A stretch of DNA of 63,246 nucleotides, filler included. It is 4 parts of 4 records of this genome, joined end to end, with 100 filler letters (N's around TTAATTAATTAA, not from the genome) between each part and the next. Parts side by side here need not be neighbours in the genome. Positions count along the whole stretch, not along the records: positions 32,066 to 51,691 come from SRR31156797_4919; 3 more parts are not named here. One strand, given 5' to 3'. Of the stretch, positions 1 to 63,246 are shown one piece after another; within the stretch, counting starts at the first letter, position 1, and each line of letters begins with the position of its first letter. Below the pieces are notes generated by a model that worked only from the letters and a program-made list of their open reading frames with translations, ran no database searches and had not been told where the DNA came from. Made by a program: the position numbers and the translations under genes.

Positions 1-24
1 CTAACCAGCTTTAGCTATAGTCCC
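1..24 (-). tRNA. Probable 5' fragment of a tRNA gene cut by the contig edge (isotype not determinable)
   Basis: Minus strand reads GGGACTATAGCTAAAGCTGGTTAG, resembling a tRNA acceptor stem plus D-arm; a consensus promoter lies just upstream; the anticodon is outside the window. Confidence 0.45.
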
Positions 25-64
25 ATATTAATGAAGCAAAGTTCATTACCCCTAGCGAATAAAT

Positions 65-93
65 ATTGTACCACTTATCTATTGCTTTGTAAA
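65..93 (-). promoter_or_regulatory. sigma70/sigmaA promoter for the edge tRNA
   Basis: Minus strand TTTACA-N17-TACAAT with an extended -10 TG. Confidence 0.55.
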
Positions 94-178
94 TAATAAA
101 TACATAGTTTTTACGAGTATTTATATTCTTATCAGAAAGAACTGTAGTATTTTAAGAATTTAATTTTTAATAGATTTG

Positions 179-709
179 TTATTTTCCTTTTGGTTTAATA
201 TGATAGTATAGAATTCTAAGCTCGTTGCCGCTAAGACCTACTTCATCCTTTTTCTCTGCGATAGTTCCGCCTAAACTCTCAGGAATATTTCTGCTGGGAA
301 TATTTCTCTCATCAACAGGGTAGAGGAAGTAGTCTACATCCAATATTTTGGAGCAGTAATCGTACAGCTTGTGAATAGCTGACTTTCCATAGCCGTATCC
401 GTGCGCACTCTTTTTCAGCCATATTCCAAATTCAGGTGTTCTCGTATGAATTCTATGATTACCTATGCAGCCCAAAAATTCATATGTATCAGCAGTTTCC
501 AGCACAAACTGCATATTATAACCTTCTTTTGTTGTAGCTATGGAAGTTTCAATCCAGTCAATTGTTTCTTCAATTTCGCTGGATACATTAGGATACATAT
601 ATTTTATTATTTCTCTGTTAAACTCCTGAAAAATAATCTCTGCATCGCTTAGCTTAATGCATCTTAGGCGAAGATTAGCCCATTCAATTATTACATTGCT
701 GTAATCCAT
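179..709 (-). CDS. GNAT family N-acetyltransferase (RimJ/RimL-like)
   Basis: RLRCIKLSDAE, EFGIWLKKSAHGYGYG and N.PSRNIPESLGG motifs; start moved to ATG 709 behind a GAGG RBS. Confidence 0.85.
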   Translation of the reverse strand: MDYSNVIIEWANLRLRCIKLSDAEIIFQEFNREIIKYMYPNVSSEIEETIDWIETSIATTKEGYNMQFVLETADTYEFLGCIGNHRIHTRTPEFGIWLKKSAHGYGYGKSAIHKLYDYCSKILDVDYFLYPVDERNIPSRNIPESLGGTIAEKKDEVGLSGNELRILYYHIKPKGK

Positions 710-928
710 ATATACCTCTATTGTCAATGATTGCGTCAATTGTATTTTGTAAATTATAATATAAAAACTAAAGCTATGCAATTAAATTATAACACTATAT
801 ATTCATCAACTTAACATTTTAATAACTTGAAAAAAGTATTTTAATACAATAAATATAGTATTATTATTAACAAATGACACTAAATTGTTATACAGAAAAG
901 ATTATATTGTATAAAATGAGTATTTTTA

Positions 929-957
929 TTTACGACCTATACTATGTAATGTATAAT
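929..957 (+). promoter_or_regulatory. sigma70-type promoter
   Basis: TTTACG-N17-TATAAT upstream of the CDS at 1040. Confidence 0.45.
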
Positions 958-1039
958 ATACATACAAAGTGATATTAACATTAAAGATATAATTAAACAG
1001 ATAAAGATAACAGGATATTATGGGGAGGGAATATACAAA

Positions 1040-1534
1040 ATGATAACATATTATACTAGGGAAGACCTAAAAAGTGGTGATGATTTCGTATTAAGAGATA
1101 ATTTGAAAAATTCTATTCTTTCTTTTGAGAATTTGCAGAGGCTAGGGGGAAGAAAATATAGAGTTTGTGATTCGGATGACAATTTCTTATATATTATTGC
1201 AGATACGGATATAGAGACTAAAAATGAATATACTCTCTATGACAATAAATCAAGAATTTTAGCTGTAATTAAAAGATTTAGAAATTTCATGGGAAGTAAA
1301 ATTATAGTTGAACATGAAAGTATAAATTACAAATTTGATTTTTCAGTATTACCAAAGCTAAAAATGACTTTGTCTCATAATGAGGAAGTAGTGATTTCAG
1401 CACTTATTAAAAATGTGAATTTAGGATATGGTAAGCAATCTGTTCTGGAAACATTAGTTATGGAAAGTGACGATGTTCTGCTGAATCTAGCTGTATTTTC
1501 TACAATTGGAATAATATACTCTGACAGCTATTAA
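1040..1534 (+). CDS. LURP-one-related / Tubby C-terminal-like protein
   Basis: Repeated F/Y-x-x-x-D beta units (FVLRD, YRVCD, YTLYD) and a C-terminal hydrophobic helix (DVLLNLAVFSTI); GGGGAGG RBS. Confidence 0.6.
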   Translation: MITYYTREDLKSGDDFVLRDNLKNSILSFENLQRLGGRKYRVCDSDDNFLYIIADTDIETKNEYTLYDNKSRILAVIKRFRNFMGSKIIVEHESINYKFDFSVLPKLKMTLSHNEEVVISALIKNVNLGYGKQSVLETLVMESDDVLLNLAVFSTIGIIYSDSY

Positions 1535-1617
1535 TATTGCAATAATCTAATATTTGTGCTTAAACACATTGCATACATGCTAATTTTTACTCCTGTGTAC
1601 ATGTAACAAAAATTTAG

Positions 1618-1646
1618 TTGACTAAAGGGCATATAGGTGCTAGTAT
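1618..1646 (+). promoter_or_regulatory. sigma70-type promoter of ilvNC
   Basis: TTGACT-N17-TAGTAT with an extended -10 TG. Confidence 0.5.
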
Positions 1647-1720
1647 ATTTAATTAAGTTACGGTAGTACAGAAACGATTTTTATGGTTGAAACAGGACAG
1701 TAAAGGTTAAAAGGTTTAAA

Positions 1721-2215
1721 TTGAATCAAAGAATAATATCATTTATAGTAGCTAATGAACCAGGTGTATTAAGCAGAATATCTGGATTGATAAGCCGTCG
1801 AGGATATAATATAGATTCTCTTACTGTAGGTGTCACAAGAGACAATTCATTATCCAGAATTACTATTGTAATGCAGGCTGATGACCAGATTACTGCACAA
1901 GTAGTCAAGCAGCTAAACAAATTAATAGATGTCAAACATGTCAGGGATTTACCTGTTGGCAAAAGAACTCTAAGTGAAATAGCACTTATTAAGGTAGGTT
2001 CAAATGGTGACAAGGTTGAACTTATTGAAAAAGCCAATAAATTATGGGGCAGAATAGTTGATATGGGGGATGCTACTTTGACCGTTGAACTGAGTGGAAA
2101 TACGCAGTATATCGACGATGCAATTGAGGAACTTACGCCGTTTGGAATTAAGGAAATAGCCAGAACAGGAATGGTTGCCCTTGAGAGAGGCGATGAAACT
2201 TTAAATAACTACTAA
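1721..2215 (+). CDS. ilvN: Acetolactate synthase small (regulatory) subunit
   Basis: [25 protein letters not shown] motif and EIARTG; TTG start. Confidence 0.95.
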
Positions 2216-2229
2216 AGAAAGAGGATAAT

Positions 2230-3222
2230 ATGGCAAAATTATACTACTCAGAAGATTGTAACCCAGCAGACCTTAAGGATAAGAAGATAGCTGTTATCGG
2301 ATATGGCAGTCAGGGACATGCACATGCACTTAATTTGCACGAATCAGGTTTTGAAGTAACTGTAGGACTATATGAAGGCTCAAAGTCTTGGGTAATAGCA
2401 GAAAATGCAGGACTAAAAGTTGCTACTGCAAAGGATGCCTCAGACTGGGCAGACGTAATTGTTATGCTGGTAAACGATGAAAAGATGCCATCTATTTATG
2501 AGAATTCAGTACTGCCATCATTGAGAGCTGGCAAGTATTTGATGTTTGCGCATGGATTTAATATTCACTACAAAATGATTGCACCTCCTGAGGATGTAAA
2601 CGTATTTATGATTGCTCCAAAGGGACCAGGTCACACAGTACGTTCACAATATGAAGAGGGGAAAGGCGTACCTTGCTTAATTGCTGTATACCAAGACCCA
2701 TCAGGTGACACATTTAAGACTGGCTTAGCATATGCTCAGGGTATCGGCGGAGCACGCGGCGGTATTCTAGAGACTACATTCAGAGAAGAAACAGAGACTG
2801 ACCTATTTGGTGAGCAGGCAGTGCTGTGCGGCGGTGTTACAGCCCTTATGAAGGCTGGATTTGAAACATTGGTTGAAGCAGGATATGAGCCTGAAAGTGC
2901 ATATTTTGAATGTATTCATGAAATGAAGCTAATTGTTGATATGATTTTCCAAGGTGGATTATCTCGTATGAGATATTCTGTATCTGATACAGCTGAATAT
3001 GGTGATTACACTATAGGTAGCCGTATTATTACTGAAGAAACTAAAAAGGAAATGAAGAAAGTTCTTACTGAGATTCAGGAAGGTAAATTTGCTAGAGACT
3101 GGATACTTGAAAACCAATCAGGCAGAGCATACTTTAATGCTAAAAGAAGAATTGAGTCTGAACATCAAGTGGAAGAAGTTGGTAAAGAATTGCGTGCAGC
3201 AATGCAATGGAGCGGAAAATAA
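2230..3222 (+). CDS. ilvC: Ketol-acid reductoisomerase
   Basis: [37 protein letters not shown] and SDTAEYG motifs. Confidence 0.98.
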
Positions 3223-3232
3223 ATAATAATTG

Positions 3233-3262
3233 AGCCTTTCTTAAAAGAAAGGCTTTTATTTT
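3233..3262 (+). terminator. Intrinsic terminator after ilvC
   Basis: AGCCTTTCTT/AAGAAAGGCT stem followed by a T-rich tail. Confidence 0.8.
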
Positions 3263-3292
3263 GCTTAAAATTGTGATATGTTTTAAACTGTA

Positions 3293-3859
3293 ATGAACAT
3301 CCTAAAAAATCAGATTGATGACTTCAATATAATAGGTGCGGTGGATAATGAGAGAAAAACTCTTGAGGTGATAAAATCCCATGTCGGTATAGTATTTGTA
3401 CTAGGCTGTGATATAATTGTGTTGAAAAATATTGTTGCAAGGATAAAGAGATCTAATAAGCTGGCATTTGTCCACATTGATTTGGTTAATGGATTAGGTA
3501 AAGATATCTTTGCTGTGGATTATATCAAAAGGAATATTGGTGCTAATGGCATTATTAGTACCAGACATAGTCTGATAAATCATGCTAAATCCCAAGGGCT
3601 TATGACTGTACAGAGAATGTTTCTCCTGGATTCATCTTCTGTGAAATCAGGTATAGAAATGGCTCATAAATCTAATGCAGATTTTATTGAGCTTATGCCT
3701 GGAGTTATTCCCAAGGCAATCAAGGGTATAAAAAGACATATAAAGCAGCCAATTATTGCAGGTGGTATGATAGACGACCAAAATGGAGCTGACGATGCAA
3801 TTCACGCAGGCGCAGTAGCTGTCTCCACCAGTTGTGAAGAATTGTGGTACAAGAAGTAG
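3293..3859 (+). CDS. glpP: Glycerol-3-phosphate responsive antiterminator
   Basis: FVHIDLVNGL, GIISTR, QRMFLLDS, IELMPG, IIAGGMI and AVSTS motifs. Confidence 0.92.
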   Translation: MNILKNQIDDFNIIGAVDNERKTLEVIKSHVGIVFVLGCDIIVLKNIVARIKRSNKLAFVHIDLVNGLGKDIFAVDYIKRNIGANGIISTRHSLINHAKSQGLMTVQRMFLLDSSSVKSGIEMAHKSNADFIELMPGVIPKAIKGIKRHIKQPIIAGGMIDDQNGADDAIHAGAVAVSTSCEELWYKK

Positions 3860-3895
3860 ATATTTAGTAATTTTTAATATACAAGGAGAGATACA

Positions 3896-4513
3896 TTGAG
3901 TAAGATTACTACTTTGCCCCTAGGCATGGCACCGCCAACTATTCATCTGATGATAGCAAAAGAGATTGCAGAAAAACTAGAAATGAACATTTCTGGGAAT
4001 TATCTGCTTGGTGCTATTGCGCCAGATGGCATACTTGCACGTATTGATTATACTGCTGAACAATTGAATAACGCTCACTTTCGAAAAGAAGGTATAAAGG
4101 ACAGCTGGCAAAAGGCGAAGCAAGAATTCTTCAAGGAGGAGGATGCCTTTGCAAAAGGTTATGCTTTTCATATTATGATTGATGTATTGTGGCTGACGGG
4201 TATATATCTAAAGCTAAAGGATAAACATGGCGAAAAGTTTACCATAAAGAAATACAATGAGGACATAAAGTTTGTAGAGAAATGGCTGTGCAAGACAAGT
4301 AAATATAATCAATTGTGGCATGCTATTACAGGTGTCAAATTATCAGGATATAATATTTATATTTCTCAAGGTGAATTAGAACTATACAAATCTCAAAAAT
4401 ACAAATCGATTCTTTATGACACAGCTCCTGATAAAATGAATTATCTATCACTGGAAAAGATTAATAAATTTGTAGGGAAAGCTGCTAAAAGAATTATAAA
4501 TGAGCTAAAATAA
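3896..4513 (+). CDS. Zinc-dependent phospholipase C-like family protein
   Basis: P.TIH, YLLGAIAPD, AHF and GYAFH...D.LW metal-binding pattern. Confidence 0.75.
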   Translation: MSKITTLPLGMAPPTIHLMIAKEIAEKLEMNISGNYLLGAIAPDGILARIDYTAEQLNNAHFRKEGIKDSWQKAKQEFFKEEDAFAKGYAFHIMIDVLWLTGIYLKLKDKHGEKFTIKKYNEDIKFVEKWLCKTSKYNQLWHAITGVKLSGYNIYISQGELELYKSQKYKSILYDTAPDKMNYLSLEKINKFVGKAAKRIINELK

Positions 4514-4523
4514 TTATAATAAT

Positions 4524-4547
4524 AACGAGAGCATTAGCTCTCGTTTT
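4524..4547. terminator. Terminator between convergent genes
   Basis: AACGAGAGC-ATTA-GCTCTCGTT perfect stem with a T tail. Confidence 0.75.
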
Positions 4548-4580
4548 GGTATTTAATACTATTTTGTTGTATTTCGATTT

Positions 4581-5597
4581 TTATACGTTTGCCTTTTGTG
4601 CCTGCTTTACAATAATCTTGATTGTGCTAATTACAATACCCAATATTGAGAAACCCATTACAACCTTGATCATTATGTAATAATATTGTTGCATAGTATC
4701 TATCCAGCTTTGAGCACCATACTTAGAGATTATCTCTGTCATAGAGAAAATCATTTGCGAATTGAGCATTATTACAAGTATTACTATGCCTAGTAATGAA
4801 GTACCGAGTTCAAACAACCTTGACCCAAGTGTTTTTTTTCTTTTAATTAGCATTATAATCTCTAATATAAATGATAATACGAATGATAAATTCCATAATG
4901 GCAACAGCTTCCTTACCACATCTACGTTAAATATGTATAGCACTTTTAATTCGCTGCCTTGCCCAATAAAGTATGGCACAGTACCTCGTGCTACAAATAG
5001 ATTTACAATTAAGAATCCAATTGTAATAAAGAACATTGCAATAACTGGCTCCCACACAGGTACTCTGTCCTTTTCTTCGGGTAATTCAGGCAAATCTTTT
5101 GGTGTCCAGTCTTGGTAGATATCCATCTTACCACTTTCAAATTTACCAAAATATTGGATTAGGGCAAAAATTATTGTAATGCTTCCTACCATGCTGATGC
5201 CCACTGTAACGATACTTCCTATTAATTGAGCAATATTGCCTAAGAAATATCTTGCACTTAATAAATCGCTATTTAATATTATTTTTACTATAAAGCTTAC
5301 AACCAATCCCATAGTAGTAGCACCTAATGAAATGGCTAATACCATTTTGAATATTGGAAATAGTTCCTCACCGATTAATAGTTGTTTGTCGCCTCGATAG
5401 CGTGAAGCTACCTCTCTGGGGGGTCCCATCGCCTTTAGTACGGCTTCTATTTCTTCATTAGTATATTCATCCTTTTTGCCGTACTTGTCTTCTAATTCAT
5501 CAAATATCAATGAGTTTATTTCCTTAGCAATATCCTCCTGATTTTTTGATAATAAACGTCTCTGAATAGCGTAAATATACTTTTTGATAATATCCAT
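4581..5597 (-). CDS. Membrane protein with an N-terminal HAAS-type signalling domain (PadR partner)
   Basis: IKKYIYAIQRRL...DIAKEI...VLKAMGPPREVASRY, then WTPKDLP and multiple TM helices; start at MDIIKK after GGAGG. Confidence 0.75.
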   Translation of the reverse strand: MDIIKKYIYAIQRRLLSKNQEDIAKEINSLIFDELEDKYGKKDEYTNEEIEAVLKAMGPPREVASRYRGDKQLLIGEELFPIFKMVLAISLGATTMGLVVSFIVKIILNSDLLSARYFLGNIAQLIGSIVTVGISMVGSITIIFALIQYFGKFESGKMDIYQDWTPKDLPELPEEKDRVPVWEPVIAMFFITIGFLIVNLFVARGTVPYFIGQGSELKVLYIFNVDVVRKLLPLWNLSFVLSFILEIIMLIKRKKTLGSRLFELGTSLLGIVILVIMLNSQMIFSMTEIISKYGAQSWIDTMQQYYYIMIKVVMGFSILGIVISTIKIIVKQAQKANV

Positions 5598-5609
5598 AAT
5601 GCCCTCCAT

Positions 5610-5939
5610 TTAATCCTGTAATAGTTTAATAATTGTGTTGTTTAAGCTCTTCCATTCCTCGGTCAAGATTTCCAGCGCATCATATCCCTTGCTGCTTAGC
5701 TTGTAGTACCTTCTCGGGCGGGATTCCTCTACATTCCATTCGCTTTCCAGTAGTTCCTGTGCCTCCAGTCTCCTAAGCAGTGGGTACAATGTATTCTTGT
5801 CGATATCCATACCCTTTTTAGATAATGAGCCTACCAAAGAGTATCCGTAGAGTGGTTCCTTCAGCTGAGATAGTACACCCAGTACCAAAGTCCCTCGTTT
5901 TAATTCCTGCATAAGCCCGTTGATTGGATTTTTATCCAT
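5610..5939 (-). CDS. PadR family transcriptional regulator
   Basis: ELKRGTL, YGYSL, TLYPLLRRLE and RPRRYY motifs. Confidence 0.93.
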   Translation of the reverse strand: MDKNPINGLMQELKRGTLVLGVLSQLKEPLYGYSLVGSLSKKGMDIDKNTLYPLLRRLEAQELLESEWNVEESRPRRYYKLSSKGYDALEILTEEWKSLNNTIIKLLQD

Positions 5940-5959
5940 TACCATCACCTCTTGCCAAT

Positions 5960-5989
5960 ATTATAGTGTACGACACACATTAATGTCAA
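5960..5989 (-). promoter_or_regulatory. Promoter of the padR operon with a probable autoregulatory dyad in the spacer
   Basis: Minus strand TTGACA-N18-TATAAT; the spacer contains GTGT-N5-ACAC. Confidence 0.65.
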
Positions 5990-6118
5990 TATATAATTAT
6001 AATTAAAAATAAAATAATTGTTGAGTTACAATAGTTGTTATAATAACAACCAAATCTTTATATGCTAAGATAGGAATATATGGTAATATTAATATATTGA
6101 AGATAAAAAGAGGAAGAT

Positions 6119-6979
6119 ATGATTAGGAAGACTATTAACACAATAAAGAAAAACCCAATAATACTCATAGGCTATGGGATAATGGTTTTTGTCCCAATAA
6201 TAATTGATATTGCTTTTCAGCACTTTACATTTCCTGATTGGTTGACAAATGCAAATAATTTCGTCAATGTATCTGCAATAGATGATAAAGCACGTTATAG
6301 AAGATTGGTAATAAATACTATAGAATTACTATTGGCAAGCACTTTTATCACAATTCCTCTATTGAGATACACAACCGAAATTATTGAGAATATTGATACA
6401 AGAAATTGGTATAAAAGAGCTCTAAAGAAATACTGGTGGAGATGGATAGTGTACTACCTAATAATAATTATTATGTGTATGATAGTTGTTATTTCAATGA
6501 TTATACTAAGTTATATCAGTATACTTATAACTTATACTATAGGTATCTTAATTTTTGCACTTTTTATGCTCTATTGTTTGTTAGGTAGATTTCTTGTAGT
6601 TATTGAAAATGAGTTCGAACAAGGATTAAGAAATATATTTATAATTCCAATGAAATTTGCGTTGAAATACTTATTGTTACTAGTTTTAGTAGCAGGAATA
6701 GTGAATTTATTAACATGGTTAGGGAGAATGGATTTATTTCTAAATAATTTGTACTTAGCTTCATTATTATCTATAGTTTTAGGCATTATAACTTGGATTA
6801 GTACTGCATTTACTAATACTTATTGTGTCTATAGCTATATTTACTATAGAGACTTAAACGATGAACAGGACGATGAACAGGACGATGAAGATGATGGTGA
6901 TGATGAAAATGATCAGGATGATTATGTGCTCGAGCAAAGCTTTGCAGAGAAAATACGCAATAGATTTATATACAAATGA
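6119..6979 (+). CDS. Hypothetical multi-pass membrane protein with an acidic C-terminal tail
   Basis: About 6 hydrophobic segments; D/E-rich tail; AGAGGA RBS. Confidence 0.75.
   Translation: MIRKTINTIKKNPIILIGYGIMVFVPIIIDIAFQHFTFPDWLTNANNFVNVSAIDDKARYRRLVINTIELLLASTFITIPLLRYTTEIIENIDTRNWYKRALKKYWWRWIVYYLIIIIMCMIVVISMIILSYISILITYTIGILIFALFMLYCLLGRFLVVIENEFEQGLRNIFIIPMKFALKYLLLLVLVAGIVNLLTWLGRMDLFLNNLYLASLLSIVLGIITWISTAFTNTYCVYSYIYYRDLNDEQDDEQDDEDDGDDENDQDDYVLEQSFAEKIRNRFIYK
6858..6889 (+). repeat. In-frame 12-bp tandem repeat (ACGATGAACAGG x2.7)
   Basis: Read directly; encodes DEQD repeats. Confidence 0.7.
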
Positions 6980-7003
6980 AAAGAACGCATTACGCGCTCT
7001 TTT
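6979..7003. terminator. Bidirectional terminator
   Basis: AAAAGAACGC-ATTAC-GCGCTCTTTT between convergent genes. Confidence 0.55.
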
Positions 7004-7046
7004 CTATATAAGTATTAGAAGAAGTGAGAAAACTAGTAGTTGTTAA

Positions 7047-7796
7047 TTATAATGTTACTTCAGCTTCGTCGCTGTCCTTTAGAGTTAAGTAAAGCTGGGC
7101 GTTTGTTGAATTGTGATAAGGGGCAACAAATAATATACCTATACCACATGTTAGCATACCCAATAAATACCATCCGATAAACGATAGATCCAGTACGAAT
7201 GCAGCCCACTTCTGACCGTTCATCATGGCTTCACTCTTTTGTAAAGCGGTATTTGTATCTATATCAGGATTTTCTGTTAGGATAAATGGAACCATTCTGT
7301 AAGAATAGGCCTTGATTATTCCTGGTATAATAAAGAGCAGTGTCCATAAGAAGATGTATAAGCATTTCATAAACATAGTCTTAACAACGTTCATGTAATG
7401 CTCTTTTTTGAAGCCAAACCCTAGCTCATCAAGTCTAGTGTGAGGAGATGCTGCTGAAGTTGTAAAAAATCTTTGGCACGATACTTCCAATGGTCCACCT
7501 ACAAATGCTCTGAAAGCAAATGCTAGAGCTATAAATAACAGCGTAACAAATAATACTCCAATTACTGCACCAATAGCAAAGCCAGGACGCTGTGCAAAAA
7601 ATTCTCTTATGGCGTAACCACCCTCTGTATACCCGGAGCCACCTGAACCATGTCCACTTACTCCGCCGCCAGCTGAAAAACTGCTAGAAGCTACTCCTAG
7701 CAGAATTGAGACCAAAAAGGCCTGCCAGTAGTTGACTCGAAGTACATTCTTTGCTCGAAGTTTTAAATCTTCCCTAGTCCAATTTGAACAACTCAT
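7047..7796 (-). CDS. DUF975 family membrane protein
   Basis: R.DLK.RAK, LWTLLFIIPGIIKAYSYRMVPFIL and G.KW..FVLDLSFIGW motifs. Confidence 0.9.
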   Translation of the reverse strand: MSCSNWTREDLKLRAKNVLRVNYWQAFLVSILLGVASSSFSAGGGVSGHGSGGSGYTEGGYAIREFFAQRPGFAIGAVIGVLFVTLLFIALAFAFRAFVGGPLEVSCQRFFTTSAASPHTRLDELGFGFKKEHYMNVVKTMFMKCLYIFLWTLLFIIPGIIKAYSYRMVPFILTENPDIDTNTALQKSEAMMNGQKWAAFVLDLSFIGWYLLGMLTCGIGILFVAPYHNSTNAQLYLTLKDSDEAEVTL

Positions 7797-8062
7797 AATA
7801 AATTCTCCCTGTTATTAATTAATAATATAATATCAAAAAGCATAATAAACTGCTATACATGATATGTATAATATACAAATTCCATTCCAAAAGATGACAA
7901 ATAGTGATTGAATGTTTTGAATATACATTACCTTGATTACTTTGCATCTGACAAATTACTTGTATATAAGCTAATTTTAGCTCATTATAATGAATTCAAT
8001 GTTATTAATTTCTGAATATAAAACAGGTTCGCAGGGCAAAATTATATCAGTACTAAAAAGAC

Positions 8063-8395
8063 ATGGAGGAATTTTTTTTGATTAAGAATAATATAATAGT
8101 TATTGTGCTTGCTTTATTTATATTGTATTTAGTATTTACGCCATTTTTAAAGTTCGCTGTCAGAATGAACTTAGATATTAAACCTGACAGAGTGGAGAAG
8201 ATGTTTTTGAAATGCCCGTTTATATTGAACCAGGCTATTGAATACGAGGATAAAGAAACAATAATTTTAGGGGGCGTTTTGTCAGGATTACCTGTCAGAA
8301 ATGGGAAAATAAATATCCAGGTGTCTATACGAGATACTGGTGATAGTTGTAATATTGTAATAGGTTACCCAGCCCTGCCATTGGAGAGCTATTAA
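8063..8395 (+). CDS. Short YwmB-like protein
   Basis: C-terminal KINIQVSIR...IVIGYP..LESY resembles the YwmB C-terminus; abuts murA as in Firmicutes. Confidence 0.55.
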   Translation: MEEFFLIKNNIIVIVLALFILYLVFTPFLKFAVRMNLDIKPDRVEKMFLKCPFILNQAIEYEDKETIILGGVLSGLPVRNGKINIQVSIRDTGDSCNIVIGYPALPLESY

Positions 8396-9639
8396 TGATA
8401 GGATATTCAATTACAGGAAAGAAAGCCTTGGAAGGTGATATATCAATATCTCGTTCAAAGAATGCTGCGTTGCCAATTATAGCAGCGTGTATACTTACTG
8501 AAGGAAAGACAAATCTGTATCATCTGCCTTGTTTATCGGATATTAACATTATGTGTGATATACTTCGATCAATAAATGGTAAATGTGATATAAACGGACG
8601 ATGCATTTCTATATTTACTGATAACATTGTAAATGTTGTACCACCCAGACCCTTAATGAATGCAATCAGAGCATCATTTCTCCTTATGGGACCGATGCTG
8701 GCTCGATTCGGCAGAGCGATGATACCTATGCCTGGCGGCTGTAATATTGGTAAACGTCCAGTAGATCTGCATCTAAAGGGAATGCAGGCTTTGGGGGCAG
8801 AGATTGAGACAAAAAATGGTATTGCATATGCTAAAGGAAAATTAACAGGGAGTAAGTTTCGTCTGGATTTTCCATCTGTTGGTGCAACCGAAAATATTAT
8901 AATGGCAGCCACAGGAGCAAAGGGCACTACTTCAATTATCAATGCAGCCAAAGAGCCTGAAATAGTCGATTTGTGCAATTTCCTTCGTATGGCAGGTGCA
9001 AATATCAAAGATGACGGTACTGATACTATTATTATTGAGGGAGGATATTCGTTAAAAGCAGTAGAGTATGTACCAATACCAGATAGAATAGAAACGGGAA
9101 CATATATGATTGCTGCTAGTGCTGCTAAAGGTAAAGTAATACTTAATGACGTGAATCCAAATCACAATACAGCCATTATTGAGAAGCTTAAAGCTGGAGG
9201 TATTGATATGGATATCGGACAGGATTATATCAGAATAAATCCCAGCGAATACAGAGCTGTAAATATCTACACACAGCCTTATCCAGGCTTCCCAACTGAT
9301 TTGCAGGCTCCTATGATGGTGCTAAACTGTCTCTCAGACAATCCGTCCTGTATGGTTGAGAGCATGTTTGAAAACAGATATACGCATATACCCCAGTTAA
9401 AGAAATTAGGAGCAAATATTGAACTGATAAATGAAAGAGCAGTTATTAAGAAGTCGGACTTAGTCGGATGTGAAGTAGAAGCTACTGATTTGCGTGCAGG
9501 TGCAGCGCTGGTAATTGCGGGGCTATGTGCTCAAGGAGAGACATTTGTAAAAGATCCAGGGCATATAAAAAGAGGCTATGATAGCCTCAGTGTGAAGTTG
9601 AATTCAATTGGTGCAGATATTAGCTTAATACCATTATAA
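8395..9639 (+). CDS. murA: UDP-N-acetylglucosamine 1-carboxyvinyltransferase
   Basis: KNAALP, PGGCNIGKRPVDLH (active Cys), SVGATEN, PDRIETGT, YPGFPTDLQ and DLRAGAA motifs. Confidence 0.97.
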   Translation: MIGYSITGKKALEGDISISRSKNAALPIIAACILTEGKTNLYHLPCLSDINIMCDILRSINGKCDINGRCISIFTDNIVNVVPPRPLMNAIRASFLLMGPMLARFGRAMIPMPGGCNIGKRPVDLHLKGMQALGAEIETKNGIAYAKGKLTGSKFRLDFPSVGATENIIMAATGAKGTTSIINAAKEPEIVDLCNFLRMAGANIKDDGTDTIIIEGGYSLKAVEYVPIPDRIETGTYMIAASAAKGKVILNDVNPNHNTAIIEKLKAGGIDMDIGQDYIRINPSEYRAVNIYTQPYPGFPTDLQAPMMVLNCLSDNPSCMVESMFENRYTHIPQLKKLGANIELINERAVIKKSDLVGCEVEATDLRAGAALVIAGLCAQGETFVKDPGHIKRGYDSLSVKLNSIGADISLIPL

Positions 9640-10335
9640 TGAATAGAAGTAGTCTACTTCATCTTTTGTAAGTTCTCGATACTCACCATATTTTAAGCCC
9701 TCTAGATTTACGATGCCAATGGAAACTCTCTCCAGCATATCTACATGTCCTCCGACAGTCTCTATCATCTTTCGTATTTGTCTGTTTCTTCCTTCACGGA
9801 TAGTAATATTCATAAACAGAGTATCTTTATCAATTTGTTGTGCGGCAATTTTCGCTGGTGAAGTTTTGAAGCCGTCTATTTCAATTCCCTTGCGAAGAGT
9901 GTTAATGTCATCCTTGGTTATGTTACCTTTTGCATGGATAGTGTATGTCTTGTGACACTCATATTTCGGGTGAGTTACACGGTATGCAAATTCACCATCA
10001 TTTGTAACAAAGATTATTCCTGAACTAAAATAGTCAAGTCTTCCGACTGTAAATAGCCTTCTGTCATCCGGGAAAAAATCCAGAACTTTCTTTCTGTTCT
10101 TTTCATCAGATGCACTGACAATTACCTTTACAGGTTTATTAAAAGCATAGTATACATGCTCTGCTGTTATATTGATGGTTTTACCATTTACCGAGATAAT
10201 ATCATTTTCTTCAACTATATAGCCCATTTGTGTAATCAGATTGCCATTTACCTTAACTACACCGTCTTTAATCAATTCTTCGGCTTTTCGTCTGGAGCAG
10301 ATACCTGCCTGAGCTATGTATTTTTGCAGTCGCAT
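9634..10335 (-). CDS. rluB: 23S rRNA pseudouridine synthase (RluB/RsuA family)
   Basis: MRLQKYIAQAG S4 domain, VGRLD catalytic motif and EGRNRQIRKM; AAGGAG RBS before 10335. Confidence 0.92.
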   Translation of the reverse strand: MRLQKYIAQAGICSRRKAEELIKDGVVKVNGNLITQMGYIVEENDIISVNGKTINITAEHVYYAFNKPVKVIVSASDEKNRKKVLDFFPDDRRLFTVGRLDYFSSGIIFVTNDGEFAYRVTHPKYECHKTYTIHAKGNITKDDINTLRKGIEIDGFKTSPAKIAAQQIDKDTLFMNITIREGRNRQIRKMIETVGGHVDMLERVSIGIVNLEGLKYGEYRELTKDEVDYFYSL

Positions 10336-10571
10336 TTTGTCTCCTTGTATTATCGGCACAGCTGGAAATCAACTGTGTTGTACATAATCGCTAATGTATA
10401 GATTGCAAAGTAAATTAGTGATTAGTCACATCATCGCTGTGTAGTTTATCTTCTAGCTGAAAATTCGCATGATGATTATACCACAAACAAGGAATTAGTA
10501 AAAGTTAAACAATTGCTTGGAGATTTTGACGAAGCTAATAATTACTCAATTGATTTTGCTATAATAATATT

Positions 10572-10910
10572 ATGAATATCAATTATATTAATCAGTTTGA
10601 AGAATTTAAGATTGTAGGAATGTGGGAATACAATCCAATTAAGGATACAATAATTTTAAGTAAAAATGCTTCAAATATTTACTTTTACTGTGATGATAAG
10701 AAAGAAGTAAATATCAGAGATATGTTTACACGGTTGACTCCAATATCGTGCAGGCGTTTTTTACAGATATTAACGTCAGAGACAATAGGGGAGACGGTAT
10801 TCTCGCAGCAGGTATACCTCGAGAATTTTAGTGTAAAAGAAGTACTGGTAGTGGCTAAAAAACTAAATAATATAGTGGTAGGAATGTCTATAGACATCAT
10901 GGAGGGATAA
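10572..10910 (+). CDS. Small stand-alone PAS-like domain protein
   Basis: VGMWEYN...IILS.NA..IY and terminal VVGMSIDI pattern typical of PAS/PAC folds. Confidence 0.5.
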   Translation: MNINYINQFEEFKIVGMWEYNPIKDTIILSKNASNIYFYCDDKKEVNIRDMFTRLTPISCRRFLQILTSETIGETVFSQQVYLENFSVKEVLVVAKKLNNIVVGMSIDIMEG

Positions 10911-10999
10911 TATATATAAGCATAAATAACATTGCTCATTTTGGGATATTATGTTATAGTCTTAGTCGTTAACAAAATACCATAAGAAAGGTAATGATT

Positions 11000-11530
11000 A
11001 TGAGTAAAAATCCAATAGCAAAAATTATTATGGATAACGACGATAAAATAACCATCGAATTATTTCCAGACAAGGCAAAAGAAACCGTTAATAACTTTAT
11101 TTATTTAGCAAATAAGGGATTCTATGATGGGCTGATTATGCACAGAATAATACCAGGTTTTGTCCTGCAGGGAGGAGACCCAAACGGCAATGGAATGGGT
11201 GGTCCGGGATACAAAATCGTTGGTGAGTATGCCGCCAACGGATTTGAAGATAACGATATAAGACATACTGAGGGTGTTATATCAATGGCACGTGCACAGG
11301 ATTTTAATTCAGCTGGTTCTCAATTCTTCCTTGTTGTAGGTGATGCTACTTTCCTAGACAAACAATACGCTGGGTTTGGTAAGGTGACAAATCAGGAGAG
11401 CCTTGATGTATGTATGATGCTGGCTAAAACTCCTACAGGTATGCAGGATAGACCAATCGATCCTCCTGTGATGAAGAGTGTTAGCATTGAGACATTCGGT
11501 GTAGAATACCCAGAGCCAAATAAAATGTAA
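11000..11530 (+). CDS. ppiB: Cyclophilin-type peptidyl-prolyl cis-trans isomerase
   Basis: FYDGL..HRIIPGFVLQGGDP, SMARA and SAGSQFF motifs. Confidence 0.95.
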   Translation: MSKNPIAKIIMDNDDKITIELFPDKAKETVNNFIYLANKGFYDGLIMHRIIPGFVLQGGDPNGNGMGGPGYKIVGEYAANGFEDNDIRHTEGVISMARAQDFNSAGSQFFLVVGDATFLDKQYAGFGKVTNQESLDVCMMLAKTPTGMQDRPIDPPVMKSVSIETFGVEYPEPNKM

Positions 11531-11579
11531 AAATATAATAAATCTGCTATGATGCGGATTTAATTTTTGTGAAAAAGTT

Positions 11580-11615
11580 GTTCATTTTATAAACTTTGTA
11601 TTTTATAAAATGAAC
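11580..11615. terminator. AT-rich inverted repeat between convergent genes (terminator-like)
   Basis: GTTCATTTTATAAA-N8-TTTATAAAATGAAC perfect 14-bp arms. Confidence 0.5.
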
Positions 11616-11682
11616 TATCTTTTTCAATAATATTGTAATGACACTTTATTTATGAAAATCATTAATAGTATATTTACTTGCA

Positions 11683-12840
11683 TTAAAACATTTTATGAAG
11701 TTCAGACGGAGTAATATTAACATTTTCTGCAATGCAGTTGCTTTCTGTAAATCCGTTGTCACGTTTAATACTATTATCACTGCTTTTTATCATAATAAAC
11801 GGTGCTGCTTCTCTGCCATGAGCTCCAGTATCTGAGAATGTATAATGATCTGAGGCTATAGCCATAGAGTATTCACAATCTATTCTCTCCATTAGCTTAC
11901 CAACATAATGCTCATCAATCATAGAGAGTGCTTGCGCTTTCTCTAATGGTTGTAATTCGTGGGATAAATCATCTGGCTTTTGAATATGCAGATAGATAAA
12001 ATCGTTATCTGAATTAATTGCTTTTATTGAGTTCTCCAGCTTATCTTCTAGGAACTTTTCGAAACCTTTGTCTTCTGGTGTTGAGATACATTCTATGCCA
12101 GAAAGAGCAGAAATTCCTCGCATTAGTGTTGTTTCAGATAGTATTATTTTCTTTTCATCCCCGTTATCCTTTATACTTGGTGCAACAGATGCTCCCCAGA
12201 ACCAGATACCATTTGCTTTGGTCTTATTATCTTTGTTAAGTATCTGATATGCCTTTTCCAATAGGTCAAAGTATATATCATTTGCTTCGCCGCTAAAAAT
12301 ATAATCCGTAATAGGCTGACCGATAATATCGTGAGGCGGTGAGAATGTAAGCTCAGGATAATGATGCGTTTTGCCTTTTACTACCAGAATATTTCTGAAC
12401 GAGTCTGTGTTATACAGCTTCATACCATCTGTAAACAGTTCATTGTTAAGTCTGTCAGCCAGTGGAGCTGATTGTTCTGTTTCGATATCGTGAGCGCTAT
12501 AACTTTCAATAACACTTTCTTTATAATTTTTTCCTTTAAAACTTACAAAGTTACATCTGACATACAAAGAATCCTCATCGACATCAAGACCTGCACCAGC
12601 AGCTTCAATTACCGCTCTGCCCTTATATACTTTCCCTGATTCGAATCCCAGCAGATTGAGATTAGCAACAGCACTGCCTGCTTCTTGCCCCTCTGGAATG
12701 GTCTGAACGCATCCTGCAGTACTTTTATTGAACAGTTTATCCAAATTTGGTGTATGAGCATATTCAAGTGGGGTTTTATTGCCTAAAACCTTTTGCTTTC
12801 TGTCTGCCATACCATCTAGTATCAATATAATCTTTTTCAT
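11683..12840 (-). CDS. apgM: Cofactor-independent phosphoglycerate mutase, ApgM family
   Basis: ILDGMAD, TPLEYAHTPNLD, GS.VAN, PPHDI, PDDLSH and SDH.T motifs. Confidence 0.88.
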   Translation of the reverse strand: MKKIILILDGMADRKQKVLGNKTPLEYAHTPNLDKLFNKSTAGCVQTIPEGQEAGSAVANLNLLGFESGKVYKGRAVIEAAGAGLDVDEDSLYVRCNFVSFKGKNYKESVIESYSAHDIETEQSAPLADRLNNELFTDGMKLYNTDSFRNILVVKGKTHHYPELTFSPPHDIIGQPITDYIFSGEANDIYFDLLEKAYQILNKDNKTKANGIWFWGASVAPSIKDNGDEKKIILSETTLMRGISALSGIECISTPEDKGFEKFLEDKLENSIKAINSDNDFIYLHIQKPDDLSHELQPLEKAQALSMIDEHYVGKLMERIDCEYSMAIASDHYTFSDTGAHGREAAPFIMIKSSDNSIKRDNGFTESNCIAENVNITPSELHKMF

Positions 12841-13125
12841 AACATCTTTCCTTTTTATCATTTACACCATTATAGTAGTATATTGATAAAGTTACAATAT
12901 TTTGTTTAAAAGATTTAATTAAATTATATTGTATCTTTTAAAAAGTTGAATCACATAATATCAGCAAATGTTTGTGTAAATAAGAATCTATCAATGTGAA
13001 TTATATATTAAACTAATTATCACAAATGTGCTGATTATCATGTATAATAATAGAAAGATTATAGTTTAGTATTTTTTTAGGTGTAATGTGTAATTCCTAG
13101 TATAAAATCAAGTGATTTATTTCTA

Positions 13126-13164
13126 TTATTTATGTAAAATTATTTATGTAAAATTTATGTAAAA
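13126..13164 (+). repeat. Three direct repeats of TTTATGTAAAA
   Basis: TTATTTATGTAAAA x2 plus TTTATGTAAAA immediately upstream of a promoter. Confidence 0.6.
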
Positions 13165-13169
13165 AATAC

Positions 13170-13198
13170 TTGTAAACAGCAGTATTTTAGGCTATAAT
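13170..13198 (+). promoter_or_regulatory. Upstream (P1) promoter of the tRNA operon
   Basis: TTGTAA-N17-TATAAT. Confidence 0.6.
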
Positions 13199-13259
13199 AA
13201 TAAATTCAGAAACAAGATTTTTCACTGTAAAAAATTGATATAATTTATTGATTTTTTTG

Positions 13260-13288
13260 TTGACATTCTTCAAAAGATGTAGTATATT
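13260..13288 (+). promoter_or_regulatory. Downstream (P2) promoter of the tRNA operon
   Basis: TTGACA-N17-TATATT. Confidence 0.65.
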
Positions 13289-13324
13289 ATATCTCGGTCA
13301 CTATTGAAACGTCTGCAAAGATAT

Positions 13325-13363
13325 CGGGGTGTGGCGCAGTTTGGTAGCGCACATGGTTTGGGA
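13325..13363 (+). tRNA. tRNA-Pro(TGG), 5' half, truncated at the contig end
   Basis: CGGGGTGTGGCGCAGTTTGGTAGCGCACATGGTT-TGG-GA: Pro-type acceptor and D-arm with a TGG anticodon loop. Confidence 0.92.
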
Positions 13364-13463
13364 NNNNNNNNNNNNNNNNNNNNNNNNNNNNNNNNNNNNN
13401 NNNNNNNTTAATTAATTAANNNNNNNNNNNNNNNNNNNNNNNNNNNNNNNNNNNNNNNNNNNN
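13364..13463. other. Artificial contig linker
   Basis: N44-TTAATTAATTAA-N44; stop codons in all six frames. Confidence 0.99.
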
Positions 13464-13576
13464 TCCTGCCGCGAGAGCGGCTTCGTTCAACCACCCTTTT
13501 CACCCGTTTTCTCCTTATTCCGACCTGCAGGTATTCCATTCATCGAACTGAATGAGCATGAAAATCCATCAAGGTG

Positions 13577-13624
13577 AGGGCTAAAAGGTATAATTGGGGT
13601 ATACTAATTAACCCGTTTAACCCT
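13577..13624. promoter_or_regulatory. Candidate enhancer (UAS) dyad for the sigma54 activator
   Basis: AGGGCTAAAAGGTATAATT-N10-AATTAACCCGTTTAACCCT (15/19 dyad); related half-site at 13493-13506. Confidence 0.45.
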
Positions 13625-13788
13625 ATGGAGAGGCGACGAATTCTTTTTCCCATGACAACAGCTGCCGCCACGGCTCTCACTGTTACTGGGGAAGCATTGG
13701 TTGCTCTGAGCTAACAGGACAAGCATCAGCACGGGAGAGACATTACCTCAGAATGATTTTACATGACGACAAAAACAATTTTCATGTG

Positions 13789-13805
13789 CTGGATTACTTT
13801 TTGCT
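13789..13805 (+). promoter_or_regulatory. Candidate sigma54 -24/-12 promoter
   Basis: CTGGATTACTTTTTGCT: GG-N10-GC with TTGC, lacking the CAC consensus. Confidence 0.35.
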
Positions 13806-13931
13806 TGAGACGTCGAGTTCTCCTTTGCCTTTTAAGCAGGGGGGACTGCAGGGCATGATCCAGGGTTTGGCGTGTAAACTCACGCATACATCTGCTTCCG
13901 CATCGATCGGATACTTGAAAGGATACGCATC

Positions 13932-16001
13932 ATGTCAAAAAAAACACTGGCTCTGGTAACCTACCACTCATATTCAACAGAAATCCTGGAGCCTTTCCTC
14001 GTGCCACTGCTCCAGGACCACGTGGTAATCGAAAAGTACCCCTTGGATGCGGTATCACTGGCCGGCGGTATATCAGTGGACCTGGTTTTGTTGTCGACCT
14101 CCACTCTGTACCAAGTGGTAAAACAACATATTCTCAATGATGCCGAGGTTATCATTGCCGATCACACCCTGATGAAAGCGGGAGTTGACAGGCTTAAGCG
14201 TATACCTGGCGGAACCAGGGCGATGCTGGTCAACATTAACTACAAGGTGTGTATCGAGTCCATTCTACTTATTCACCAGCTTGGTTTTCGTAACCTGGAG
14301 TTGATTCCCGTATATCCGGGATCGGTTCCCATGGTTGATATCGACCTTGCTATAACACCTGGTGAGCCCGAGCTTGTACCGACGAATGCCGGCCGGAGCA
14401 TTGATCTCGGCCACCGGGTCTTCAGTATCAGTACCATTGCTGATATAGCAGCTAAACTGGATAAGAGGGAAATCCTGGAAACCGACGCTTTTCACGCTTA
14501 TGCAAAAACGGTCGCTCCTCCAAGCCTTCATCTCGACAACCTCCTCGGCGATAACCAGATCCTCAACAAGCAGCTGGATACCCTGCTTAACATTGTTGAC
14601 AAAGCCATCATCATCACCAATGCACAGGGAGTGGTACACTCGTATAATGCCCGTGCCCAGCGGATAGTTGGTTTTCGCAAAGAAAAGGTGATCGGTGAAA
14701 ATGTCATTAACCTGTTACCGGAAATCCCGCACCATGAGGCACTGGAGAAGGGCGACACCGTATACCAGAAGTTGATCACCTTAAATGGCAGCACTGTTGC
14801 CGTAACCGTCTCGCCCATCATCATCGGAGGCAACCTTTACGGGACTGACGCAACTTTTGAACGATTTACGGAAATTGAGGAAAAACAGCATAAACTCCGA
14901 GTGCAACTGGTAGGTAAGGGGCACAAAGCAAAATACACCTTCAAAGATATCCTTGGAACAAGCAAGGGAATGAAGGACTGTAAAAAAATTGCCCGCCGGA
15001 TGGCTGACTCGACCTCTTCCATATTGATCATGGGGGAAAGCGGAACCGGGAAGGAACTGTTTGCCCAGGCGATTCATAATTATTCCGCCAGGAAAGAATA
15101 TCAATTTGTTGCCGTTAACTGTGCCGCACTTCCAGAGAGTCTGCTGGAAAGCGAACTCTTCGGTTATGTACAAGGGGCTTTCTCCGGAGCGAAAAAGGAA
15201 GGCAAGATGGGCCTGTTCGAACTTGCCCACAGAGGGACTCTTTTTCTCGATGAAATCGGTGAGATTTCGCCCACAATCCAGGTTCGACTACTTCGGGTTC
15301 TGCAGGAGCGAAGTTTTATGAGGATTGGAGGCGATGAGGTTATCAGCGTAGATGTCCGGATTATCGCCGCTACCAACAGCAATCTTGAAGAGTTGATTCA
15401 CAAGAACCTGTTCAGACAGGATCTTTACTACCGGCTTAACGTGCTTCCTCTGTCCATTCCCCCCTTGAGAAATCGCAGGGACGATATCCGCCTTTTGATT
15501 GATGAGTACACCCGTAAACTAAGAGCGGATTTCACCTTAAGCGAGGAGGCATGGAACTCGCTGCTTAACCACGAATGGCATGGTAACGTGCGGGAGTTGA
15601 TCAACTGCGTTGAATACCTCAGCAACATTGACGAACAATTCGTTTCTGTAAGCGATCTCCCTATAAACCGCAAAAGTCTTAATCCGTTAATGGAACATGA
15701 AAAAGAGACGGGCCTGGTCGACGACCTGGTGAAGAATGAAGGAAATAACCTGCCGGACTTCATCTTTGTTCTTGAAAGCTTGGAGAACGCCTACACCAAA
15801 AGAGAGAGGGTGGGCAGAAGGAGCCTGGCTCAGCGGTCCAGGGAGTGCGGCCTGTTCCTCACTGAACAGGAGATCAGAGGCATTTTGTTAAAGCTCCAGC
15901 AACATCACTTGGTTTCCATTAAAAAAGGTCGAGGAGGAACCAAGATTACAGAACTCGGCAAAACCGCACTTTATCAGCTGAGACGTGTAAGCGACGAGTA
16001 A
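13932..16001 (+). CDS. sigma54-dependent transcriptional activator (N-terminal sensory region, PAS, AAA+, winged-helix C-terminus)
   Basis: GESGTGKE Walker A, ESELFG..GAFSGA, LFLDEIGE, FRQDLYYRL and W.GNVREL motifs. Confidence 0.95.
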   Translation: MSKKTLALVTYHSYSTEILEPFLVPLLQDHVVIEKYPLDAVSLAGGISVDLVLLSTSTLYQVVKQHILNDAEVIIADHTLMKAGVDRLKRIPGGTRAMLVNINYKVCIESILLIHQLGFRNLELIPVYPGSVPMVDIDLAITPGEPELVPTNAGRSIDLGHRVFSISTIADIAAKLDKREILETDAFHAYAKTVAPPSLHLDNLLGDNQILNKQLDTLLNIVDKAIIITNAQGVVHSYNARAQRIVGFRKEKVIGENVINLLPEIPHHEALEKGDTVYQKLITLNGSTVAVTVSPIIIGGNLYGTDATFERFTEIEEKQHKLRVQLVGKGHKAKYTFKDILGTSKGMKDCKKIARRMADSTSSILIMGESGTGKELFAQAIHNYSARKEYQFVAVNCAALPESLLESELFGYVQGAFSGAKKEGKMGLFELAHRGTLFLDEIGEISPTIQVRLLRVLQERSFMRIGGDEVISVDVRIIAATNSNLEELIHKNLFRQDLYYRLNVLPLSIPPLRNRRDDIRLLIDEYTRKLRADFTLSEEAWNSLLNHEWHGNVRELINCVEYLSNIDEQFVSVSDLPINRKSLNPLMEHEKETGLVDDLVKNEGNNLPDFIFVLESLENAYTKRERVGRRSLAQRSRECGLFLTEQEIRGILLKLQQHHLVSIKKGRGGTKITELGKTALYQLRRVSDE

Positions 16002-16061
16002 CATATCGACATCCAGTGCAGGAATAATCTTTTTTGAGATCATCATCAGGAGAAAACCGAA

Positions 16062-17255
16062 ATGAAAGCAATCGTTCTTGGAATGGGGCAGCAGGGAAAA
16101 GCAACCATCCATGACCTTGAAGCAACTGAGACCGTCAAGGAGATCATCGCGGCCGACCTGTTTTCAACAGAGGAAAGCAAAGCCGAAGCCGATGCTTTCC
16201 TCAGCAGCAAAGGCTATACCAAGACAGCTACCCTCAGGCTTGATATTGCAAAAGAGACCAATCTGGGGAGGGTTTTTTCACAGCACAAAATAGACATCGT
16301 CATCTGCATGCTGCCCATCGGGCTCGCCTTGGAAGCAGCTCAAGGCGCCCTGGACGCTGGCATTCCGTTTGTCAGCTCAAATTACACCTATGACCTTGCC
16401 AGGTTACACGACGAGGCTTTACGGAAAAATTGTATCATCCTTCCGGAAATGGGCCTGGATCCTGGCATCGACCTGGTCATGGGCCGCCTGGCCGTTGACG
16501 AACTGGACACGGTTTATGGACTTTATTCTTACGGAGGCGGGGTCCCCGCTCCGGAATGTGCCGACACCAGCCCGATACGCTACAAAATTTCCTGGGTTTT
16601 CGACCGGGTCCTTGATGTGTACGTCCGTGGGGCTGAGATGATGAAAAATGGAAAACCTTTTTCAGTGCCGGGCAATAAGCTCTTTTACGAAGAGAATTAT
16701 CATGAAATTGAATTTCCAGAAGTGGGAAGGGTGGAAGCATACCCCAATGGAGACGCATTACGCTATATAGACATATTCGGCCTGGGGGACGAATTACAGG
16801 ATATGGGGCGTTTTGCCCTCCGCTGGCCGGGACATTCGAAATTCTGGCGCACAATGGTGGATCTTGGGCTGCTTGAAGAAAAGGCGGTGAAAGTAGATGG
16901 CACTGAAGTTTCCCCACGGGCCTTTCTCTCTAGATGCCTCACTCCCCGTCTCCAGTTCAATGATACAGAGCGAGACGTTGCCCTGCTCCGGGTTGAAGCA
17001 TGGGGCATTAAAAACGACAAAAAAGTCAGGGTGAGCTACGACCTGATCGATTATCGAAACCTCGAGACCGGCTTATTTGCCATGAACCGTACCGTCGGGT
17101 TTACAACCAGCATCGGCGCCCAGATGATTCTTGCAGGAAAGATCACCGAGCCCGGCGTACTTTCCCCGGTCCGCCACGTCCCGCCCCAAGAGTTCATGGA
17201 GGAAATAAAAGCGCGAGGCATGCATATCGATCACAAAATAGAAAGAATAAGATGA
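16062..17255 (+). CDS. Saccharopine dehydrogenase family oxidoreductase (lysine 6-dehydrogenase-like)
   Basis: Rossmann GMGQQG; GLDPGID; YGGG.P; YKISW; EAYPN; AMNRTVG. Confidence 0.85.
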   Translation: MKAIVLGMGQQGKATIHDLEATETVKEIIAADLFSTEESKAEADAFLSSKGYTKTATLRLDIAKETNLGRVFSQHKIDIVICMLPIGLALEAAQGALDAGIPFVSSNYTYDLARLHDEALRKNCIILPEMGLDPGIDLVMGRLAVDELDTVYGLYSYGGGVPAPECADTSPIRYKISWVFDRVLDVYVRGAEMMKNGKPFSVPGNKLFYEENYHEIEFPEVGRVEAYPNGDALRYIDIFGLGDELQDMGRFALRWPGHSKFWRTMVDLGLLEEKAVKVDGTEVSPRAFLSRCLTPRLQFNDTERDVALLRVEAWGIKNDKKVRVSYDLIDYRNLETGLFAMNRTVGFTTSIGAQMILAGKITEPGVLSPVRHVPPQEFMEEIKARGMHIDHKIERIR

Positions 17256-17262
17256 GGCGGAG

Positions 17263-18591
17263 ATGGATAAGATAGCAGTACTTGGTGCGGGGTTCGTCAC
17301 TAAACCCGCCATCGACTTTTTTTTAGATACATGCGGTTACCAGGTCACCGTGACCTCCCTTAACAAAAATGAAGCCGAGAGCCTGATCAACGGCAGGGCT
17401 CATGGAGTAGCGCTTGCCTGGAGCATAGATCAGGCAGGCGAACTGGATCGTATTGTGAGGGAAGCCGATTTGGTCGTTAGTATGATCCCTCCCCAGTTTC
17501 ATACTGAAGTTGCCCATGCCTGCCTCAGGCATAAGAAGAACATGGTCACCACCTCCTATATCAGCAGTGAGATGGAGGCGCTGGATGCACAATGCCGGGA
17601 ACGGGGGATCCTTATCCTTAATGAAATAGGCGAAGACCCGGGCCTCGACAACATGAGCACCAAAAGGATGATTGATCAGGTCATGGCTGATAATGGCAAG
17701 ATCTTATCCGTCAGCTCTTACGGTGCAGGCCTCCCTGCCTTTGAGAATAACACCAATCCCTTGGGGTATAAGTTCTCCTGGAGCCCCAAGGGACTGATTG
17801 CAGCAGCTCAATCACCTGCCGCCTACATGGAAAACGGCACTCGGGTGGAGGTGTCAGCACAAGAACTCTTTACTCACCACTGGCTGGTGGATTTGGACGA
17901 TATAGGTACTTTTGAAACCTATCCCAACAGGGACGCAGAAAAGTACATGGAGTGTTTTAACCTAAACCAGGAGGTTTCACTTTACCGCGGACTGTTGCGT
18001 TTTACGGGCTGGTGCAACACCATGAAACAATTCGGCACACTCGGCCTTTTCGATAATACCAACGAAACTGACCTTTCTGATACAACTTATACAGAGTTCA
18101 TGGCCGGATTAATCAAGGCTAGTAGCTCGAAACACTTACGGGGAAATCTTGCCCATTACCTGAAGGTCGACATCAATGCTGATTGTATAAAAAAAATCCA
18201 ATGGCTGGGACTTCTCGATGACGAACCCGTCAAGATCAAGAAGGGGACAAATGCCGAAGTTCTGGTGGATGCCATGACACGGAAGTTATCTTACAGCTCC
18301 AACGAGAAAGACATGGTCATCATTCACACGGAAATTCTCGCTGACTTTTCCTTTTACAGAGAGAAAAGAATATCCTCCCTCCTGATGCTGGGTGAACCCG
18401 GAGGTGACTCGGCCATGTCCCGATCCGTTTCGCTCCCTGCAGCCGTCGCCGCGCGGCGGATAGTAGAAAACAAGATAAAACTCAAGGGAGTACACAGGCC
18501 AACCACTGAAGCTGTATACAGACCGGTACTGGAAGAGCTGGAGGGATACGGATATCAGTTTGTGACGAAAACCCACAGGAAATACAAATAG
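17263..18591 (+). CDS. Saccharopine dehydrogenase (glutamate-forming, Lys9/AASS SDH-domain type)
   Basis: LGAGFVTKP, VTTSY, NEIGEDPGLD, NPLGYKFSWSP, ETYPNRD, EKDMV and SAMSRSV motifs. Confidence 0.92.
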   Translation: MDKIAVLGAGFVTKPAIDFFLDTCGYQVTVTSLNKNEAESLINGRAHGVALAWSIDQAGELDRIVREADLVVSMIPPQFHTEVAHACLRHKKNMVTTSYISSEMEALDAQCRERGILILNEIGEDPGLDNMSTKRMIDQVMADNGKILSVSSYGAGLPAFENNTNPLGYKFSWSPKGLIAAAQSPAAYMENGTRVEVSAQELFTHHWLVDLDDIGTFETYPNRDAEKYMECFNLNQEVSLYRGLLRFTGWCNTMKQFGTLGLFDNTNETDLSDTTYTEFMAGLIKASSSKHLRGNLAHYLKVDINADCIKKIQWLGLLDDEPVKIKKGTNAEVLVDAMTRKLSYSSNEKDMVIIHTEILADFSFYREKRISSLLMLGEPGGDSAMSRSVSLPAAVAARRIVENKIKLKGVHRPTTEAVYRPVLEELEGYGYQFVTKTHRKYK

Positions 18592-18621
18592 GTTACAACA
18601 ATAAACACATACAGACACACC

Positions 18622-19941
18622 ATGGATACAATGCAGAAAATCATCGGAATCAGAAGAGAAGACAAAAACGAATGGGAAAAAAGAGTTCCGCTTATCCCAA
18701 CGGACGTACAGGAACTGGTTGAGAAAAATGCTCTGGACGTCATTGTACAACCCTCGACTATCAGAATTTTTCAGGATGACGAGTACAGAATCTCCGGTGC
18801 CGAGATAAATGAAAGCTTAAGCCGCGCTGGAGTGGTTTTTGCCGTAAAAGAGATACCGGTTGAACTGCTGGAAGAAGAGAAAACCTATGTGTTTTTTTCT
18901 CACACAATCAAAGGCCAAGACTACAACATGGGGATGCTCAACACCCTTATGAAACTGAAGTGCAGTCTCATCGATTATGAAAAGATGAGCGACCAACACA
19001 ATGCCCGCATTATTACCTTCAGTCTTTTTGCAGGTATGGCAGGGACCATAGAAACCCTTTACGCCTTTGCCAGAAAAAAGTCCCTACAGGGAACCGACAC
19101 TCCTTTTAGCAAGCTGAAACAGGCGTATCAGTACAGCTCCATCCAGCAGGCTGAAAATGACATAAAGGCTATCGGGGAAGAGATTGCAAAAAACGGCGTA
19201 CCTTCGGAAATACATCCTTTGACCATCGGAATTACCGGCTACGGCAATGTGGCCAAAGGTGTGCAGCATATCCTTGACCTCCTGCCGGTGAAAGAGATAA
19301 CACCTGATCAACTGCGGGAAGGGCTTAATGGAGAAGGCCTGGCCAATACCTGTATCTATAAAGTTGTGTTTAAGGAGAAGGATCTGGTGGAACATCGTCG
19401 GGGAGAGTTTGACCTCCATGATTATTATAACCATCCTGAGAATTACCAAACCATTTTTGATAAATACCTTCCCGAACCGCAGATACTGCTCAACTGTGTT
19501 TATTGGACAGAAGAGTACCCCAGATTTATCACCCGGAATAACCTGAGATCGAACCTTAACCAACTAGCCACCAAGGGGCTGCAGGTTATCGGCGACATCA
19601 GCTGTGACATTGAAGGAGCGATTGAGATAACGAAAGATTCGACAAAACCGGACAAGGCCTGTTACACTTATTTTGCAGAAAAAGGAGAATTCCAGGACGG
19701 CATCCAGGAGCAAGGCGTCACGGTCATGGCCATCGATAACCTGCCATGTGAATTTTCCAAAGAGGCGTCATCGTCCTTTTCAGCAGAACTCAAGCGATAT
19801 GTTGAGCCTATTGCTTCAGCAGATTACAGGGTGGAATTTGACACCCTCAATCTGCCCGAGGAGGTGAAAAAAGCAGTAATCCTCTTGAATGGAGAGCTCA
19901 CTCCGAATTACGAGTACCTCAAAGACTTTCTTCAAGTCTGA
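18622..19941 (+). CDS. Stand-alone lysine-ketoglutarate reductase (AASS LKR domain / Lys1-like, AlaDH/PNT fold)
   Basis: IGIRREDKNEWEKRVPL.P, VKEIP, FFSHTIKGQDYNM, LIDYE, TGYGNVAKG, DISCD and IDNLP motifs. Confidence 0.92.
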   Translation: MDTMQKIIGIRREDKNEWEKRVPLIPTDVQELVEKNALDVIVQPSTIRIFQDDEYRISGAEINESLSRAGVVFAVKEIPVELLEEEKTYVFFSHTIKGQDYNMGMLNTLMKLKCSLIDYEKMSDQHNARIITFSLFAGMAGTIETLYAFARKKSLQGTDTPFSKLKQAYQYSSIQQAENDIKAIGEEIAKNGVPSEIHPLTIGITGYGNVAKGVQHILDLLPVKEITPDQLREGLNGEGLANTCIYKVVFKEKDLVEHRRGEFDLHDYYNHPENYQTIFDKYLPEPQILLNCVYWTEEYPRFITRNNLRSNLNQLATKGLQVIGDISCDIEGAIEITKDSTKPDKACYTYFAEKGEFQDGIQEQGVTVMAIDNLPCEFSKEASSSFSAELKRYVEPIASADYRVEFDTLNLPEEVKKAVILLNGELTPNYEYLKDFLQV

Positions 19942-20016
19942 ATAGAAAAACAAGACGGTGTGTGCGGCCTTCCACCGTACACATGCCAAATAACACTAAG
20001 CGCCAATCAATAGATA

Positions 20017-20796
20017 ATGAGCACTCAGATACCCCGCACATCGCGCCAAGACACCACTAGGAATAGCGACAAGATCATTCGTATCGAATCCATGAACAAA
20101 TGGTTTGGCGATTTTCAGGTACTCAAGGATATCAACCTTGAAGTGACAAAAGGCGAGAGAATAGTCATTTGCGGACCGTCCGGTTCCGGCAAGTCAACTA
20201 TGATTCGTTGTATCAACAGGCTTGAAAAGCATCAAGAGGGAAAAATCATTGTCAATGATATCGAGCTGACCAATGACATTAAAAATATAGAAAAAGTTCG
20301 TGCGGAAGTGGGCATGGTTTTTCAACATTTCAATCTTTTTCCTCACCTGACCATTCTTGAAAACCTGACCATAGGTCAGGTCTGGGTCCGAAAAACGGTA
20401 AGAAAAGAGGCAGAGGAACTGGCCATGCATTATCTTGAAAGGGTCCATATACCCGACCAGGCAAACAAGTACCCAGAACAGATTTCCGGTGGCCAGCAGC
20501 AAAGGGTTGCCATTGCCAGGAGCCTCTGCATGAAGCCTGAAATTCTGTTGTTTGACGAACCCACATCCGCTCTTGATCCTGAGATGATAAAAGAGGTCCT
20601 TGATGTCATGATAGAGCTGGCCGAAGAGGGGATGACCATGCTTGTGGTAACCCATGAAATGGGATTTGCCAAAACAGTGGCTCACAAGGTAATTTTCATG
20701 GATGAGGGACGGGTCGTCGAAATCAACGAACCCAATGCTTTTTTCAGCAACCCAAAGCATGAAAGGAGCAGGACGTTTCTCAGCCAGATCCTCTAA
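20017..20796 (+). CDS. aapP: Polar amino acid ABC transporter ATP-binding protein (AapP/BztD-like)
   Basis: [34 protein letters not shown] and [10 protein letters not shown] motifs. Confidence 0.9.
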
Positions 20797-21063
20797 GCCT
20801 TGCAACGCCTGATTTGAGCAAAAAAGACACAGGCTCCCTACAACCCTATCACCAGACCAAGCCCTGCATTCTTAATAGGCCATCTCAAACAGTGAGCCAC
20901 AAAAAACTTCGCGCAAGACATGAAGATTGGCATGCCAAAGGTCAGGAATATTAGTAGGTTAACAGGTTATGACTCCTACTACATTTCTAAGGGACAGCCG
21001 GATAGGGTATAAGCTTGATCATTACGCCTTTCAGTTCAGATCGCGATCTCCACATTTGTTGTG

Positions 21064-22665
21064 TTAAATAATCTTCATTATAATCAACGTTAAATCATCT
21101 TCACTGGCAACTCCTTCAGTAAAGAGTGAATGTGCAGCGAGAATTTCATTAAGAATCTTCTCCGCACTTTTCACAGCATTTTTTCTGACTATTTCTCTAA
21201 CTCGCTCTTTACCAAATATCTCTCCATGAATATTGGCAGCCTCCCAAATACCATCGGTTGACAAAACAATAATTTGATTGAGTCGAAGAGTATTAATGCA
21301 CTGTGTTTGATATGGAAAATCTTTGTCGATTCCCAATGCTATGCCAGGACCTTTCAGTTCTTTAAAAAGGTCACTAACAGGATCATATAAGAGAGCCGGA
21401 TCATGTCCAGCCCGTATCCATTTTAGCGTCTCTGTTTTTCTTTCAATGGTGAGGAGAAACAGTGTCATAAATCTTCCTGAATCTCCCACGTCATCTATCA
21501 GGTGCCTGTTTAACTTTCGAATATTATCTTCTAGGCTCTCGGATTGTGACGTTTGAACCCTAAGGCAGGCTCTTGCACTGGACATAAGCAGGGCTGAATC
21601 AACACCATGGCCACTAATGTCTCCAATTACCACTGATATGCTATCGTCATTAACTGGGCAGGGGAAATAATCAAAATAATCGCCACCAACTTCATCGCAG
21701 GGAAGGCTTATCCCTGCAATATCGAGTTTCGCTAAAGAAGGTGGAGTTGTCGGAAGCAACCCTTTTTGCACTTCAGCGGCTAGTTGTAGAGCCTTTTTGT
21801 GGGAAGAGATATCCGTGATAAATGCAACTGTCCCCATTATTTCATCATTATCTGAACGCAGAGCACTGGCATGAATTAGTACCGGTGTTTTTTTTCCACT
21901 ACTATCAATTATCTCACATTCTAGCTCGCGGGATTGGCTGGTTCCAGAATTGGAATTTTTGTAAAACCAATATTGAGGATTGATCTCTGATGCAATTTCA
22001 AGTGGCTCTCTACCCACCAGTTCAGATCGGGAACGCTTAACCATCTGTGTATAAGCGAAGTTGAGGTCTCTAATTCTAAAAGATTCATCCAATAGAATAA
22101 AGCCCTCGCCGGCTGTTTCAATGATTCGTCGATACTTCTCCTCGCTTCTCCGTAGTTTCTCTTCAGCTATCCTTTTCTCATGTACATCGATGACGATACC
22201 CTGGTGATACCTCAAACCGGTTTTTTCATCTTCATATATTGATGTACGATCCTCAATCCATCGAACTTCACCTTGGTTGGTTACAATTCGATAGTGCTGG
22301 CTGTAGGATTGAATACCCTGCTCAACAAATGATTGGATTTCTTGAAGCGTTCGTGGTGAATCTTCCGGGTAAACAAGATCTCTAAACATTATTTTATCGT
22401 TTAAGAAATCTTCAGCCTGGTAACCAAATCGCGAGATGTTTGGAGACACATACACCATTTTTCTCTTTTTAGGGTCATCGGCTGCTAGGCGCCGAAATAA
22501 TACAGCATTGCTATTGTCGATTATTAATTCCGCAAGCTGTAATTCCTGTGAACTTCTTTTCGACCCATCGTCTTGGATAATTGTCTTCTTTAATTGATCG
22601 AGTTCAAGACGTAATCGTTGGTTTTCCTCTGCTAATGAATTGAGTTCTGTGTCCAATGTATCCAT
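21064..22665 (-). CDS. PAS-PAS-PP2C (SpoIIE/RsbU-type) serine phosphatase
   Basis: N-terminal coiled coil, two PAS/PAC regions, VGGDYFD, GDISGHG, RAGH, TDGI.E and DDLT motifs. Confidence 0.92.
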   Translation of the reverse strand: MDTLDTELNSLAEENQRLRLELDQLKKTIIQDDGSKRSSQELQLAELIIDNSNAVLFRRLAADDPKKRKMVYVSPNISRFGYQAEDFLNDKIMFRDLVYPEDSPRTLQEIQSFVEQGIQSYSQHYRIVTNQGEVRWIEDRTSIYEDEKTGLRYHQGIVIDVHEKRIAEEKLRRSEEKYRRIIETAGEGFILLDESFRIRDLNFAYTQMVKRSRSELVGREPLEIASEINPQYWFYKNSNSGTSQSRELECEIIDSSGKKTPVLIHASALRSDNDEIMGTVAFITDISSHKKALQLAAEVQKGLLPTTPPSLAKLDIAGISLPCDEVGGDYFDYFPCPVNDDSISVVIGDISGHGVDSALLMSSARACLRVQTSQSESLEDNIRKLNRHLIDDVGDSGRFMTLFLLTIERKTETLKWIRAGHDPALLYDPVSDLFKELKGPGIALGIDKDFPYQTQCINTLRLNQIIVLSTDGIWEAANIHGEIFGKERVREIVRKNAVKSAEKILNEILAAHSLFTEGVASEDDLTLIIMKII

Positions 22666-22926
22666 ACCTCAGCTGATTGTTATGGAATCTTGAAAGAAGT
22701 ATTGTAGCAAAGTGTTACAAGCTCACCTCTGATTAACTTGTTAATGTCAGGGGGGAATTGTTTCCTTGTACGCCAAGAGGCCAACGAGCAATTAATCTAT
22801 TTACTTAGGGGATCCCTTTTCTTGTAAATATGTTGTCCACATAAAACCGGAGCAGAGTAAATTTTCTTTCATGCCAGCTAATGGTTCGTCTTTAGCGGTA
22901 ATAGTTGATTTACGTGGCAGTTTGTA

Positions 22927-22969
22927 AACAGCATACTTAACGACATCGAAAGTCGTAAAGTATGCTGTT
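22927..22969 (-). terminator. Long hairpin, probable terminator of the metal-binding protein gene
   Basis: AACAGCATACTTAACGAC / GTCGTAAAGTATGCTGTT, 17/18 inverted repeat. Confidence 0.6.
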
Positions 22970-22992
22970 GAATCAGCAGTAATGTCGAGTGA

Positions 22993-23484
22993 TTACATAC
23001 TGTGGTGCGGGTACATGAATTTCATTGAGTGTTCGGTTGCCTGGTCCTTAAAATGGCATGTAACATCCCAGTCTCCAGCCTCGTCAAAGGTGAAATTTGC
23101 TGCATACATACCGCCGCCAAAGTTTTTCAGTTCCCCTACCTGTTCTTTTCCTGATGGTGATACTGCTTTTATGTCCCCCGTAACCGCTTTCATTTTTTTG
23201 TTATCATGGGAAAAGGCTACCATTATGTGATGTGTTTTTCCCTCAGGGTCCTTCATCTTCATACTGGCAAGGCTCATGATTTGAAACGTCGCATGGATCC
23301 CACCGGCCATTTCTGCGTGCTTGAAATGCCCTGACTTCGCACCACTGTCATGGGTCATTGCAGAGTGATCCATTTTTTCCCCAGACATGTCATGACCGCC
23401 ATGATCCATTCCTTTCATTGCCCAGGCTGTTGTTGCAAACAGCAACAGTGCTGTAATAAGTATTGCTTTCTCTAGTCGTACCAT
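22993..23484 (-). CDS. Periplasmic His/Met-rich metal-binding protein (YtkA/FixH-like Ig fold)
   Basis: Signal peptide (AWA), MKGMDHGGHDMS...MDHSAMTH and Y.A.FTF..AG.W.V; divergent from cusC. Confidence 0.75.
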   Translation of the reverse strand: MVRLEKAILITALLLFATTAWAMKGMDHGGHDMSGEKMDHSAMTHDSGAKSGHFKHAEMAGGIHATFQIMSLASMKMKDPEGKTHHIMVAFSHDNKKMKAVTGDIKAVSPSGKEQVGELKNFGGGMYAANFTFDEAGDWDVTCHFKDQATEHSMKFMYPHHSM

Positions 23485-23850
23485 TATACATCTCCTTATA
23501 GATTGTTAGACCACGTTGTGGTATACTATACTAGTCACTTCCAGACAGGATACAATGGTTTTTATCTAAATGTAGCTCAACGTTATTCTATCATTTCAAA
23601 CTGTCTGGCTATTTCCCTGTATTTAGCACCTTTGGGGTTGGAATTAGAGATAGACAAAATACATGTCTCGGCTAGAGAACTAGCCGCCTGTTATTGCATG
23701 ACATTTAGTCTGGCATCCTTGCGCCCCTTGTTGCAAATATGGCCAAAAAATCACAGTCCTCTTGTATATGTACAGTTTACCATTAATTTAACTATAATAG
23801 ATAACAGGCTAGACGTTGGAAATGTCACAGAAAACACCTTTGAGGCTTCT

Positions 23851-25164
23851 ATGAGGACACTGAACGGTAAACGTACTGTAACGAGATCCCTTTTTTGCGC
23901 ACTTCTTTCCTTGATCATGTGGAGCAATGCACAGGCCGAGGAAATTGTTTTTAAAGCAACCACGCTCGAAGAATATCTCCACCAGGCTCAAGCAGCAAAT
24001 CCTGATTTGAAAACGTTTCAAGCACGATACGAAGCGGCCTTGCAGCGTGCCCCGCAGGTATCATCATTGCCGGATCCAATGTTGCAAGTCACCTACTTTG
24101 TAGAGTCCGTGCAAACACGAACCGGACCCCAGGAAAACATTTTCATGCTGAGCCAACGTTTTCCCTGGTTCGGGAAGTTAGGCAGTAAAGAGAATGTCGC
24201 CTCGGCAGAGGCAGAGGCACTTTGGTATGCCTATCAGAGCAGGCAATTGCTTTTGGCGCGAAAGGTGGCAACAAGCTATTTTGACTACGGATTTACTGGG
24301 AAGGCTATCGTCTTGACCAGCGAGAACCTTGAATGGTTAGCAGAGTTAGAGCCTATTGTAGAGGAAAATGTCAGGGGTGGTGGTGATATCAACGCGCTGT
24401 TGCGGCTCAAGGTTGAAGTCGGAAAAATTGCCGATAAATTGGCATCGCTGAAACAGAGAAGATTTGCTCAATCAGCCCAATTAAGCGAATTGCTTGCGGT
24501 GAATGGTGGCACGGTATTGCCATGGCCCCAATTAAAACCTCCAGAGGTCGTTGCTCTTGAAGCACAGCCATTGATTGACGCAGTTAAGCTCAACAATCCT
24601 GAGCTTAAAACTATTGAGCGTAAAATCCATAGTGCAGAGGCACGTCAGGAGATCGCCAGATTGGCGAGCTACCCTGACTTTACCGTTGGTGTCAATTACA
24701 TTCAAATCGGTGATCCTGAAGTTAACCCCAATACGCCGGATGCAGGTAATGACCCTTGGGGAGTGACCGCATCCATGAATATCCCTCTTTGGTTTGAAAA
24801 GAATGAAGCTGCTCGGGCCGAGGCTATGGCAGGTAAACGAGCGGTTATGCATGCATATGCAAATCGTGCAAATGCGTTAGAAGCGGATATGCGTTCCGCG
24901 CTGGCCCTTTTACACGATGCAAACCGTCGATTGGAACTCTATGGGGATGAGCTGCTGGGGTTGGCTGAGCAGGCAGTTGAAAACAGCCGAACCAGTTATG
25001 AAAGCGGACGAACCGGCATCCTGGAAGTTATTGACAGTGAACGCTCTCTCCTTGATTTGCAACTGCTCTCCTGGCGGGCGGCTACCGATGCATGGAAACA
25101 GCGGGTCATCATCCAAACCTTGGCCAATCAGCCGATACAAGGGGTCGCGAGTACGGAGAAATAA
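23851..25164 (+). CDS. cusC: Heavy-metal efflux outer membrane factor (TolC family)
   Basis: NPDL, LPDP.L, SQRFPWFGK, YPDF and SYESG; signal peptide from ATG 23851; leads cusBA. Confidence 0.88.
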   Translation: MRTLNGKRTVTRSLFCALLSLIMWSNAQAEEIVFKATTLEEYLHQAQAANPDLKTFQARYEAALQRAPQVSSLPDPMLQVTYFVESVQTRTGPQENIFMLSQRFPWFGKLGSKENVASAEAEALWYAYQSRQLLLARKVATSYFDYGFTGKAIVLTSENLEWLAELEPIVEENVRGGGDINALLRLKVEVGKIADKLASLKQRRFAQSAQLSELLAVNGGTVLPWPQLKPPEVVALEAQPLIDAVKLNNPELKTIERKIHSAEARQEIARLASYPDFTVGVNYIQIGDPEVNPNTPDAGNDPWGVTASMNIPLWFEKNEAARAEAMAGKRAVMHAYANRANALEADMRSALALLHDANRRLELYGDELLGLAEQAVENSRTSYESGRTGILEVIDSERSLLDLQLLSWRAATDAWKQRVIIQTLANQPIQGVASTEK

Positions 25165-25165
25165 G

Positions 25166-27085
25166 ATGAATAAAATAGCTGTAATTGTACTGTGTAGTGC
25201 TCTTTTTTTTGCTGGTCTTGGCTTAGGTCGTTACTTTCTTCATTCAACACCCGATCCTGAAAACAAGTCTTACATCCAGCTTGCATCAAGTGGAGAAACT
25301 GAAATCCAGGAGGCAACAATCTGGACCTGCTCTATGCACCCGCAGATACAGCAGTCAGAGCCAGGGAGTTGCCCTATCTGCGGCATGGATTTGATCCCTC
25401 TTGCAAAGGATAACAGCAATGATGACTCTCCCCGAACCATGAGTATGAGTGAGAGCTCTCGAGCGCTTGCTGATATCCAGACTACGCCAGTAATACGAGA
25501 GTATCCTGAGATGCAGGTCCGGTTGGTGGGGAAATTGGACTATGACGAAACCCGGGTGAAATCTCTTACGGCCAGGTTCCCTGCTCGGATCGATGAGTTG
25601 TATGTCAATTTTACCGGCGTAAAAGTACAAACAGGCGAACACCTGGCCAAGGTTTACAGCCCCGAACTCCTTATTGCTCAGCGTGAACTGCTGACTGCTT
25701 ATAAACGGGATCCTCAAAGTTCAATCACCCGTGCTGCTCGTGGAAAGCTTCGTCTTTGGGGCCTTTTACCGTACCAGGTTGACAGTATCATCAAAAAGGG
25801 AAAGGCCCGTGATCATTTTGTGCTGCGTGCGCCAATTGGAGGCGTCGTTGTATCCAAGAATGTCAAAGAGGGTGATTATGTTAAAATAGGCAGTCCCTTT
25901 TTCCGTATTGTCGATCTCACTGAGCTGTGGCTCAATCTTGACGCCTACGAATCAGATATCAACTGGCTCCGCTATGGACAGGAGGTTACATTTTCGGTGG
26001 AGGCCTTTCCTGGTGAACAATTTCATGGTCTGATTGCGTTTATTGAACCAGAGGTAGACAGTAAAACCCGTACTGTTTCTATCCGGGTTAATGTGCCTAA
26101 CGTTAACGGGCGACTCAAGCCGGGCATGTTTGTCCGTGGAAACGTTGCAGTTAAGATGGCAGAAGAAGGACAGGTTTACGCCCCTGAATTTGCCGGTAAA
26201 TGGATCAGTCCCATGCATCCGGAAGTTATTAAGGATGGGCCAGGGAAGTGTGATGTTTGCGGCATGGACCTTGTCCCAGCTGAAGAGCTTGGCTATGTGG
26301 AAAATGTAGACGTTGCCAAACCATTGGTAATTCCTGATTCTGCGGTCTTGCGCACAGGGAAACGGGCTGTCGTGTATGTAGCCCAAAAAGATTCCGAGCG
26401 GCCCACGTACCAGGGACGGGAAGTTGTTTTGGGAGCACGAGCAGGTAGTTCTTTTATCGTCAAAAGTGGTTTGGTTGAAGGTGACCGGGTGGTGAGCAAT
26501 GGTGCCTTCAAGATTGACAGTGCTCTCCAGATTCAGGCCAAACCAAGCATGATGAACCCTCAAGGGGGAGGGGCCGCCCCGGTACACGATCATGGCGATC
26601 CGGGTGTTACTGCAGCCACGGATCACACCCAGCATGAGGGAGCTTCAATGCTTGATGTTTCCGGCGATCTTGCCACCCTGCTGATCACACCCTACCTTAC
26701 GCTCCAGGCCGCCCTGGCTGCAGATAACCTGGATGCTGTCAAGGGAGCTCTTAAAGCAATGATGGAGGTTACCGGTCATTCTGGAAAATTACCTGAGCTG
26801 CTCCACACCATGCTTGCCGCTGAATCGCTGGATGATGTACGGCGGCCTCATTTTGAAACACTTTCCAATGCACTGATTGCCGCCGTCAAAGCAAGCCCTG
26901 CTTCTTTCACCAACGAGTTACTGATTATGCATTGCCCAATGGCTTTTGGTGATCGCGGAGCGGACTGGCTACAGATGTCCGAACCACTCCAAAATCCCTA
27001 TTTTGGAGCTGTTATGTTGACTTGCGGTGACGTTAAAGAACGGCTGATTCCACCTACAAATGGACACGACGAGCATGATCACTGA
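25166..27085 (+). CDS. cusB: Heavy-metal efflux RND periplasmic adaptor with two heavy-metal-binding domains and a C-terminal DUF3347-like domain
   Basis: WTCSMHPQI..PGSCPICGMDL, MHPEV..PGKCDVCGMDL, YSPELL.AQ.E, LKPGMF and HCPMA...W...NPYFG..ML.CG motifs. Confidence 0.92.
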   Translation: MNKIAVIVLCSALFFAGLGLGRYFLHSTPDPENKSYIQLASSGETEIQEATIWTCSMHPQIQQSEPGSCPICGMDLIPLAKDNSNDDSPRTMSMSESSRALADIQTTPVIREYPEMQVRLVGKLDYDETRVKSLTARFPARIDELYVNFTGVKVQTGEHLAKVYSPELLIAQRELLTAYKRDPQSSITRAARGKLRLWGLLPYQVDSIIKKGKARDHFVLRAPIGGVVVSKNVKEGDYVKIGSPFFRIVDLTELWLNLDAYESDINWLRYGQEVTFSVEAFPGEQFHGLIAFIEPEVDSKTRTVSIRVNVPNVNGRLKPGMFVRGNVAVKMAEEGQVYAPEFAGKWISPMHPEVIKDGPGKCDVCGMDLVPAEELGYVENVDVAKPLVIPDSAVLRTGKRAVVYVAQKDSERPTYQGREVVLGARAGSSFIVKSGLVEGDRVVSNGAFKIDSALQIQAKPSMMNPQGGGAAPVHDHGDPGVTAATDHTQHEGASMLDVSGDLATLLITPYLTLQAALAADNLDAVKGALKAMMEVTGHSGKLPELLHTMLAAESLDDVRRPHFETLSNALIAAVKASPASFTNELLIMHCPMAFGDRGADWLQMSEPLQNPYFGAVMLTCGDVKERLIPPTNGHDEHDH

Positions 27086-30000
27086 GCAATCATCCAATCC
27101 GATTAACAAGCTTATCCGTTTTTGTCTGGAAAACAAGCTTGTTGTAGTGCTGTTTACTGTTGTACTGGTCCTCTGGGGAATAATGGTAGCTCCCTTTGAC
27201 TGGGAATTTGAAACATTTCCACGTGACCCTGTACCGGTCGATGCGATCCCGGATATCGGCGAAAATCAGCAAATAGTATTTACCAAATGGATGGGCCGCT
27301 CACCCCAGGACATTGAGGACCAGATAACCTATCCATTAACAACTGCACTGCTTGGTCTCCCACAGGTGAAAACCATTCGCAGTTACTCGATGTTTGGTTT
27401 TTCTTCCATCTATATCATTTTCAAAGAAGACGTCGAGTTCTACTGGACGCGCAGTCGAATCCTGGAAAAGCTCAACAGTTTACCATCAGGGACATTGCCG
27501 CAGGCGGTTACGCCGCAATTAGGACCGGACGCCACCGCTCTTGGCCAGATTTTCTGGTATACTTTAGAAGGTATGGATGCCAACGGTAACCCCAGCGGAG
27601 GGTGGGATCTTGATGAGTTGCGCAGTACCCAGGACTGGTATGTTCGCTATGCCTTGCAAGGTGTCGATGGGGTGGCAGAAGTGGCATCCATTGGGGGGTT
27701 TGTAAAAGAATATCAGGTCGATGTCGACCCTGATGCCCTGCGCACGTACAACATTGCTTTGCATGAGGTTTTCAATGCTGTACGTGCGAGCAATCTTGAT
27801 GTCGGTGCCCGTACGATTGAGGTGAATCGTGCCGAGTATGTTATCCGCGGACTTGGATTCATTGAAAACCTTGATGATCTACGACAGACTGTTATTACCC
27901 AGCGCAACAATATTCCGGTAACCCTGGATCAAGTTGCCCAGGTTGCCTATGGGCCGGCCCTGCGACGGGGCGCTCTTGATAAGGCCGGCGCAGAGGCGGT
28001 TGGTGGAGTTGTCGTCACCCGATATGGTGAAAATCCGCTTGCGGTTATCAAGCGCCTAAAAGAGAAGATTGAAAAAATATCGCCTGGTCTGCCTAAAAAA
28101 ACACTGGAAGACGGTACTGTCAGCCAGGTTAAGATTGTACCATTTTACGACCGTACCGGTCTGATATACGAGACTTTGGGTACCCTGGAGGATGCCGTTC
28201 GGCAGCAGATTTTAGTAACGATTGTCGTGGTTGTTGTGATGGTTCTCCATTTACGCAGCGCTGCCTTAATTTCCGGCGTTCTTCCTCTTGCAGTACTCTT
28301 TTCCTTTATTGGCATGCGACTTTTCAAGGTCGATGCCAATGTTGTAGCTTTGTCAGGGATAGCTATTGCCATAGGTACGATTGTGGATATGGGAGTAGTG
28401 CTCACCGAAAATATCCTCAAACATCTTGATGATGCTGAGCCTAAAGAAAATCGGCTGGAGGTGATATACCGAGCCTGTACAGAAGTAGCTAGTGCTGTTG
28501 TTACGGCTGTGCTTACGACAGTTATCAGCTTTTTGCCTGTCTTTACCATGGAAGCTGCGGAAGGAAAACTGTTTCGTCCACTGGCGTATACAAAGACCTT
28601 TGCTCTTATTGGCTCGATAGTCGTTGCCCTAACTATTCTTCCCCCACTCGCTCACTGGCTTATTGCAGGTACACACAAGACACGATGGTCCAAAATCGGT
28701 CTTTGGGGAACGGTGGCTCTCTTGGGGCTTATTGGAATGGTTTTTATTTCATGGTTTCCATGGTGGCTTGGTGTCCTCATGATCATTGCTGCTGCTTTTC
28801 ATTTAGTCGACCAGCAGATCCCGCCGGGGGTACGCAGTGTCATCCTGTTGCTTTTTAATGGTATTGTTGCTGTATTGGTAGCCATATGGTTAGCCATTGA
28901 TTGGAAACCACTTGGACCGGAACAGCAATCCCACAATATGATATTTGTACTTGTTACCGTGGGTGGGCTGCTGACGTTTATTTATTTCTTTATCCATTTC
29001 TATGCAAAAATGCTGGCTGTCATTTTACGCTTCAAGACACTCTTCCTCCTCTTCAGCGGTACTATCGTAATTTTTGGGTTTATGGTGTGGCTTGGCACAG
29101 ACAGGGTGCTCGGGTGGATGCCGGAAATGGTGAAGAACTCCCGTCCTTACGTATCCTTGGCGCATAAGGTTCCTGGTTTGGGAAAGGAGTTTATGCCTGC
29201 ACTGGATGAAGGATCGTACCTCCTGATGCCCACCACCATGCCCCATGCCTCAATAGGTGAGGCCATGGATGTGTTACGTAAGCAAGACATGGCCATTAAT
29301 GCTATTCCCGAGGTTGAGCTGGCCGTAGGTAAACTTGGGCGGGTGGAAAGTCCGCTCGATCCTGCCCCTATTTCGATGATAGAGACAATTATCACCTATG
29401 CATCAGAATTTAAGACTGACAACGACGGCCGTATTCTGACATTTTCCTATGATGAAAAGGAAGAAGTTTTTCTCCGTGATGAGAGCGACAACTTGATTCT
29501 GGATAAAGCTGGCCGTCCTTTTCGTCAATGGCGCGATGAGATTAAAAGTCCAGACGACATCTGGGATTTGATAATTAGCGCAGCATCGATCCCTGGTACC
29601 ACGTCAGCACCGAAGTTGCAGCCAATTGCAGCCAGGATAGTGATGCTGCAAAGCGGAATGCGAGCTCCCATGGGACTGAAGGTGTATGGGCCGGATCTGG
29701 AAACAATCGAAAAGACAGCACTGAGAATTGAAAGCCTTCTCAAGCAGGTGCCTTCTATAAAGGCTGAAGCTGTCCTGGCAGACCGAATCGTCGGCAAACC
29801 TTACCTTGAGGTGGATATCAATCGAGAGGCCATAGCCCGTTACGGTATAAAGGTAAAAATGGTCCAGGATGTGATCGAGGTAGCCATAGGCGGCAAACCA
29901 ATCACCCAAACAGTAGAAGGGCGTGAACGCTACTCAGTACGCGTCCGCTATATGAGAGAACTCAGAGATACTATTGAATCTATCGCTAACATTCTGGTAG

Positions 30001-30860
30001 CTGCTCCTGATGGAACCCAGATACCACTGCGCGAGTTGACTTCTATCAACTATGTTCGGGGCCCGCAGGTCATTAAAAGCGAAGATACGTTTCTGGTCGG
30101 CTATGTCATTTTTGACAAACAAGAAGGCTATGCCGAAGTGGAAGTGGTAGAGCAGGCGCAGGATTTTTTACAGGATAAAATCCGCACAGGTGAGCTTTCC
30201 ATTCCAGCGGGAGTTAACTATACCTTTACCGGCAGTTACGAAAATCAGGTTCGTGCTGAGAAGAAGCTCAGGATTGTGTTGCCTATTGCTTTGTTTGCTA
30301 TTTGGCTCATTCTCTATTTTCAGTTCAAAAAGAACTCAACCACCATGCTGGTCTTCTCTGGAATCCTCTTTGCCTGGTCCGGCGGCTTCATTATGATCTG
30401 GCTCTACGGACAACCATGGTTTCTTAATTTTGAGGTATTTGACCATAACCTGCGTACCTTGTTCCAGATGGGGACCATAAACTTAAGTGTCGCGGTCTGG
30501 GTAGGCTTTCTAGCCCTTTTTGGCATTGCAACGGACAACGGAGTCATTGTCTGCACTTACCTGCAGCAGGTCTTTAAGGAAAAGGCTCCCACAACTATTA
30601 AGGCAATCAGGGACGCAACAGTGGAAGCAGCTAAAAGGCGTGTTCGACCAGCCATGATGACCAGTGCCACAACAGTCCTGGCATTATTACCAGTACTGAC
30701 CTCCACAGGGAGAGGATCGGATGTGATGGTGCCAATGGCAATACCGACATTTGGTGGCATGATGCTTGCCATTCTCACCATATTTGTGGTCCCGATTTTT
30801 TACTGTGGCCTTGCTGAAATCGCTTTGAAACTGAAACTCAAAAAGACCACTGTAGATTAG
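27075..30860 (+). CDS. cusA: CusA/CzcA family heavy-metal efflux RND permease
   Basis: PVDAIPDIGENQ, EDQITYPL, LGPDATALG, GIAIAIG.IVD, EFMPALDEG and RVRPAMMT; alternative start at 27060. Confidence 0.96.
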   Translation: MITEQSSNPINKLIRFCLENKLVVVLFTVVLVLWGIMVAPFDWEFETFPRDPVPVDAIPDIGENQQIVFTKWMGRSPQDIEDQITYPLTTALLGLPQVKTIRSYSMFGFSSIYIIFKEDVEFYWTRSRILEKLNSLPSGTLPQAVTPQLGPDATALGQIFWYTLEGMDANGNPSGGWDLDELRSTQDWYVRYALQGVDGVAEVASIGGFVKEYQVDVDPDALRTYNIALHEVFNAVRASNLDVGARTIEVNRAEYVIRGLGFIENLDDLRQTVITQRNNIPVTLDQVAQVAYGPALRRGALDKAGAEAVGGVVVTRYGENPLAVIKRLKEKIEKISPGLPKKTLEDGTVSQVKIVPFYDRTGLIYETLGTLEDAVRQQILVTIVVVVVMVLHLRSAALISGVLPLAVLFSFIGMRLFKVDANVVALSGIAIAIGTIVDMGVVLTENILKHLDDAEPKENRLEVIYRACTEVASAVVTAVLTTVISFLPVFTMEAAEGKLFRPLAYTKTFALIGSIVVALTILPPLAHWLIAGTHKTRWSKIGLWGTVALLGLIGMVFISWFPWWLGVLMIIAAAFHLVDQQIPPGVRSVILLLFNGIVAVLVAIWLAIDWKPLGPEQQSHNMIFVLVTVGGLLTFIYFFIHFYAKMLAVILRFKTLFLLFSGTIVIFGFMVWLGTDRVLGWMPEMVKNSRPYVSLAHKVPGLGKEFMPALDEGSYLLMPTTMPHASIGEAMDVLRKQDMAINAIPEVELAVGKLGRVESPLDPAPISMIETIITYASEFKTDNDGRILTFSYDEKEEVFLRDESDNLILDKAGRPFRQWRDEIKSPDDIWDLIISAASIPGTTSAPKLQPIAARIVMLQSGMRAPMGLKVYGPDLETIEKTALRIESLLKQVPSIKAEAVLADRIVGKPYLEVDINREAIARYGIKVKMVQDVIEVAIGGKPITQTVEGRERYSVRVRYMRELRDTIESIANILVAAPDGTQIPLRELTSINYVRGPQVIKSEDTFLVGYVIFDKQEGYAEVEVVEQAQDFLQDKIRTGELSIPAGVNYTFTGSYENQVRAEKKLRIVLPIALFAIWLILYFQFKKNSTTMLVFSGILFAWSGGFIMIWLYGQPWFLNFEVFDHNLRTLFQMGTINLSVAVWVGFLALFGIATDNGVIVCTYLQQVFKEKAPTTIKAIRDATVEAAKRRVRPAMMTSATTVLALLPVLTSTGRGSDVMVPMAIPTFGGMMLAILTIFVVPIFYCGLAEIALKLKLKKTTVD

Positions 30861-31093
30861 CAAGAGTAAGCATTGTCCAATTTTTCAACATACAGATTAC
30901 AAAAAGCAACATCTTAGCTTCACGTTTATACTATACTCGTCGACATGTATATTCGATTTACAACCATTAATAGCAGGAAGGACGGCTCCTGATGTTGCAG
31001 CTATCGGTTGGCCGAAGGTCAAAACATACAGAGAGGGGGGCGACAACACACCTTGCTTAATCGTGGGGCAATGTCATACTCCACAGCCAGAGA

Positions 31094-31963
31094 CTACTTA
31101 GGAAAAACTATAAGGTTATCAATTTCCGGCATAATGCCGATCAACTCCCCAACTTTGTGGTTATGATGACTTGAGACAAGTGCTTGACACTGTTCACCTG
31201 ATGGAAGTTGAAGTTGGTAAACGATGCTGGGGCCTCGAAACGATTTATGCAAGATAGTCGCTTGTAAAGATGCGTTTTCTACATGAAGAACATCCTCAGG
31301 TCGCAATAATAGATCAACTTCACACCCTGAGGTGCAAGGAAGCGACAGGCTTCCTTCAAGCAACCCAAGACCTGAACTCACTTTTCCTGGACCAATTACC
31401 TTGCCATTTATGAGTGTGCCGTCGCCAACAAATTGTGCAACTTCAAGACTCGCTGGTTTGTGATAGATTGTGTGAGCATCTTCCCACTGCTGCATTTTCC
31501 CTCTAAAAAGAACACCGATTTTATCTGCTACAGAGAAAGCCTCATGTTGATTGTGAGTTACTATCAGGGCTGTTGTTCCTAGCTCTTTTAGAATATCTCG
31601 AACTTCTACTGTTAGTCTATCACGCAGTAGTGCATCAAGGTTTGAAAATGGCTCATCAAGTAAAAGTAACTCCGGCTTTGGGGCAAGTGCGCGTGCAAGG
31701 GCAACGCGCTGCTGCTGTCCGCCAGAAATTTCATGGGGATATTTACGACCTACCTCGGTAAGACCGACCAAGGACAGCAGTTCGTTAATTCGTTCCTTCT
31801 GCTTGTGGGAGGATAATTTGCGGATACCGAAACCGATATTTTCCCAAACTGTAAGATGTGGGAAAAGTGCGTAGTCTTGAAAAACCATTCCAATTGACCT
31901 GTTTTCCGGTGGTAACGCCTTGTGTGCATTTGTGACAACTGTATTATCGATGCGAACGGTACC
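31094..31963 (-). CDS. fbpC: Fe3+-type ABC transporter ATP-binding protein, 5'-truncated at the contig end
   Basis: [38 protein letters not shown] and DEPFSNLD; TOBE-like C-terminus; frame open to the contig edge. Confidence 0.8.
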   Translation of the reverse strand, partial: GTVRIDNTVVTNAHKALPPENRSIGMVFQDYALFPHLTVWENIGFGIRKLSSHKQKERINELLSLVGLTEVGRKYPHEISGGQQQRVALARALAPKPELLLLDEPFSNLDALLRDRLTVEVRDILKELGTTALIVTHNQHEAFSVADKIGVLFRGKMQQWEDAHTIYHKPASLEVAQFVGDGTLINGKVIGPGKVSSGLGLLEGSLSLPCTSGCEVDLLLRPEDVLHVENASLQATILHKSFRGPSIVYQLQLPSGEQCQALVSSHHNHKVGELIGIMPEIDNLIVFPK

Positions 31964-31965
31964 GC

Positions 31966-32065
31966 NNNNNNNNNNNNNNNNNNNNNNNNNNNNNNNNNNN
32001 NNNNNNNNNTTAATTAATTAANNNNNNNNNNNNNNNNNNNNNNNNNNNNNNNNNNNNNNNNNNNN
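31966..32065. other. Artificial contig linker
   Basis: N44-TTAATTAATTAA-N44. Confidence 0.99.
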
Positions 32066-32386
32066 AAATACATCTGCTCCAGTTCCCGCTGGCCCATCCT
32101 GCACTATCTTTGATCCTGCTGCCATATCTGAAACAGGTTCGAATTCTACCGGAATCCCATATTTAGCTTTAAATTTTTCCGCTACTTCCATTAGGAACTC
32201 CATTTTAGCACCTTCTGCTTCCCACACAAGGAGTTCTGCTCCCTCTTCCGGCATTACTTCTCCAGTAGAAGATGTTTTGGTTTTAACCTTTTTCTCTTTC
32301 TTCTTGCTAAACCATGCTGCTTCAACTTCAGTAAAAGTTGTCACAAGCGTCGCCAATAAAACTCCGACAAATAATAACTTTTTCAT
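32066..32386 (-). CDS. Maltose/oligosaccharide-type ABC substrate-binding protein, 3'-truncated
   Basis: Signal peptide; L.VWE...F.AKYGIPV...DGPAGTGADVF typical of the MalE/CycB group; GGGAGG RBS. Confidence 0.85.
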
Positions 32387-32434
32387 TTAAACCTCCCTAG
32401 ATTTTCAAATAGTCGTTTCTTCTGAACTACTATG

Positions 32435-32463
32435 ATTATAATTTATATTTTTTACTTTGTCAA
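32435..32463 (-). promoter_or_regulatory. Consensus sigma70 promoter of the sugar-binding protein gene
   Basis: Minus strand TTGACA-N17-TATAAT, perfect. Confidence 0.8.
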
Positions 32464-32477
32464 CACATTTTTAACAA

Positions 32478-32520
32478 GTTTGTACTTATACAAACCCTAG
32501 CGTTCTATTTCAGAACGCTA
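32478..32520. promoter_or_regulatory. Two adjacent dyads, candidate regulator binding sites
   Basis: GTTTGTA-N4-TACAAAC (32478-32495) and TAGCGTTCT-N5-AGAACGCTA (32498-32520) just upstream of the -35. Confidence 0.45.
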
Positions 32521-32810
32521 TTTGGATTGTTTTTTCTATTTTAAATTAAATCGATTTATATATGGTTATTTTGTAATCATAATTAAGGACAAATTTTTAT
32601 TTTGTCTTTAATTAAATTTTAGTAGTCTGTTGTGGAACACTAAAAAGTTTTTTCTATTTCTATTAATAATATAACTTACTCTCAAGAATATTATAGTTGA
32701 TTATTACTGTCTTAAACCTATAAATTTTATATAATATATTAATAGTGGAATCCTACTAAAATATTATTTATATATTTCTCTTTGGAATAAAAATAGAGAG
32801 AGTTTGAGGC

Positions 32811-33500
32811 TCAACTCAAATTCTCTCTATTTTTATTCTTTCTAAACTCATTTGGGGTTAAACCTGTAAACTTCTTGAATACTCTATTAAAATAACTTTG
32901 TGAGCTATATGAAAGTTGGATAGAGATATCTAGTAAACTTTCATCACTGGTTTCCAGTAATTGCTTGGCATGCTCAATTTTTATATAGTTAATATATTGC
33001 TTAATAGTCATTTTCTTACTTTGTTGAAAAACATTTGAAATATAACTTTCAGATGTTTTTAGATAATCTGCTATATCCTTTATTGTAATCGACTCATACT
33101 TATTCTTATGTATGTAATTTAGTATTTTAATAACAGTTGGGTTAACTTGCCTTGATTTATCAAAATAGATATCCGAAAAAAACTCAATAATTTGATATTC
33201 AAATTTATATAAGTAATCAGTATTATCCTTTGCAAGAAGCAGATTAATCAAATTTTCTGCTACAACAAGAGATTGTTCAGCGGGAACTCCCTTATGTATG
33301 ATTTCTCTTGATAAAGAAGTAATAAACATAATTAGTCTCAACATCTTTGTATCATAATCTATATCCTTTTGTTTTTCCGTCTCTTGCCTTAATGCTATTT
33401 TAGATTTTAATTTCTCTATATTCTTTTGAAAAAAAAGATTCATGATCTCTTTTTCCTCTTCATAAGATATATAGTAATATTCACTATTGCTAGTTTTCAT
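32811..33500 (-). CDS. AraC family transcriptional regulator
   Basis: C-terminal ITIKDIA...SYIS..F...YSSQSYFNRVFKKFTGLTP.EFR double HTH. Confidence 0.92.
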   Translation of the reverse strand: MKTSNSEYYYISYEEEKEIMNLFFQKNIEKLKSKIALRQETEKQKDIDYDTKMLRLIMFITSLSREIIHKGVPAEQSLVVAENLINLLLAKDNTDYLYKFEYQIIEFFSDIYFDKSRQVNPTVIKILNYIHKNKYESITIKDIADYLKTSESYISNVFQQSKKMTIKQYINYIKIEHAKQLLETSDESLLDISIQLSYSSQSYFNRVFKKFTGLTPNEFRKNKNRENLS

Positions 33501-33519
33501 TTTTCATCTCCAAATAAAT

Positions 33520-34203
33520 CTATCTATGTAAAGCTTTGTACTGTTTAGGTGTAAATCCTGTTTTATTTTTAAATACTCTGCAAAAATAACTATAACTATT
33601 AAAGTAAAGTTGCTCACTTATCTCAACTGGAGTTTTCTCTCCCACTTCCAATAGTTGTTTTGCTCTATCTATCTTTCTAATAATAATAAAAGATTTTAGA
33701 GAAATATTTTTCTCTTTTTTGAATATATGTGAGACATAACTTATGCTTAAATTCAGATATTCAGCCACGCTTTTAACAGTTATAGAAGTATCTAAATTTA
33801 TGTTCACATGATTAATAATTTTATTTACTACAAAGTTATTTTCCTGCCAATCCTTCTCATAAATTTCAAATAGTTCTTTCAATATTTTTATTTCAAGCTT
33901 TTGCAGATCCTCAGTTTTTGTAACTTCAAGAATTTCATTAACAGCTTTATCAACATATCTCATTATCTTGACAGAGTTTGCACTATACTCTATTAAAGTA
34001 CGTGATAAAACTGTAAGTAAAACTACCATATTTTTAACTTTATTTGGGTGTCGCATTTCATCTCTTTCTTCTTCATGATGTTGCTCTATTATTTTTATTG
34101 CAGTTTCATAATCAAAATTTTTGTAATAATATAAAAATTTCGTTTCCTGCTCATATGAAAGAGTAGAATGAAACAATTCTCTGACAAATTTATATTTTTT
34201 CAT
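33520..34203 (-). CDS. AraC family transcriptional regulator (paralog of the adjacent gene)
   Basis: ITVKSVA...SYVSH.FK...SYFCRVFK..TG.TP.QY. Confidence 0.92.
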   Translation of the reverse strand: MKKYKFVRELFHSTLSYEQETKFLYYYKNFDYETAIKIIEQHHEEERDEMRHPNKVKNMVVLLTVLSRTLIEYSANSVKIMRYVDKAVNEILEVTKTEDLQKLEIKILKELFEIYEKDWQENNFVVNKIINHVNINLDTSITVKSVAEYLNLSISYVSHIFKKEKNISLKSFIIIRKIDRAKQLLEVGEKTPVEISEQLYFNSYSYFCRVFKNKTGFTPKQYKALHR

Positions 34204-34420
34204 AATTTTTCCTTATATTAATAATCTGTTTTTCTTATATTATAGCTGAAAATCTTAAATTTTAATAACTTTTTTGATTTCATAGCAGATTTTTACTAAA
34301 TAGATAAAATTAATACAAAAGTAAAAGAATCTAAAATTATATAATTACCCTATTAGCTATATTTGTTTGAAAATCTTAAAGGCATATCAATTTTATTTAC
34401 TATTTTTAGGAGGAAAAATT

Positions 34421-35509
34421 ATGTTTAAAAATCTTGAATACTACAAACCAAATTTGGAAAAAACAATTGTAACTATGCAAAAGGCATATGATGATGCGCA
34501 TGCTAGAAAAGGGGGTAATGTAACTGTATTATCAATGTCTCCTGACATGCATGTTGGCGGAGCACTGGATCTTACTAAATATAACGGATTTGAAAGTGAT
34601 GAAGATATTCAGAGATATATTAAGGATACTGTTGAATTATTTGAAAAAACTATGGAGCAGAGAAAAGATATCGATGACAATCTTATACCTTCTGTATCAA
34701 TAAATATAGGAATCGGAGATTTTTCAGCCTTTGTTACAGGTGAAATCATATTCAAACCTGATACTAGTTGGAGTCCGCATCCTCTGGAAGGAAAACCTAT
34801 ATCTGATTATAAAAAATTTCCTGAATTAGGAACAGCAAAATGGTACAAAAGATATTTATATATGGCTGAGGAGTTAATTAAAATAGCAGCTCCAGCAGGA
34901 ATTCCATTCTCAAGAGCATATTTCTCACCTCATGATATGGTTCATGCTCTCAGAGGAAATGATGTGTATTTTGATTATTATGATCATGTTGAGGAGATAA
35001 AAGAACTTCTGGATTATTGTGCTGATGCTATTATCAAATTTGGCGATGATATCCTTGAACTTATGAAAAAATATTATCAAGATACAAAATACGGTATGTT
35101 CTTAATGGACGGGTATGTAAATATGTCAGAGGATGGCGCATGTATGATCTCACCTGAACAGTATAGAGAGTTTGGTGCTCCATATGCTCAGAAAGTTATA
35201 AATCATTTTGGTCGAGGACAAATGCATTGTCATTCCAGAGCAATGTATTTAGTAAAGGAAATATGTTCATTAGATAACGTAGTTAGCTTATGGCTGGCTA
35301 CTGATCCAAATCAACCGAAACCTATTGAGCACATTGATGAAATTGTAGAGGACGCTAACGGTGTATTTCTTGCAATAGATGCTGAAAAACCTGAAGAAAT
35401 CACAAGTCAAATTGATAAATTAAAAAAAGGAAATTTTTCAATATATTTTCCTTCTGAAAATAAAGATAAAGCAAAAAAATCAATTGATTATATAAATTCA
35501 CTATTATAA
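34421..35509 (+). CDS. URO-D/methyltransferase-fold protein (divergent type)
   Basis: D...ALRG..Y.DYYD..E.IKELL, SED.ACMISPEQYREF..PY and MHCHS; AGGAGG RBS before 34421. Confidence 0.75.
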   Translation: MFKNLEYYKPNLEKTIVTMQKAYDDAHARKGGNVTVLSMSPDMHVGGALDLTKYNGFESDEDIQRYIKDTVELFEKTMEQRKDIDDNLIPSVSINIGIGDFSAFVTGEIIFKPDTSWSPHPLEGKPISDYKKFPELGTAKWYKRYLYMAEELIKIAAPAGIPFSRAYFSPHDMVHALRGNDVYFDYYDHVEEIKELLDYCADAIIKFGDDILELMKKYYQDTKYGMFLMDGYVNMSEDGACMISPEQYREFGAPYAQKVINHFGRGQMHCHSRAMYLVKEICSLDNVVSLWLATDPNQPKPIEHIDEIVEDANGVFLAIDAEKPEEITSQIDKLKKGNFSIYFPSENKDKAKKSIDYINSLL

Positions 35510-35623
35510 TTCAATCGAAGATAAAATATCAATATTGTATTATCAATTAGCAGTTTAGTAAAAGATTTATTAGTAAAGAAGATATATAATTATTAGAAAT
35601 AATGGAAATATGAGGTGATTGAG

Positions 35624-36259
35624 ATGGAATGTATATTTGAACAGATATCAGAAAAGTTACAAAAAGGCGATATGAAAAGTATAAGGGAATTAACTCAGCA
35701 ATCTCTTGATGAAGGAAATGGAATTAGTGATACATTGGATGCTTTACTTAAGGGAATGAGTATTTTAGGTGATAAATTTAAGAAAAATCAAATTTTTGTA
35801 CCTGAGGTATTAATGGCTGCCAGGGCAATGAATTCAGGACTTAATATTCTCAAACCACTTATGAAAGCTGAAGGAGTGGAACCAAAGGGAAAAGTTATAC
35901 TTGGAACTGTCAAAGGTGATCTACATGATATCGGTAAAAATTTAGTTAAAATGATGATGATTGGAGCAGGATTAGAGGTAATTGATCTAGGAGTAGATGT
36001 ATCAAAAGAGCAATTTATCGATGCAATTGAAAAAGAAAATGCTGATATTATTGCAATGTCAGCACTATTAACAACTACCATGCCATACATGAAAGAAGTC
36101 GTTAAAGCTTTAGAAAAAAGGGGAATAAGAAATAAGGTAAAAATTATGATAGGTGGTGCTCCTGTAACAGATAAGTATAGGGAGTTAATCGGAGCCGACA
36201 GATATACTCCTGACGCGGCTTCGGCAGCTGAAGAAGCTAAAAATCTCATTTTGACATAA
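35624..36259 (+). CDS. Cobalamin-binding corrinoid protein (MtaC/MttC-like)
   Basis: Cap domain FVPEVLMAA plus GTVKGDLHDIGKNLV, SALLTTT and MIGGAPV B12-binding motifs. Confidence 0.95.
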   Translation: MECIFEQISEKLQKGDMKSIRELTQQSLDEGNGISDTLDALLKGMSILGDKFKKNQIFVPEVLMAARAMNSGLNILKPLMKAEGVEPKGKVILGTVKGDLHDIGKNLVKMMMIGAGLEVIDLGVDVSKEQFIDAIEKENADIIAMSALLTTTMPYMKEVVKALEKRGIRNKVKIMIGGAPVTDKYRELIGADRYTPDAASAAEEAKNLILT

Positions 36260-36288
36260 TTCAAAATTATCCTCTCAAGTAAAATTTT

Positions 36289-36314
36289 AAAGGCTTCCGA
36301 TACAGGAAGCCTTT
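36289..36314. terminator. Bidirectional terminator
   Basis: AAAGGCTTCC-N6-GGAAGCCTTT between convergent genes. Confidence 0.8.
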
Positions 36315-36319
36315 ATTTC

Positions 36320-39300
36320 TTATAATAATTTAATAGTTAATATTTCAAAAGCTTTTGCACTAAGTGAAATTGAATTATTAAGCATATTTATACTTCTCTC
36401 TTTTTCTTCCATTAGATTAACTATTAAGGCTTTTTCAAAATTAAAACTCGAATTTAAAATAAAATTTGTCTCAATTCCTGTTGTTTCATAAACTCTAATA
36501 ATGATACCTTTTCCATCTTCACTTTTTTTAATAGTTTCAATTACAATATTTTCTTTATTAACATTAAAATATGAATTGCTATGAGAAAATACTCCTTTAA
36601 CTAACGCAAGTTTTCTTATACTCAAAGGAGTTGAAAGTGAATAAGCTTCTTTAACTACTTTTCCTTCTGAGAAATTACCTTTATGAGGAAAAATTGAATA
36701 AGTAAACTCTTGTTCACAGATATCTCCATAATGAAGTGAAATATAATTAAGATCATTTTTATCTAAAAATTCTGCTCCAGGTTTCTTCTGACTTCTTAAC
36801 AAAGTTATTTCAAGTGCTTGTTCTTTTACCCGATAACCATATTTATAATCTGATAATATTGCTATTCCTCGATTATTTTCGGAAATGTCCACCCATCTTT
36901 GTGCAGGTATTTCATCTTTTGCAAAATCCAAAGTAGTTTTATCTTGAGTCGGTCTAGCTATCGCTCCAAATTGAATTCCGCACATTGCAGTTTCTGACTT
37001 AATAGTTATTGGAAATTTTGCCTTTACACTTGTATCTGTTTCTTTCCAATTAATTTTAGTTTTAAAATCAATTCTCTTACTATCTTCTATTAAACTTATC
37101 TCTTGAATAATTTGAGAATTTTTATACTTATAAATCTGTTTTGCTGCAACTTTTGCTCCATCAACTACTAACTTCATTTCGATTAATTTAGCTTTAGCCT
37201 GCCTCCTGTCTCTATAACCTTGTGCAAAATCCCAAGCTGGATACATAGCTGCTCTTTCATGATATATTGTAATTATATTAGCCAAATCATTCTCAGGAAT
37301 AAATTCATAATTCAGTTCTTTATCATAAATTGATTTTATCCCTCCATTATCATCAAATTCAATTTTTAAGTAATTATTCTCTATCCGCTTATCTTCTGCA
37401 AAACATGAAAACTCTTTTTTACATTCTTCAAGTTCAATTACTTTATACCCCATTGCCGGAACCTTAACTCTTTGCCATTTTTTAGCTATTTTTACCCATT
37501 CATCTCTTACCCAAGAACTGTTATTATATAGAACATGAGGTTTTCTAAAAGCTCTAGTATCAATTTTCTCTTCAATTACTAACTGAGCATTCTCTATTAG
37601 TTCTCTCACTTCATTTAGTAAGACATCATATCTTTTTAAACTCTCTTTGTAAACTCTACCAATGGAAGAGCCAGGTAAAATATCATGGAATTGATATAAT
37701 AGAACTTCTTTCCAGATTTTATCTAATTTTTCTTTTGGATACTCATACTTATCTATTTTTGACGCTAAGACACAATAAAATTCCAGTTCTCTAAGTGATT
37801 CTTCCATTAATTTATTATATTTTTTATTCAATGATTCCGATGTAAATGTCCCCTGATGTTTTTCAAAATATAACTCTCCATTCAAAACAGGTAACTTATC
37901 TCTATACTTTTCAATATCTTCAAAATAATCACAGGCCCTCTTTTGCTTAATCTTTGGTAGACCATCTAAATTACTTATTCTTTTCAATCTTTCAAGATGC
38001 TCTTCTCCCGGACCTCCTCCTCCGTCTCCCACTCCGTAAACCATCAAGGCTTCAGGAACTATATCTTTCTCTATATAATTTGCTTCTATTTTCAAAGACG
38101 AGCTGGCTCTCGCTCTTCCATCATAAGTATCCTCCGGAAAATTATGCATAATAAGTTCAGAATCATCAATTCCCTTCCATCTAAACAAATGATGCGGAAA
38201 CTTATTAATCTCATTTTGTGATAATTTCTGCGAACCTATATATTTAATTCCGGATTTTAATAGTATTTGTGGTAAAGCTCCTGTGAATCCAAATACATCT
38301 GGTTCCCATAAATTATTAACCGTAGTATTAAACTCCTCTTTTAGATATTTTAGTCCATACAAAATCTGTCTAATTAAAGCTTCACCGCCTGAAATATTTA
38401 GATCTGCCTCTACCCAGAAGCAACCTTGTAATTCAAATCTTTTTTCATCAACATATTTTTTTATCTTGTCAAAAAGTTCAGGATAGTCCTCTTTTACCCA
38501 TTCAAACAGCTGATACTGGCTTGCTCCAAAAATATAATCAGGATAAGTTTCCATGTTTTTTACTGCAGTTGCAAATGTTCTTGCAGCTTTTCTTCTTCCT
38601 TCTCTCACAGGCCATGTCCAGGCAATATCTAAATGTGCATGCCCAATTGCACTAATATTAAAGTCATTATTTTTTGATTTTTTATAATATTTCTGATTTA
38701 ATAACTCTTTAGCTTTTCTAATATTTTCATTAGTTAAATTAAGTAATATCTTATCTAATTCTATTAAAAGTTCTCTAATTTCCTTATCTTTATTAATAGA
38801 TTTGCTTATTTCAATATTATGAACTCCTTGAGGTTGATGTGACTGAAATCCATTTTCTCCCTCAAGCCAATCGGAAAATATTTCAATATCATAATAGAGG
38901 TCTTTCAATTCATTGTCACAAATACCTATATGGGCATCTGTAATAATTCCACCATTTTGAACATATCCAAAAAGGTCATTACACCCTGCATCTATCCAAA
39001 ACTCTATAAAGTCACCTGTTTTTTTCTCCTCTATCTCTACTACCCATTTTCCGGGTTTATCAGGTGGAATTCCATAAGATGAAGTTTTGTTCGTTATTCC
39101 CCTTATTACCTTGCCGGTTTCATCAAAAACTAAACCTTCACCACCAATATCCACTAATAATACCAACTGTTTTGATTCATTATACTCAGGAATGACAGCA
39201 CTTAATTTCATCCAGGCACAATCAAATATATCACCCCAGGCGTCTCCAAGCTCTAGAACTCTATTTTCTCCTGACATCTTATTATTCCACTTCATCGGTT

Positions 39301-39403
39301 CCATTGTAATCCATGCTTCTATTTTTAACGGCACAAGCTTTTTGTAGACATTTTTCCCGATTTTTTCTTTTAGTAAAAAAATGTTTTCTTTCTTCTCTAA
39401 CAT
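36320..39403 (-). CDS. Glycoside hydrolase family 38 alpha-mannosidase
   Basis: GHAHLDIAWTWP, W.PDVFGF, YGVGDGGGGP, GELYFE.H.GT and QFHDILPGSSI motifs. Confidence 0.95.
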   Translation of the reverse strand: MLEKKENIFLLKEKIGKNVYKKLVPLKIEAWITMEPMKWNNKMSGENRVLELGDAWGDIFDCAWMKLSAVIPEYNESKQLVLLVDIGGEGLVFDETGKVIRGITNKTSSYGIPPDKPGKWVVEIEEKKTGDFIEFWIDAGCNDLFGYVQNGGIITDAHIGICDNELKDLYYDIEIFSDWLEGENGFQSHQPQGVHNIEISKSINKDKEIRELLIELDKILLNLTNENIRKAKELLNQKYYKKSKNNDFNISAIGHAHLDIAWTWPVREGRRKAARTFATAVKNMETYPDYIFGASQYQLFEWVKEDYPELFDKIKKYVDEKRFELQGCFWVEADLNISGGEALIRQILYGLKYLKEEFNTTVNNLWEPDVFGFTGALPQILLKSGIKYIGSQKLSQNEINKFPHHLFRWKGIDDSELIMHNFPEDTYDGRARASSSLKIEANYIEKDIVPEALMVYGVGDGGGGPGEEHLERLKRISNLDGLPKIKQKRACDYFEDIEKYRDKLPVLNGELYFEKHQGTFTSESLNKKYNKLMEESLRELEFYCVLASKIDKYEYPKEKLDKIWKEVLLYQFHDILPGSSIGRVYKESLKRYDVLLNEVRELIENAQLVIEEKIDTRAFRKPHVLYNNSSWVRDEWVKIAKKWQRVKVPAMGYKVIELEECKKEFSCFAEDKRIENNYLKIEFDDNGGIKSIYDKELNYEFIPENDLANIITIYHERAAMYPAWDFAQGYRDRRQAKAKLIEMKLVVDGAKVAAKQIYKYKNSQIIQEISLIEDSKRIDFKTKINWKETDTSVKAKFPITIKSETAMCGIQFGAIARPTQDKTTLDFAKDEIPAQRWVDISENNRGIAILSDYKYGYRVKEQALEITLLRSQKKPGAEFLDKNDLNYISLHYGDICEQEFTYSIFPHKGNFSEGKVVKEAYSLSTPLSIRKLALVKGVFSHSNSYFNVNKENIVIETIKKSEDGKGIIIRVYETTGIETNFILNSSFNFEKALIVNLMEEKERSINMLNNSISLSAKAFEILTIKLL

Positions 39404-39540
39404 TTCGTCATCCTTTCTTAAATTGATAATAATAATAATCTTTTTAACTATAGATAATATAAGTATATAATCTTTTTATTGCAAAATCTTGCATTATCTT
39501 GGTAAAATATATAAAAATATTGCTTTATAGGAGTTGAGAA

Positions 39541-40422
39541 ATGAAGTATATTGACTATCAGGAAACAGAAAACATTGGAACTAATTTTTTTCATATTTGC
39601 TATCAAAATACTATTTTTGGAGATGAAAATAAGGAAATGCACCTCCATTGGCATAATGAAATGGAAATTATCAGAGTATTATCAGGAGAAATGATTTTTT
39701 ATATAGATGGAATTGAAAAAAAAGTTAAAGAAGGAGATATTTTATTACTATTACCTAAAGTACTCCATTCTGGATTTAGTACAAATAATTCTCAATGTCA
39801 ACTTGATAGTTTGATGTTTGGTATAGGGATGTTAAAGAGTCAGGGAATGGATTCTTGCGAATCACGATATATAAACCCACTTCTATCTGGAGAGTTTGTA
39901 TTTCCAAATATAATTAACAAAACTTATTCTTTCTATGATGACTTAAATAATTTAATTAGCAATATAAAAATATTAATTGAAAATAAAAATTATGCTTATG
40001 AATTTAGTGTTAAATCTCAGCTATTTTCATTGTTCTTTATTTTATTTGATAATAAATTAAATAAAATAAACACTGAATTTAAGAGAATGAATAAAAAAGT
40101 GGATATGTTAAAAGACGTTATTGAGTATATTGAAATCAATTATTCAACTAAAATAACTATAGAAGAGGCAAGTAAATCAGTTAATTTAAGTAAATTTTAT
40201 TTTTGCAAATTTTTTAAAAATATGACAGGTATTTCTTTCATCCCATATCTAAATGATTACAGACTTGCTAAAGCTGCTAACATGATAATCTCAAGTGATG
40301 AATCGATTACAGACATAGCTTTCAAATGCGGATTTGAAAGTTATTCATATTTTATTAATTTATTTAAAAAAAAGCACTTAAATACTCCATTAAATTATAG
40401 AAAAAAATACAGGATATACTAA
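39541..40422 (+). CDS. AraC family regulator with a cupin sensor domain
   Basis: LHWHNEMEI cupin motif; FCKFFK...ITDIA..CGF...SYF HTH. Confidence 0.93.
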   Translation: MKYIDYQETENIGTNFFHICYQNTIFGDENKEMHLHWHNEMEIIRVLSGEMIFYIDGIEKKVKEGDILLLLPKVLHSGFSTNNSQCQLDSLMFGIGMLKSQGMDSCESRYINPLLSGEFVFPNIINKTYSFYDDLNNLISNIKILIENKNYAYEFSVKSQLFSLFFILFDNKLNKINTEFKRMNKKVDMLKDVIEYIEINYSTKITIEEASKSVNLSKFYFCKFFKNMTGISFIPYLNDYRLAKAANMIISSDESITDIAFKCGFESYSYFINLFKKKHLNTPLNYRKKYRIY

Positions 40423-40453
40423 TTGTTTCTTTAAACTTTATTTATTTTAAGCA

Positions 40454-40519
40454 TTGTATTTATAGATTATCGCTGGTATAATAGTATTAAAAACAGAGTA
40501 GTCTTAAAAGTACTACTCT
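40454..40519 (+). promoter_or_regulatory. Promoter plus leader dyad for the 40558 gene
   Basis: TTGTAT-N17-TATAAT with an extended -10 TG (40454-40482); AGAGTAGT-N9-ACTACTCT at 40495-40519. Confidence 0.55.
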
Positions 40520-40557
40520 AAGCTATTTTTTTTGATACGATATGCGGAGGTAATACA

Positions 40558-42438
40558 ATGAATGATAATTATATTGATTTAGGAATGACAAAGGCAAAAG
40601 CTTCATATAGAAAATTTATTAGAAATTCAAAAGTTTTTTTAGGATTGAATCTATTTAAAAAAAATAATGATTTAAAAAAATTTATAGAGGTGCAGAAAAA
40701 GTATAAAGCATACAATAGTGTTAGTTTGGGGATAAAAAATGTGCCTATTAATGAAATAGTTGGAAGTGTACAAAAATACGCTGATTTTGGCAGGAATTTT
40801 GTGCCAAAAAACGAGATTGTTGAAGACAGATGGTGTAGTGTTTATCTTGCATTTGAAAATGATATATCACTTCCTCCTGTAGAACTATATAAGGTCAAAA
40901 ATGAATATTTCGTTTATGATGGTAATCACCGAATATCAGTTTATAACTTCTTAAAATTCAAAACTATAGAAGCTGAAGTGATTGAATATTTACCCTCTAC
41001 ACAAAACAAAGAGGATATAATCTATAGAGAGCAGTTTCTATTTGAAAAGGAGTATGATGTTAAAGATATCATATTTAGTGAAGTTCATTTTTATAGAAAA
41101 ATAAAAAAAGAGATTCAGGATTTCAAAAGTTATTTAGTGGAAAAAGAGGAGAAAGAAGTTACTAATAAAGAAGCTGCTATGATCTGGCATACTTCATTGT
41201 ATCTTCCTGCTATACGAATATTAGAAGCAAATGATCTGCTTCAAATTATCAAAGACAGAACTATTTCTGATATTTTTATGTATTTTCTTGATCATAAATA
41301 TTACAAAACATTAGAGGCAAATCTCAATGTGGTTTATTCATATGCAATTATTGATTTTATCAATCATGTAAAGACCTATTCAGATGCAGCTGTTGAAAAT
41401 AGAGCTAAAATAGAAGGAATACTTAGAAGTGAATATTACAAAATAAGAGAAATAGAAGAAAAAATGGAGATGGATAAAGTAATTTTGCGTAAGCTGAATA
41501 TTTTAAGGGAAAATACCAAACTTAATTTTAAACTTAACTATACTTCTACTTTGAACGAAATTGATAATTATTCTGAAATAAAGGGAATACTTAATTACAA
41601 AGAAGCAGTAAAAGAATGGTATAAAGAACATGTTATGGATTTAATAGATGAGTTCAAGTTAAGAGTTTCTGAGCTTCCTAAGAGATACTCCGCTCATTTA
41701 GATGAGATCTCAACAGATTATGAGCTTCTATTTTATCACTTCAAATCTTATCCGCTTATTTATGAAAAAAAGTATAACAAAAAAGTCGAGGGATTAGTGG
41801 CAAGTTATATACTTGATATCTATATCCCATTAGTAGAGTTTATAAGCAGAAAAATAATAAATGAAAATAGTGTCAACAGAGTTTACAAAGGAATATACTC
41901 AAAATATATCCAGCTCAGCACCTATAATGAAAGCTTAAGCCTAATCGATACAGCTGAGATGTTTATGAAATATAAAGATGCTAAAAGTAACAATAACTTT
42001 GACCTGTTTGCTATAATTAGTTCAACTAGTCCGAGACCAAATAAGATGCTTGAGAGAAGTTTAAGCACCGCTGAGTCCAATGTTTCTTCATTCTTAAAAG
42101 ATAGTATGAAAAGATATGAAAAACTCGCTGATCATGAGTCAGTACATAAATTTGAGGAGATCTATTTTCAATATTTGGACAAATACTCTAACAGGAAAAA
42201 AGTTGAATCAAAATTCAAAAAGGATTTAGAAATACTATTTGATAATAAGGACTTAAATATCTTCTTTAAAAGCAGGTGTGTTTCTATGAAACTTAACACC
42301 GGTGGAAATACCAGCTTTCTTGAATTTTATATTAGTATAATAAATTCGGCACTTTATTGTGGTCATAATATTGACTCAAGCATTACCGAATTAACTGATA
42401 AATATATAAAAACATTATGTGAAATAAACTATGACTAA
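40558..42438 (+). CDS. ParB/Srx-like N-terminal domain protein (DUF4032-associated type) with a long helical C-terminus
   Basis: VPINEIVGSV.KY.DF...F.P...RW...LPPVELYK...YFVYDGNHRISV. Confidence 0.75.
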   Translation: MNDNYIDLGMTKAKASYRKFIRNSKVFLGLNLFKKNNDLKKFIEVQKKYKAYNSVSLGIKNVPINEIVGSVQKYADFGRNFVPKNEIVEDRWCSVYLAFENDISLPPVELYKVKNEYFVYDGNHRISVYNFLKFKTIEAEVIEYLPSTQNKEDIIYREQFLFEKEYDVKDIIFSEVHFYRKIKKEIQDFKSYLVEKEEKEVTNKEAAMIWHTSLYLPAIRILEANDLLQIIKDRTISDIFMYFLDHKYYKTLEANLNVVYSYAIIDFINHVKTYSDAAVENRAKIEGILRSEYYKIREIEEKMEMDKVILRKLNILRENTKLNFKLNYTSTLNEIDNYSEIKGILNYKEAVKEWYKEHVMDLIDEFKLRVSELPKRYSAHLDEISTDYELLFYHFKSYPLIYEKKYNKKVEGLVASYILDIYIPLVEFISRKIINENSVNRVYKGIYSKYIQLSTYNESLSLIDTAEMFMKYKDAKSNNNFDLFAIISSTSPRPNKMLERSLSTAESNVSSFLKDSMKRYEKLADHESVHKFEEIYFQYLDKYSNRKKVESKFKKDLEILFDNKDLNIFFKSRCVSMKLNTGGNTSFLEFYISIINSALYCGHNIDSSITELTDKYIKTLCEINYD

Positions 42439-42443
42439 AAACC

Positions 42444-42482
42444 AAAATCTGAGCAGAGAAATATGATCTCTGCTCAGATTTT
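42444..42482. terminator. Bidirectional terminator
   Basis: AAAATCTGAGCAGAGA-N7-TCTCTGCTCAGATTTT perfect 16-bp arms. Confidence 0.85.
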
Positions 42483-42491
42483 TATTAATAA

Positions 42492-43493
42492 TTACAAATA
42501 TAAGATTTTATTCATTGCTAATAAATTTTCACTCGGAGTTGCTGCCGGTACTTCACAGCCTCCTGCCATAAAGGTTTTTTCATCTGCTATTTCAAGTAAT
42601 GCTTTTGTTTTCGATACAATGCTATCAGAGTCTGTTCTTTCCATCTCTCCTACCGGATCAAGATTTCCGCTTACACAAGTTTTAGTACCTTTGAAAGTCT
42701 CTACCGCTACTTTGAAATCAACTACGTGATCTACATCAAGCATATCTACTCCCAGCTCTTTAATTTTAGGTAATAAAGGCTGAATGTTACCACAGATATG
42801 AAGTTTCATCTTCGCACCCATTTCCTGTATCTCTTCGCACATTTTCTTCTGATAAGGGAATGCAAATTGCTCATATAACTCAGGCCCTATTAATGAAGCT
42901 GCAGCATCTCCTACACCGATTATATCTGCTCCTGCCTTGATCTGTTCTTTTGCAAACCACATATTCTGCTCATAAGTCTTCTCAAGTAATTCTTTGCAAA
43001 ATTCAGGTTTCATGATCAAATCCATCATCATCTCACTAAGCCCCCTTAAATCAGCTGCTTCAGCAAATGCTCCCTCTACCCAACCAATAATCGGATACTT
43101 ATCTCCTACTTTTTCTTTATAAAGTTCAACTGCTTTGATCCTATCAAGCATTCTCTCAGATTCACGTGGATTTACAACTTTTACTTTTGAAATATCATCA
43201 TAATCCTGAATCAAATGATTAAGTGAATATGGAACTCCATCCTCAGGGAAAACTACTTCCGCACCCATTCCCTCTGCTTCTCTCATCGGATCAGACATAC
43301 ATGTTACGAAATCAATACCGTATTTCTCTGCAAATTTGATATTTCCCTCAACTAATTTCTCATAATTTGTGATAAATTCCTTATAGCTGCACCCTATCTC
43401 TTTCGCAGCTATTTGCATAATCAAATTACAATTTGGTATCTTATCTACTTCTTTTCCTTCAAACCTGTTCATAACCCGTTCTTTTGGTGTCAT
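42492..43493 (-). CDS. MtaA/CmuA-type corrinoid methyltransferase (URO-D family)
   Basis: MTPKER, EAEGMGA, AGADIIGVGD, and the zinc-ligand pattern LHICG ... GNLDP ... GGCEV. Confidence 0.88.
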   Translation of the reverse strand: MTPKERVMNRFEGKEVDKIPNCNLIMQIAAKEIGCSYKEFITNYEKLVEGNIKFAEKYGIDFVTCMSDPMREAEGMGAEVVFPEDGVPYSLNHLIQDYDDISKVKVVNPRESERMLDRIKAVELYKEKVGDKYPIIGWVEGAFAEAADLRGLSEMMMDLIMKPEFCKELLEKTYEQNMWFAKEQIKAGADIIGVGDAAASLIGPELYEQFAFPYQKKMCEEIQEMGAKMKLHICGNIQPLLPKIKELGVDMLDVDHVVDFKVAVETFKGTKTCVSGNLDPVGEMERTDSDSIVSKTKALLEIADEKTFMAGGCEVPAATPSENLLAMNKILYL

Positions 43494-43514
43494 TACTACC
43501 TCCTAAAGTGAAAA

Positions 43515-43784
43515 TTATTTTTCTATCTCTTTTTTACCTAAGCTTTTAATTTTATAAACTAATATTGTCATCGCTAATACAAGAGTTATCAGATTCGCTG
43601 AAAATATAGCTATATCTTTCAAGTGAGCACCATAGAGCACCCACAAGAAAACTCCTATATTAAACATCAAATACATCCAAGTAGAGATACCATCAGTATT
43701 TTTAGTTTTTATTGTCTTTATCGCTTGCGGCAGAAACGAACTAGTCGTCAAAACTGCTGCAAGCACTCCTATTATCCTAAACAT
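43515..43784 (-). CDS. SemiSWEET sugar transporter
   Basis: IG..AA.LTT.SFLPQ.IK..KTK.T.GIS PQ-loop motif and LW..YG; 3 TM. Confidence 0.93.
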   Translation of the reverse strand: MFRIIGVLAAVLTTSSFLPQAIKTIKTKNTDGISTWMYLMFNIGVFLWVLYGAHLKDIAIFSANLITLVLAMTILVYKIKSLGKKEIEK

Positions 43785-43809
43785 TGCTTTACTCCTCTTT
43801 AATAATTCG

Positions 43810-43833
43810 GGCGTATATCAATACGCCCTTACT
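43810..43833. repeat. REP-like palindrome
   Basis: GGGCGTAT-ATCA-ATACGCCC followed by TTAC (GTAA foot on the minus strand). Confidence 0.5.
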
Positions 43834-43853
43834 CCCCTAAATACGTTCAATAG

Positions 43854-43900
43854 GTTGCCCCTTATCAGGGGGATAACCGATAACAAAGGAAGGGGGTTAG
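43854..43900. repeat. Purine/pyrimidine CCCCT..AGGGG element, copy 1
   Basis: GGTTGCCCCTTATCAGGGGGATAACC...AAAGGAAGGGGGTTAG. Confidence 0.45.
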
Positions 43901-43916
43901 CCCTAAAAGTAAGAAC

Positions 43917-45830
43917 TTAGCCCTTAAAAGTAACCTTTCTCAAAATAGTCCCACCTAGAGGTAAAAATTCCTTCTTCTCTAACTGCTTATGTCTGCTATG
44001 ATAAAGATCACCTGTTAATTTGATACTTGTACTCCACGGGTCTTTTTCGTTAAACTCTCCCATCACTATATCAAAATGTGGAACAGAATCATCTTTCAGA
44101 TGCAGATAATTAAATTCATGATTTGTAGGTCTATAATATAAATCTCTATAGGTTCCAACTTCAAAAGTTTTTGTTACTTCTTCCTGAGCATCAAGATTAA
44201 GAGCAAATAACAGTGGTCCTCTCGTTACAAACTTTTCTCCCTGAAGATCAGTTTTTAACTCTATATCCGCTATAAAATTAACTTTAATTTCTTCTGTCCC
44301 TGACCAAGTTTTAGAAATAATTATCTTATTTCTTTTAATCTCACTCTTAACTGACTCTCCGTTTATTAATACATCTTTTGCCCATACAGGTTTTCTAAGA
44401 GATAATTCGAACTCTACCTCTTTTTCAACAGATATTTTCAGATCTACATTCAGATCAAAAGGATAGTTTGTAAGCTGTTCAACATTTATTTTTGTCCCAT
44501 TTATCTCAGTATTAACTGATGACGCCCCGTAAAGTGGAATAGCTATTCCTTTATCTGTTTTCATGGCCATAGATTTTACGAAATACGGCAGTACTCTTCC
44601 TGCATTTGGTACACAACAAACTGCTACATCCTGATGTGCAGGTGAATATTTGAATCTGAAATCAGGACTTCCGTTATGACTCTTTCCCTCTTTTTTAGCT
44701 CCAACCATTGTGTACGAATTATCAGTTTTACAATATGCTATTAAACTCTCATGTGGATGTCTTGCTCCCTGTCCTGCATTGTACAGAAGCCACTCCATTT
44801 TATCTGCCCAGATAAAATCACCTGATTTTTGAAGCAGTAAACTATATGAATCCAGCAACTCGTGAATAGAGCAATATTCATATCCGGTTTCCGTTGAATC
44901 TGCTGCTCTTTGGAATACCCATTCATCTCCAATAGGCCCTCCAGACGGCGTTAAATGATAGCTTAGCTTATTTAGATAAGCATCAAGAGCTCTTCTATAG
45001 TTTTCTTCTTTTGAATTATAAGCTGCAACTATTAGAGTTCTAAGCTGCTCATATGTATGAACTGCGTGTCCCCAGAATTTATAATCATAATCTAACAAAT
45101 TATGAATCTGAATATCCGGTTCACTCAAAGTATTTGAATTGTAATTATCATATAACCAAACTGCATAATCGGCATATTCTTTCTTCCCGGTTAATTGATA
45201 TAATCTATCCAATGCATCAGTAATAGTAAGTCCATGTGCATGACCGGCATATGATTCTTTTTCAGCTTTAAATGGATCTGACTTGTCTTTTTTATATGAG
45301 TTCATTGTAACCGACATAGCTCTCTCGACTGCTTCCAGTACTCTCTCTTCACCAGTTGCTTCGTAATAACCAAGCAGTACTCTAAACAATGAAGATTGTG
45401 CCCAAAGTTCACCATTTTCTCCATCAAAATTATATCTAAGATCATCTTCGTAAATCCCTAAATAGCCGTCTTCATCTTGAGTAGATAAGATATAATCTAC
45501 ATAATCTTTTGTTTTCTTTAGATACTCTTCACTCTCTGTTAGAAGAGCTGTTCTAACATAACCATCTCTCCAGTTAGATTGAGTCTCACTGTTCCACCAC
45601 AAATACTGAACTTCCCAATCTGCATCTTGTGAGATAGCACCTACATCTTTGCTCTTCACATGTTTTGTTAATCTATTTTTTCCATATATATCATCTTCTA
45701 ATATTAAGTCCGGAACTAATTGATCCAAATGACCAATAAATCCATTCTCCAGATCATTTTTCATCTGCTCATACATCCAACCTTTTGCTTTAATTTCACC
45801 AAATTTTAACCACATATTCTTTTCTTTCAT
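43917..45830 (-). CDS. GH127/GH146-like glycoside hydrolase (beta-L-arabinofuranosidase superfamily)
   Basis: IKAKGW, Q.EDGYLG, YEYC, ME.LLYNA, VCC.PN, TNYPF and RGPLLFAL motifs. Confidence 0.85.
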   Translation of the reverse strand: MKEKNMWLKFGEIKAKGWMYEQMKNDLENGFIGHLDQLVPDLILEDDIYGKNRLTKHVKSKDVGAISQDADWEVQYLWWNSETQSNWRDGYVRTALLTESEEYLKKTKDYVDYILSTQDEDGYLGIYEDDLRYNFDGENGELWAQSSLFRVLLGYYEATGEERVLEAVERAMSVTMNSYKKDKSDPFKAEKESYAGHAHGLTITDALDRLYQLTGKKEYADYAVWLYDNYNSNTLSEPDIQIHNLLDYDYKFWGHAVHTYEQLRTLIVAAYNSKEENYRRALDAYLNKLSYHLTPSGGPIGDEWVFQRAADSTETGYEYCSIHELLDSYSLLLQKSGDFIWADKMEWLLYNAGQGARHPHESLIAYCKTDNSYTMVGAKKEGKSHNGSPDFRFKYSPAHQDVAVCCVPNAGRVLPYFVKSMAMKTDKGIAIPLYGASSVNTEINGTKINVEQLTNYPFDLNVDLKISVEKEVEFELSLRKPVWAKDVLINGESVKSEIKRNKIIISKTWSGTEEIKVNFIADIELKTDLQGEKFVTRGPLLFALNLDAQEEVTKTFEVGTYRDLYYRPTNHEFNYLHLKDDSVPHFDIVMGEFNEKDPWSTSIKLTGDLYHSRHKQLEKKEFLPLGGTILRKVTFKG

Positions 45831-45980
45831 TATTTATCCTCACTTTCACTAACAAAATCAAAATCTTAACCGTGCTTTCGCAGCACACGCGCAAACCTTA
45901 CGTTTGATCGTTTATAAAACCAAATAATTAATTCTAAACTATCAAAATTTCTAACACTTAAATACCCGAATACTATACTT

Positions 45981-46018
45981 TTCCTTTCCCCTTACCAAGG
46001 GGAAAGATAGAAAGGGGT
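45981..46018. repeat. Purine/pyrimidine CCCCT..AGGGG element, copy 2
   Basis: TTCCTTTCCCCTTACCAAGGGGAAAGATAGAAAGGGGT. Confidence 0.5.
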
Positions 46019-47752
46019 CTAAACCCTTTTCAAAATAGCACCACTATTTTTATGTATTAGAATCTCATTCTCAAGTATCATTCCTGTAAGTAAATCTTTG
46101 TACCTACCGTCAAATCTCTGAATATATTCAAACTCTCTTCTGTTAATATAAACTACTATCTCTTCATCTTCTAGCGTTCTCTTATATCCGACTATTTCAT
46201 CGTGAATAAACTCTACTTCTCCTTCTGTTAAAGCTTTTTCTGAATTTCTAATATTGATTAATTTTCTGTAGAAATTTTGTAACTCTTTGTTTTGTTTCTT
46301 CTCATCCCAGATCATTCCCTGTCTATTCTTAGGATCTTCTTCTCCTATCATCCCTACTTCATCACCATAATAGATCATAGGACTTCCTGTAAATGTCATT
46401 TGAAGCAAAGCTATCATTTTCATTCTAGCCAAACTATTTCTATGATCTCCAAATATTCTAGGTGTATCATGACCACCAATTAAATTCCATAAGATGCTAC
46501 ATGGTTGCCTCATATATTTTGCATTTTGAAGCAGTAGATTTTTCTTTAAACTTTCCAAACTATCATTCTCTAGAAAATATGAGTACATCGCTCCCATAAA
46601 TCCATAATTCATCACTGAATCAAACATATCTCCCTGTAGCCACGTCGTAGCATCGTACCAGACTTCACCTATAATTACAGCATCTGCTTTAGCATTTTTA
46701 ACTGTTCTTCTAAAGTCTCTCCAAAATGTTCGCGAGACTTCATCTGCTGCATCCAGTCTCCATCCATCAATATCAAACTCTTTTATCCAGTACTCTGCTA
46801 CTCCAAGGATATACTTTGAAACTTCTGCGTGAGGAAGATTTAATTTTGGCATATCGTATTCATATGCGAATGTTCTATAGTTTGGTAATTGATGATAATC
46901 ATAATTTTGTAAAGGGTAGGAATCAACATAATACCAATTTTTATATTTTGATTTCTTTCCTTTCTCTTTTAAATCTTTAAATGCGAAAAAGTTATCACTT
47001 GTATGGTTAAATACTGCATCCAGTACTATTTTTATTCCCTTTTTGTGTGCTTGCTTTACCAACTCTCTAAACTCTTCTTTTGTGCCAAGTTCAGGAGAAA
47101 TCTCATAAAAATCCTCTATGTCATATCTATGTGGTGTTGGAGATTTAAAAATTGGATTCAGATATAAACATGATATTCCCAGTTCTTTTAGATAATCCAA
47201 TTTATCCATTATTCCTCTGAAATTTCCTCCAAGGAAAGTATCTCCCTCCACGTCATACTCCCATGCTTTCAATTCTCTTTTAGTTTTAACTTTATCATTT
47301 CTGGCAAATCTATCTGGGAATAAATTATAAACAACTGAATTTTTCATCCACTCTAGTACTACGAACATATCTGCTTCTGATAGAGAAGACGTATCAAATG
47401 AAAATCCTAAGTTAGGAATATCTCCACTAAAGAAAATATCTCCTCCCCATCTAACTATCTCATCCCATGAATAAAGCTCGAAGAAATAATTTACACTAAT
47501 CCCCTCATACTTCACTACAGCTTCAAAATAATCATACATATCATCTGATGCTATTTTTTTCATCTCAACTGGTTCCCATTGAGTTTTAACACCTCTTTTT
47601 TGCTCTCTGATATATATAAATTTACATTGGTGATATAAAATAACTTTATTTAGATCACCTTTTGAAGCTTTTAATTTAATAACTATATTATCCTTGTCGA
47701 GTAAATACGCATATTCCGAATTTATCCGATGATATAACGCCTGCCTGTTCAT
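46019..47752 (-). CDS. GH13 cyclomaltodextrinase/neopullulanase-type alpha-glycosidase
   Basis: N-terminal Ig domain, FPDRF, LYLNPIF, DAVFNH, DGWRLDAADE, GEVW and HDTPR; start after GGGAGG. Confidence 0.93.
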   Translation of the reverse strand: MNRQALYHRINSEYAYLLDKDNIVIKLKASKGDLNKVILYHQCKFIYIREQKRGVKTQWEPVEMKKIASDDMYDYFEAVVKYEGISVNYFFELYSWDEIVRWGGDIFFSGDIPNLGFSFDTSSLSEADMFVVLEWMKNSVVYNLFPDRFARNDKVKTKRELKAWEYDVEGDTFLGGNFRGIMDKLDYLKELGISCLYLNPIFKSPTPHRYDIEDFYEISPELGTKEEFRELVKQAHKKGIKIVLDAVFNHTSDNFFAFKDLKEKGKKSKYKNWYYVDSYPLQNYDYHQLPNYRTFAYEYDMPKLNLPHAEVSKYILGVAEYWIKEFDIDGWRLDAADEVSRTFWRDFRRTVKNAKADAVIIGEVWYDATTWLQGDMFDSVMNYGFMGAMYSYFLENDSLESLKKNLLLQNAKYMRQPCSILWNLIGGHDTPRIFGDHRNSLARMKMIALLQMTFTGSPMIYYGDEVGMIGEEDPKNRQGMIWDEKKQNKELQNFYRKLINIRNSEKALTEGEVEFIHDEIVGYKRTLEDEEIVVYINRREFEYIQRFDGRYKDLLTGMILENEILIHKNSGAILKRV

Positions 47753-47949
47753 TTCTACAACCTCCCAAAACTCCATTAAAAATAAATAATAATTTAAATA
47801 ACACTATTTTAATATTGATATATCAACTGAGTTCTAATATAATATAATTATACTTAGTTTTTTCATAACTTTCTTGCTCTATATTGACTATTAATAACAC
47901 TATATTGATATTTTTATTTTTTTATCAAAAAATGACTATGAGGTGAAAA

Positions 47950-48843
47950 ATGGAAAACCAAAATTTAACAGTACTGAAAGAAAATGTAAATCACGGAGAT
48001 TTTATGCTCCCGCTTAATGTTTATTATGATATTCTCACTAAATCCAAAAATGATCTTGATGTTCATTGGCATGAAGAGATGGAGATTATATACGTTGCTT
48101 CGGGAAAAGGAGAAGTACAAATTGATTTAATTAATTATGAGATATCAGAGGGAGAATTTATAATAGTCAAAAAAGGAGCTTTGCACTCTGCAAACGGAGT
48201 AGAGAGTTTTCCCTGTGAATGTTACACTATAGTTTTTAATATAAATATAATCAGGAGTTATGCTATAGATTCCACTCAGGTTAGTTATGTAACTCCCATT
48301 CACAAAGATAATATCTCTATAAAGAATTTGATCACTCCAAAGGATAAAGAGTATTCAAGAATCAAAGAAACTTTCTTCGATATAATCAATACTTTTAGGG
48401 CAAAAGAAACTGCTTATGAGTTAATAATTAAATCTGATTTTTTTAAGTTATTTGCAATATTATTCAAAGAAAAGTATATAGAAGAGTCATACGAAACAGT
48501 AAGTGCTGCGCAGAATAGAAAAATTGATAAAATAAAAAAAGTGATTTTGCACATACAAAATCACTATAAGGAGCATATTAAAGTTAAGGATTTAGCTGAT
48601 TTGATAAATCAAAGTGAACATCATTTTTGTAGATTTTTCAAATCACAAACTAATCAAACCTGTACTGAATATATTAATTTATACAGAGTTGGTAAAGCTG
48701 CATTTTTACTTGCAAATTCTGATCTTAGTGTAACTGACATAGCATTCGAAACAGGTTTTCAAAATATATCATATTTTATCAAAATATTCAAAAGAAAATG
48801 GTTATTATCTCCCACAGAATATAGGAAAAAAATGAAACATTAA
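47950..48843 (+). CDS. AraC family regulator with a cupin sensor domain
   Basis: VHWHEEMEI; FCRFFK; VTDIAFETGF.NISYF. Confidence 0.93.
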   Translation: MENQNLTVLKENVNHGDFMLPLNVYYDILTKSKNDLDVHWHEEMEIIYVASGKGEVQIDLINYEISEGEFIIVKKGALHSANGVESFPCECYTIVFNINIIRSYAIDSTQVSYVTPIHKDNISIKNLITPKDKEYSRIKETFFDIINTFRAKETAYELIIKSDFFKLFAILFKEKYIEESYETVSAAQNRKIDKIKKVILHIQNHYKEHIKVKDLADLINQSEHHFCRFFKSQTNQTCTEYINLYRVGKAAFLLANSDLSVTDIAFETGFQNISYFIKIFKRKWLLSPTEYRKKMKH

Positions 48844-48881
48844 GATCTAAATTTAAAGAAGCTTTAGCTGATAATTTTGAC

Positions 48882-48917
48882 ATATAAAAAGAGCGAATAA
48901 AATCGCTCTTTTTATAT
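48882..48917. terminator. Bidirectional terminator
   Basis: ATATAAAAAGAGCGA-N6-TCGCTCTTTTTATAT. Confidence 0.8.
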
Positions 48918-50821
48918 TTATTCAGGATATATTTCTTTTAATCTCTCAATAGTTATATCTATCGGCAAACCCGTTTCAAAAAAACCACTTATTATCTCCA
49001 TAAATTTATTTCTAAGCTCCACATCGCCAATTTGCTTAAAGTTGAAAGATGGTATAATTTCATCTTTTGAAATTGAAATTAATGATTGTTTTGATACTTC
49101 ATCAAATTTATTTATAGAGATTCCAATTCTAGCGGGAATAGAGCCTTTTAATATATTAAACTCTTCTTGAGATTTAGCTTGCATTATAATTTTAGCCAGT
49201 GCTCTTTGACCACTTTCACTGTTTGTGTTTACTTTTGGAAATGCAAATACATCTGTATTGTTTAAGAAAATTTTCTCAGTTCCTGGTGTTACTATGGCTA
49301 TATAACCTTCATCCCCATATGGGATATTATTTGATTTAAATACTCCTTTTGCCCAGTCTCCCATTATAAACATCGCAGCTTCTCCGTTTGCTACTAATTC
49401 TCCTGTTTTAGTCCATGAACGATTTAAATAAGCATCATCTATATAGTTTTTCATCTCTCTGAATTTCTTCAAAATTTTTCTCATTTTTGGATTATTCAGA
49501 ACAGCTGAATCCATATCAATAAATAAACTTTTATAAAACTCTTTTCCGCCCATTCCCAATACAAGATTTTCAAACAAAGTTCCTTCTTGCCACGCTTCTC
49601 CGCCAAGAGCAATTGGAATATAACCTGCCTTTTTAATTTTATACAGCGCTTCGTCAAACTCCTTCCAATTACTTGGTAATTTCACATTTGAGTTTTCAAA
49701 TACTTTCATATTACACCATATCAAATTAATCCTCTGCATATTGACCGGTACAGCTACGTAATTTCCCTTATACTTTATACCCTCGTTAATTAGACTTGGG
49801 AGATATTCTGACCATTTTTCCTGCATGGCAACTTCATTCAAATTAAGTAATACACCTTTTTCCGCCCAATCATATAATTCCGGCCCCATATAGGTCTGAA
49901 AAGCATGCGGTCTGTTATTTATTTCTTCTCTACTAGCTAAAATCTTTGGCATATTTATACCTGCTCCACCATGAAGTGTATAATCAAACCATTGATATCC
50001 ATCTTTTGCAAGTGCACTTTTATATACTTCAAGCATCTCTTGCTCTATTTCATTTGTCCACCAATGTGCCACTTCTATAAGAGTAGCTTTTTCATCAATT
50101 TTACTAAACGCTGATCTTATTTCTTTAGCTAACTCTTGATCAAAATCATTATTTAGTGCAATATAATATCCCTTATCATCATTGGTTTCAGGTAGTAATA
50201 TCACTTTCTTAAAATCATCAAAGCTAAGTTTTTCACTCTCACTTACCTCTTTGTTATAATTCTCAATTAAATGAATCAATACTAATTCATCTTCAGCAAT
50301 GAAATCGATTCTATTTAGAATAAGTTTTAGTAAATTTAATTTTCCTTTGGAAACTTTTTCGACTTTTTTAAATCCCTCTCTCTCAAGTATAGTATTTGAA
50401 TGAGTTCCTAAAGTTACTCCTATTCTATATTTTTTGCATCATCTATCTCTCTTATATCTTTTGGCTTAGAAGTTTTATAACGAAACAGATAGTTTCTATT
50501 ATCAGCAATCTTATATATCCACTTATATTTTGTCTCATTTTGCTTACTTCGCAAAACAGGATAAATTAGTATATCACTAAATGTCTCTGCAATTTTGAAA
50601 GCTCTCATCTCCGGATACTGTACGATCTCATAGTCGATATTTAATTCATTTTGAAGTAATTTAATTTTTTCACTTCCAATTCCTTTATTCTCCCCGTTTT
50701 CTTTATAACTATAGGGTGGAATATTCATAGTGGCTATTTGAAATTGATCAATTGAAAATATGTTTTGGTAGATTAAAAATATCAAAATTAATACACATAT
50801 TTTTTTTATAATCTGTAGCAT
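48918..50821 (-). pseudogene. Frameshifted gene: amino-acid-type SBP (family 3) fused to a glucose-type sugar SBP (family 1); appears as ORFs 50420-50821 and 48918-50279
   Basis: Adding one A to the A6 run (50430-50435) gives DAKKYRIGV...NRIDF and an open frame into the EVAHWWT...MGDWAKG...KGSIPAR domain. Confidence 0.75.
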
Positions 50822-50949
50822 AATCTCACCTACTTCGTAATAAAAATTTTAATTTCTGTGCAAAGCTCTTATATAGTCTTACCAACTAAATTAAAAAAAC
50901 CTGCAACATTACATTTTTTTAGTAAGTTACAGGTTTGAATTTTTCTTAT

Positions 50950-51312
50950 TTACATATTATTATTTTTTCTATATTTATTTCCCCACTCAAACATCATATC
51001 CATAATAGGAATTAGAGTCTTACCAAACTCAGTTAACGAATACTCAACTTTTGGAGGAATCTCCTGATATGTTTCTTTATGAATAATATTGTCATTTACA
51101 AGTTCTTTTAATTTATTACTTAACATTTTATGGGTTATTCCATTGATAACTTTTCTCAGTTCTCCATATCGGATTACTTCATTATCATAGATATGCCATA
51201 GGATCACCAGTTTCCATTTTCCGGCTATTTTGTTCATTGTATATTCCATTGGACATGTTACAGAAAATTGCTGCTCTGCAACTTCAGTTTCTATAAGTTC
51301 TTCATTTTTCAT
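50950..51312 (-). CDS. HxlR family winged-helix regulator
   Basis: CP.E......GKWK..ILW, RYGEL, T.KMLS..LKEL and PPKVEYSLT.FG; AAGGAG RBS. Confidence 0.93.
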   Translation of the reverse strand: MKNEELIETEVAEQQFSVTCPMEYTMNKIAGKWKLVILWHIYDNEVIRYGELRKVINGITHKMLSNKLKELVNDNIIHKETYQEIPPKVEYSLTEFGKTLIPIMDMMFEWGNKYRKNNNM

Positions 51313-51393
51313 AATTGACTCCTTTCTGAAGCAGCTTCTTTTTTCACTCTTATTACTATTATACACGAATTTAAAGTAAAAATAAATTCTAAA

Positions 51394-51627
51394 CTATTTA
51401 TTTACTTTCTCATTTCCTCTTTTGAAATTGCCAGTAATCTTTGCAAGTTCCAATTGAATTTCATACTCTGATCTATTTTCAATTTTATTTAGAAATTTCA
51501 AAGCATGTTTATCTTTCAAAATTTTAATCTGTTTATTATTATAATAGATCATAACTTTATTTGATTTATGAACTGTATAATCAAATGGATTTTCTTTTAA
51601 CTTTTCTCTTTTATCTATATTTCCCAT
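51394..51627 (-). CDS. Small conserved hypothetical protein
   Basis: NIDKR..L...PF.Y...QLELAK.TGNFKRGNE pattern; function unknown. Confidence 0.7.
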   Translation of the reverse strand: MGNIDKREKLKENPFDYTVHKSNKVMIYYNNKQIKILKDKHALKFLNKIENRSEYEIQLELAKITGNFKRGNEKVNK

Positions 51628-51691
51628 TTTATTTATCACGCTTCCATTCATATAAATAATCGCATATTTTGCTCAAATGTGCCAAGATTTA

Positions 51692-51791
51692 NNNNNNNNN
51701 NNNNNNNNNNNNNNNNNNNNNNNNNNNNNNNNNNNTTAATTAATTAANNNNNNNNNNNNNNNNNNNNNNNNNNNNNNNNNNNNNNNNNNNN
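51692..51791. other. Artificial contig linker
   Basis: N44-TTAATTAATTAA-N44. Confidence 0.99.
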
Positions 51792-51959
51792 GGTCAGGCC
51801 TAGCTTATTAGCTTATTGCCGGCAATGGCCGGGCCTGGGCCCGCTTTATCTTTTGAGGACGCGGGATGAATCACAAACAACCAGCACCCCTCCAATATTA
51901 TCATTTAATCAATTTACCCCATCTATTTTTGATATATGCATTATTTTTCAAATAAAATA

Positions 51960-51989
51960 TTGACATATCCCTCACAATCCACCTATACG
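51960..51989 (+). promoter_or_regulatory. sigma70-type promoter of the symporter
   Basis: TTGACA-N18-TATACG. Confidence 0.45.
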
Positions 51990-52050
51990 TAATATTTTTT
52001 TCAGGCAAATTGATCGATGCGAAAAACGACTCAATAATGACGGAGAATTC

Positions 52051-53406
52051 ATGATAGAGGAACTGAACAGCTTTTTTTCCACCCTGAGTGGAATGGTCTG
52101 GGGCGTGCCGGTACTGGTGCTACTCGTGGGAACCGGTATTATTCTAACAGTTCGATTAAGGGGACTTCAGGTCCGCAAACTGTTTTATGCCCTGGGCATG
52201 ATGTTCGGAAATAATCACGATGAGCCAGGAGATATCAGCCATTTTCAGGCCCTGATGACGGCGCTGGCCGCCACCATCGGAACCGGAAACATCATCGGTG
52301 TGGCCACGGCCATCTACTGGGGCGGACCCGGCGCACTCTTCTGGATGTGGACGGCTGCCTTCTTCGGCATGGCGACCAAGTACGGAGAGGGAATCCTGGC
52401 GGTTAAATACCGTGTCCGGGATGAACAGGGCGAAATGAGCGGTGGCCCCATGTACTATCTGGAACTGGGTCTGAAACAGAAATGGCTGGGGATTGCCTTT
52501 GCGGCTTTTGCCTGCATCGCGGCCCTTGGCACCGGAAACATGATCCAGGCCAACGCCATTGCAGGAAACCTGAAAGCCTTGGGAATCGAGCCCATCTGGT
52601 CTGGTATGGTGTGCGGCGTCGCCACCGCCGCCGTGATCCTGGGGGGGGTCAAGCGAATCGGAAAAATCACCTCTTATATCGTCCCTGCCATGGCCCTTGT
52701 CTACGTCCTGGGATGCCTGATCATCCTCTTTCGTTTTTCTTCCCAGGTTCCCCAGGCCTTTGCCATGATCTTTGACGGCGCCTTCAATGGAACCGCTGCC
52801 AGCGGCGGATTTGCCGGGGCCGCCGTGATGCTTGCCATCAAAAAAGGCGTCTCCAGGGGCGTTTTTTCCAACGAAGCGGGCCTGGGTACCGCCCCCATCG
52901 CCGCAGCCGCGGCCAAGACCAAGGAACCCGTGGAACAGGCCCTGGTCTCCATGACCGGCACCTTTATCGACACCATCTGCGTCTGCACCATGACCGGCCT
53001 GGTCCTTATCGTCACAGGCGTGTGGAACACTGGAGCCGAGGTGGTGACCATGACCGGAAACGCCTTCAGCATCGGCATGTCCGGGGGATGGGGCGGGTTT
53101 ATCGTCAGCTTTGGCCTGATCTTTTTCGCCTACTCCACCATTCTGGGATGGGGATATTACGGAGAAAAATGTTTTGAGTACCTGTTCGGAATCAAGGCGA
53201 TTCTCCCGTACAGGATTCTCTGGATCATCCTGGTTCCGGTGGGCGCCGTGGCCAAACTGGATCTTCTCTGGAACGCCTCCGACTGCTTTAACGGCATGAT
53301 GATCATCCCCAACCTTATCGGCCTCATCGGCCTGAGCGGGGTCATCGTCTCAGAAACCAACAAGTACCTGGACAAGCTGAAAGAAAAAAGGAAACAGTGG
53401 GAGTAA
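52051..53406 (+). CDS. agcS: Alanine/glycine:cation symporter (AGCS family)
   Basis: GDISHFQAL.TALAATIGTGNI.GVATA, GGPGALFWMW, SGGPMYY, FSNEAGLG and FIDT motifs. Confidence 0.96.
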   Translation: MIEELNSFFSTLSGMVWGVPVLVLLVGTGIILTVRLRGLQVRKLFYALGMMFGNNHDEPGDISHFQALMTALAATIGTGNIIGVATAIYWGGPGALFWMWTAAFFGMATKYGEGILAVKYRVRDEQGEMSGGPMYYLELGLKQKWLGIAFAAFACIAALGTGNMIQANAIAGNLKALGIEPIWSGMVCGVATAAVILGGVKRIGKITSYIVPAMALVYVLGCLIILFRFSSQVPQAFAMIFDGAFNGTAASGGFAGAAVMLAIKKGVSRGVFSNEAGLGTAPIAAAAAKTKEPVEQALVSMTGTFIDTICVCTMTGLVLIVTGVWNTGAEVVTMTGNAFSIGMSGGWGGFIVSFGLIFFAYSTILGWGYYGEKCFEYLFGIKAILPYRILWIILVPVGAVAKLDLLWNASDCFNGMMIIPNLIGLIGLSGVIVSETNKYLDKLKEKRKQWE

Positions 53407-53479
53407 GTTGAAAAACATCCAGCACCGAACTGAGGTGGTGGAATAAGGCCTCAAGCCACGGTTTCAGAATCCCGGTTGG

Positions 53480-53821
53480 TTATTTGTGATTTTGCCATTT
53501 AAGAGTGATTTTTTTTAAACCGGAGGGTGAGACTACATAGATTGGAGTTTCATGAAGGCCGGTTACACTTTCTGCCTGTCCTACAAGTTTGCCATCGGAT
53601 CCAAGGGCTTGAATAATTATTTGGTTTCCAGATTTTCTGCCCGAAAAGACAACAGTCCCAATGGTTTCTATCTGGAGCTTTCCAAGTCGGGCCAATTGGT
53701 TGGTTTCAATCCTGGGAACATCCAGAAAAAGATTTTGTTCTGAGCCCATGGCTATAAAAGGACCTGTAACAACAAAATTTATCAGGGTTAAAATCAACGA
53801 TAGAGATTTTATCGATTTCAT
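53480..53821 (-). CDS. Small exported hypothetical protein (beta-rich)
   Basis: N-terminal signal-like segment; GGAGG RBS upstream; co-oriented downstream of the giant gene. Confidence 0.6.
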   Translation of the reverse strand: MKSIKSLSLILTLINFVVTGPFIAMGSEQNLFLDVPRIETNQLARLGKLQIETIGTVVFSGRKSGNQIIIQALGSDGKLVGQAESVTGLHETPIYVVSPSGLKKITLKWQNHK

Positions 53822-53940
53822 TTCGTGGGAAACCTCCAGATAATTTTTTATTTATTACTACAATAAATTGTCTTATCAAATTATATATCAACTAAACAGC
53901 AATTTTAATTCTGAAAAATCTGATAGGTTACCGAACTGCG

Positions 53941-53969
53941 CCGCCCCCCGGAGCCACCCGGGGGAGCGG
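53941..53969 (-). terminator. GC-rich hairpin after the giant surface-protein gene
   Basis: CCGCCCCCCGG-N6-CCGGGGGAGCGG. Confidence 0.55.
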
Positions 53970-53982
53970 AACAGTATGGTGT

Positions 53983-56900
53983 TCAGGGGCCGACGAGCAT
54001 GTCGAAGCGGATGCGCCTACCGACCTCGAAATCCAGATTCAGCTCGCTGCCGTTTCCGGACACGCCCTTCCAGTCGTTGATCCCGGAGGGCACGGACAGG
54101 GCCTCACCGGTCATGGACCAACCCTCGCCGGGCAGGGGGCCGATGACCATGCCGTCGGTACAGCAGGACGACCAGCTATGGTTGCCTCGGAACACGCCAC
54201 TGCCCAGATCGGTTGTCTCACCCGGATCATCCTCCAGCACGATGCCGGCCCCGGATGCCCCATCCAAATCGAACTCGGCGGAAAAACTGCCGCCGGTAGA
54301 GTCGTTGGCGATGTCATGGACCATGAACAGGTGCAGGCCGTCGGCGGCGTCCACGAAGAAGAGGCTCGTAACCTCCGCCGTGGGTAGCGGGAAGACCCCG
54401 TTGTAGCTGGCCCTTTCCGGGTTGCCGTAGCTGAAGTAGGCCACGGCCGTATCCGCGGTCTCTATGGGTTGCAGGAAGCCGAGGACGTTGGACTCGAAAT
54501 CGCCGACCCCCACACCGCTCTCCTGGGCGACCCGTACCGAGACCCCGGAGAGATTCACGATGAAAGGCAAGGACGCCTCCCCCACCGCAGTGCGCAACCC
54601 CAGATCCGTGGAGCCGATGGTCGCCGCAGGCAGGATCGTCACTTGGGCAACCACACTGGCATCCGTGGCGCTGGTGATGGTACCGACGATGCCCGGGTTG
54701 GTGGAGATCACCTCAATCGCACTGCTCAACCCGGTACCTGTGAAGGTCACGTCCACGGTCTCGCCCTCGAACACGTCCGGCGGGTCCAGCTCCGACAGGC
54801 TCGGCGGCACATCAATGATGAACGAAGTCAAGGCCGTGCCGCCAAAGGTCTCCACCTCCAGCGTCGTGGACCCGAGCACCGAACCCGCACCCACGGTCAG
54901 CTCCACTTGGACGTCACTTCCGTCGGCCGCAACGCCTACGATGCGTGCCTGGACATCGGGATTGGTCGAACGCACCTCAAAGGCGGTCTCCAGATCAGAG
55001 CCGAACAGGGTGACCATACCGCTCGTACCAGCTATCAGCCCCAGGGGCTGGGCCTGGGTCAGGGTGGGCGCCGGCGGGGGCGCCTGGAACTCCTGCACGA
55101 ATCCGCTGTAGGTCACGTAACGCTGGGATTGGTTGAAGAAGCCGAAGCGGCCATTGACGAAGCCTCGATCAGTGCCGGCCCCAAAGACATCCTCCGGCGT
55201 GACATCGAAAATCAGTTGCTCCGCCGGTTCGTCGAAACGCGTATCCAGGGGATCGATAATCCAGATACGGATGGCATCGGAGGCATATTCCAGCCTGAAC
55301 TCGTAGTTGCGGTTGCGCACCCAGCCACGGGTCGATCCCAGGTCATTGGCGATGATGGTCTGCCCGGGCTCCTCCTGATGGCGACTAATGCCGGTACCGG
55401 TCACCCTCGAGAGCGTGAATCCCTCTGGATGTGGGTTCTGAAACTTCTGCTTCCAATCCAACAAAAAGAACTCGTAGTCGTTGGCTGCATCGCCATGACC
55501 GCTAAACGGGGCCTGGTAACCGAACACGAAGCCCATCCAGTCATCGTCCGAATCTGTGGTCCGGAAGGTACCTGTCAGGGTCCGGTTGATGACCGCCTCG
55601 GGGCTCACGAAGAAGGTCGGATTTCCGTTCTGGGTCTGGGTCACCGTCGTACCGTCGGCAGAGACATTCCAAATCCCCGCACCAGAGCCGACCGCACCCT
55701 GAGGGGCCCACCCCACCCGCAGATCCACCGGCGTGGTCGTGACGGTGGTAAAGGTACTGGTGAACTCGCCGGAGAACCCGTTGCCCGCCAGATCCGTGAT
55801 CCCGCCGGTCGGAATCCGCACCGTGTAGGTCTTGGCGGGGATCAGATCGGCATCGGGGGTAAACTCCAGACTCATCCCATCAGGCGCCACGACGATGGCG
55901 CCCGGAATCACCGAGCCCTCCAGCAGGAAGGTCGTCTCCGAGATCACGGTCGCCGGGTCCAGGGCCTCGCTGAAATCGACCTGTACCGTGGCGTCCAGGG
56001 CCACGTCCGTTTCACCATCCGCCGGATCAACCAGCGTTACCTGGGGTGCCGTAGAATCCTGCACCACGGTCAACGGGTCGCCGTTGTTGTCCAAGGTGGT
56101 CTCCACCTCGTTGCCGTAGGCATCGCCGGCAAAGACCTGAAGCGAGTTCGCCGTGTTGGGGATCAGGTTCGTGGTGACGGAGAAGGCACCCGTCCCGTCC
56201 GCGCCGCCCGTGGCCACCGCGGAACCGCCCAGGATGCGAATCGTCGCGTTCGGGTCCGCCGTGCCACTGACAACAACGGCTCCCGCGTTGGTCAGGGTCG
56301 GTACCGGGTCCACCACCGCCGGGGTGGGTGGCTCCACAACGGTGAAGGTCTCGGTGTCGAATCCGGCCGGCGTGGTGACGGTGACGTTGCGCGGGCCTGG
56401 CGAGGCCAGGACGTTGATATCGAACTGCACGTCACGGACGTTGTCGACGGCAGCTGCCCCCCCCTGGTAGAAATCCACCTCGTCGATGAAGGTCCAGGGA
56501 CCGTTGCCGCTGAAATGGGCCGACACTCGGTAGTAACGGGCATTGGCGCTCAGACCGCCAATGGCATAGGTGCGATAGGTATCGTTGTTCGCCGTCGATT
56601 CGGGCACCAGCAGGGAGCCGATCGGGGTCCAGGTCGACCCGTTCGGGCTCGAATAGACATAGGCATTCGGCAGAACCACGTCGCCTGGATAGTCCTGGGT
56701 GGTCCCTATCCGGATCTCGTCGACCTGGGTGGCGGATCCGAAGTCGAAATCGATGTTCACCACCGGGGAATGGACCCAGCCGACCCACTCGTAGGCGTTG
56801 CCATTACCCAGATTCGCATGCCAGGGCATGATGCCGTATTGGCCATCGATAAGCTGCGCCCCGCTCCAATCGTGGTAGCAATAGGTACCGCAATCGGTGC

Positions 56901-59900
56901 CCTGATCGAAGCTGTAGGACTGGGGAACGACCTCCACCGCCGAACCAGGCACAAGCGAGACGCTCACGTACTGACCGTCGATGCTGATGCCCGTGATGTG
57001 TCTCAAACCCGAGCCGAACAGCTGGGCATCGACGAGGGCACCGGGTATGCCACCCGCCGGCACGATGGCCGTCACGTCCGGCGGCGGCAAGGGCACCACG
57101 GTGAAGGTCGCCGTGTCCGAGCCGCCCGGTGTGGTGGCCGTGACCGTGCGCACTGTGGCATCTGCACCGACCGCGATGTCGAAACGCAGGTTCTGCCGGG
57201 TGTCGCTGCCGCCTCCCAGGTTGGACAGGGTGGCGCCGGTACCGCTGATGCCGAAGTTGGCCCCGGTCAGGCCGCTGCCTTGAACGGTCACATCCACCGT
57301 CTGGCCCTGGGTGACGCTGCTGGGTGTCAGGGAGTCGATGACCGGGGGCTTCTGCACCACGATGAATGGAAGTGACGCATCCCCGAAGGCGCTGGTCAAT
57401 CCAAGCGTGGTCGAGCCCGTGGCCGCCAGGCTACCGATCTGAACCGTAGCGGTGACGCTGCTATCGGACACCGAGTCCAGGGTCCCGGAGATATCCGGAT
57501 TACCGGAGATCACCCCGGTCACCGCCGCCAGGTTGGCGTCGGAGGGACCGGTAAAGGTTACTGAAAAGCTGGTCCCCTGCACACCACTGGCCGGGGTTAT
57601 ACCTGTCAAAATCGGTGCGGGAGCAGATTCAGTTGTAAAGGTAAATGAAAAATCAGCTGTTAAACCGTTTCCGGCAAGATCCCGGATCCCGTTTGCCCGG
57701 ATTTTTCCAGTATAGGTATGACCGAATTCCAGGGGCTGATCCGGGGTAAAGGTGAATCCATTGGTCCCTTCAAGGGCAAAGCTGCCATCCACCACTGAGC
57801 CTTCCAGGATGAAATTCAGGCTGTTTATGGTCTCTTCCTTCACAGGTTCGCTAAAGCGGACCAGAATTACAGCATCGAGGGGAATATCAACCCCTCCGTC
57901 TGCGGGGGAGGAAAGTGCTACGGAAGGAGAAGATGTGTCCCGGGTAATGGACAAGGAATCACCGTTTGTGTCCAGGGTTGTTACTGGAGAGAGATTTCCT
58001 GAAGAGTCCTCTGCCTTAACCTGGAAAGTGTAGGCCTGATCTGAATTTAATGGAACTGATGCCGTGAACAGGCCCGAACCTGATACGGCCTGGCTGATGG
58101 GGGAAGAGCCCCCTGTTATGTGTATGGTGGCATCGGCTTCAGCCGAACCCGTCACCTGGACAGAGGAAGCGTTGGTAAGAGAAGAAATGGGATTTACCAC
58201 AGGCGCTGCCGGGGCTGTGATATCGGGAAGAATGGTTTTAAAAGTGAAGAGCCGTACTCCATTGGATCCGGTGGCAAGAGGATTGCCGCACACATCCGAG
58301 AGTCCGTTTGTGAGGCGGATATAGATGTCTGAATTTTCGGAAAGGGCAATTGTCGGTGTATAGATAAGGGTACGGTTGAGATTTCTGAATACACCGCTGC
58401 CCGGTACCAGGCTCCCCTCGGTAAGCAGTTCATTTCCGGCCCCATTCAAGGTCGGGTTCTGATAAACGCCAAAAGTGCTTGTTGAAAAGTTTCCCGGAAT
58501 AAAAGCAAAACTGCCCGGGTTCATCCTGTTGGTAAAATCGATCACAATGACCTGATTTAGTGGCCGTTCATCAGATCCGTCAATGGGATTTGCAAGAGAT
58601 GCCACGGGTGAAGCTGTGACATCACAGGTCTGCTGTGTGCTGAAGGTCCAGGAGTAATTGTTTTCCATCTTAATGTTTGAAGATTCATTGCAGATACCGT
58701 TGAGCCCCCCCACCAGGGTGGCCCGGTAGGTGGTGTTGTCCCTGAGAAAATACTGACTCAGCGGACTCTCAAGGCCCAGGCGGAGGACCGCGGTGGTGGT
58801 GTCGCCTCCCACCCCGGTTTCAAGATAGAGGTGCACCGGAATATGGCGCACAGGATTGCCTAAAGGATCCAGCTCTTCCAAATTAAAGGTTCCAGTCGTA
58901 ACCAGGTCCGCGGATACGATATAGAGACCTTTTGAGTGGTCGTTGGGATCAATATAATCGGTGGTAATGTTCTCCCAGGTATCGGCAGTGAGACAGGCTG
59001 TGGGAGGGGTCAAGGTTGCAAGTACGGAAGTTGTCACAGGAATGTCATACTGTCCGTTCAAAGGATTTATGGCCATGAGGGTGGGCGGAGCACTGCCTTC
59101 CGGAAATTCAAAATTGACCGGAATGGAGTTGGCAATATTACAGCTGGTGCCGTCGGGACCTGTGTCCACTGAGAGATTGATGTTTTCACTGGTCACTGCC
59201 TGACAGGCAATGATCTCTCCCTGAACGGATGCTTTTACAAGAAAAGCTGCTGACACTGTCTGTCCCGGCTGAATGTGCCCGAAATCACGCACTTCAATTG
59301 AATCGGGAACAGGAATACCATCGGCATCCACCAGTTCAGCATTGCCGCCCACCATCAGTTCCAGGCTGGTGTAAAGTGCCGGTACAGGAGAGCGGTTGGT
59401 AAGCTCCACCGTCAAAGTATAGATTTCGCCGGCCACCACATCATGTGTTCCCGCATGACTGGGATGACGTACCACAACATCCAGTTCAGGTGGACCGAAC
59501 ACCTGGACGGTGGTGCCCACGGTACCGTCAAAGGCGTAGGGGTCAGGAAGGCCGCCGCCAACGATAAATCCTGAAAAATTCACCCCCACGTTATGGGTGC
59601 CGATGCCGTCTCCCCGGATTATGAACTGTCCGGTTCCCGTGGAAAGCGGAGCAATTTCACCAAGATCAATGTGATCAATGGCACTGCCCGTATTTATTGT
59701 TGAAACATCCGTGCCGGGTCCAGCCTTTAATGGCGTAAGACCCGATGGCAGGGTTATGTCGGCAGCCACATCTTTAAAGGCAAAATTATCTGATGTATTC
59801 TGGATTGCAATGGTCACCTGGAAAAACTCTTTTAAGGTTTTGATCCTGCCGTCAATGAGGATTACACCCGGGATGGCGGGCCCCTGGGGCGGTGTGATGA

Positions 59901-61887
59901 CCACCACCTGGGACGAGCTGCCTCCACCACCGCCAATGCCACCGGTGCCGCCGCCACTGCCGGAATACCATCCGCCGCCACTGCAACCATAGCTGACCGT
60001 ACCCGGGGTTGAATCGACCGGAACAGGCTGGCTGATGGTCACCGGGAATTGACCAATGGTAAGAACAATGGTGAACATGGAGACATTAAAATTGGAGGGA
60101 TCGTCCAGCTGAATCACATTATTTGCAACCAGGGTTTCAATCTCTTCAACTGTCAGGGGCCGGGAAGATGCTTCGGCAATGACGATTTCCGAAGGGTCTA
60201 TGTGAACCACCTGGACGGGTTCAGCCGATGCCGTGGGCCGTGGTGCCGGGGCTTGATCGTCAAAGGCTGTGGCAACAAGCGTGTTCTGGGTGTTTCGGCG
60301 CAGGGTTACATCCACACAAAAAGTTGTTGTGGACTCGTCCAGGGTGACGGAAACAGGAATTGCTCCGCCATCGATGACCACCGTGGTATTTTCCCGGGAG
60401 GTTCCGCATACCTGTATGGTTCCAAAAACACTGACAGGTGCCAGCGGGTCCAGCACGGGTGCAGGAAATACCGAAGTGTTCTTTGTGGTGGGAGTTCCCT
60501 TAAAATCTGGGAGTGAATCGCCGTTTTTAACATAGCTCACGAGAACATCAATAAACCCGTCAGCAAGACCACAGGTGTCAATGGAAAGAGTTGATGTCCC
60601 GCCCCCTTGCGGGGGAGGGGTCTGGCTTGAAACAACCGAATTCCCCTGCTGGTCAAGGAGAAGGATTTCGTAAGAATCCGATGATGATGCATCCGTTCCA
60701 AAAAGAACCTGCACATCTATTGAACCGCAGTTGCCCGCAGTTACAGGGCCATCTGCCACAGCAGACAATACCGGATTATTTGGCGGCGGGACAAAGGGTT
60801 CTACAGCATCACCGGCCAGTCTGACATTTAGTGCAGGCTCATCCGGGTCATCACTTGCCAGTGTTAGATTTCCTTCAACAGTGGTACCGCCGCTGCCTGA
60901 TGCCGGTGTGAAATTGAGATAAACGTTTCGCGATTCGCCGGGATCAAGGGTAAACGGGAGATTATTGGCAGGCGGCCCGGGAAGTGAAAAATCAGTATGG
61001 TCAATGGATGCACTGTTCACAACGATGGAACCAGCGCCTAACGGGGCTGAATTGGAAACGGTCACTGTTTTTGTTACTGTATTTTCTTCTTCCACAGCCC
61101 CAAATTCTATGCTGTCAGGACCGGATATGTCACCCGGTGTTACAGGGGCAACGGCGCTGCAGGTGACCGGAATAATCATTGGCGGTCCTGCATTGTTTAA
61201 AATGGTGATATTTCCTGAATGAATTCCTTCTGTAAATGGCGCACACCCGATGGAAACCTGTCTTGCAGCTCCACCGTCATCAATGGAAAAGATAGTTGGA
61301 GGAAACAGGGTGAAAACAGAGTTGTCAGTTTGGACACCTGTGATATCAAGGGATGCACCACCTGTTTCATTGATGATTAATTCACCGGTGGTTGAAGATC
61401 CAACGAGGACCTCGCCCAGATTCAGAGTTGCCGGAGTCACCTGAATTTCCGGCCGAGACACTATGGACGGATTGTACTCCAATCGCACTGTATAGATAAG
61501 ACGCCCCCTTCCTCCATCAAAGACAAGGCCAAGAGAGAAGGTCTCGCTGGCAGAAAAAACAGCTTCTTCTCCTGTGACAAGATTGAAAAAAGGTTCTCCT
61601 CCGCTGGTGGTTCCGTCCGGGTTGTGCACGTTCTTTGTACTTGATTCCACAATCAGACGAAATTCGCCGGCAATATCCGATTCTGAGATATTTACAGCAG
61701 TCACAGTTGAGACATAGCTTTTTGTAACTCGATTGTATTGAGCTCTGCTCTGGGAAACTTCAATATCCCCGGGGGAGACAGTCTCCCAGCCCAAGGATTG
61801 ACAAGGCTGTAACCAACCTGAAATTAACAAAGAAAGGAATGCAATACCTATAAAATGCTGCCGTTTTAGAATTCCCCTAATTCCCAT
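53983..61887 (-). CDS. Giant (~2634 aa) secreted Ig-repeat surface protein/adhesin with ASH/choice-of-anchor-D-like, Big_5-like, IPT/TIG, discoidin-like and thrombospondin-C-like domains
   Basis: AAGGAGG RBS before ATG 61887; signal peptide; repeated P.DG..DV.LDA...V.FSE and DLAGNG....F...FTT units; DDDWMGFVFGYQ...WKQ...GRFGFFNQSQ. Confidence 0.9.
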   Translation of the reverse strand: MGIRGILKRQHFIGIAFLSLLISGWLQPCQSLGWETVSPGDIEVSQSRAQYNRVTKSYVSTVTAVNISESDIAGEFRLIVESSTKNVHNPDGTTSGGEPFFNLVTGEEAVFSASETFSLGLVFDGGRGRLIYTVRLEYNPSIVSRPEIQVTPATLNLGEVLVGSSTTGELIINETGGASLDITGVQTDNSVFTLFPPTIFSIDDGGAARQVSIGCAPFTEGIHSGNITILNNAGPPMIIPVTCSAVAPVTPGDISGPDSIEFGAVEEENTVTKTVTVSNSAPLGAGSIVVNSASIDHTDFSLPGPPANNLPFTLDPGESRNVYLNFTPASGSGGTTVEGNLTLASDDPDEPALNVRLAGDAVEPFVPPPNNPVLSAVADGPVTAGNCGSIDVQVLFGTDASSSDSYEILLLDQQGNSVVSSQTPPPQGGGTSTLSIDTCGLADGFIDVLVSYVKNGDSLPDFKGTPTTKNTSVFPAPVLDPLAPVSVFGTIQVCGTSRENTTVVIDGGAIPVSVTLDESTTTFCVDVTLRRNTQNTLVATAFDDQAPAPRPTASAEPVQVVHIDPSEIVIAEASSRPLTVEEIETLVANNVIQLDDPSNFNVSMFTIVLTIGQFPVTISQPVPVDSTPGTVSYGCSGGGWYSGSGGGTGGIGGGGGSSSQVVVITPPQGPAIPGVILIDGRIKTLKEFFQVTIAIQNTSDNFAFKDVAADITLPSGLTPLKAGPGTDVSTINTGSAIDHIDLGEIAPLSTGTGQFIIRGDGIGTHNVGVNFSGFIVGGGLPDPYAFDGTVGTTVQVFGPPELDVVVRHPSHAGTHDVVAGEIYTLTVELTNRSPVPALYTSLELMVGGNAELVDADGIPVPDSIEVRDFGHIQPGQTVSAAFLVKASVQGEIIACQAVTSENINLSVDTGPDGTSCNIANSIPVNFEFPEGSAPPTLMAINPLNGQYDIPVTTSVLATLTPPTACLTADTWENITTDYIDPNDHSKGLYIVSADLVTTGTFNLEELDPLGNPVRHIPVHLYLETGVGGDTTTAVLRLGLESPLSQYFLRDNTTYRATLVGGLNGICNESSNIKMENNYSWTFSTQQTCDVTASPVASLANPIDGSDERPLNQVIVIDFTNRMNPGSFAFIPGNFSTSTFGVYQNPTLNGAGNELLTEGSLVPGSGVFRNLNRTLIYTPTIALSENSDIYIRLTNGLSDVCGNPLATGSNGVRLFTFKTILPDITAPAAPVVNPISSLTNASSVQVTGSAEADATIHITGGSSPISQAVSGSGLFTASVPLNSDQAYTFQVKAEDSSGNLSPVTTLDTNGDSLSITRDTSSPSVALSSPADGGVDIPLDAVILVRFSEPVKEETINSLNFILEGSVVDGSFALEGTNGFTFTPDQPLEFGHTYTGKIRANGIRDLAGNGLTADFSFTFTTESAPAPILTGITPASGVQGTSFSVTFTGPSDANLAAVTGVISGNPDISGTLDSVSDSSVTATVQIGSLAATGSTTLGLTSAFGDASLPFIVVQKPPVIDSLTPSSVTQGQTVDVTVQGSGLTGANFGISGTGATLSNLGGGSDTRQNLRFDIAVGADATVRTVTATTPGGSDTATFTVVPLPPPDVTAIVPAGGIPGALVDAQLFGSGLRHITGISIDGQYVSVSLVPGSAVEVVPQSYSFDQGTDCGTYCYHDWSGAQLIDGQYGIMPWHANLGNGNAYEWVGWVHSPVVNIDFDFGSATQVDEIRIGTTQDYPGDVVLPNAYVYSSPNGSTWTPIGSLLVPESTANNDTYRTYAIGGLSANARYYRVSAHFSGNGPWTFIDEVDFYQGGAAAVDNVRDVQFDINVLASPGPRNVTVTTPAGFDTETFTVVEPPTPAVVDPVPTLTNAGAVVVSGTADPNATIRILGGSAVATGGADGTGAFSVTTNLIPNTANSLQVFAGDAYGNEVETTLDNNGDPLTVVQDSTAPQVTLVDPADGETDVALDATVQVDFSEALDPATVISETTFLLEGSVIPGAIVVAPDGMSLEFTPDADLIPAKTYTVRIPTGGITDLAGNGFSGEFTSTFTTVTTTPVDLRVGWAPQGAVGSGAGIWNVSADGTTVTQTQNGNPTFFVSPEAVINRTLTGTFRTTDSDDDWMGFVFGYQAPFSGHGDAANDYEFFLLDWKQKFQNPHPEGFTLSRVTGTGISRHQEEPGQTIIANDLGSTRGWVRNRNYEFRLEYASDAIRIWIIDPLDTRFDEPAEQLIFDVTPEDVFGAGTDRGFVNGRFGFFNQSQRYVTYSGFVQEFQAPPPAPTLTQAQPLGLIAGTSGMVTLFGSDLETAFEVRSTNPDVQARIVGVAADGSDVQVELTVGAGSVLGSTTLEVETFGGTALTSFIIDVPPSLSELDPPDVFEGETVDVTFTGTGLSSAIEVISTNPGIVGTITSATDASVVAQVTILPAATIGSTDLGLRTAVGEASLPFIVNLSGVSVRVAQESGVGVGDFESNVLGFLQPIETADTAVAYFSYGNPERASYNGVFPLPTAEVTSLFFVDAADGLHLFMVHDIANDSTGGSFSAEFDLDGASGAGIVLEDDPGETTDLGSGVFRGNHSWSSCCTDGMVIGPLPGEGWSMTGEALSVPSGINDWKGVSGNGSELNLDFEVGRRIRFDMLVGP

Positions 61888-62314
61888 GACCCCCCTCCTT
61901 TTTACGTTCCTGCGGATATGGAACCGCCGAATAACAATAAGCAGCGCCAAATTTTCAGCCTGAATTTAAATACATTATTTCACTATTTTTCTTTGATGTG
62001 TATAGCTACTGCAATTCTTATGCTGATTTTTTGCAAGTCAGAAGAGGATCATGCCAAATTGAGGAAAAATGACAGAAAAATCAGCCCTGTGAAATTAATT
62101 CCTAAAGAAAACTGCAGATAAAAAAATGCAAATAAATAAAGGATTTTCCTTCTACCCTAAATTGCAATTTCAGGGATTATCAGCCAAATAAAATATATGA
62201 AGCCAGTCTCAAGATTTCGCCATAATAAAAAACTAACAGGTTTATTTCATTCGTTCATGAATGATATGAAACAAAAAGCTTACACCCTATTGTTTTTACA
62301 AAAAATAACCAAGC

Positions 62315-62965
62315 TTAAGATTTGACTAGTTTTTTTTGAAAAAAAAAAAGATAGGACAAATGGCTTTTCTCTGCCATTAAGCCAATAAGAAGACCGATGG
62401 CAACAAGCACCATGGTGCCTGGCTCCGGAACAACGGCTATTTTGATATTATCGATTTTTAGCCAATCATTTGCATTATAATCCTTATCAATAACCATAAA
62501 TTCCAGAAGCAGAGTCCCCCCTGCCAGAGAGGAAATGTCTGTAATTGCTTTGCCGCTGCCGGTGGTCGATTCGAGGTCAACTCCGCTGAAAAGGTCGGCT
62601 GCTAAAATATTATTAGCATAATCGGACCAAAGGCTTGCCTGGGCCTCATCCCCATATAGGGGATCAGTAAAGAACCATTCATAGTCAAAGGAGATGGTCA
62701 GGGCAGAATCGGGGATATCAATTTCCTGGTATAAGGCAGCCCACCAATCCGTGTCGCCATTGGTAATTTTTGCCATGCCGTTATCAATGTTAAAATGAGA
62801 ATCACTATCAGGATCTGCAGGGCCTGTATCAACAAGCTCTCCGCTCCATCCGGAAAAAAAGGGCACTGCAGAAAAATCACCGTTTGTTAAAGGAGTTGCT
62901 GTTGCAGTTCCCCATAAGAAGAAATGAAAAATAAAAGTTACCAGGAAAATACGAATAATTCCCAT
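62315..62965 (-). CDS. PEP-CTERM sorting-domain protein
   Basis: Signal peptide (ATA-TP), NGDFS beta-sandwich start, C-terminal VPEPGTMVLVAIGLLIG; AGGAGG RBS. Confidence 0.9.
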   Translation of the reverse strand: MGIIRIFLVTFIFHFFLWGTATATPLTNGDFSAVPFFSGWSGELVDTGPADPDSDSHFNIDNGMAKITNGDTDWWAALYQEIDIPDSALTISFDYEWFFTDPLYGDEAQASLWSDYANNILAADLFSGVDLESTTGSGKAITDISSLAGGTLLLEFMVIDKDYNANDWLKIDNIKIAVVPEPGTMVLVAIGLLIGLMAEKSHLSYLFFFQKKLVKS

Positions 62966-63088
62966 CAGTGCCTCCTAATATTTAATCTGTTTATTGACGT
63001 TCAACATGCGACAAAACAATATTGGTAATAAAAAAAGAGTGACAAGAGGTTTCAAACATATAACCGCTTTCATCTCGCAACAAAGCAA

Positions 63089-63105
63089 AGTAAATTGGGT
63101 GCCAA
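63089..63105 (-). promoter_or_regulatory. Candidate sigma54 promoter of the PEP-CTERM gene
   Basis: Minus strand TTGGCACCCAATTTACT: perfect -24, variant -12 (AC for GC). Confidence 0.4.
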
Positions 63106-63246
63106 TAAATATTATTTATAGATTGATCTGATTTTAGGAGATATTGGATACATAGGACATGCAATTGTTTTTTGTCAAGAAATATTTGAAAAAAATTTGT
63201 AGTGCTGAAATATTCTCCGAGCCCAACACGGCCACAACATGTTGTG

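Follow-up and report, generated by a model that had tools for sequence, protein, structure and literature searches.

The question raised by this locus is whether fermenting anaerobes can remove O-methyl groups from sugars by means of corrinoid-dependent methyl transfer. Methylated sugars resist degradation, and the sugar demethylase described in PMC6292453 is oxygen dependent. The first-pass annotation had proposed an anaerobic, cobalamin-based sugar-demethylation relay. That core idea survives a test of gene neighbourhoods, as relatives of the central gene, ORF A, are tied both to sugar uptake genes and to the reactivase RACo, though three of its details are altered. ORF A relatives, found in starch-sugar operons of anaerobes, probably demethylate methylated glucose sugars without oxygen, as judged from gene context and conserved residues. 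More specifically, and with moderate confidence, we favor a reading in which A demethylates an imported, O-methylated alpha-glucan sugar and hands the methyl group to a corrinoid protein, from which enzymes of the type of a second gene, ORF B, transfer it to a thiol.

Organization of the Locus

The window, that is, the whole of the DNA analysed (63,246 nucleotides), consists of four contigs joined via N-linkers. Every gene named here lies on just one of these, a 19.6-kb contig of GC 0.30 (32066-51691). The earlier statement that neither a reactivase nor a methyl-THF transferase is present in the window therefore covers 19.6 kb only; over that length it is correct, with no RACo/RamA reactivase and no pterin-binding methyltransferase II found on the contig.

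At the contig edge (32066-32386, minus strand) is a truncated gene that encodes the N terminus of an ABC solute-binding protein of maltodextrin type and is absent from the first-pass annotation. Its best BLAST matches are solute-binding genes of operons containing A relatives (L074, L075, and L068; E 5e-8 to 9e-8), and it matches that of L051 at 46% over 63 aa. The remainder of this importer probably lies beyond the contig gap. A consensus scan places a 12/12 sigma-70 consensus upstream of this gene (32463-32435), with promoter-like sites on the whole occurring at chance level (112 vs. 106.8 in shuffles).

Two minus-strand AraC-family regulators follow, both divergent from A, at 32811-33500 (PF12833, E 2e-21) and 33520-34203 (PF12833, E 2e-15), which display 24-32% and 23-30% identity, respectively, with PocR-AraC regulators of A operons. 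ORF A itself (34421-35509, plus strand) is followed, 114 bases later and on the same strand, by a gene for a stand-alone corrinoid (B12-binding) protein (35624-36259), the putative methyl carrier. A hairpin that is terminator-like on both strands by consensus scan (36288-36315) separates this pair from a converging GH38 alpha-mannosidase gene (36320-39403, minus strand). The latter product is Ams1-like, with four GH38 domains above cut-off and Ams1 as best structure match (E 7e-130); whether it belongs to the methyl-transfer system is uncertain. Divergent from GH38 is a Cupin-AraC regulator (39541-40422, plus strand; PF02311, PF12833). Beyond it is a DUF4032-like ORF of 626 aa (40558-42438), previously overlooked and apparently unconnected with the system.

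A co-oriented, minus-strand run then consists, in order of its reading, of a GH13 of neopullulanase/cyclomaltodextrinase type (46019-47752; best structure match neopullulanase 1j0h, E 2e-135; catalytic-region motifs intact), a GH127-like (DUF1680) glycosidase of a divergent clade (43917-45830; PF07944, E 2e-18; best structure match 4qjy, E 2e-22), a SemiSWEET sugar transporter (43515-43784; NF037968 above cut-off), and ORF B (42492-43493), with a strong terminator-like hairpin (42444-42482) closing the run. Starts of the GH13 and corrinoid genes were set by ribosome-binding site. A second Cupin-AraC regulator (47950-48843, plus strand; PF02311, PF12833) is divergent from this run, and in G413 a 31% homologue of it is divergent from GH127-like and B genes. 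The layout originally described, i.e., the corrinoid gene behind a URO-D-fold gene, the co-oriented run, and GH38 plus four AraC regulators interleaved, is thus recovered, the last of these by domain search. Letter-for-letter copies of six window proteins were absent from the collection searched, and for 34001-44000 an RNA holder was likewise lacking.

A and B lie on opposite strands, separated by 7 kb. The arrangement of the window suggests that two modules have been rearranged into a patchwork, and hence a single relay fed by all of its hydrolases does not follow.

ORF B and Its Neighbours

ORF B (PF01208, E 1e-63) is, as first described, MtaA-like and with HxC...C ligands: H232, C234, and C313 are invariant in 34/34 and align with the same motifs of MtaA (4ay7; E 2.5e-25), with a TM of 0.91 between the B model and MtaA. 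Versus the MtaA/CmuA family TIGR01463, B scores 182 bits, which is below the cut-off of 235.4. Among UroD-fold enzymes, S-methyltransferases possess a His-Cys-Cys set while in O-methyltransferases one or both cysteines are replaced (PMC10418091). B fits the former pattern and A, as considered below, the latter. B is a candidate methylcobamide:thiol methyltransferase, that is, a candidate methyltransferase II.

The GH127-like gene travels with B rather than with A. Among GH127-like orthologous loci found without using B, a B orthologue is directly adjacent in 2/3, and B orthologues adjoin the GH127-like gene in G413, G728, and L112 and are two genes off in L138. This association could imply that B is not A's acceptor enzyme but instead works on the donor side, as an S-demethylase acting on a methylthio-sugar that the GH127-like enzyme sets free, with the window consisting of two modules. 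His-Cys-Cys enzymes are able to work in both directions (PMC10418091), and some B orthologues are found beside nucleoside genes (a BMP transporter in L168, a phosphorylase and an adenine deaminase in L117). B neighbours are very mixed, however: 12/45 B loci of at least 6 kb have a glycoside hydrolase no more than about 5 kb away, but these hydrolases represent nine families, a spread that an acceptor enzyme in shared use would be expected to show. The GH127-like family is found in aerobes as well. A donor-side B is fairly unlikely. The two modules may share one corrinoid protein, and such a role for B would not conflict with the reading favored for A. An A gene was found in 0/80 B loci.

ORF A and the Corrinoid Protein

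ORF A represents an uncharacterised family of URO-D/MtaA fold and, on fold, residues, and neighbourhoods, a candidate methyltransferase I (O-demethylase). Its match to Pfam URO-D is under cut-off (E 0.0047), its identity to MtaA and UroD is just 11-13%, and a profile search with the A family returned no solved relative by sequence. By Foldseek, the predicted model (pLDDT 94.7) nevertheless finds UroD/MtaA structures (E 3e-9, TM about 0.6), with MtaA 4ay7 the top VIA match (Z 19.7, rmsd 3.9, 299 aligned); the UroD fold of a methyltransferase I is, that is, present. Invariant across 77/77 sequences are D86, D172, D238, H269, H271, S272, and D295, an Asp/His-x-His/Asp site that probably binds metal, and no cysteine is conserved in at least 90% of the 77. 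An MtaA-type S-methyltransferase is rejected for A, as the His-Cys-Cys set is replaced by H269-x-H271 with no conserved cysteine. The uroporphyrinogen decarboxylase HemE is rejected for A and B both (TIGR01464: no match for A, 89.8 bits vs. a cut-off of 302.95 for B). The literature consulted on this fold does not describe a His-x-His site as a methyltransferase motif.

The corrinoid protein (PF02310 and PF02607 above cut-off) is MtgC/MtbC-like, yet under the cut-offs of both families, and displays up to 59% identity with corrinoid genes of A operons. Its DLHDIGKN is invariant in 30/30 aligned sequences. A stand-alone corrinoid protein with His-on motif, as possessed by three-component O-demethylases, is present on the contig.

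A could be instead a metal-dependent accessory enzyme (a hydrolase, lyase, or epimerase) acting on an imported alpha-glucan derivative, with demethylation the task of a second, O-type URO-D family (His-x-Cys, with the last Cys replaced by Asn). The cysteine-free His-x-His/Asp site and a TM to MtaA of only about 0.6 are consistent with this, as is a profile alignment of the A and B families that spans residues 108-263 only, leaving the ligand region unaligned. G018, furthermore, has a corrinoid gene, RACo, and the two other URO-D types next to rhamnose genes but lacks A, which would allow demethylation to be the work of the second O-type family. In the window, however, the corrinoid gene is directly behind A and no second O-type gene is found on the contig, while in many loci the corrinoid gene immediately precedes A. 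Metal use, in addition, varies among methyltransferases I of this fold, with CdmB lacking a metal (PMC13222342). An accessory role for A is unlikely on this balance.

Conserved Neighbourhoods of ORF A

Neighbourhoods of A were obtained by tblastn over 80 related genome loci. Sugar ABC genes are found in 75 of these, neopullulanase-type GH13 in 59, the second O-type URO-D family in 44, corrinoid genes in 37, an X25/SusE-like lipoprotein in 36, RACo in 24, esterases in 22, and the His-Cys-Cys type in 20. With loci of at least 18 kb (n=34), ABC genes are present in 34 and GH13 in 31, and corrinoid genes are missing from 16. ORF-called GH13 genes lie no more than 4.9 kb from A in 57/80 loci, on the same strand as A in 56/57, vs. 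1/80 for the same queries on B loci (1/45 among those of at least 6 kb). Pairwise identities of A and of GH13 are correlated as well (Spearman 0.89, 52 loci; 0/999 permutations as high). Linkage of A with sugar genes is beyond chance, its conserved partners being GH13 and a maltodextrin-type ABC importer. For the one operon solute-binding domain examined, best non-fusion matches are Thermotoga MalE2/MalE1. Longilinea arvoryzae KOME-1 is among the carriers of an A operon (L080).

Linkage to glycoside hydrolases, as predicted by the first-pass annotation, holds for A. Of the partners anticipated for A, sugar transporters do recur, whereas GH38 homologues occur in only 2/80 loci, and GH127-like and SemiSWEET genes have no BLAST match in ORFs of the 80. 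All three are rejected as conserved A partners.

The window GH13 shows 30-36% identity with partners of A's 15 closest relatives, vs. an expected median of 43%, and its placement inside the main partner clade is rejected by constrained tree (p-AU 0.013; 23 of 59 rows). It groups with L051, between long branches, which is a lead only. For the complete A and GH13 sets, quick trees were used; the careful tree covers 27 A rows.

These neighbourhoods bear on the methyl donor, which could be something other than a sugar ring, e.g., a methoxylated aglycone, a methylated cyclitol, or methanol freed from a methyl alpha-glucoside or ester by GH13 and esterases. The esterases at 22/80 loci would fit with that, and characterised O-demethylases of UroD fold do use methoxylated aromatics (PMC13222342). 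But no recurrent aromatic-degrading or MtaB-like family was recognised among 24 representatives scanned from the clustering of the 80 loci, A-operon regulators belong to the TrmB/LacI types, and a polymer is suggested by the lipoprotein's resemblance to starch-binding modules. A non-sugar donor is, we judge, quite unlikely. Least probable by far is a biosynthetic direction, i.e., methylation of a glucan that the cell itself makes: methyl transfer via corrinoids is reversible and glycogen phosphorylase genes occur in 3/80 A loci, but importers, hydrolases, and sugar-responsive regulators prevail, with no recurrent glycosyltransferase family among the representatives scanned.

Cobalt Reactivation and Methyl Acceptor

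Across 124 Izemoplasmatales genomes, RACo is present in 12/14 A carriers vs. 4/110 others (Fisher p 1e-11). It is present as well in 30/30 further A-carrying genomes, against backgrounds of 59/150 in Clostridia and 82/101 in Anaerolineae, the latter being high, and all of these counts are of related genomes that are not independent samples.

The methyl-THF transferase that was presumed necessarily to lie elsewhere may not be required: pterin-binding methyltransferase (PF00809) has no match in any of the 14 A-carrying Izemoplasmatales drafts. A full-length His-Cys-Cys methyltransferase is found in 10/14 of those carriers vs. 0/19 non-carriers. In G002, a pterin-binding methyltransferase II is present next to corrinoid and RACo genes.

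A Proposed Relay

A, the corrinoid protein, and B would together form an oxygen-independent relay for methyl-ether cleavage in fermenting anaerobes, with a methylated alpha-glucan as donor and with A and B using one corrinoid protein in this organism. In the canonical operon, the surface X25/SusE-like lipoprotein and MalE-type ABC importer would take up O-methylated malto-oligosaccharides, which esterases and GH13 would then trim. The Asp/His-x-His/Asp site of A would hold the sugar methoxy oxygen, and A would then methylate the corrinoid protein at Co(I). The His-Cys-Cys enzyme, here B, would pass it to a thiol, e.g., sulfide or homocysteine, or, in those lineages having one, a separate pterin-binding enzyme may pass it to THF. 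RACo, here presumably encoded elsewhere, would reactivate the cobalt, and freed glucose would be fermented. Several observations weigh against this relay: the low identity of A to MtaA/UroD and its unusual site, the separation and opposite strands of A and B, the lack of A genes in B loci, the long A loci devoid of corrinoid genes, the core found without A in G018, and the position of the window GH13 outside the main partner clade.

Methylglucose lipopolysaccharide is an alpha-1,4-glucan that carries acyl groups and is built of 6-O-methylglucose, glucose, and 3-O-methylglucose; its methylated core is amylase resistant. Such mycobacterial methylglucose polysaccharide is a tentative candidate for the substrate, and it is similarly doubtful, if worth considering, that the A operon serves specifically for anaerobic breakdown of the actinobacterial polymer. 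Esterases then would remove acyl groups prior to GH13 cleavage of the glucan, A and its O-type partner would each remove one kind of methyl ether, and the His-Cys-Cys enzyme would discard methyl groups as methanethiol. If so, non-acetogenic fermenters would be recycling a recalcitrant dead-cell polymer while supplying methylated sulfur to methanogens, with the window GH38 extending the pathway to methylmannose polymers.

More generally, the A family defines an enzyme along with its carrier, importer, and class of sugar, and so offers a way to study methylated-sugar breakdown in digesters, landfills, and sediments. If methyl groups indeed go to thiols, then small-genome fermenters without detectable folate methyltransferase would be an unrecognised source of methylated sulfur. 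An oxygen-independent, selective sugar O-demethylase would also be a useful catalyst.

Comparison with Known Systems

Literature listings gave nothing on corrinoid sugar demethylation; relatives of A or B may be present among the supplementary trees and sequence lists of PMC10418091 and PMC13222342. The aryl O-demethylases MtvABC, OdmB/VdmB, and MtoB, along with the dehalogenase CdmBCA, likewise employ a UroD-superfamily methyltransferase I, a stand-alone corrinoid protein, and an ATP-dependent reactivase (PMC13222342). Unlike Mtv, Odm, and Mto, A is found in a context of maltodextrin import and GH13, has a His-x-His/Asp site, and in many carriers is accompanied by no match to a pterin-binding methyltransferase II. 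It is from this gene context, pointing to sugars rather than to aryl methyl ethers, that we infer an O-methyl sugar substrate.

With the methylcobamide:thiol methyltransferases MtaA, MtbA, and MtsA (4ay7), B shares its fold and its His-x-Cys...Cys ligands, but differs in its 26% identity, in falling below all NCBIfam cut-offs, and in its bacterial host and sugar locus. The Type 1 mlp clusters of Kountz and Balskus combine several UroD-fold methyltransferases with a corrinoid protein and RACo, have no THF methyltransferase, and have sulfide as proposed methyl acceptor (PMC10418091). Those clusters comprise at least Mlp2 and Mlp3, both His-Cys-Cys; the window contig carries one His-Cys-Cys protein. 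Type 1 mlp proteins are linked to selenium/sulfur genes (PMC10418091). A is without conserved cysteine. The terms sugar, glycos-, carbohydrate, and amylase do not occur in that paper's text.

The cytochrome P450 of Zobellia galactanivorans also takes an O-methyl group off of a sugar, thereby making that sugar metabolisable (PMC6292453). It differs from the relay proposed here in needing oxygen, in yielding formaldehyde, in having 6-O-methyl-galactose as substrate, and in being of unrelated fold.

Genes and active sites

ORF A (34421-35509, +) and ORF B (42492-43493, −) lie on the third of the four joined contigs (32066-51691), where all of the genes listed by the first-pass annotation were recovered. 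The contigs have, in order, GC contents of 0.34, 0.47, 0.30 and 0.53, and are joined by linkers (13364-13463, 31966-32065 and 51692-51791) consisting of 44 N, TTAATTAATTAA, and then 44 N. The contigs differ widely in GC, and genes that neighbour one another across linkers are not genuine neighbours. Found on other contigs are two tandem saccharopine-dehydrogenase-like genes plus an AlaDh/PNT-domain gene, downstream of a sigma-54 activator (16062-19941, +), and also a 2655-aa protein (53983-61950, −) that combines many Ig-like domains with a thrombospondin C-terminal region and with an F5/8 domain.

ORF A scores under the Pfam URO-D cut-off, with its predicted model (pLDDT 94.7) resembling UroD and MtaA, and a corrinoid gene (35624-36259, +) follows on the same strand. 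UroD-fold S-methyltransferases, as PMC10418091 describes them, possess His-Cys-Cys ligands, with O-methyltransferases replacing one or both Cys. ORF B fits the S-type pattern, H232, C234 and C313 being invariant (34/34 sequences), and its predicted model superposes on MtaA (TM 0.91); its closest named relative is from a Fusobacteriaceae bin (58%). In ORF A, D238, H269, H271, S272 and D295 are found in all 77 of 77 sequences, which have no conserved Cys, and I infer a metal at this site. A second URO-D family of the ORF A loci, of O type, displays His-x-Cys in 42/42, with Asn replacing the last Cys in 41. MtvB, OdmB, VdmB, MtoB and CdmB are of the same superfamily, some being without zinc (PMC13222342). 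Also seen were S-type URO-D proteins of approximately 455 aa (L025:18329-19699 and relatives at loci L026, L028, L034 and L162-L166), which bear a C-terminal extension with a CxxC motif, often with a CobW-like gene adjoining. That extension possibly is a built-in thiol acceptor.

Neighbourhoods of ORF A relatives

A query alignment of 45 sequences (the window's plus 44 of 120 listed hits) yielded 82 genome stretches, the best 80 of which were retained. Taxa named among these loci are Izemoplasmatales, Acholeplasmataceae, Clostridia, Thermotogota and Anaerolineae, with carriers presumably inhabiting digesters and landfills, going by record labels. One strain with the whole operon is Longilinea arvoryzae KOME-1. 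The linkage to glycan-degradation genes that had been proposed for ORF A holds for sugar ABC genes (75/80 loci by tblastn, as are the counts that follow) and for GH13 (59/80), but not for GH38 (2/80), nor for the window's GH127-like and SemiSWEET proteins, which lack matches among the ORFs of these 80 loci. Found as well are the second URO-D family (44/80), the corrinoid gene (37/80), a lipoprotein (36/80), the corrinoid reactivase RACo (24/80), an esterase (22/80), a His-Cys-Cys methyltransferase (20/80) and a SASA esterase (7/80), along with PocR-AraC (24/80), TrmB (23/80) and LacI (20/80) regulators. Among the 34 long loci (at least 18 kb), ABC genes are present in 34, GH13 in 31 and the corrinoid gene in 18.

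Where GH13 was called as an ORF, it lies on the strand of ORF A in 56 of 57 loci, no more than 4.9 kb away, and the same queries match 1/80 of the ORF B loci serving as comparison. ORF A and GH13 identities are correlated (Spearman 0.89, 52 loci), a correlation which shared ancestry alone could partly yield. The one operon binding domain tested is nearest to Thermotoga maltose-binding proteins, and in language-model features the one lipoprotein tested, lacking a Pfam hit, is similar to X25/SusE starch-binding modules. Within ORF A, a deep Bacillota clade (L068-L078) retains an ABC importer and an amidohydrolase, with GH13 mostly absent from the fetched loci.

The window's locus and ORF B

In the window, GH13 is of neopullulanase type and shares 30-36% identity with the partners of ORF A's closest relatives, which falls under the 5th percentile (38%). 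At its left end (32066-32386) the contig cuts off a maltodextrin-type binding-protein gene, which has matches among the binding proteins of related operons, and this fragment, ORF A and GH13 each point to locus L051, along long branches. Placement of the window's GH13 within the main partner clade was rejected (p-AU 0.013; 23 of 59 rows). The 19.6-kb contig (32066-51691) lacks the second O-type gene, the lipoprotein and RACo, an absence that carries little weight for the genome as a whole. The locus reads as a rearranged version plus an ORF B module.

A 626-aa ORF (40558-42438, +), which matches DUF4032 weakly (E 6e-5) and nothing in the 80 ORF A loci, splits the sugar locus. A second sugar-binding protein (48918-50279, −), of SBP_bac_1 type and, under cut-off, GlcS-like, is without adjoining permeases and has 29-30% homologues in two ORF A loci (L025 and L026).

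Neighbourhoods of ORF B, taken as the best 80 of 569 metagenome loci, are mixed: 10 possess a corrinoid gene, none an ORF A gene, and 12 of the 45 of at least 6 kb have a glycoside hydrolase within approximately 5 kb (203 neighbours scanned). Three loci (L083, L084 and L106) have a corrinoid gene and an ORF B orthologue directly upstream of the chemotaxis genes CheB, CheR and MCP. The GH127-like protein as sole query matched 1/401 Bacillota and 2/251 Anaerolineae genomes. One genome (G413) has the window's gene order of AraC, GH127-like and ORF B; in another (G728) ORF B adjoins the GH127-like gene between debranching-enzyme genes; and in the third (G695) the GH127-like gene is reversed and flanked by a maltose-type ABC set and an esterase-GH13 pair, with ORF B absent within the 15 kb fetched. 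As this family is present also in aerobes, it does not require the relay.

Proposed corrinoid dependence and methyl acceptor

Among 124 Izemoplasmatales genomes, these being related drafts, ORF A is present in 14, RACo in 16 and both in 12 (Fisher p 1e-11). RACo was found as well in 30/30 further ORF A-carrying genomes, chosen by eye, in most cases because the fetched locus contained no corrinoid or RACo gene (L080 does contain one), with backgrounds of 59/150 Clostridia (one more genome unscored) and 82/101 Anaerolineae.

Four Izemoplasmatales genomes possess RACo without ORF A. In G018 the corrinoid core adjoins rhamnose genes, a candidate O-methyl-rhamnose pathway lacking ORF A: in its two stretches (L161 and L170), RACo, corrinoid and two URO-D genes come after those for rhamnose isomerase, kinase and aldolase and after ABC, SASA esterase and GH78-like genes. 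In G093 the core lies among three GH38-like genes, in one large cluster (L164 and L169) with four URO-D paralogues, RACo, a class II aldolase and PfkB-like kinases. No glycosidase was seen in the stretches fetched from G088 and G092.

A pterin-binding domain (PF00809) matches 1/124 Izemoplasmatales genomes and none of the 14 that carry ORF A, whereas a full-length S-type enzyme is found in 10/14 carriers versus 0/19 non-carriers tested. The methyl acceptor probably varies between lineages, since the first gene of a corrinoid-RACo cluster in G002 is a stand-alone pterin-binding one.

Candidate substrate and comparison with known systems

GH38, if it belongs to the system, may act on a methylmannose polymer, going by PMC6016469. 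The partners of ORF A point to an alpha-1,4-glucan with O-methyl, perhaps also acyl, groups. Mycobacterial methylglucose lipopolysaccharide fits as candidate, matched by description only: PMC6016469 gives 6-O-methylglucose, glucose and 3-O-methylglucose at 11:8:1, with acylation and an amylase-resistant core.

The sugar demethylase known so far, a P450, depends on oxygen (PMC6292453), and anaerobic corrinoid sugar demethylation was not found in the literature searched, coverage of which excludes most subscription journals. An oxygen-independent relay, cleaving the methyl ether of a methylated alpha-glucan sugar, is the best explanation and a reasonably probable one. ORF A would move the methyl group to the corrinoid protein and a B-type enzyme would pass it to a thiol. 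The system would work like a corrinoid O-demethylase, a likeness in mode of action rather than a placement among the aryl O-demethylases.
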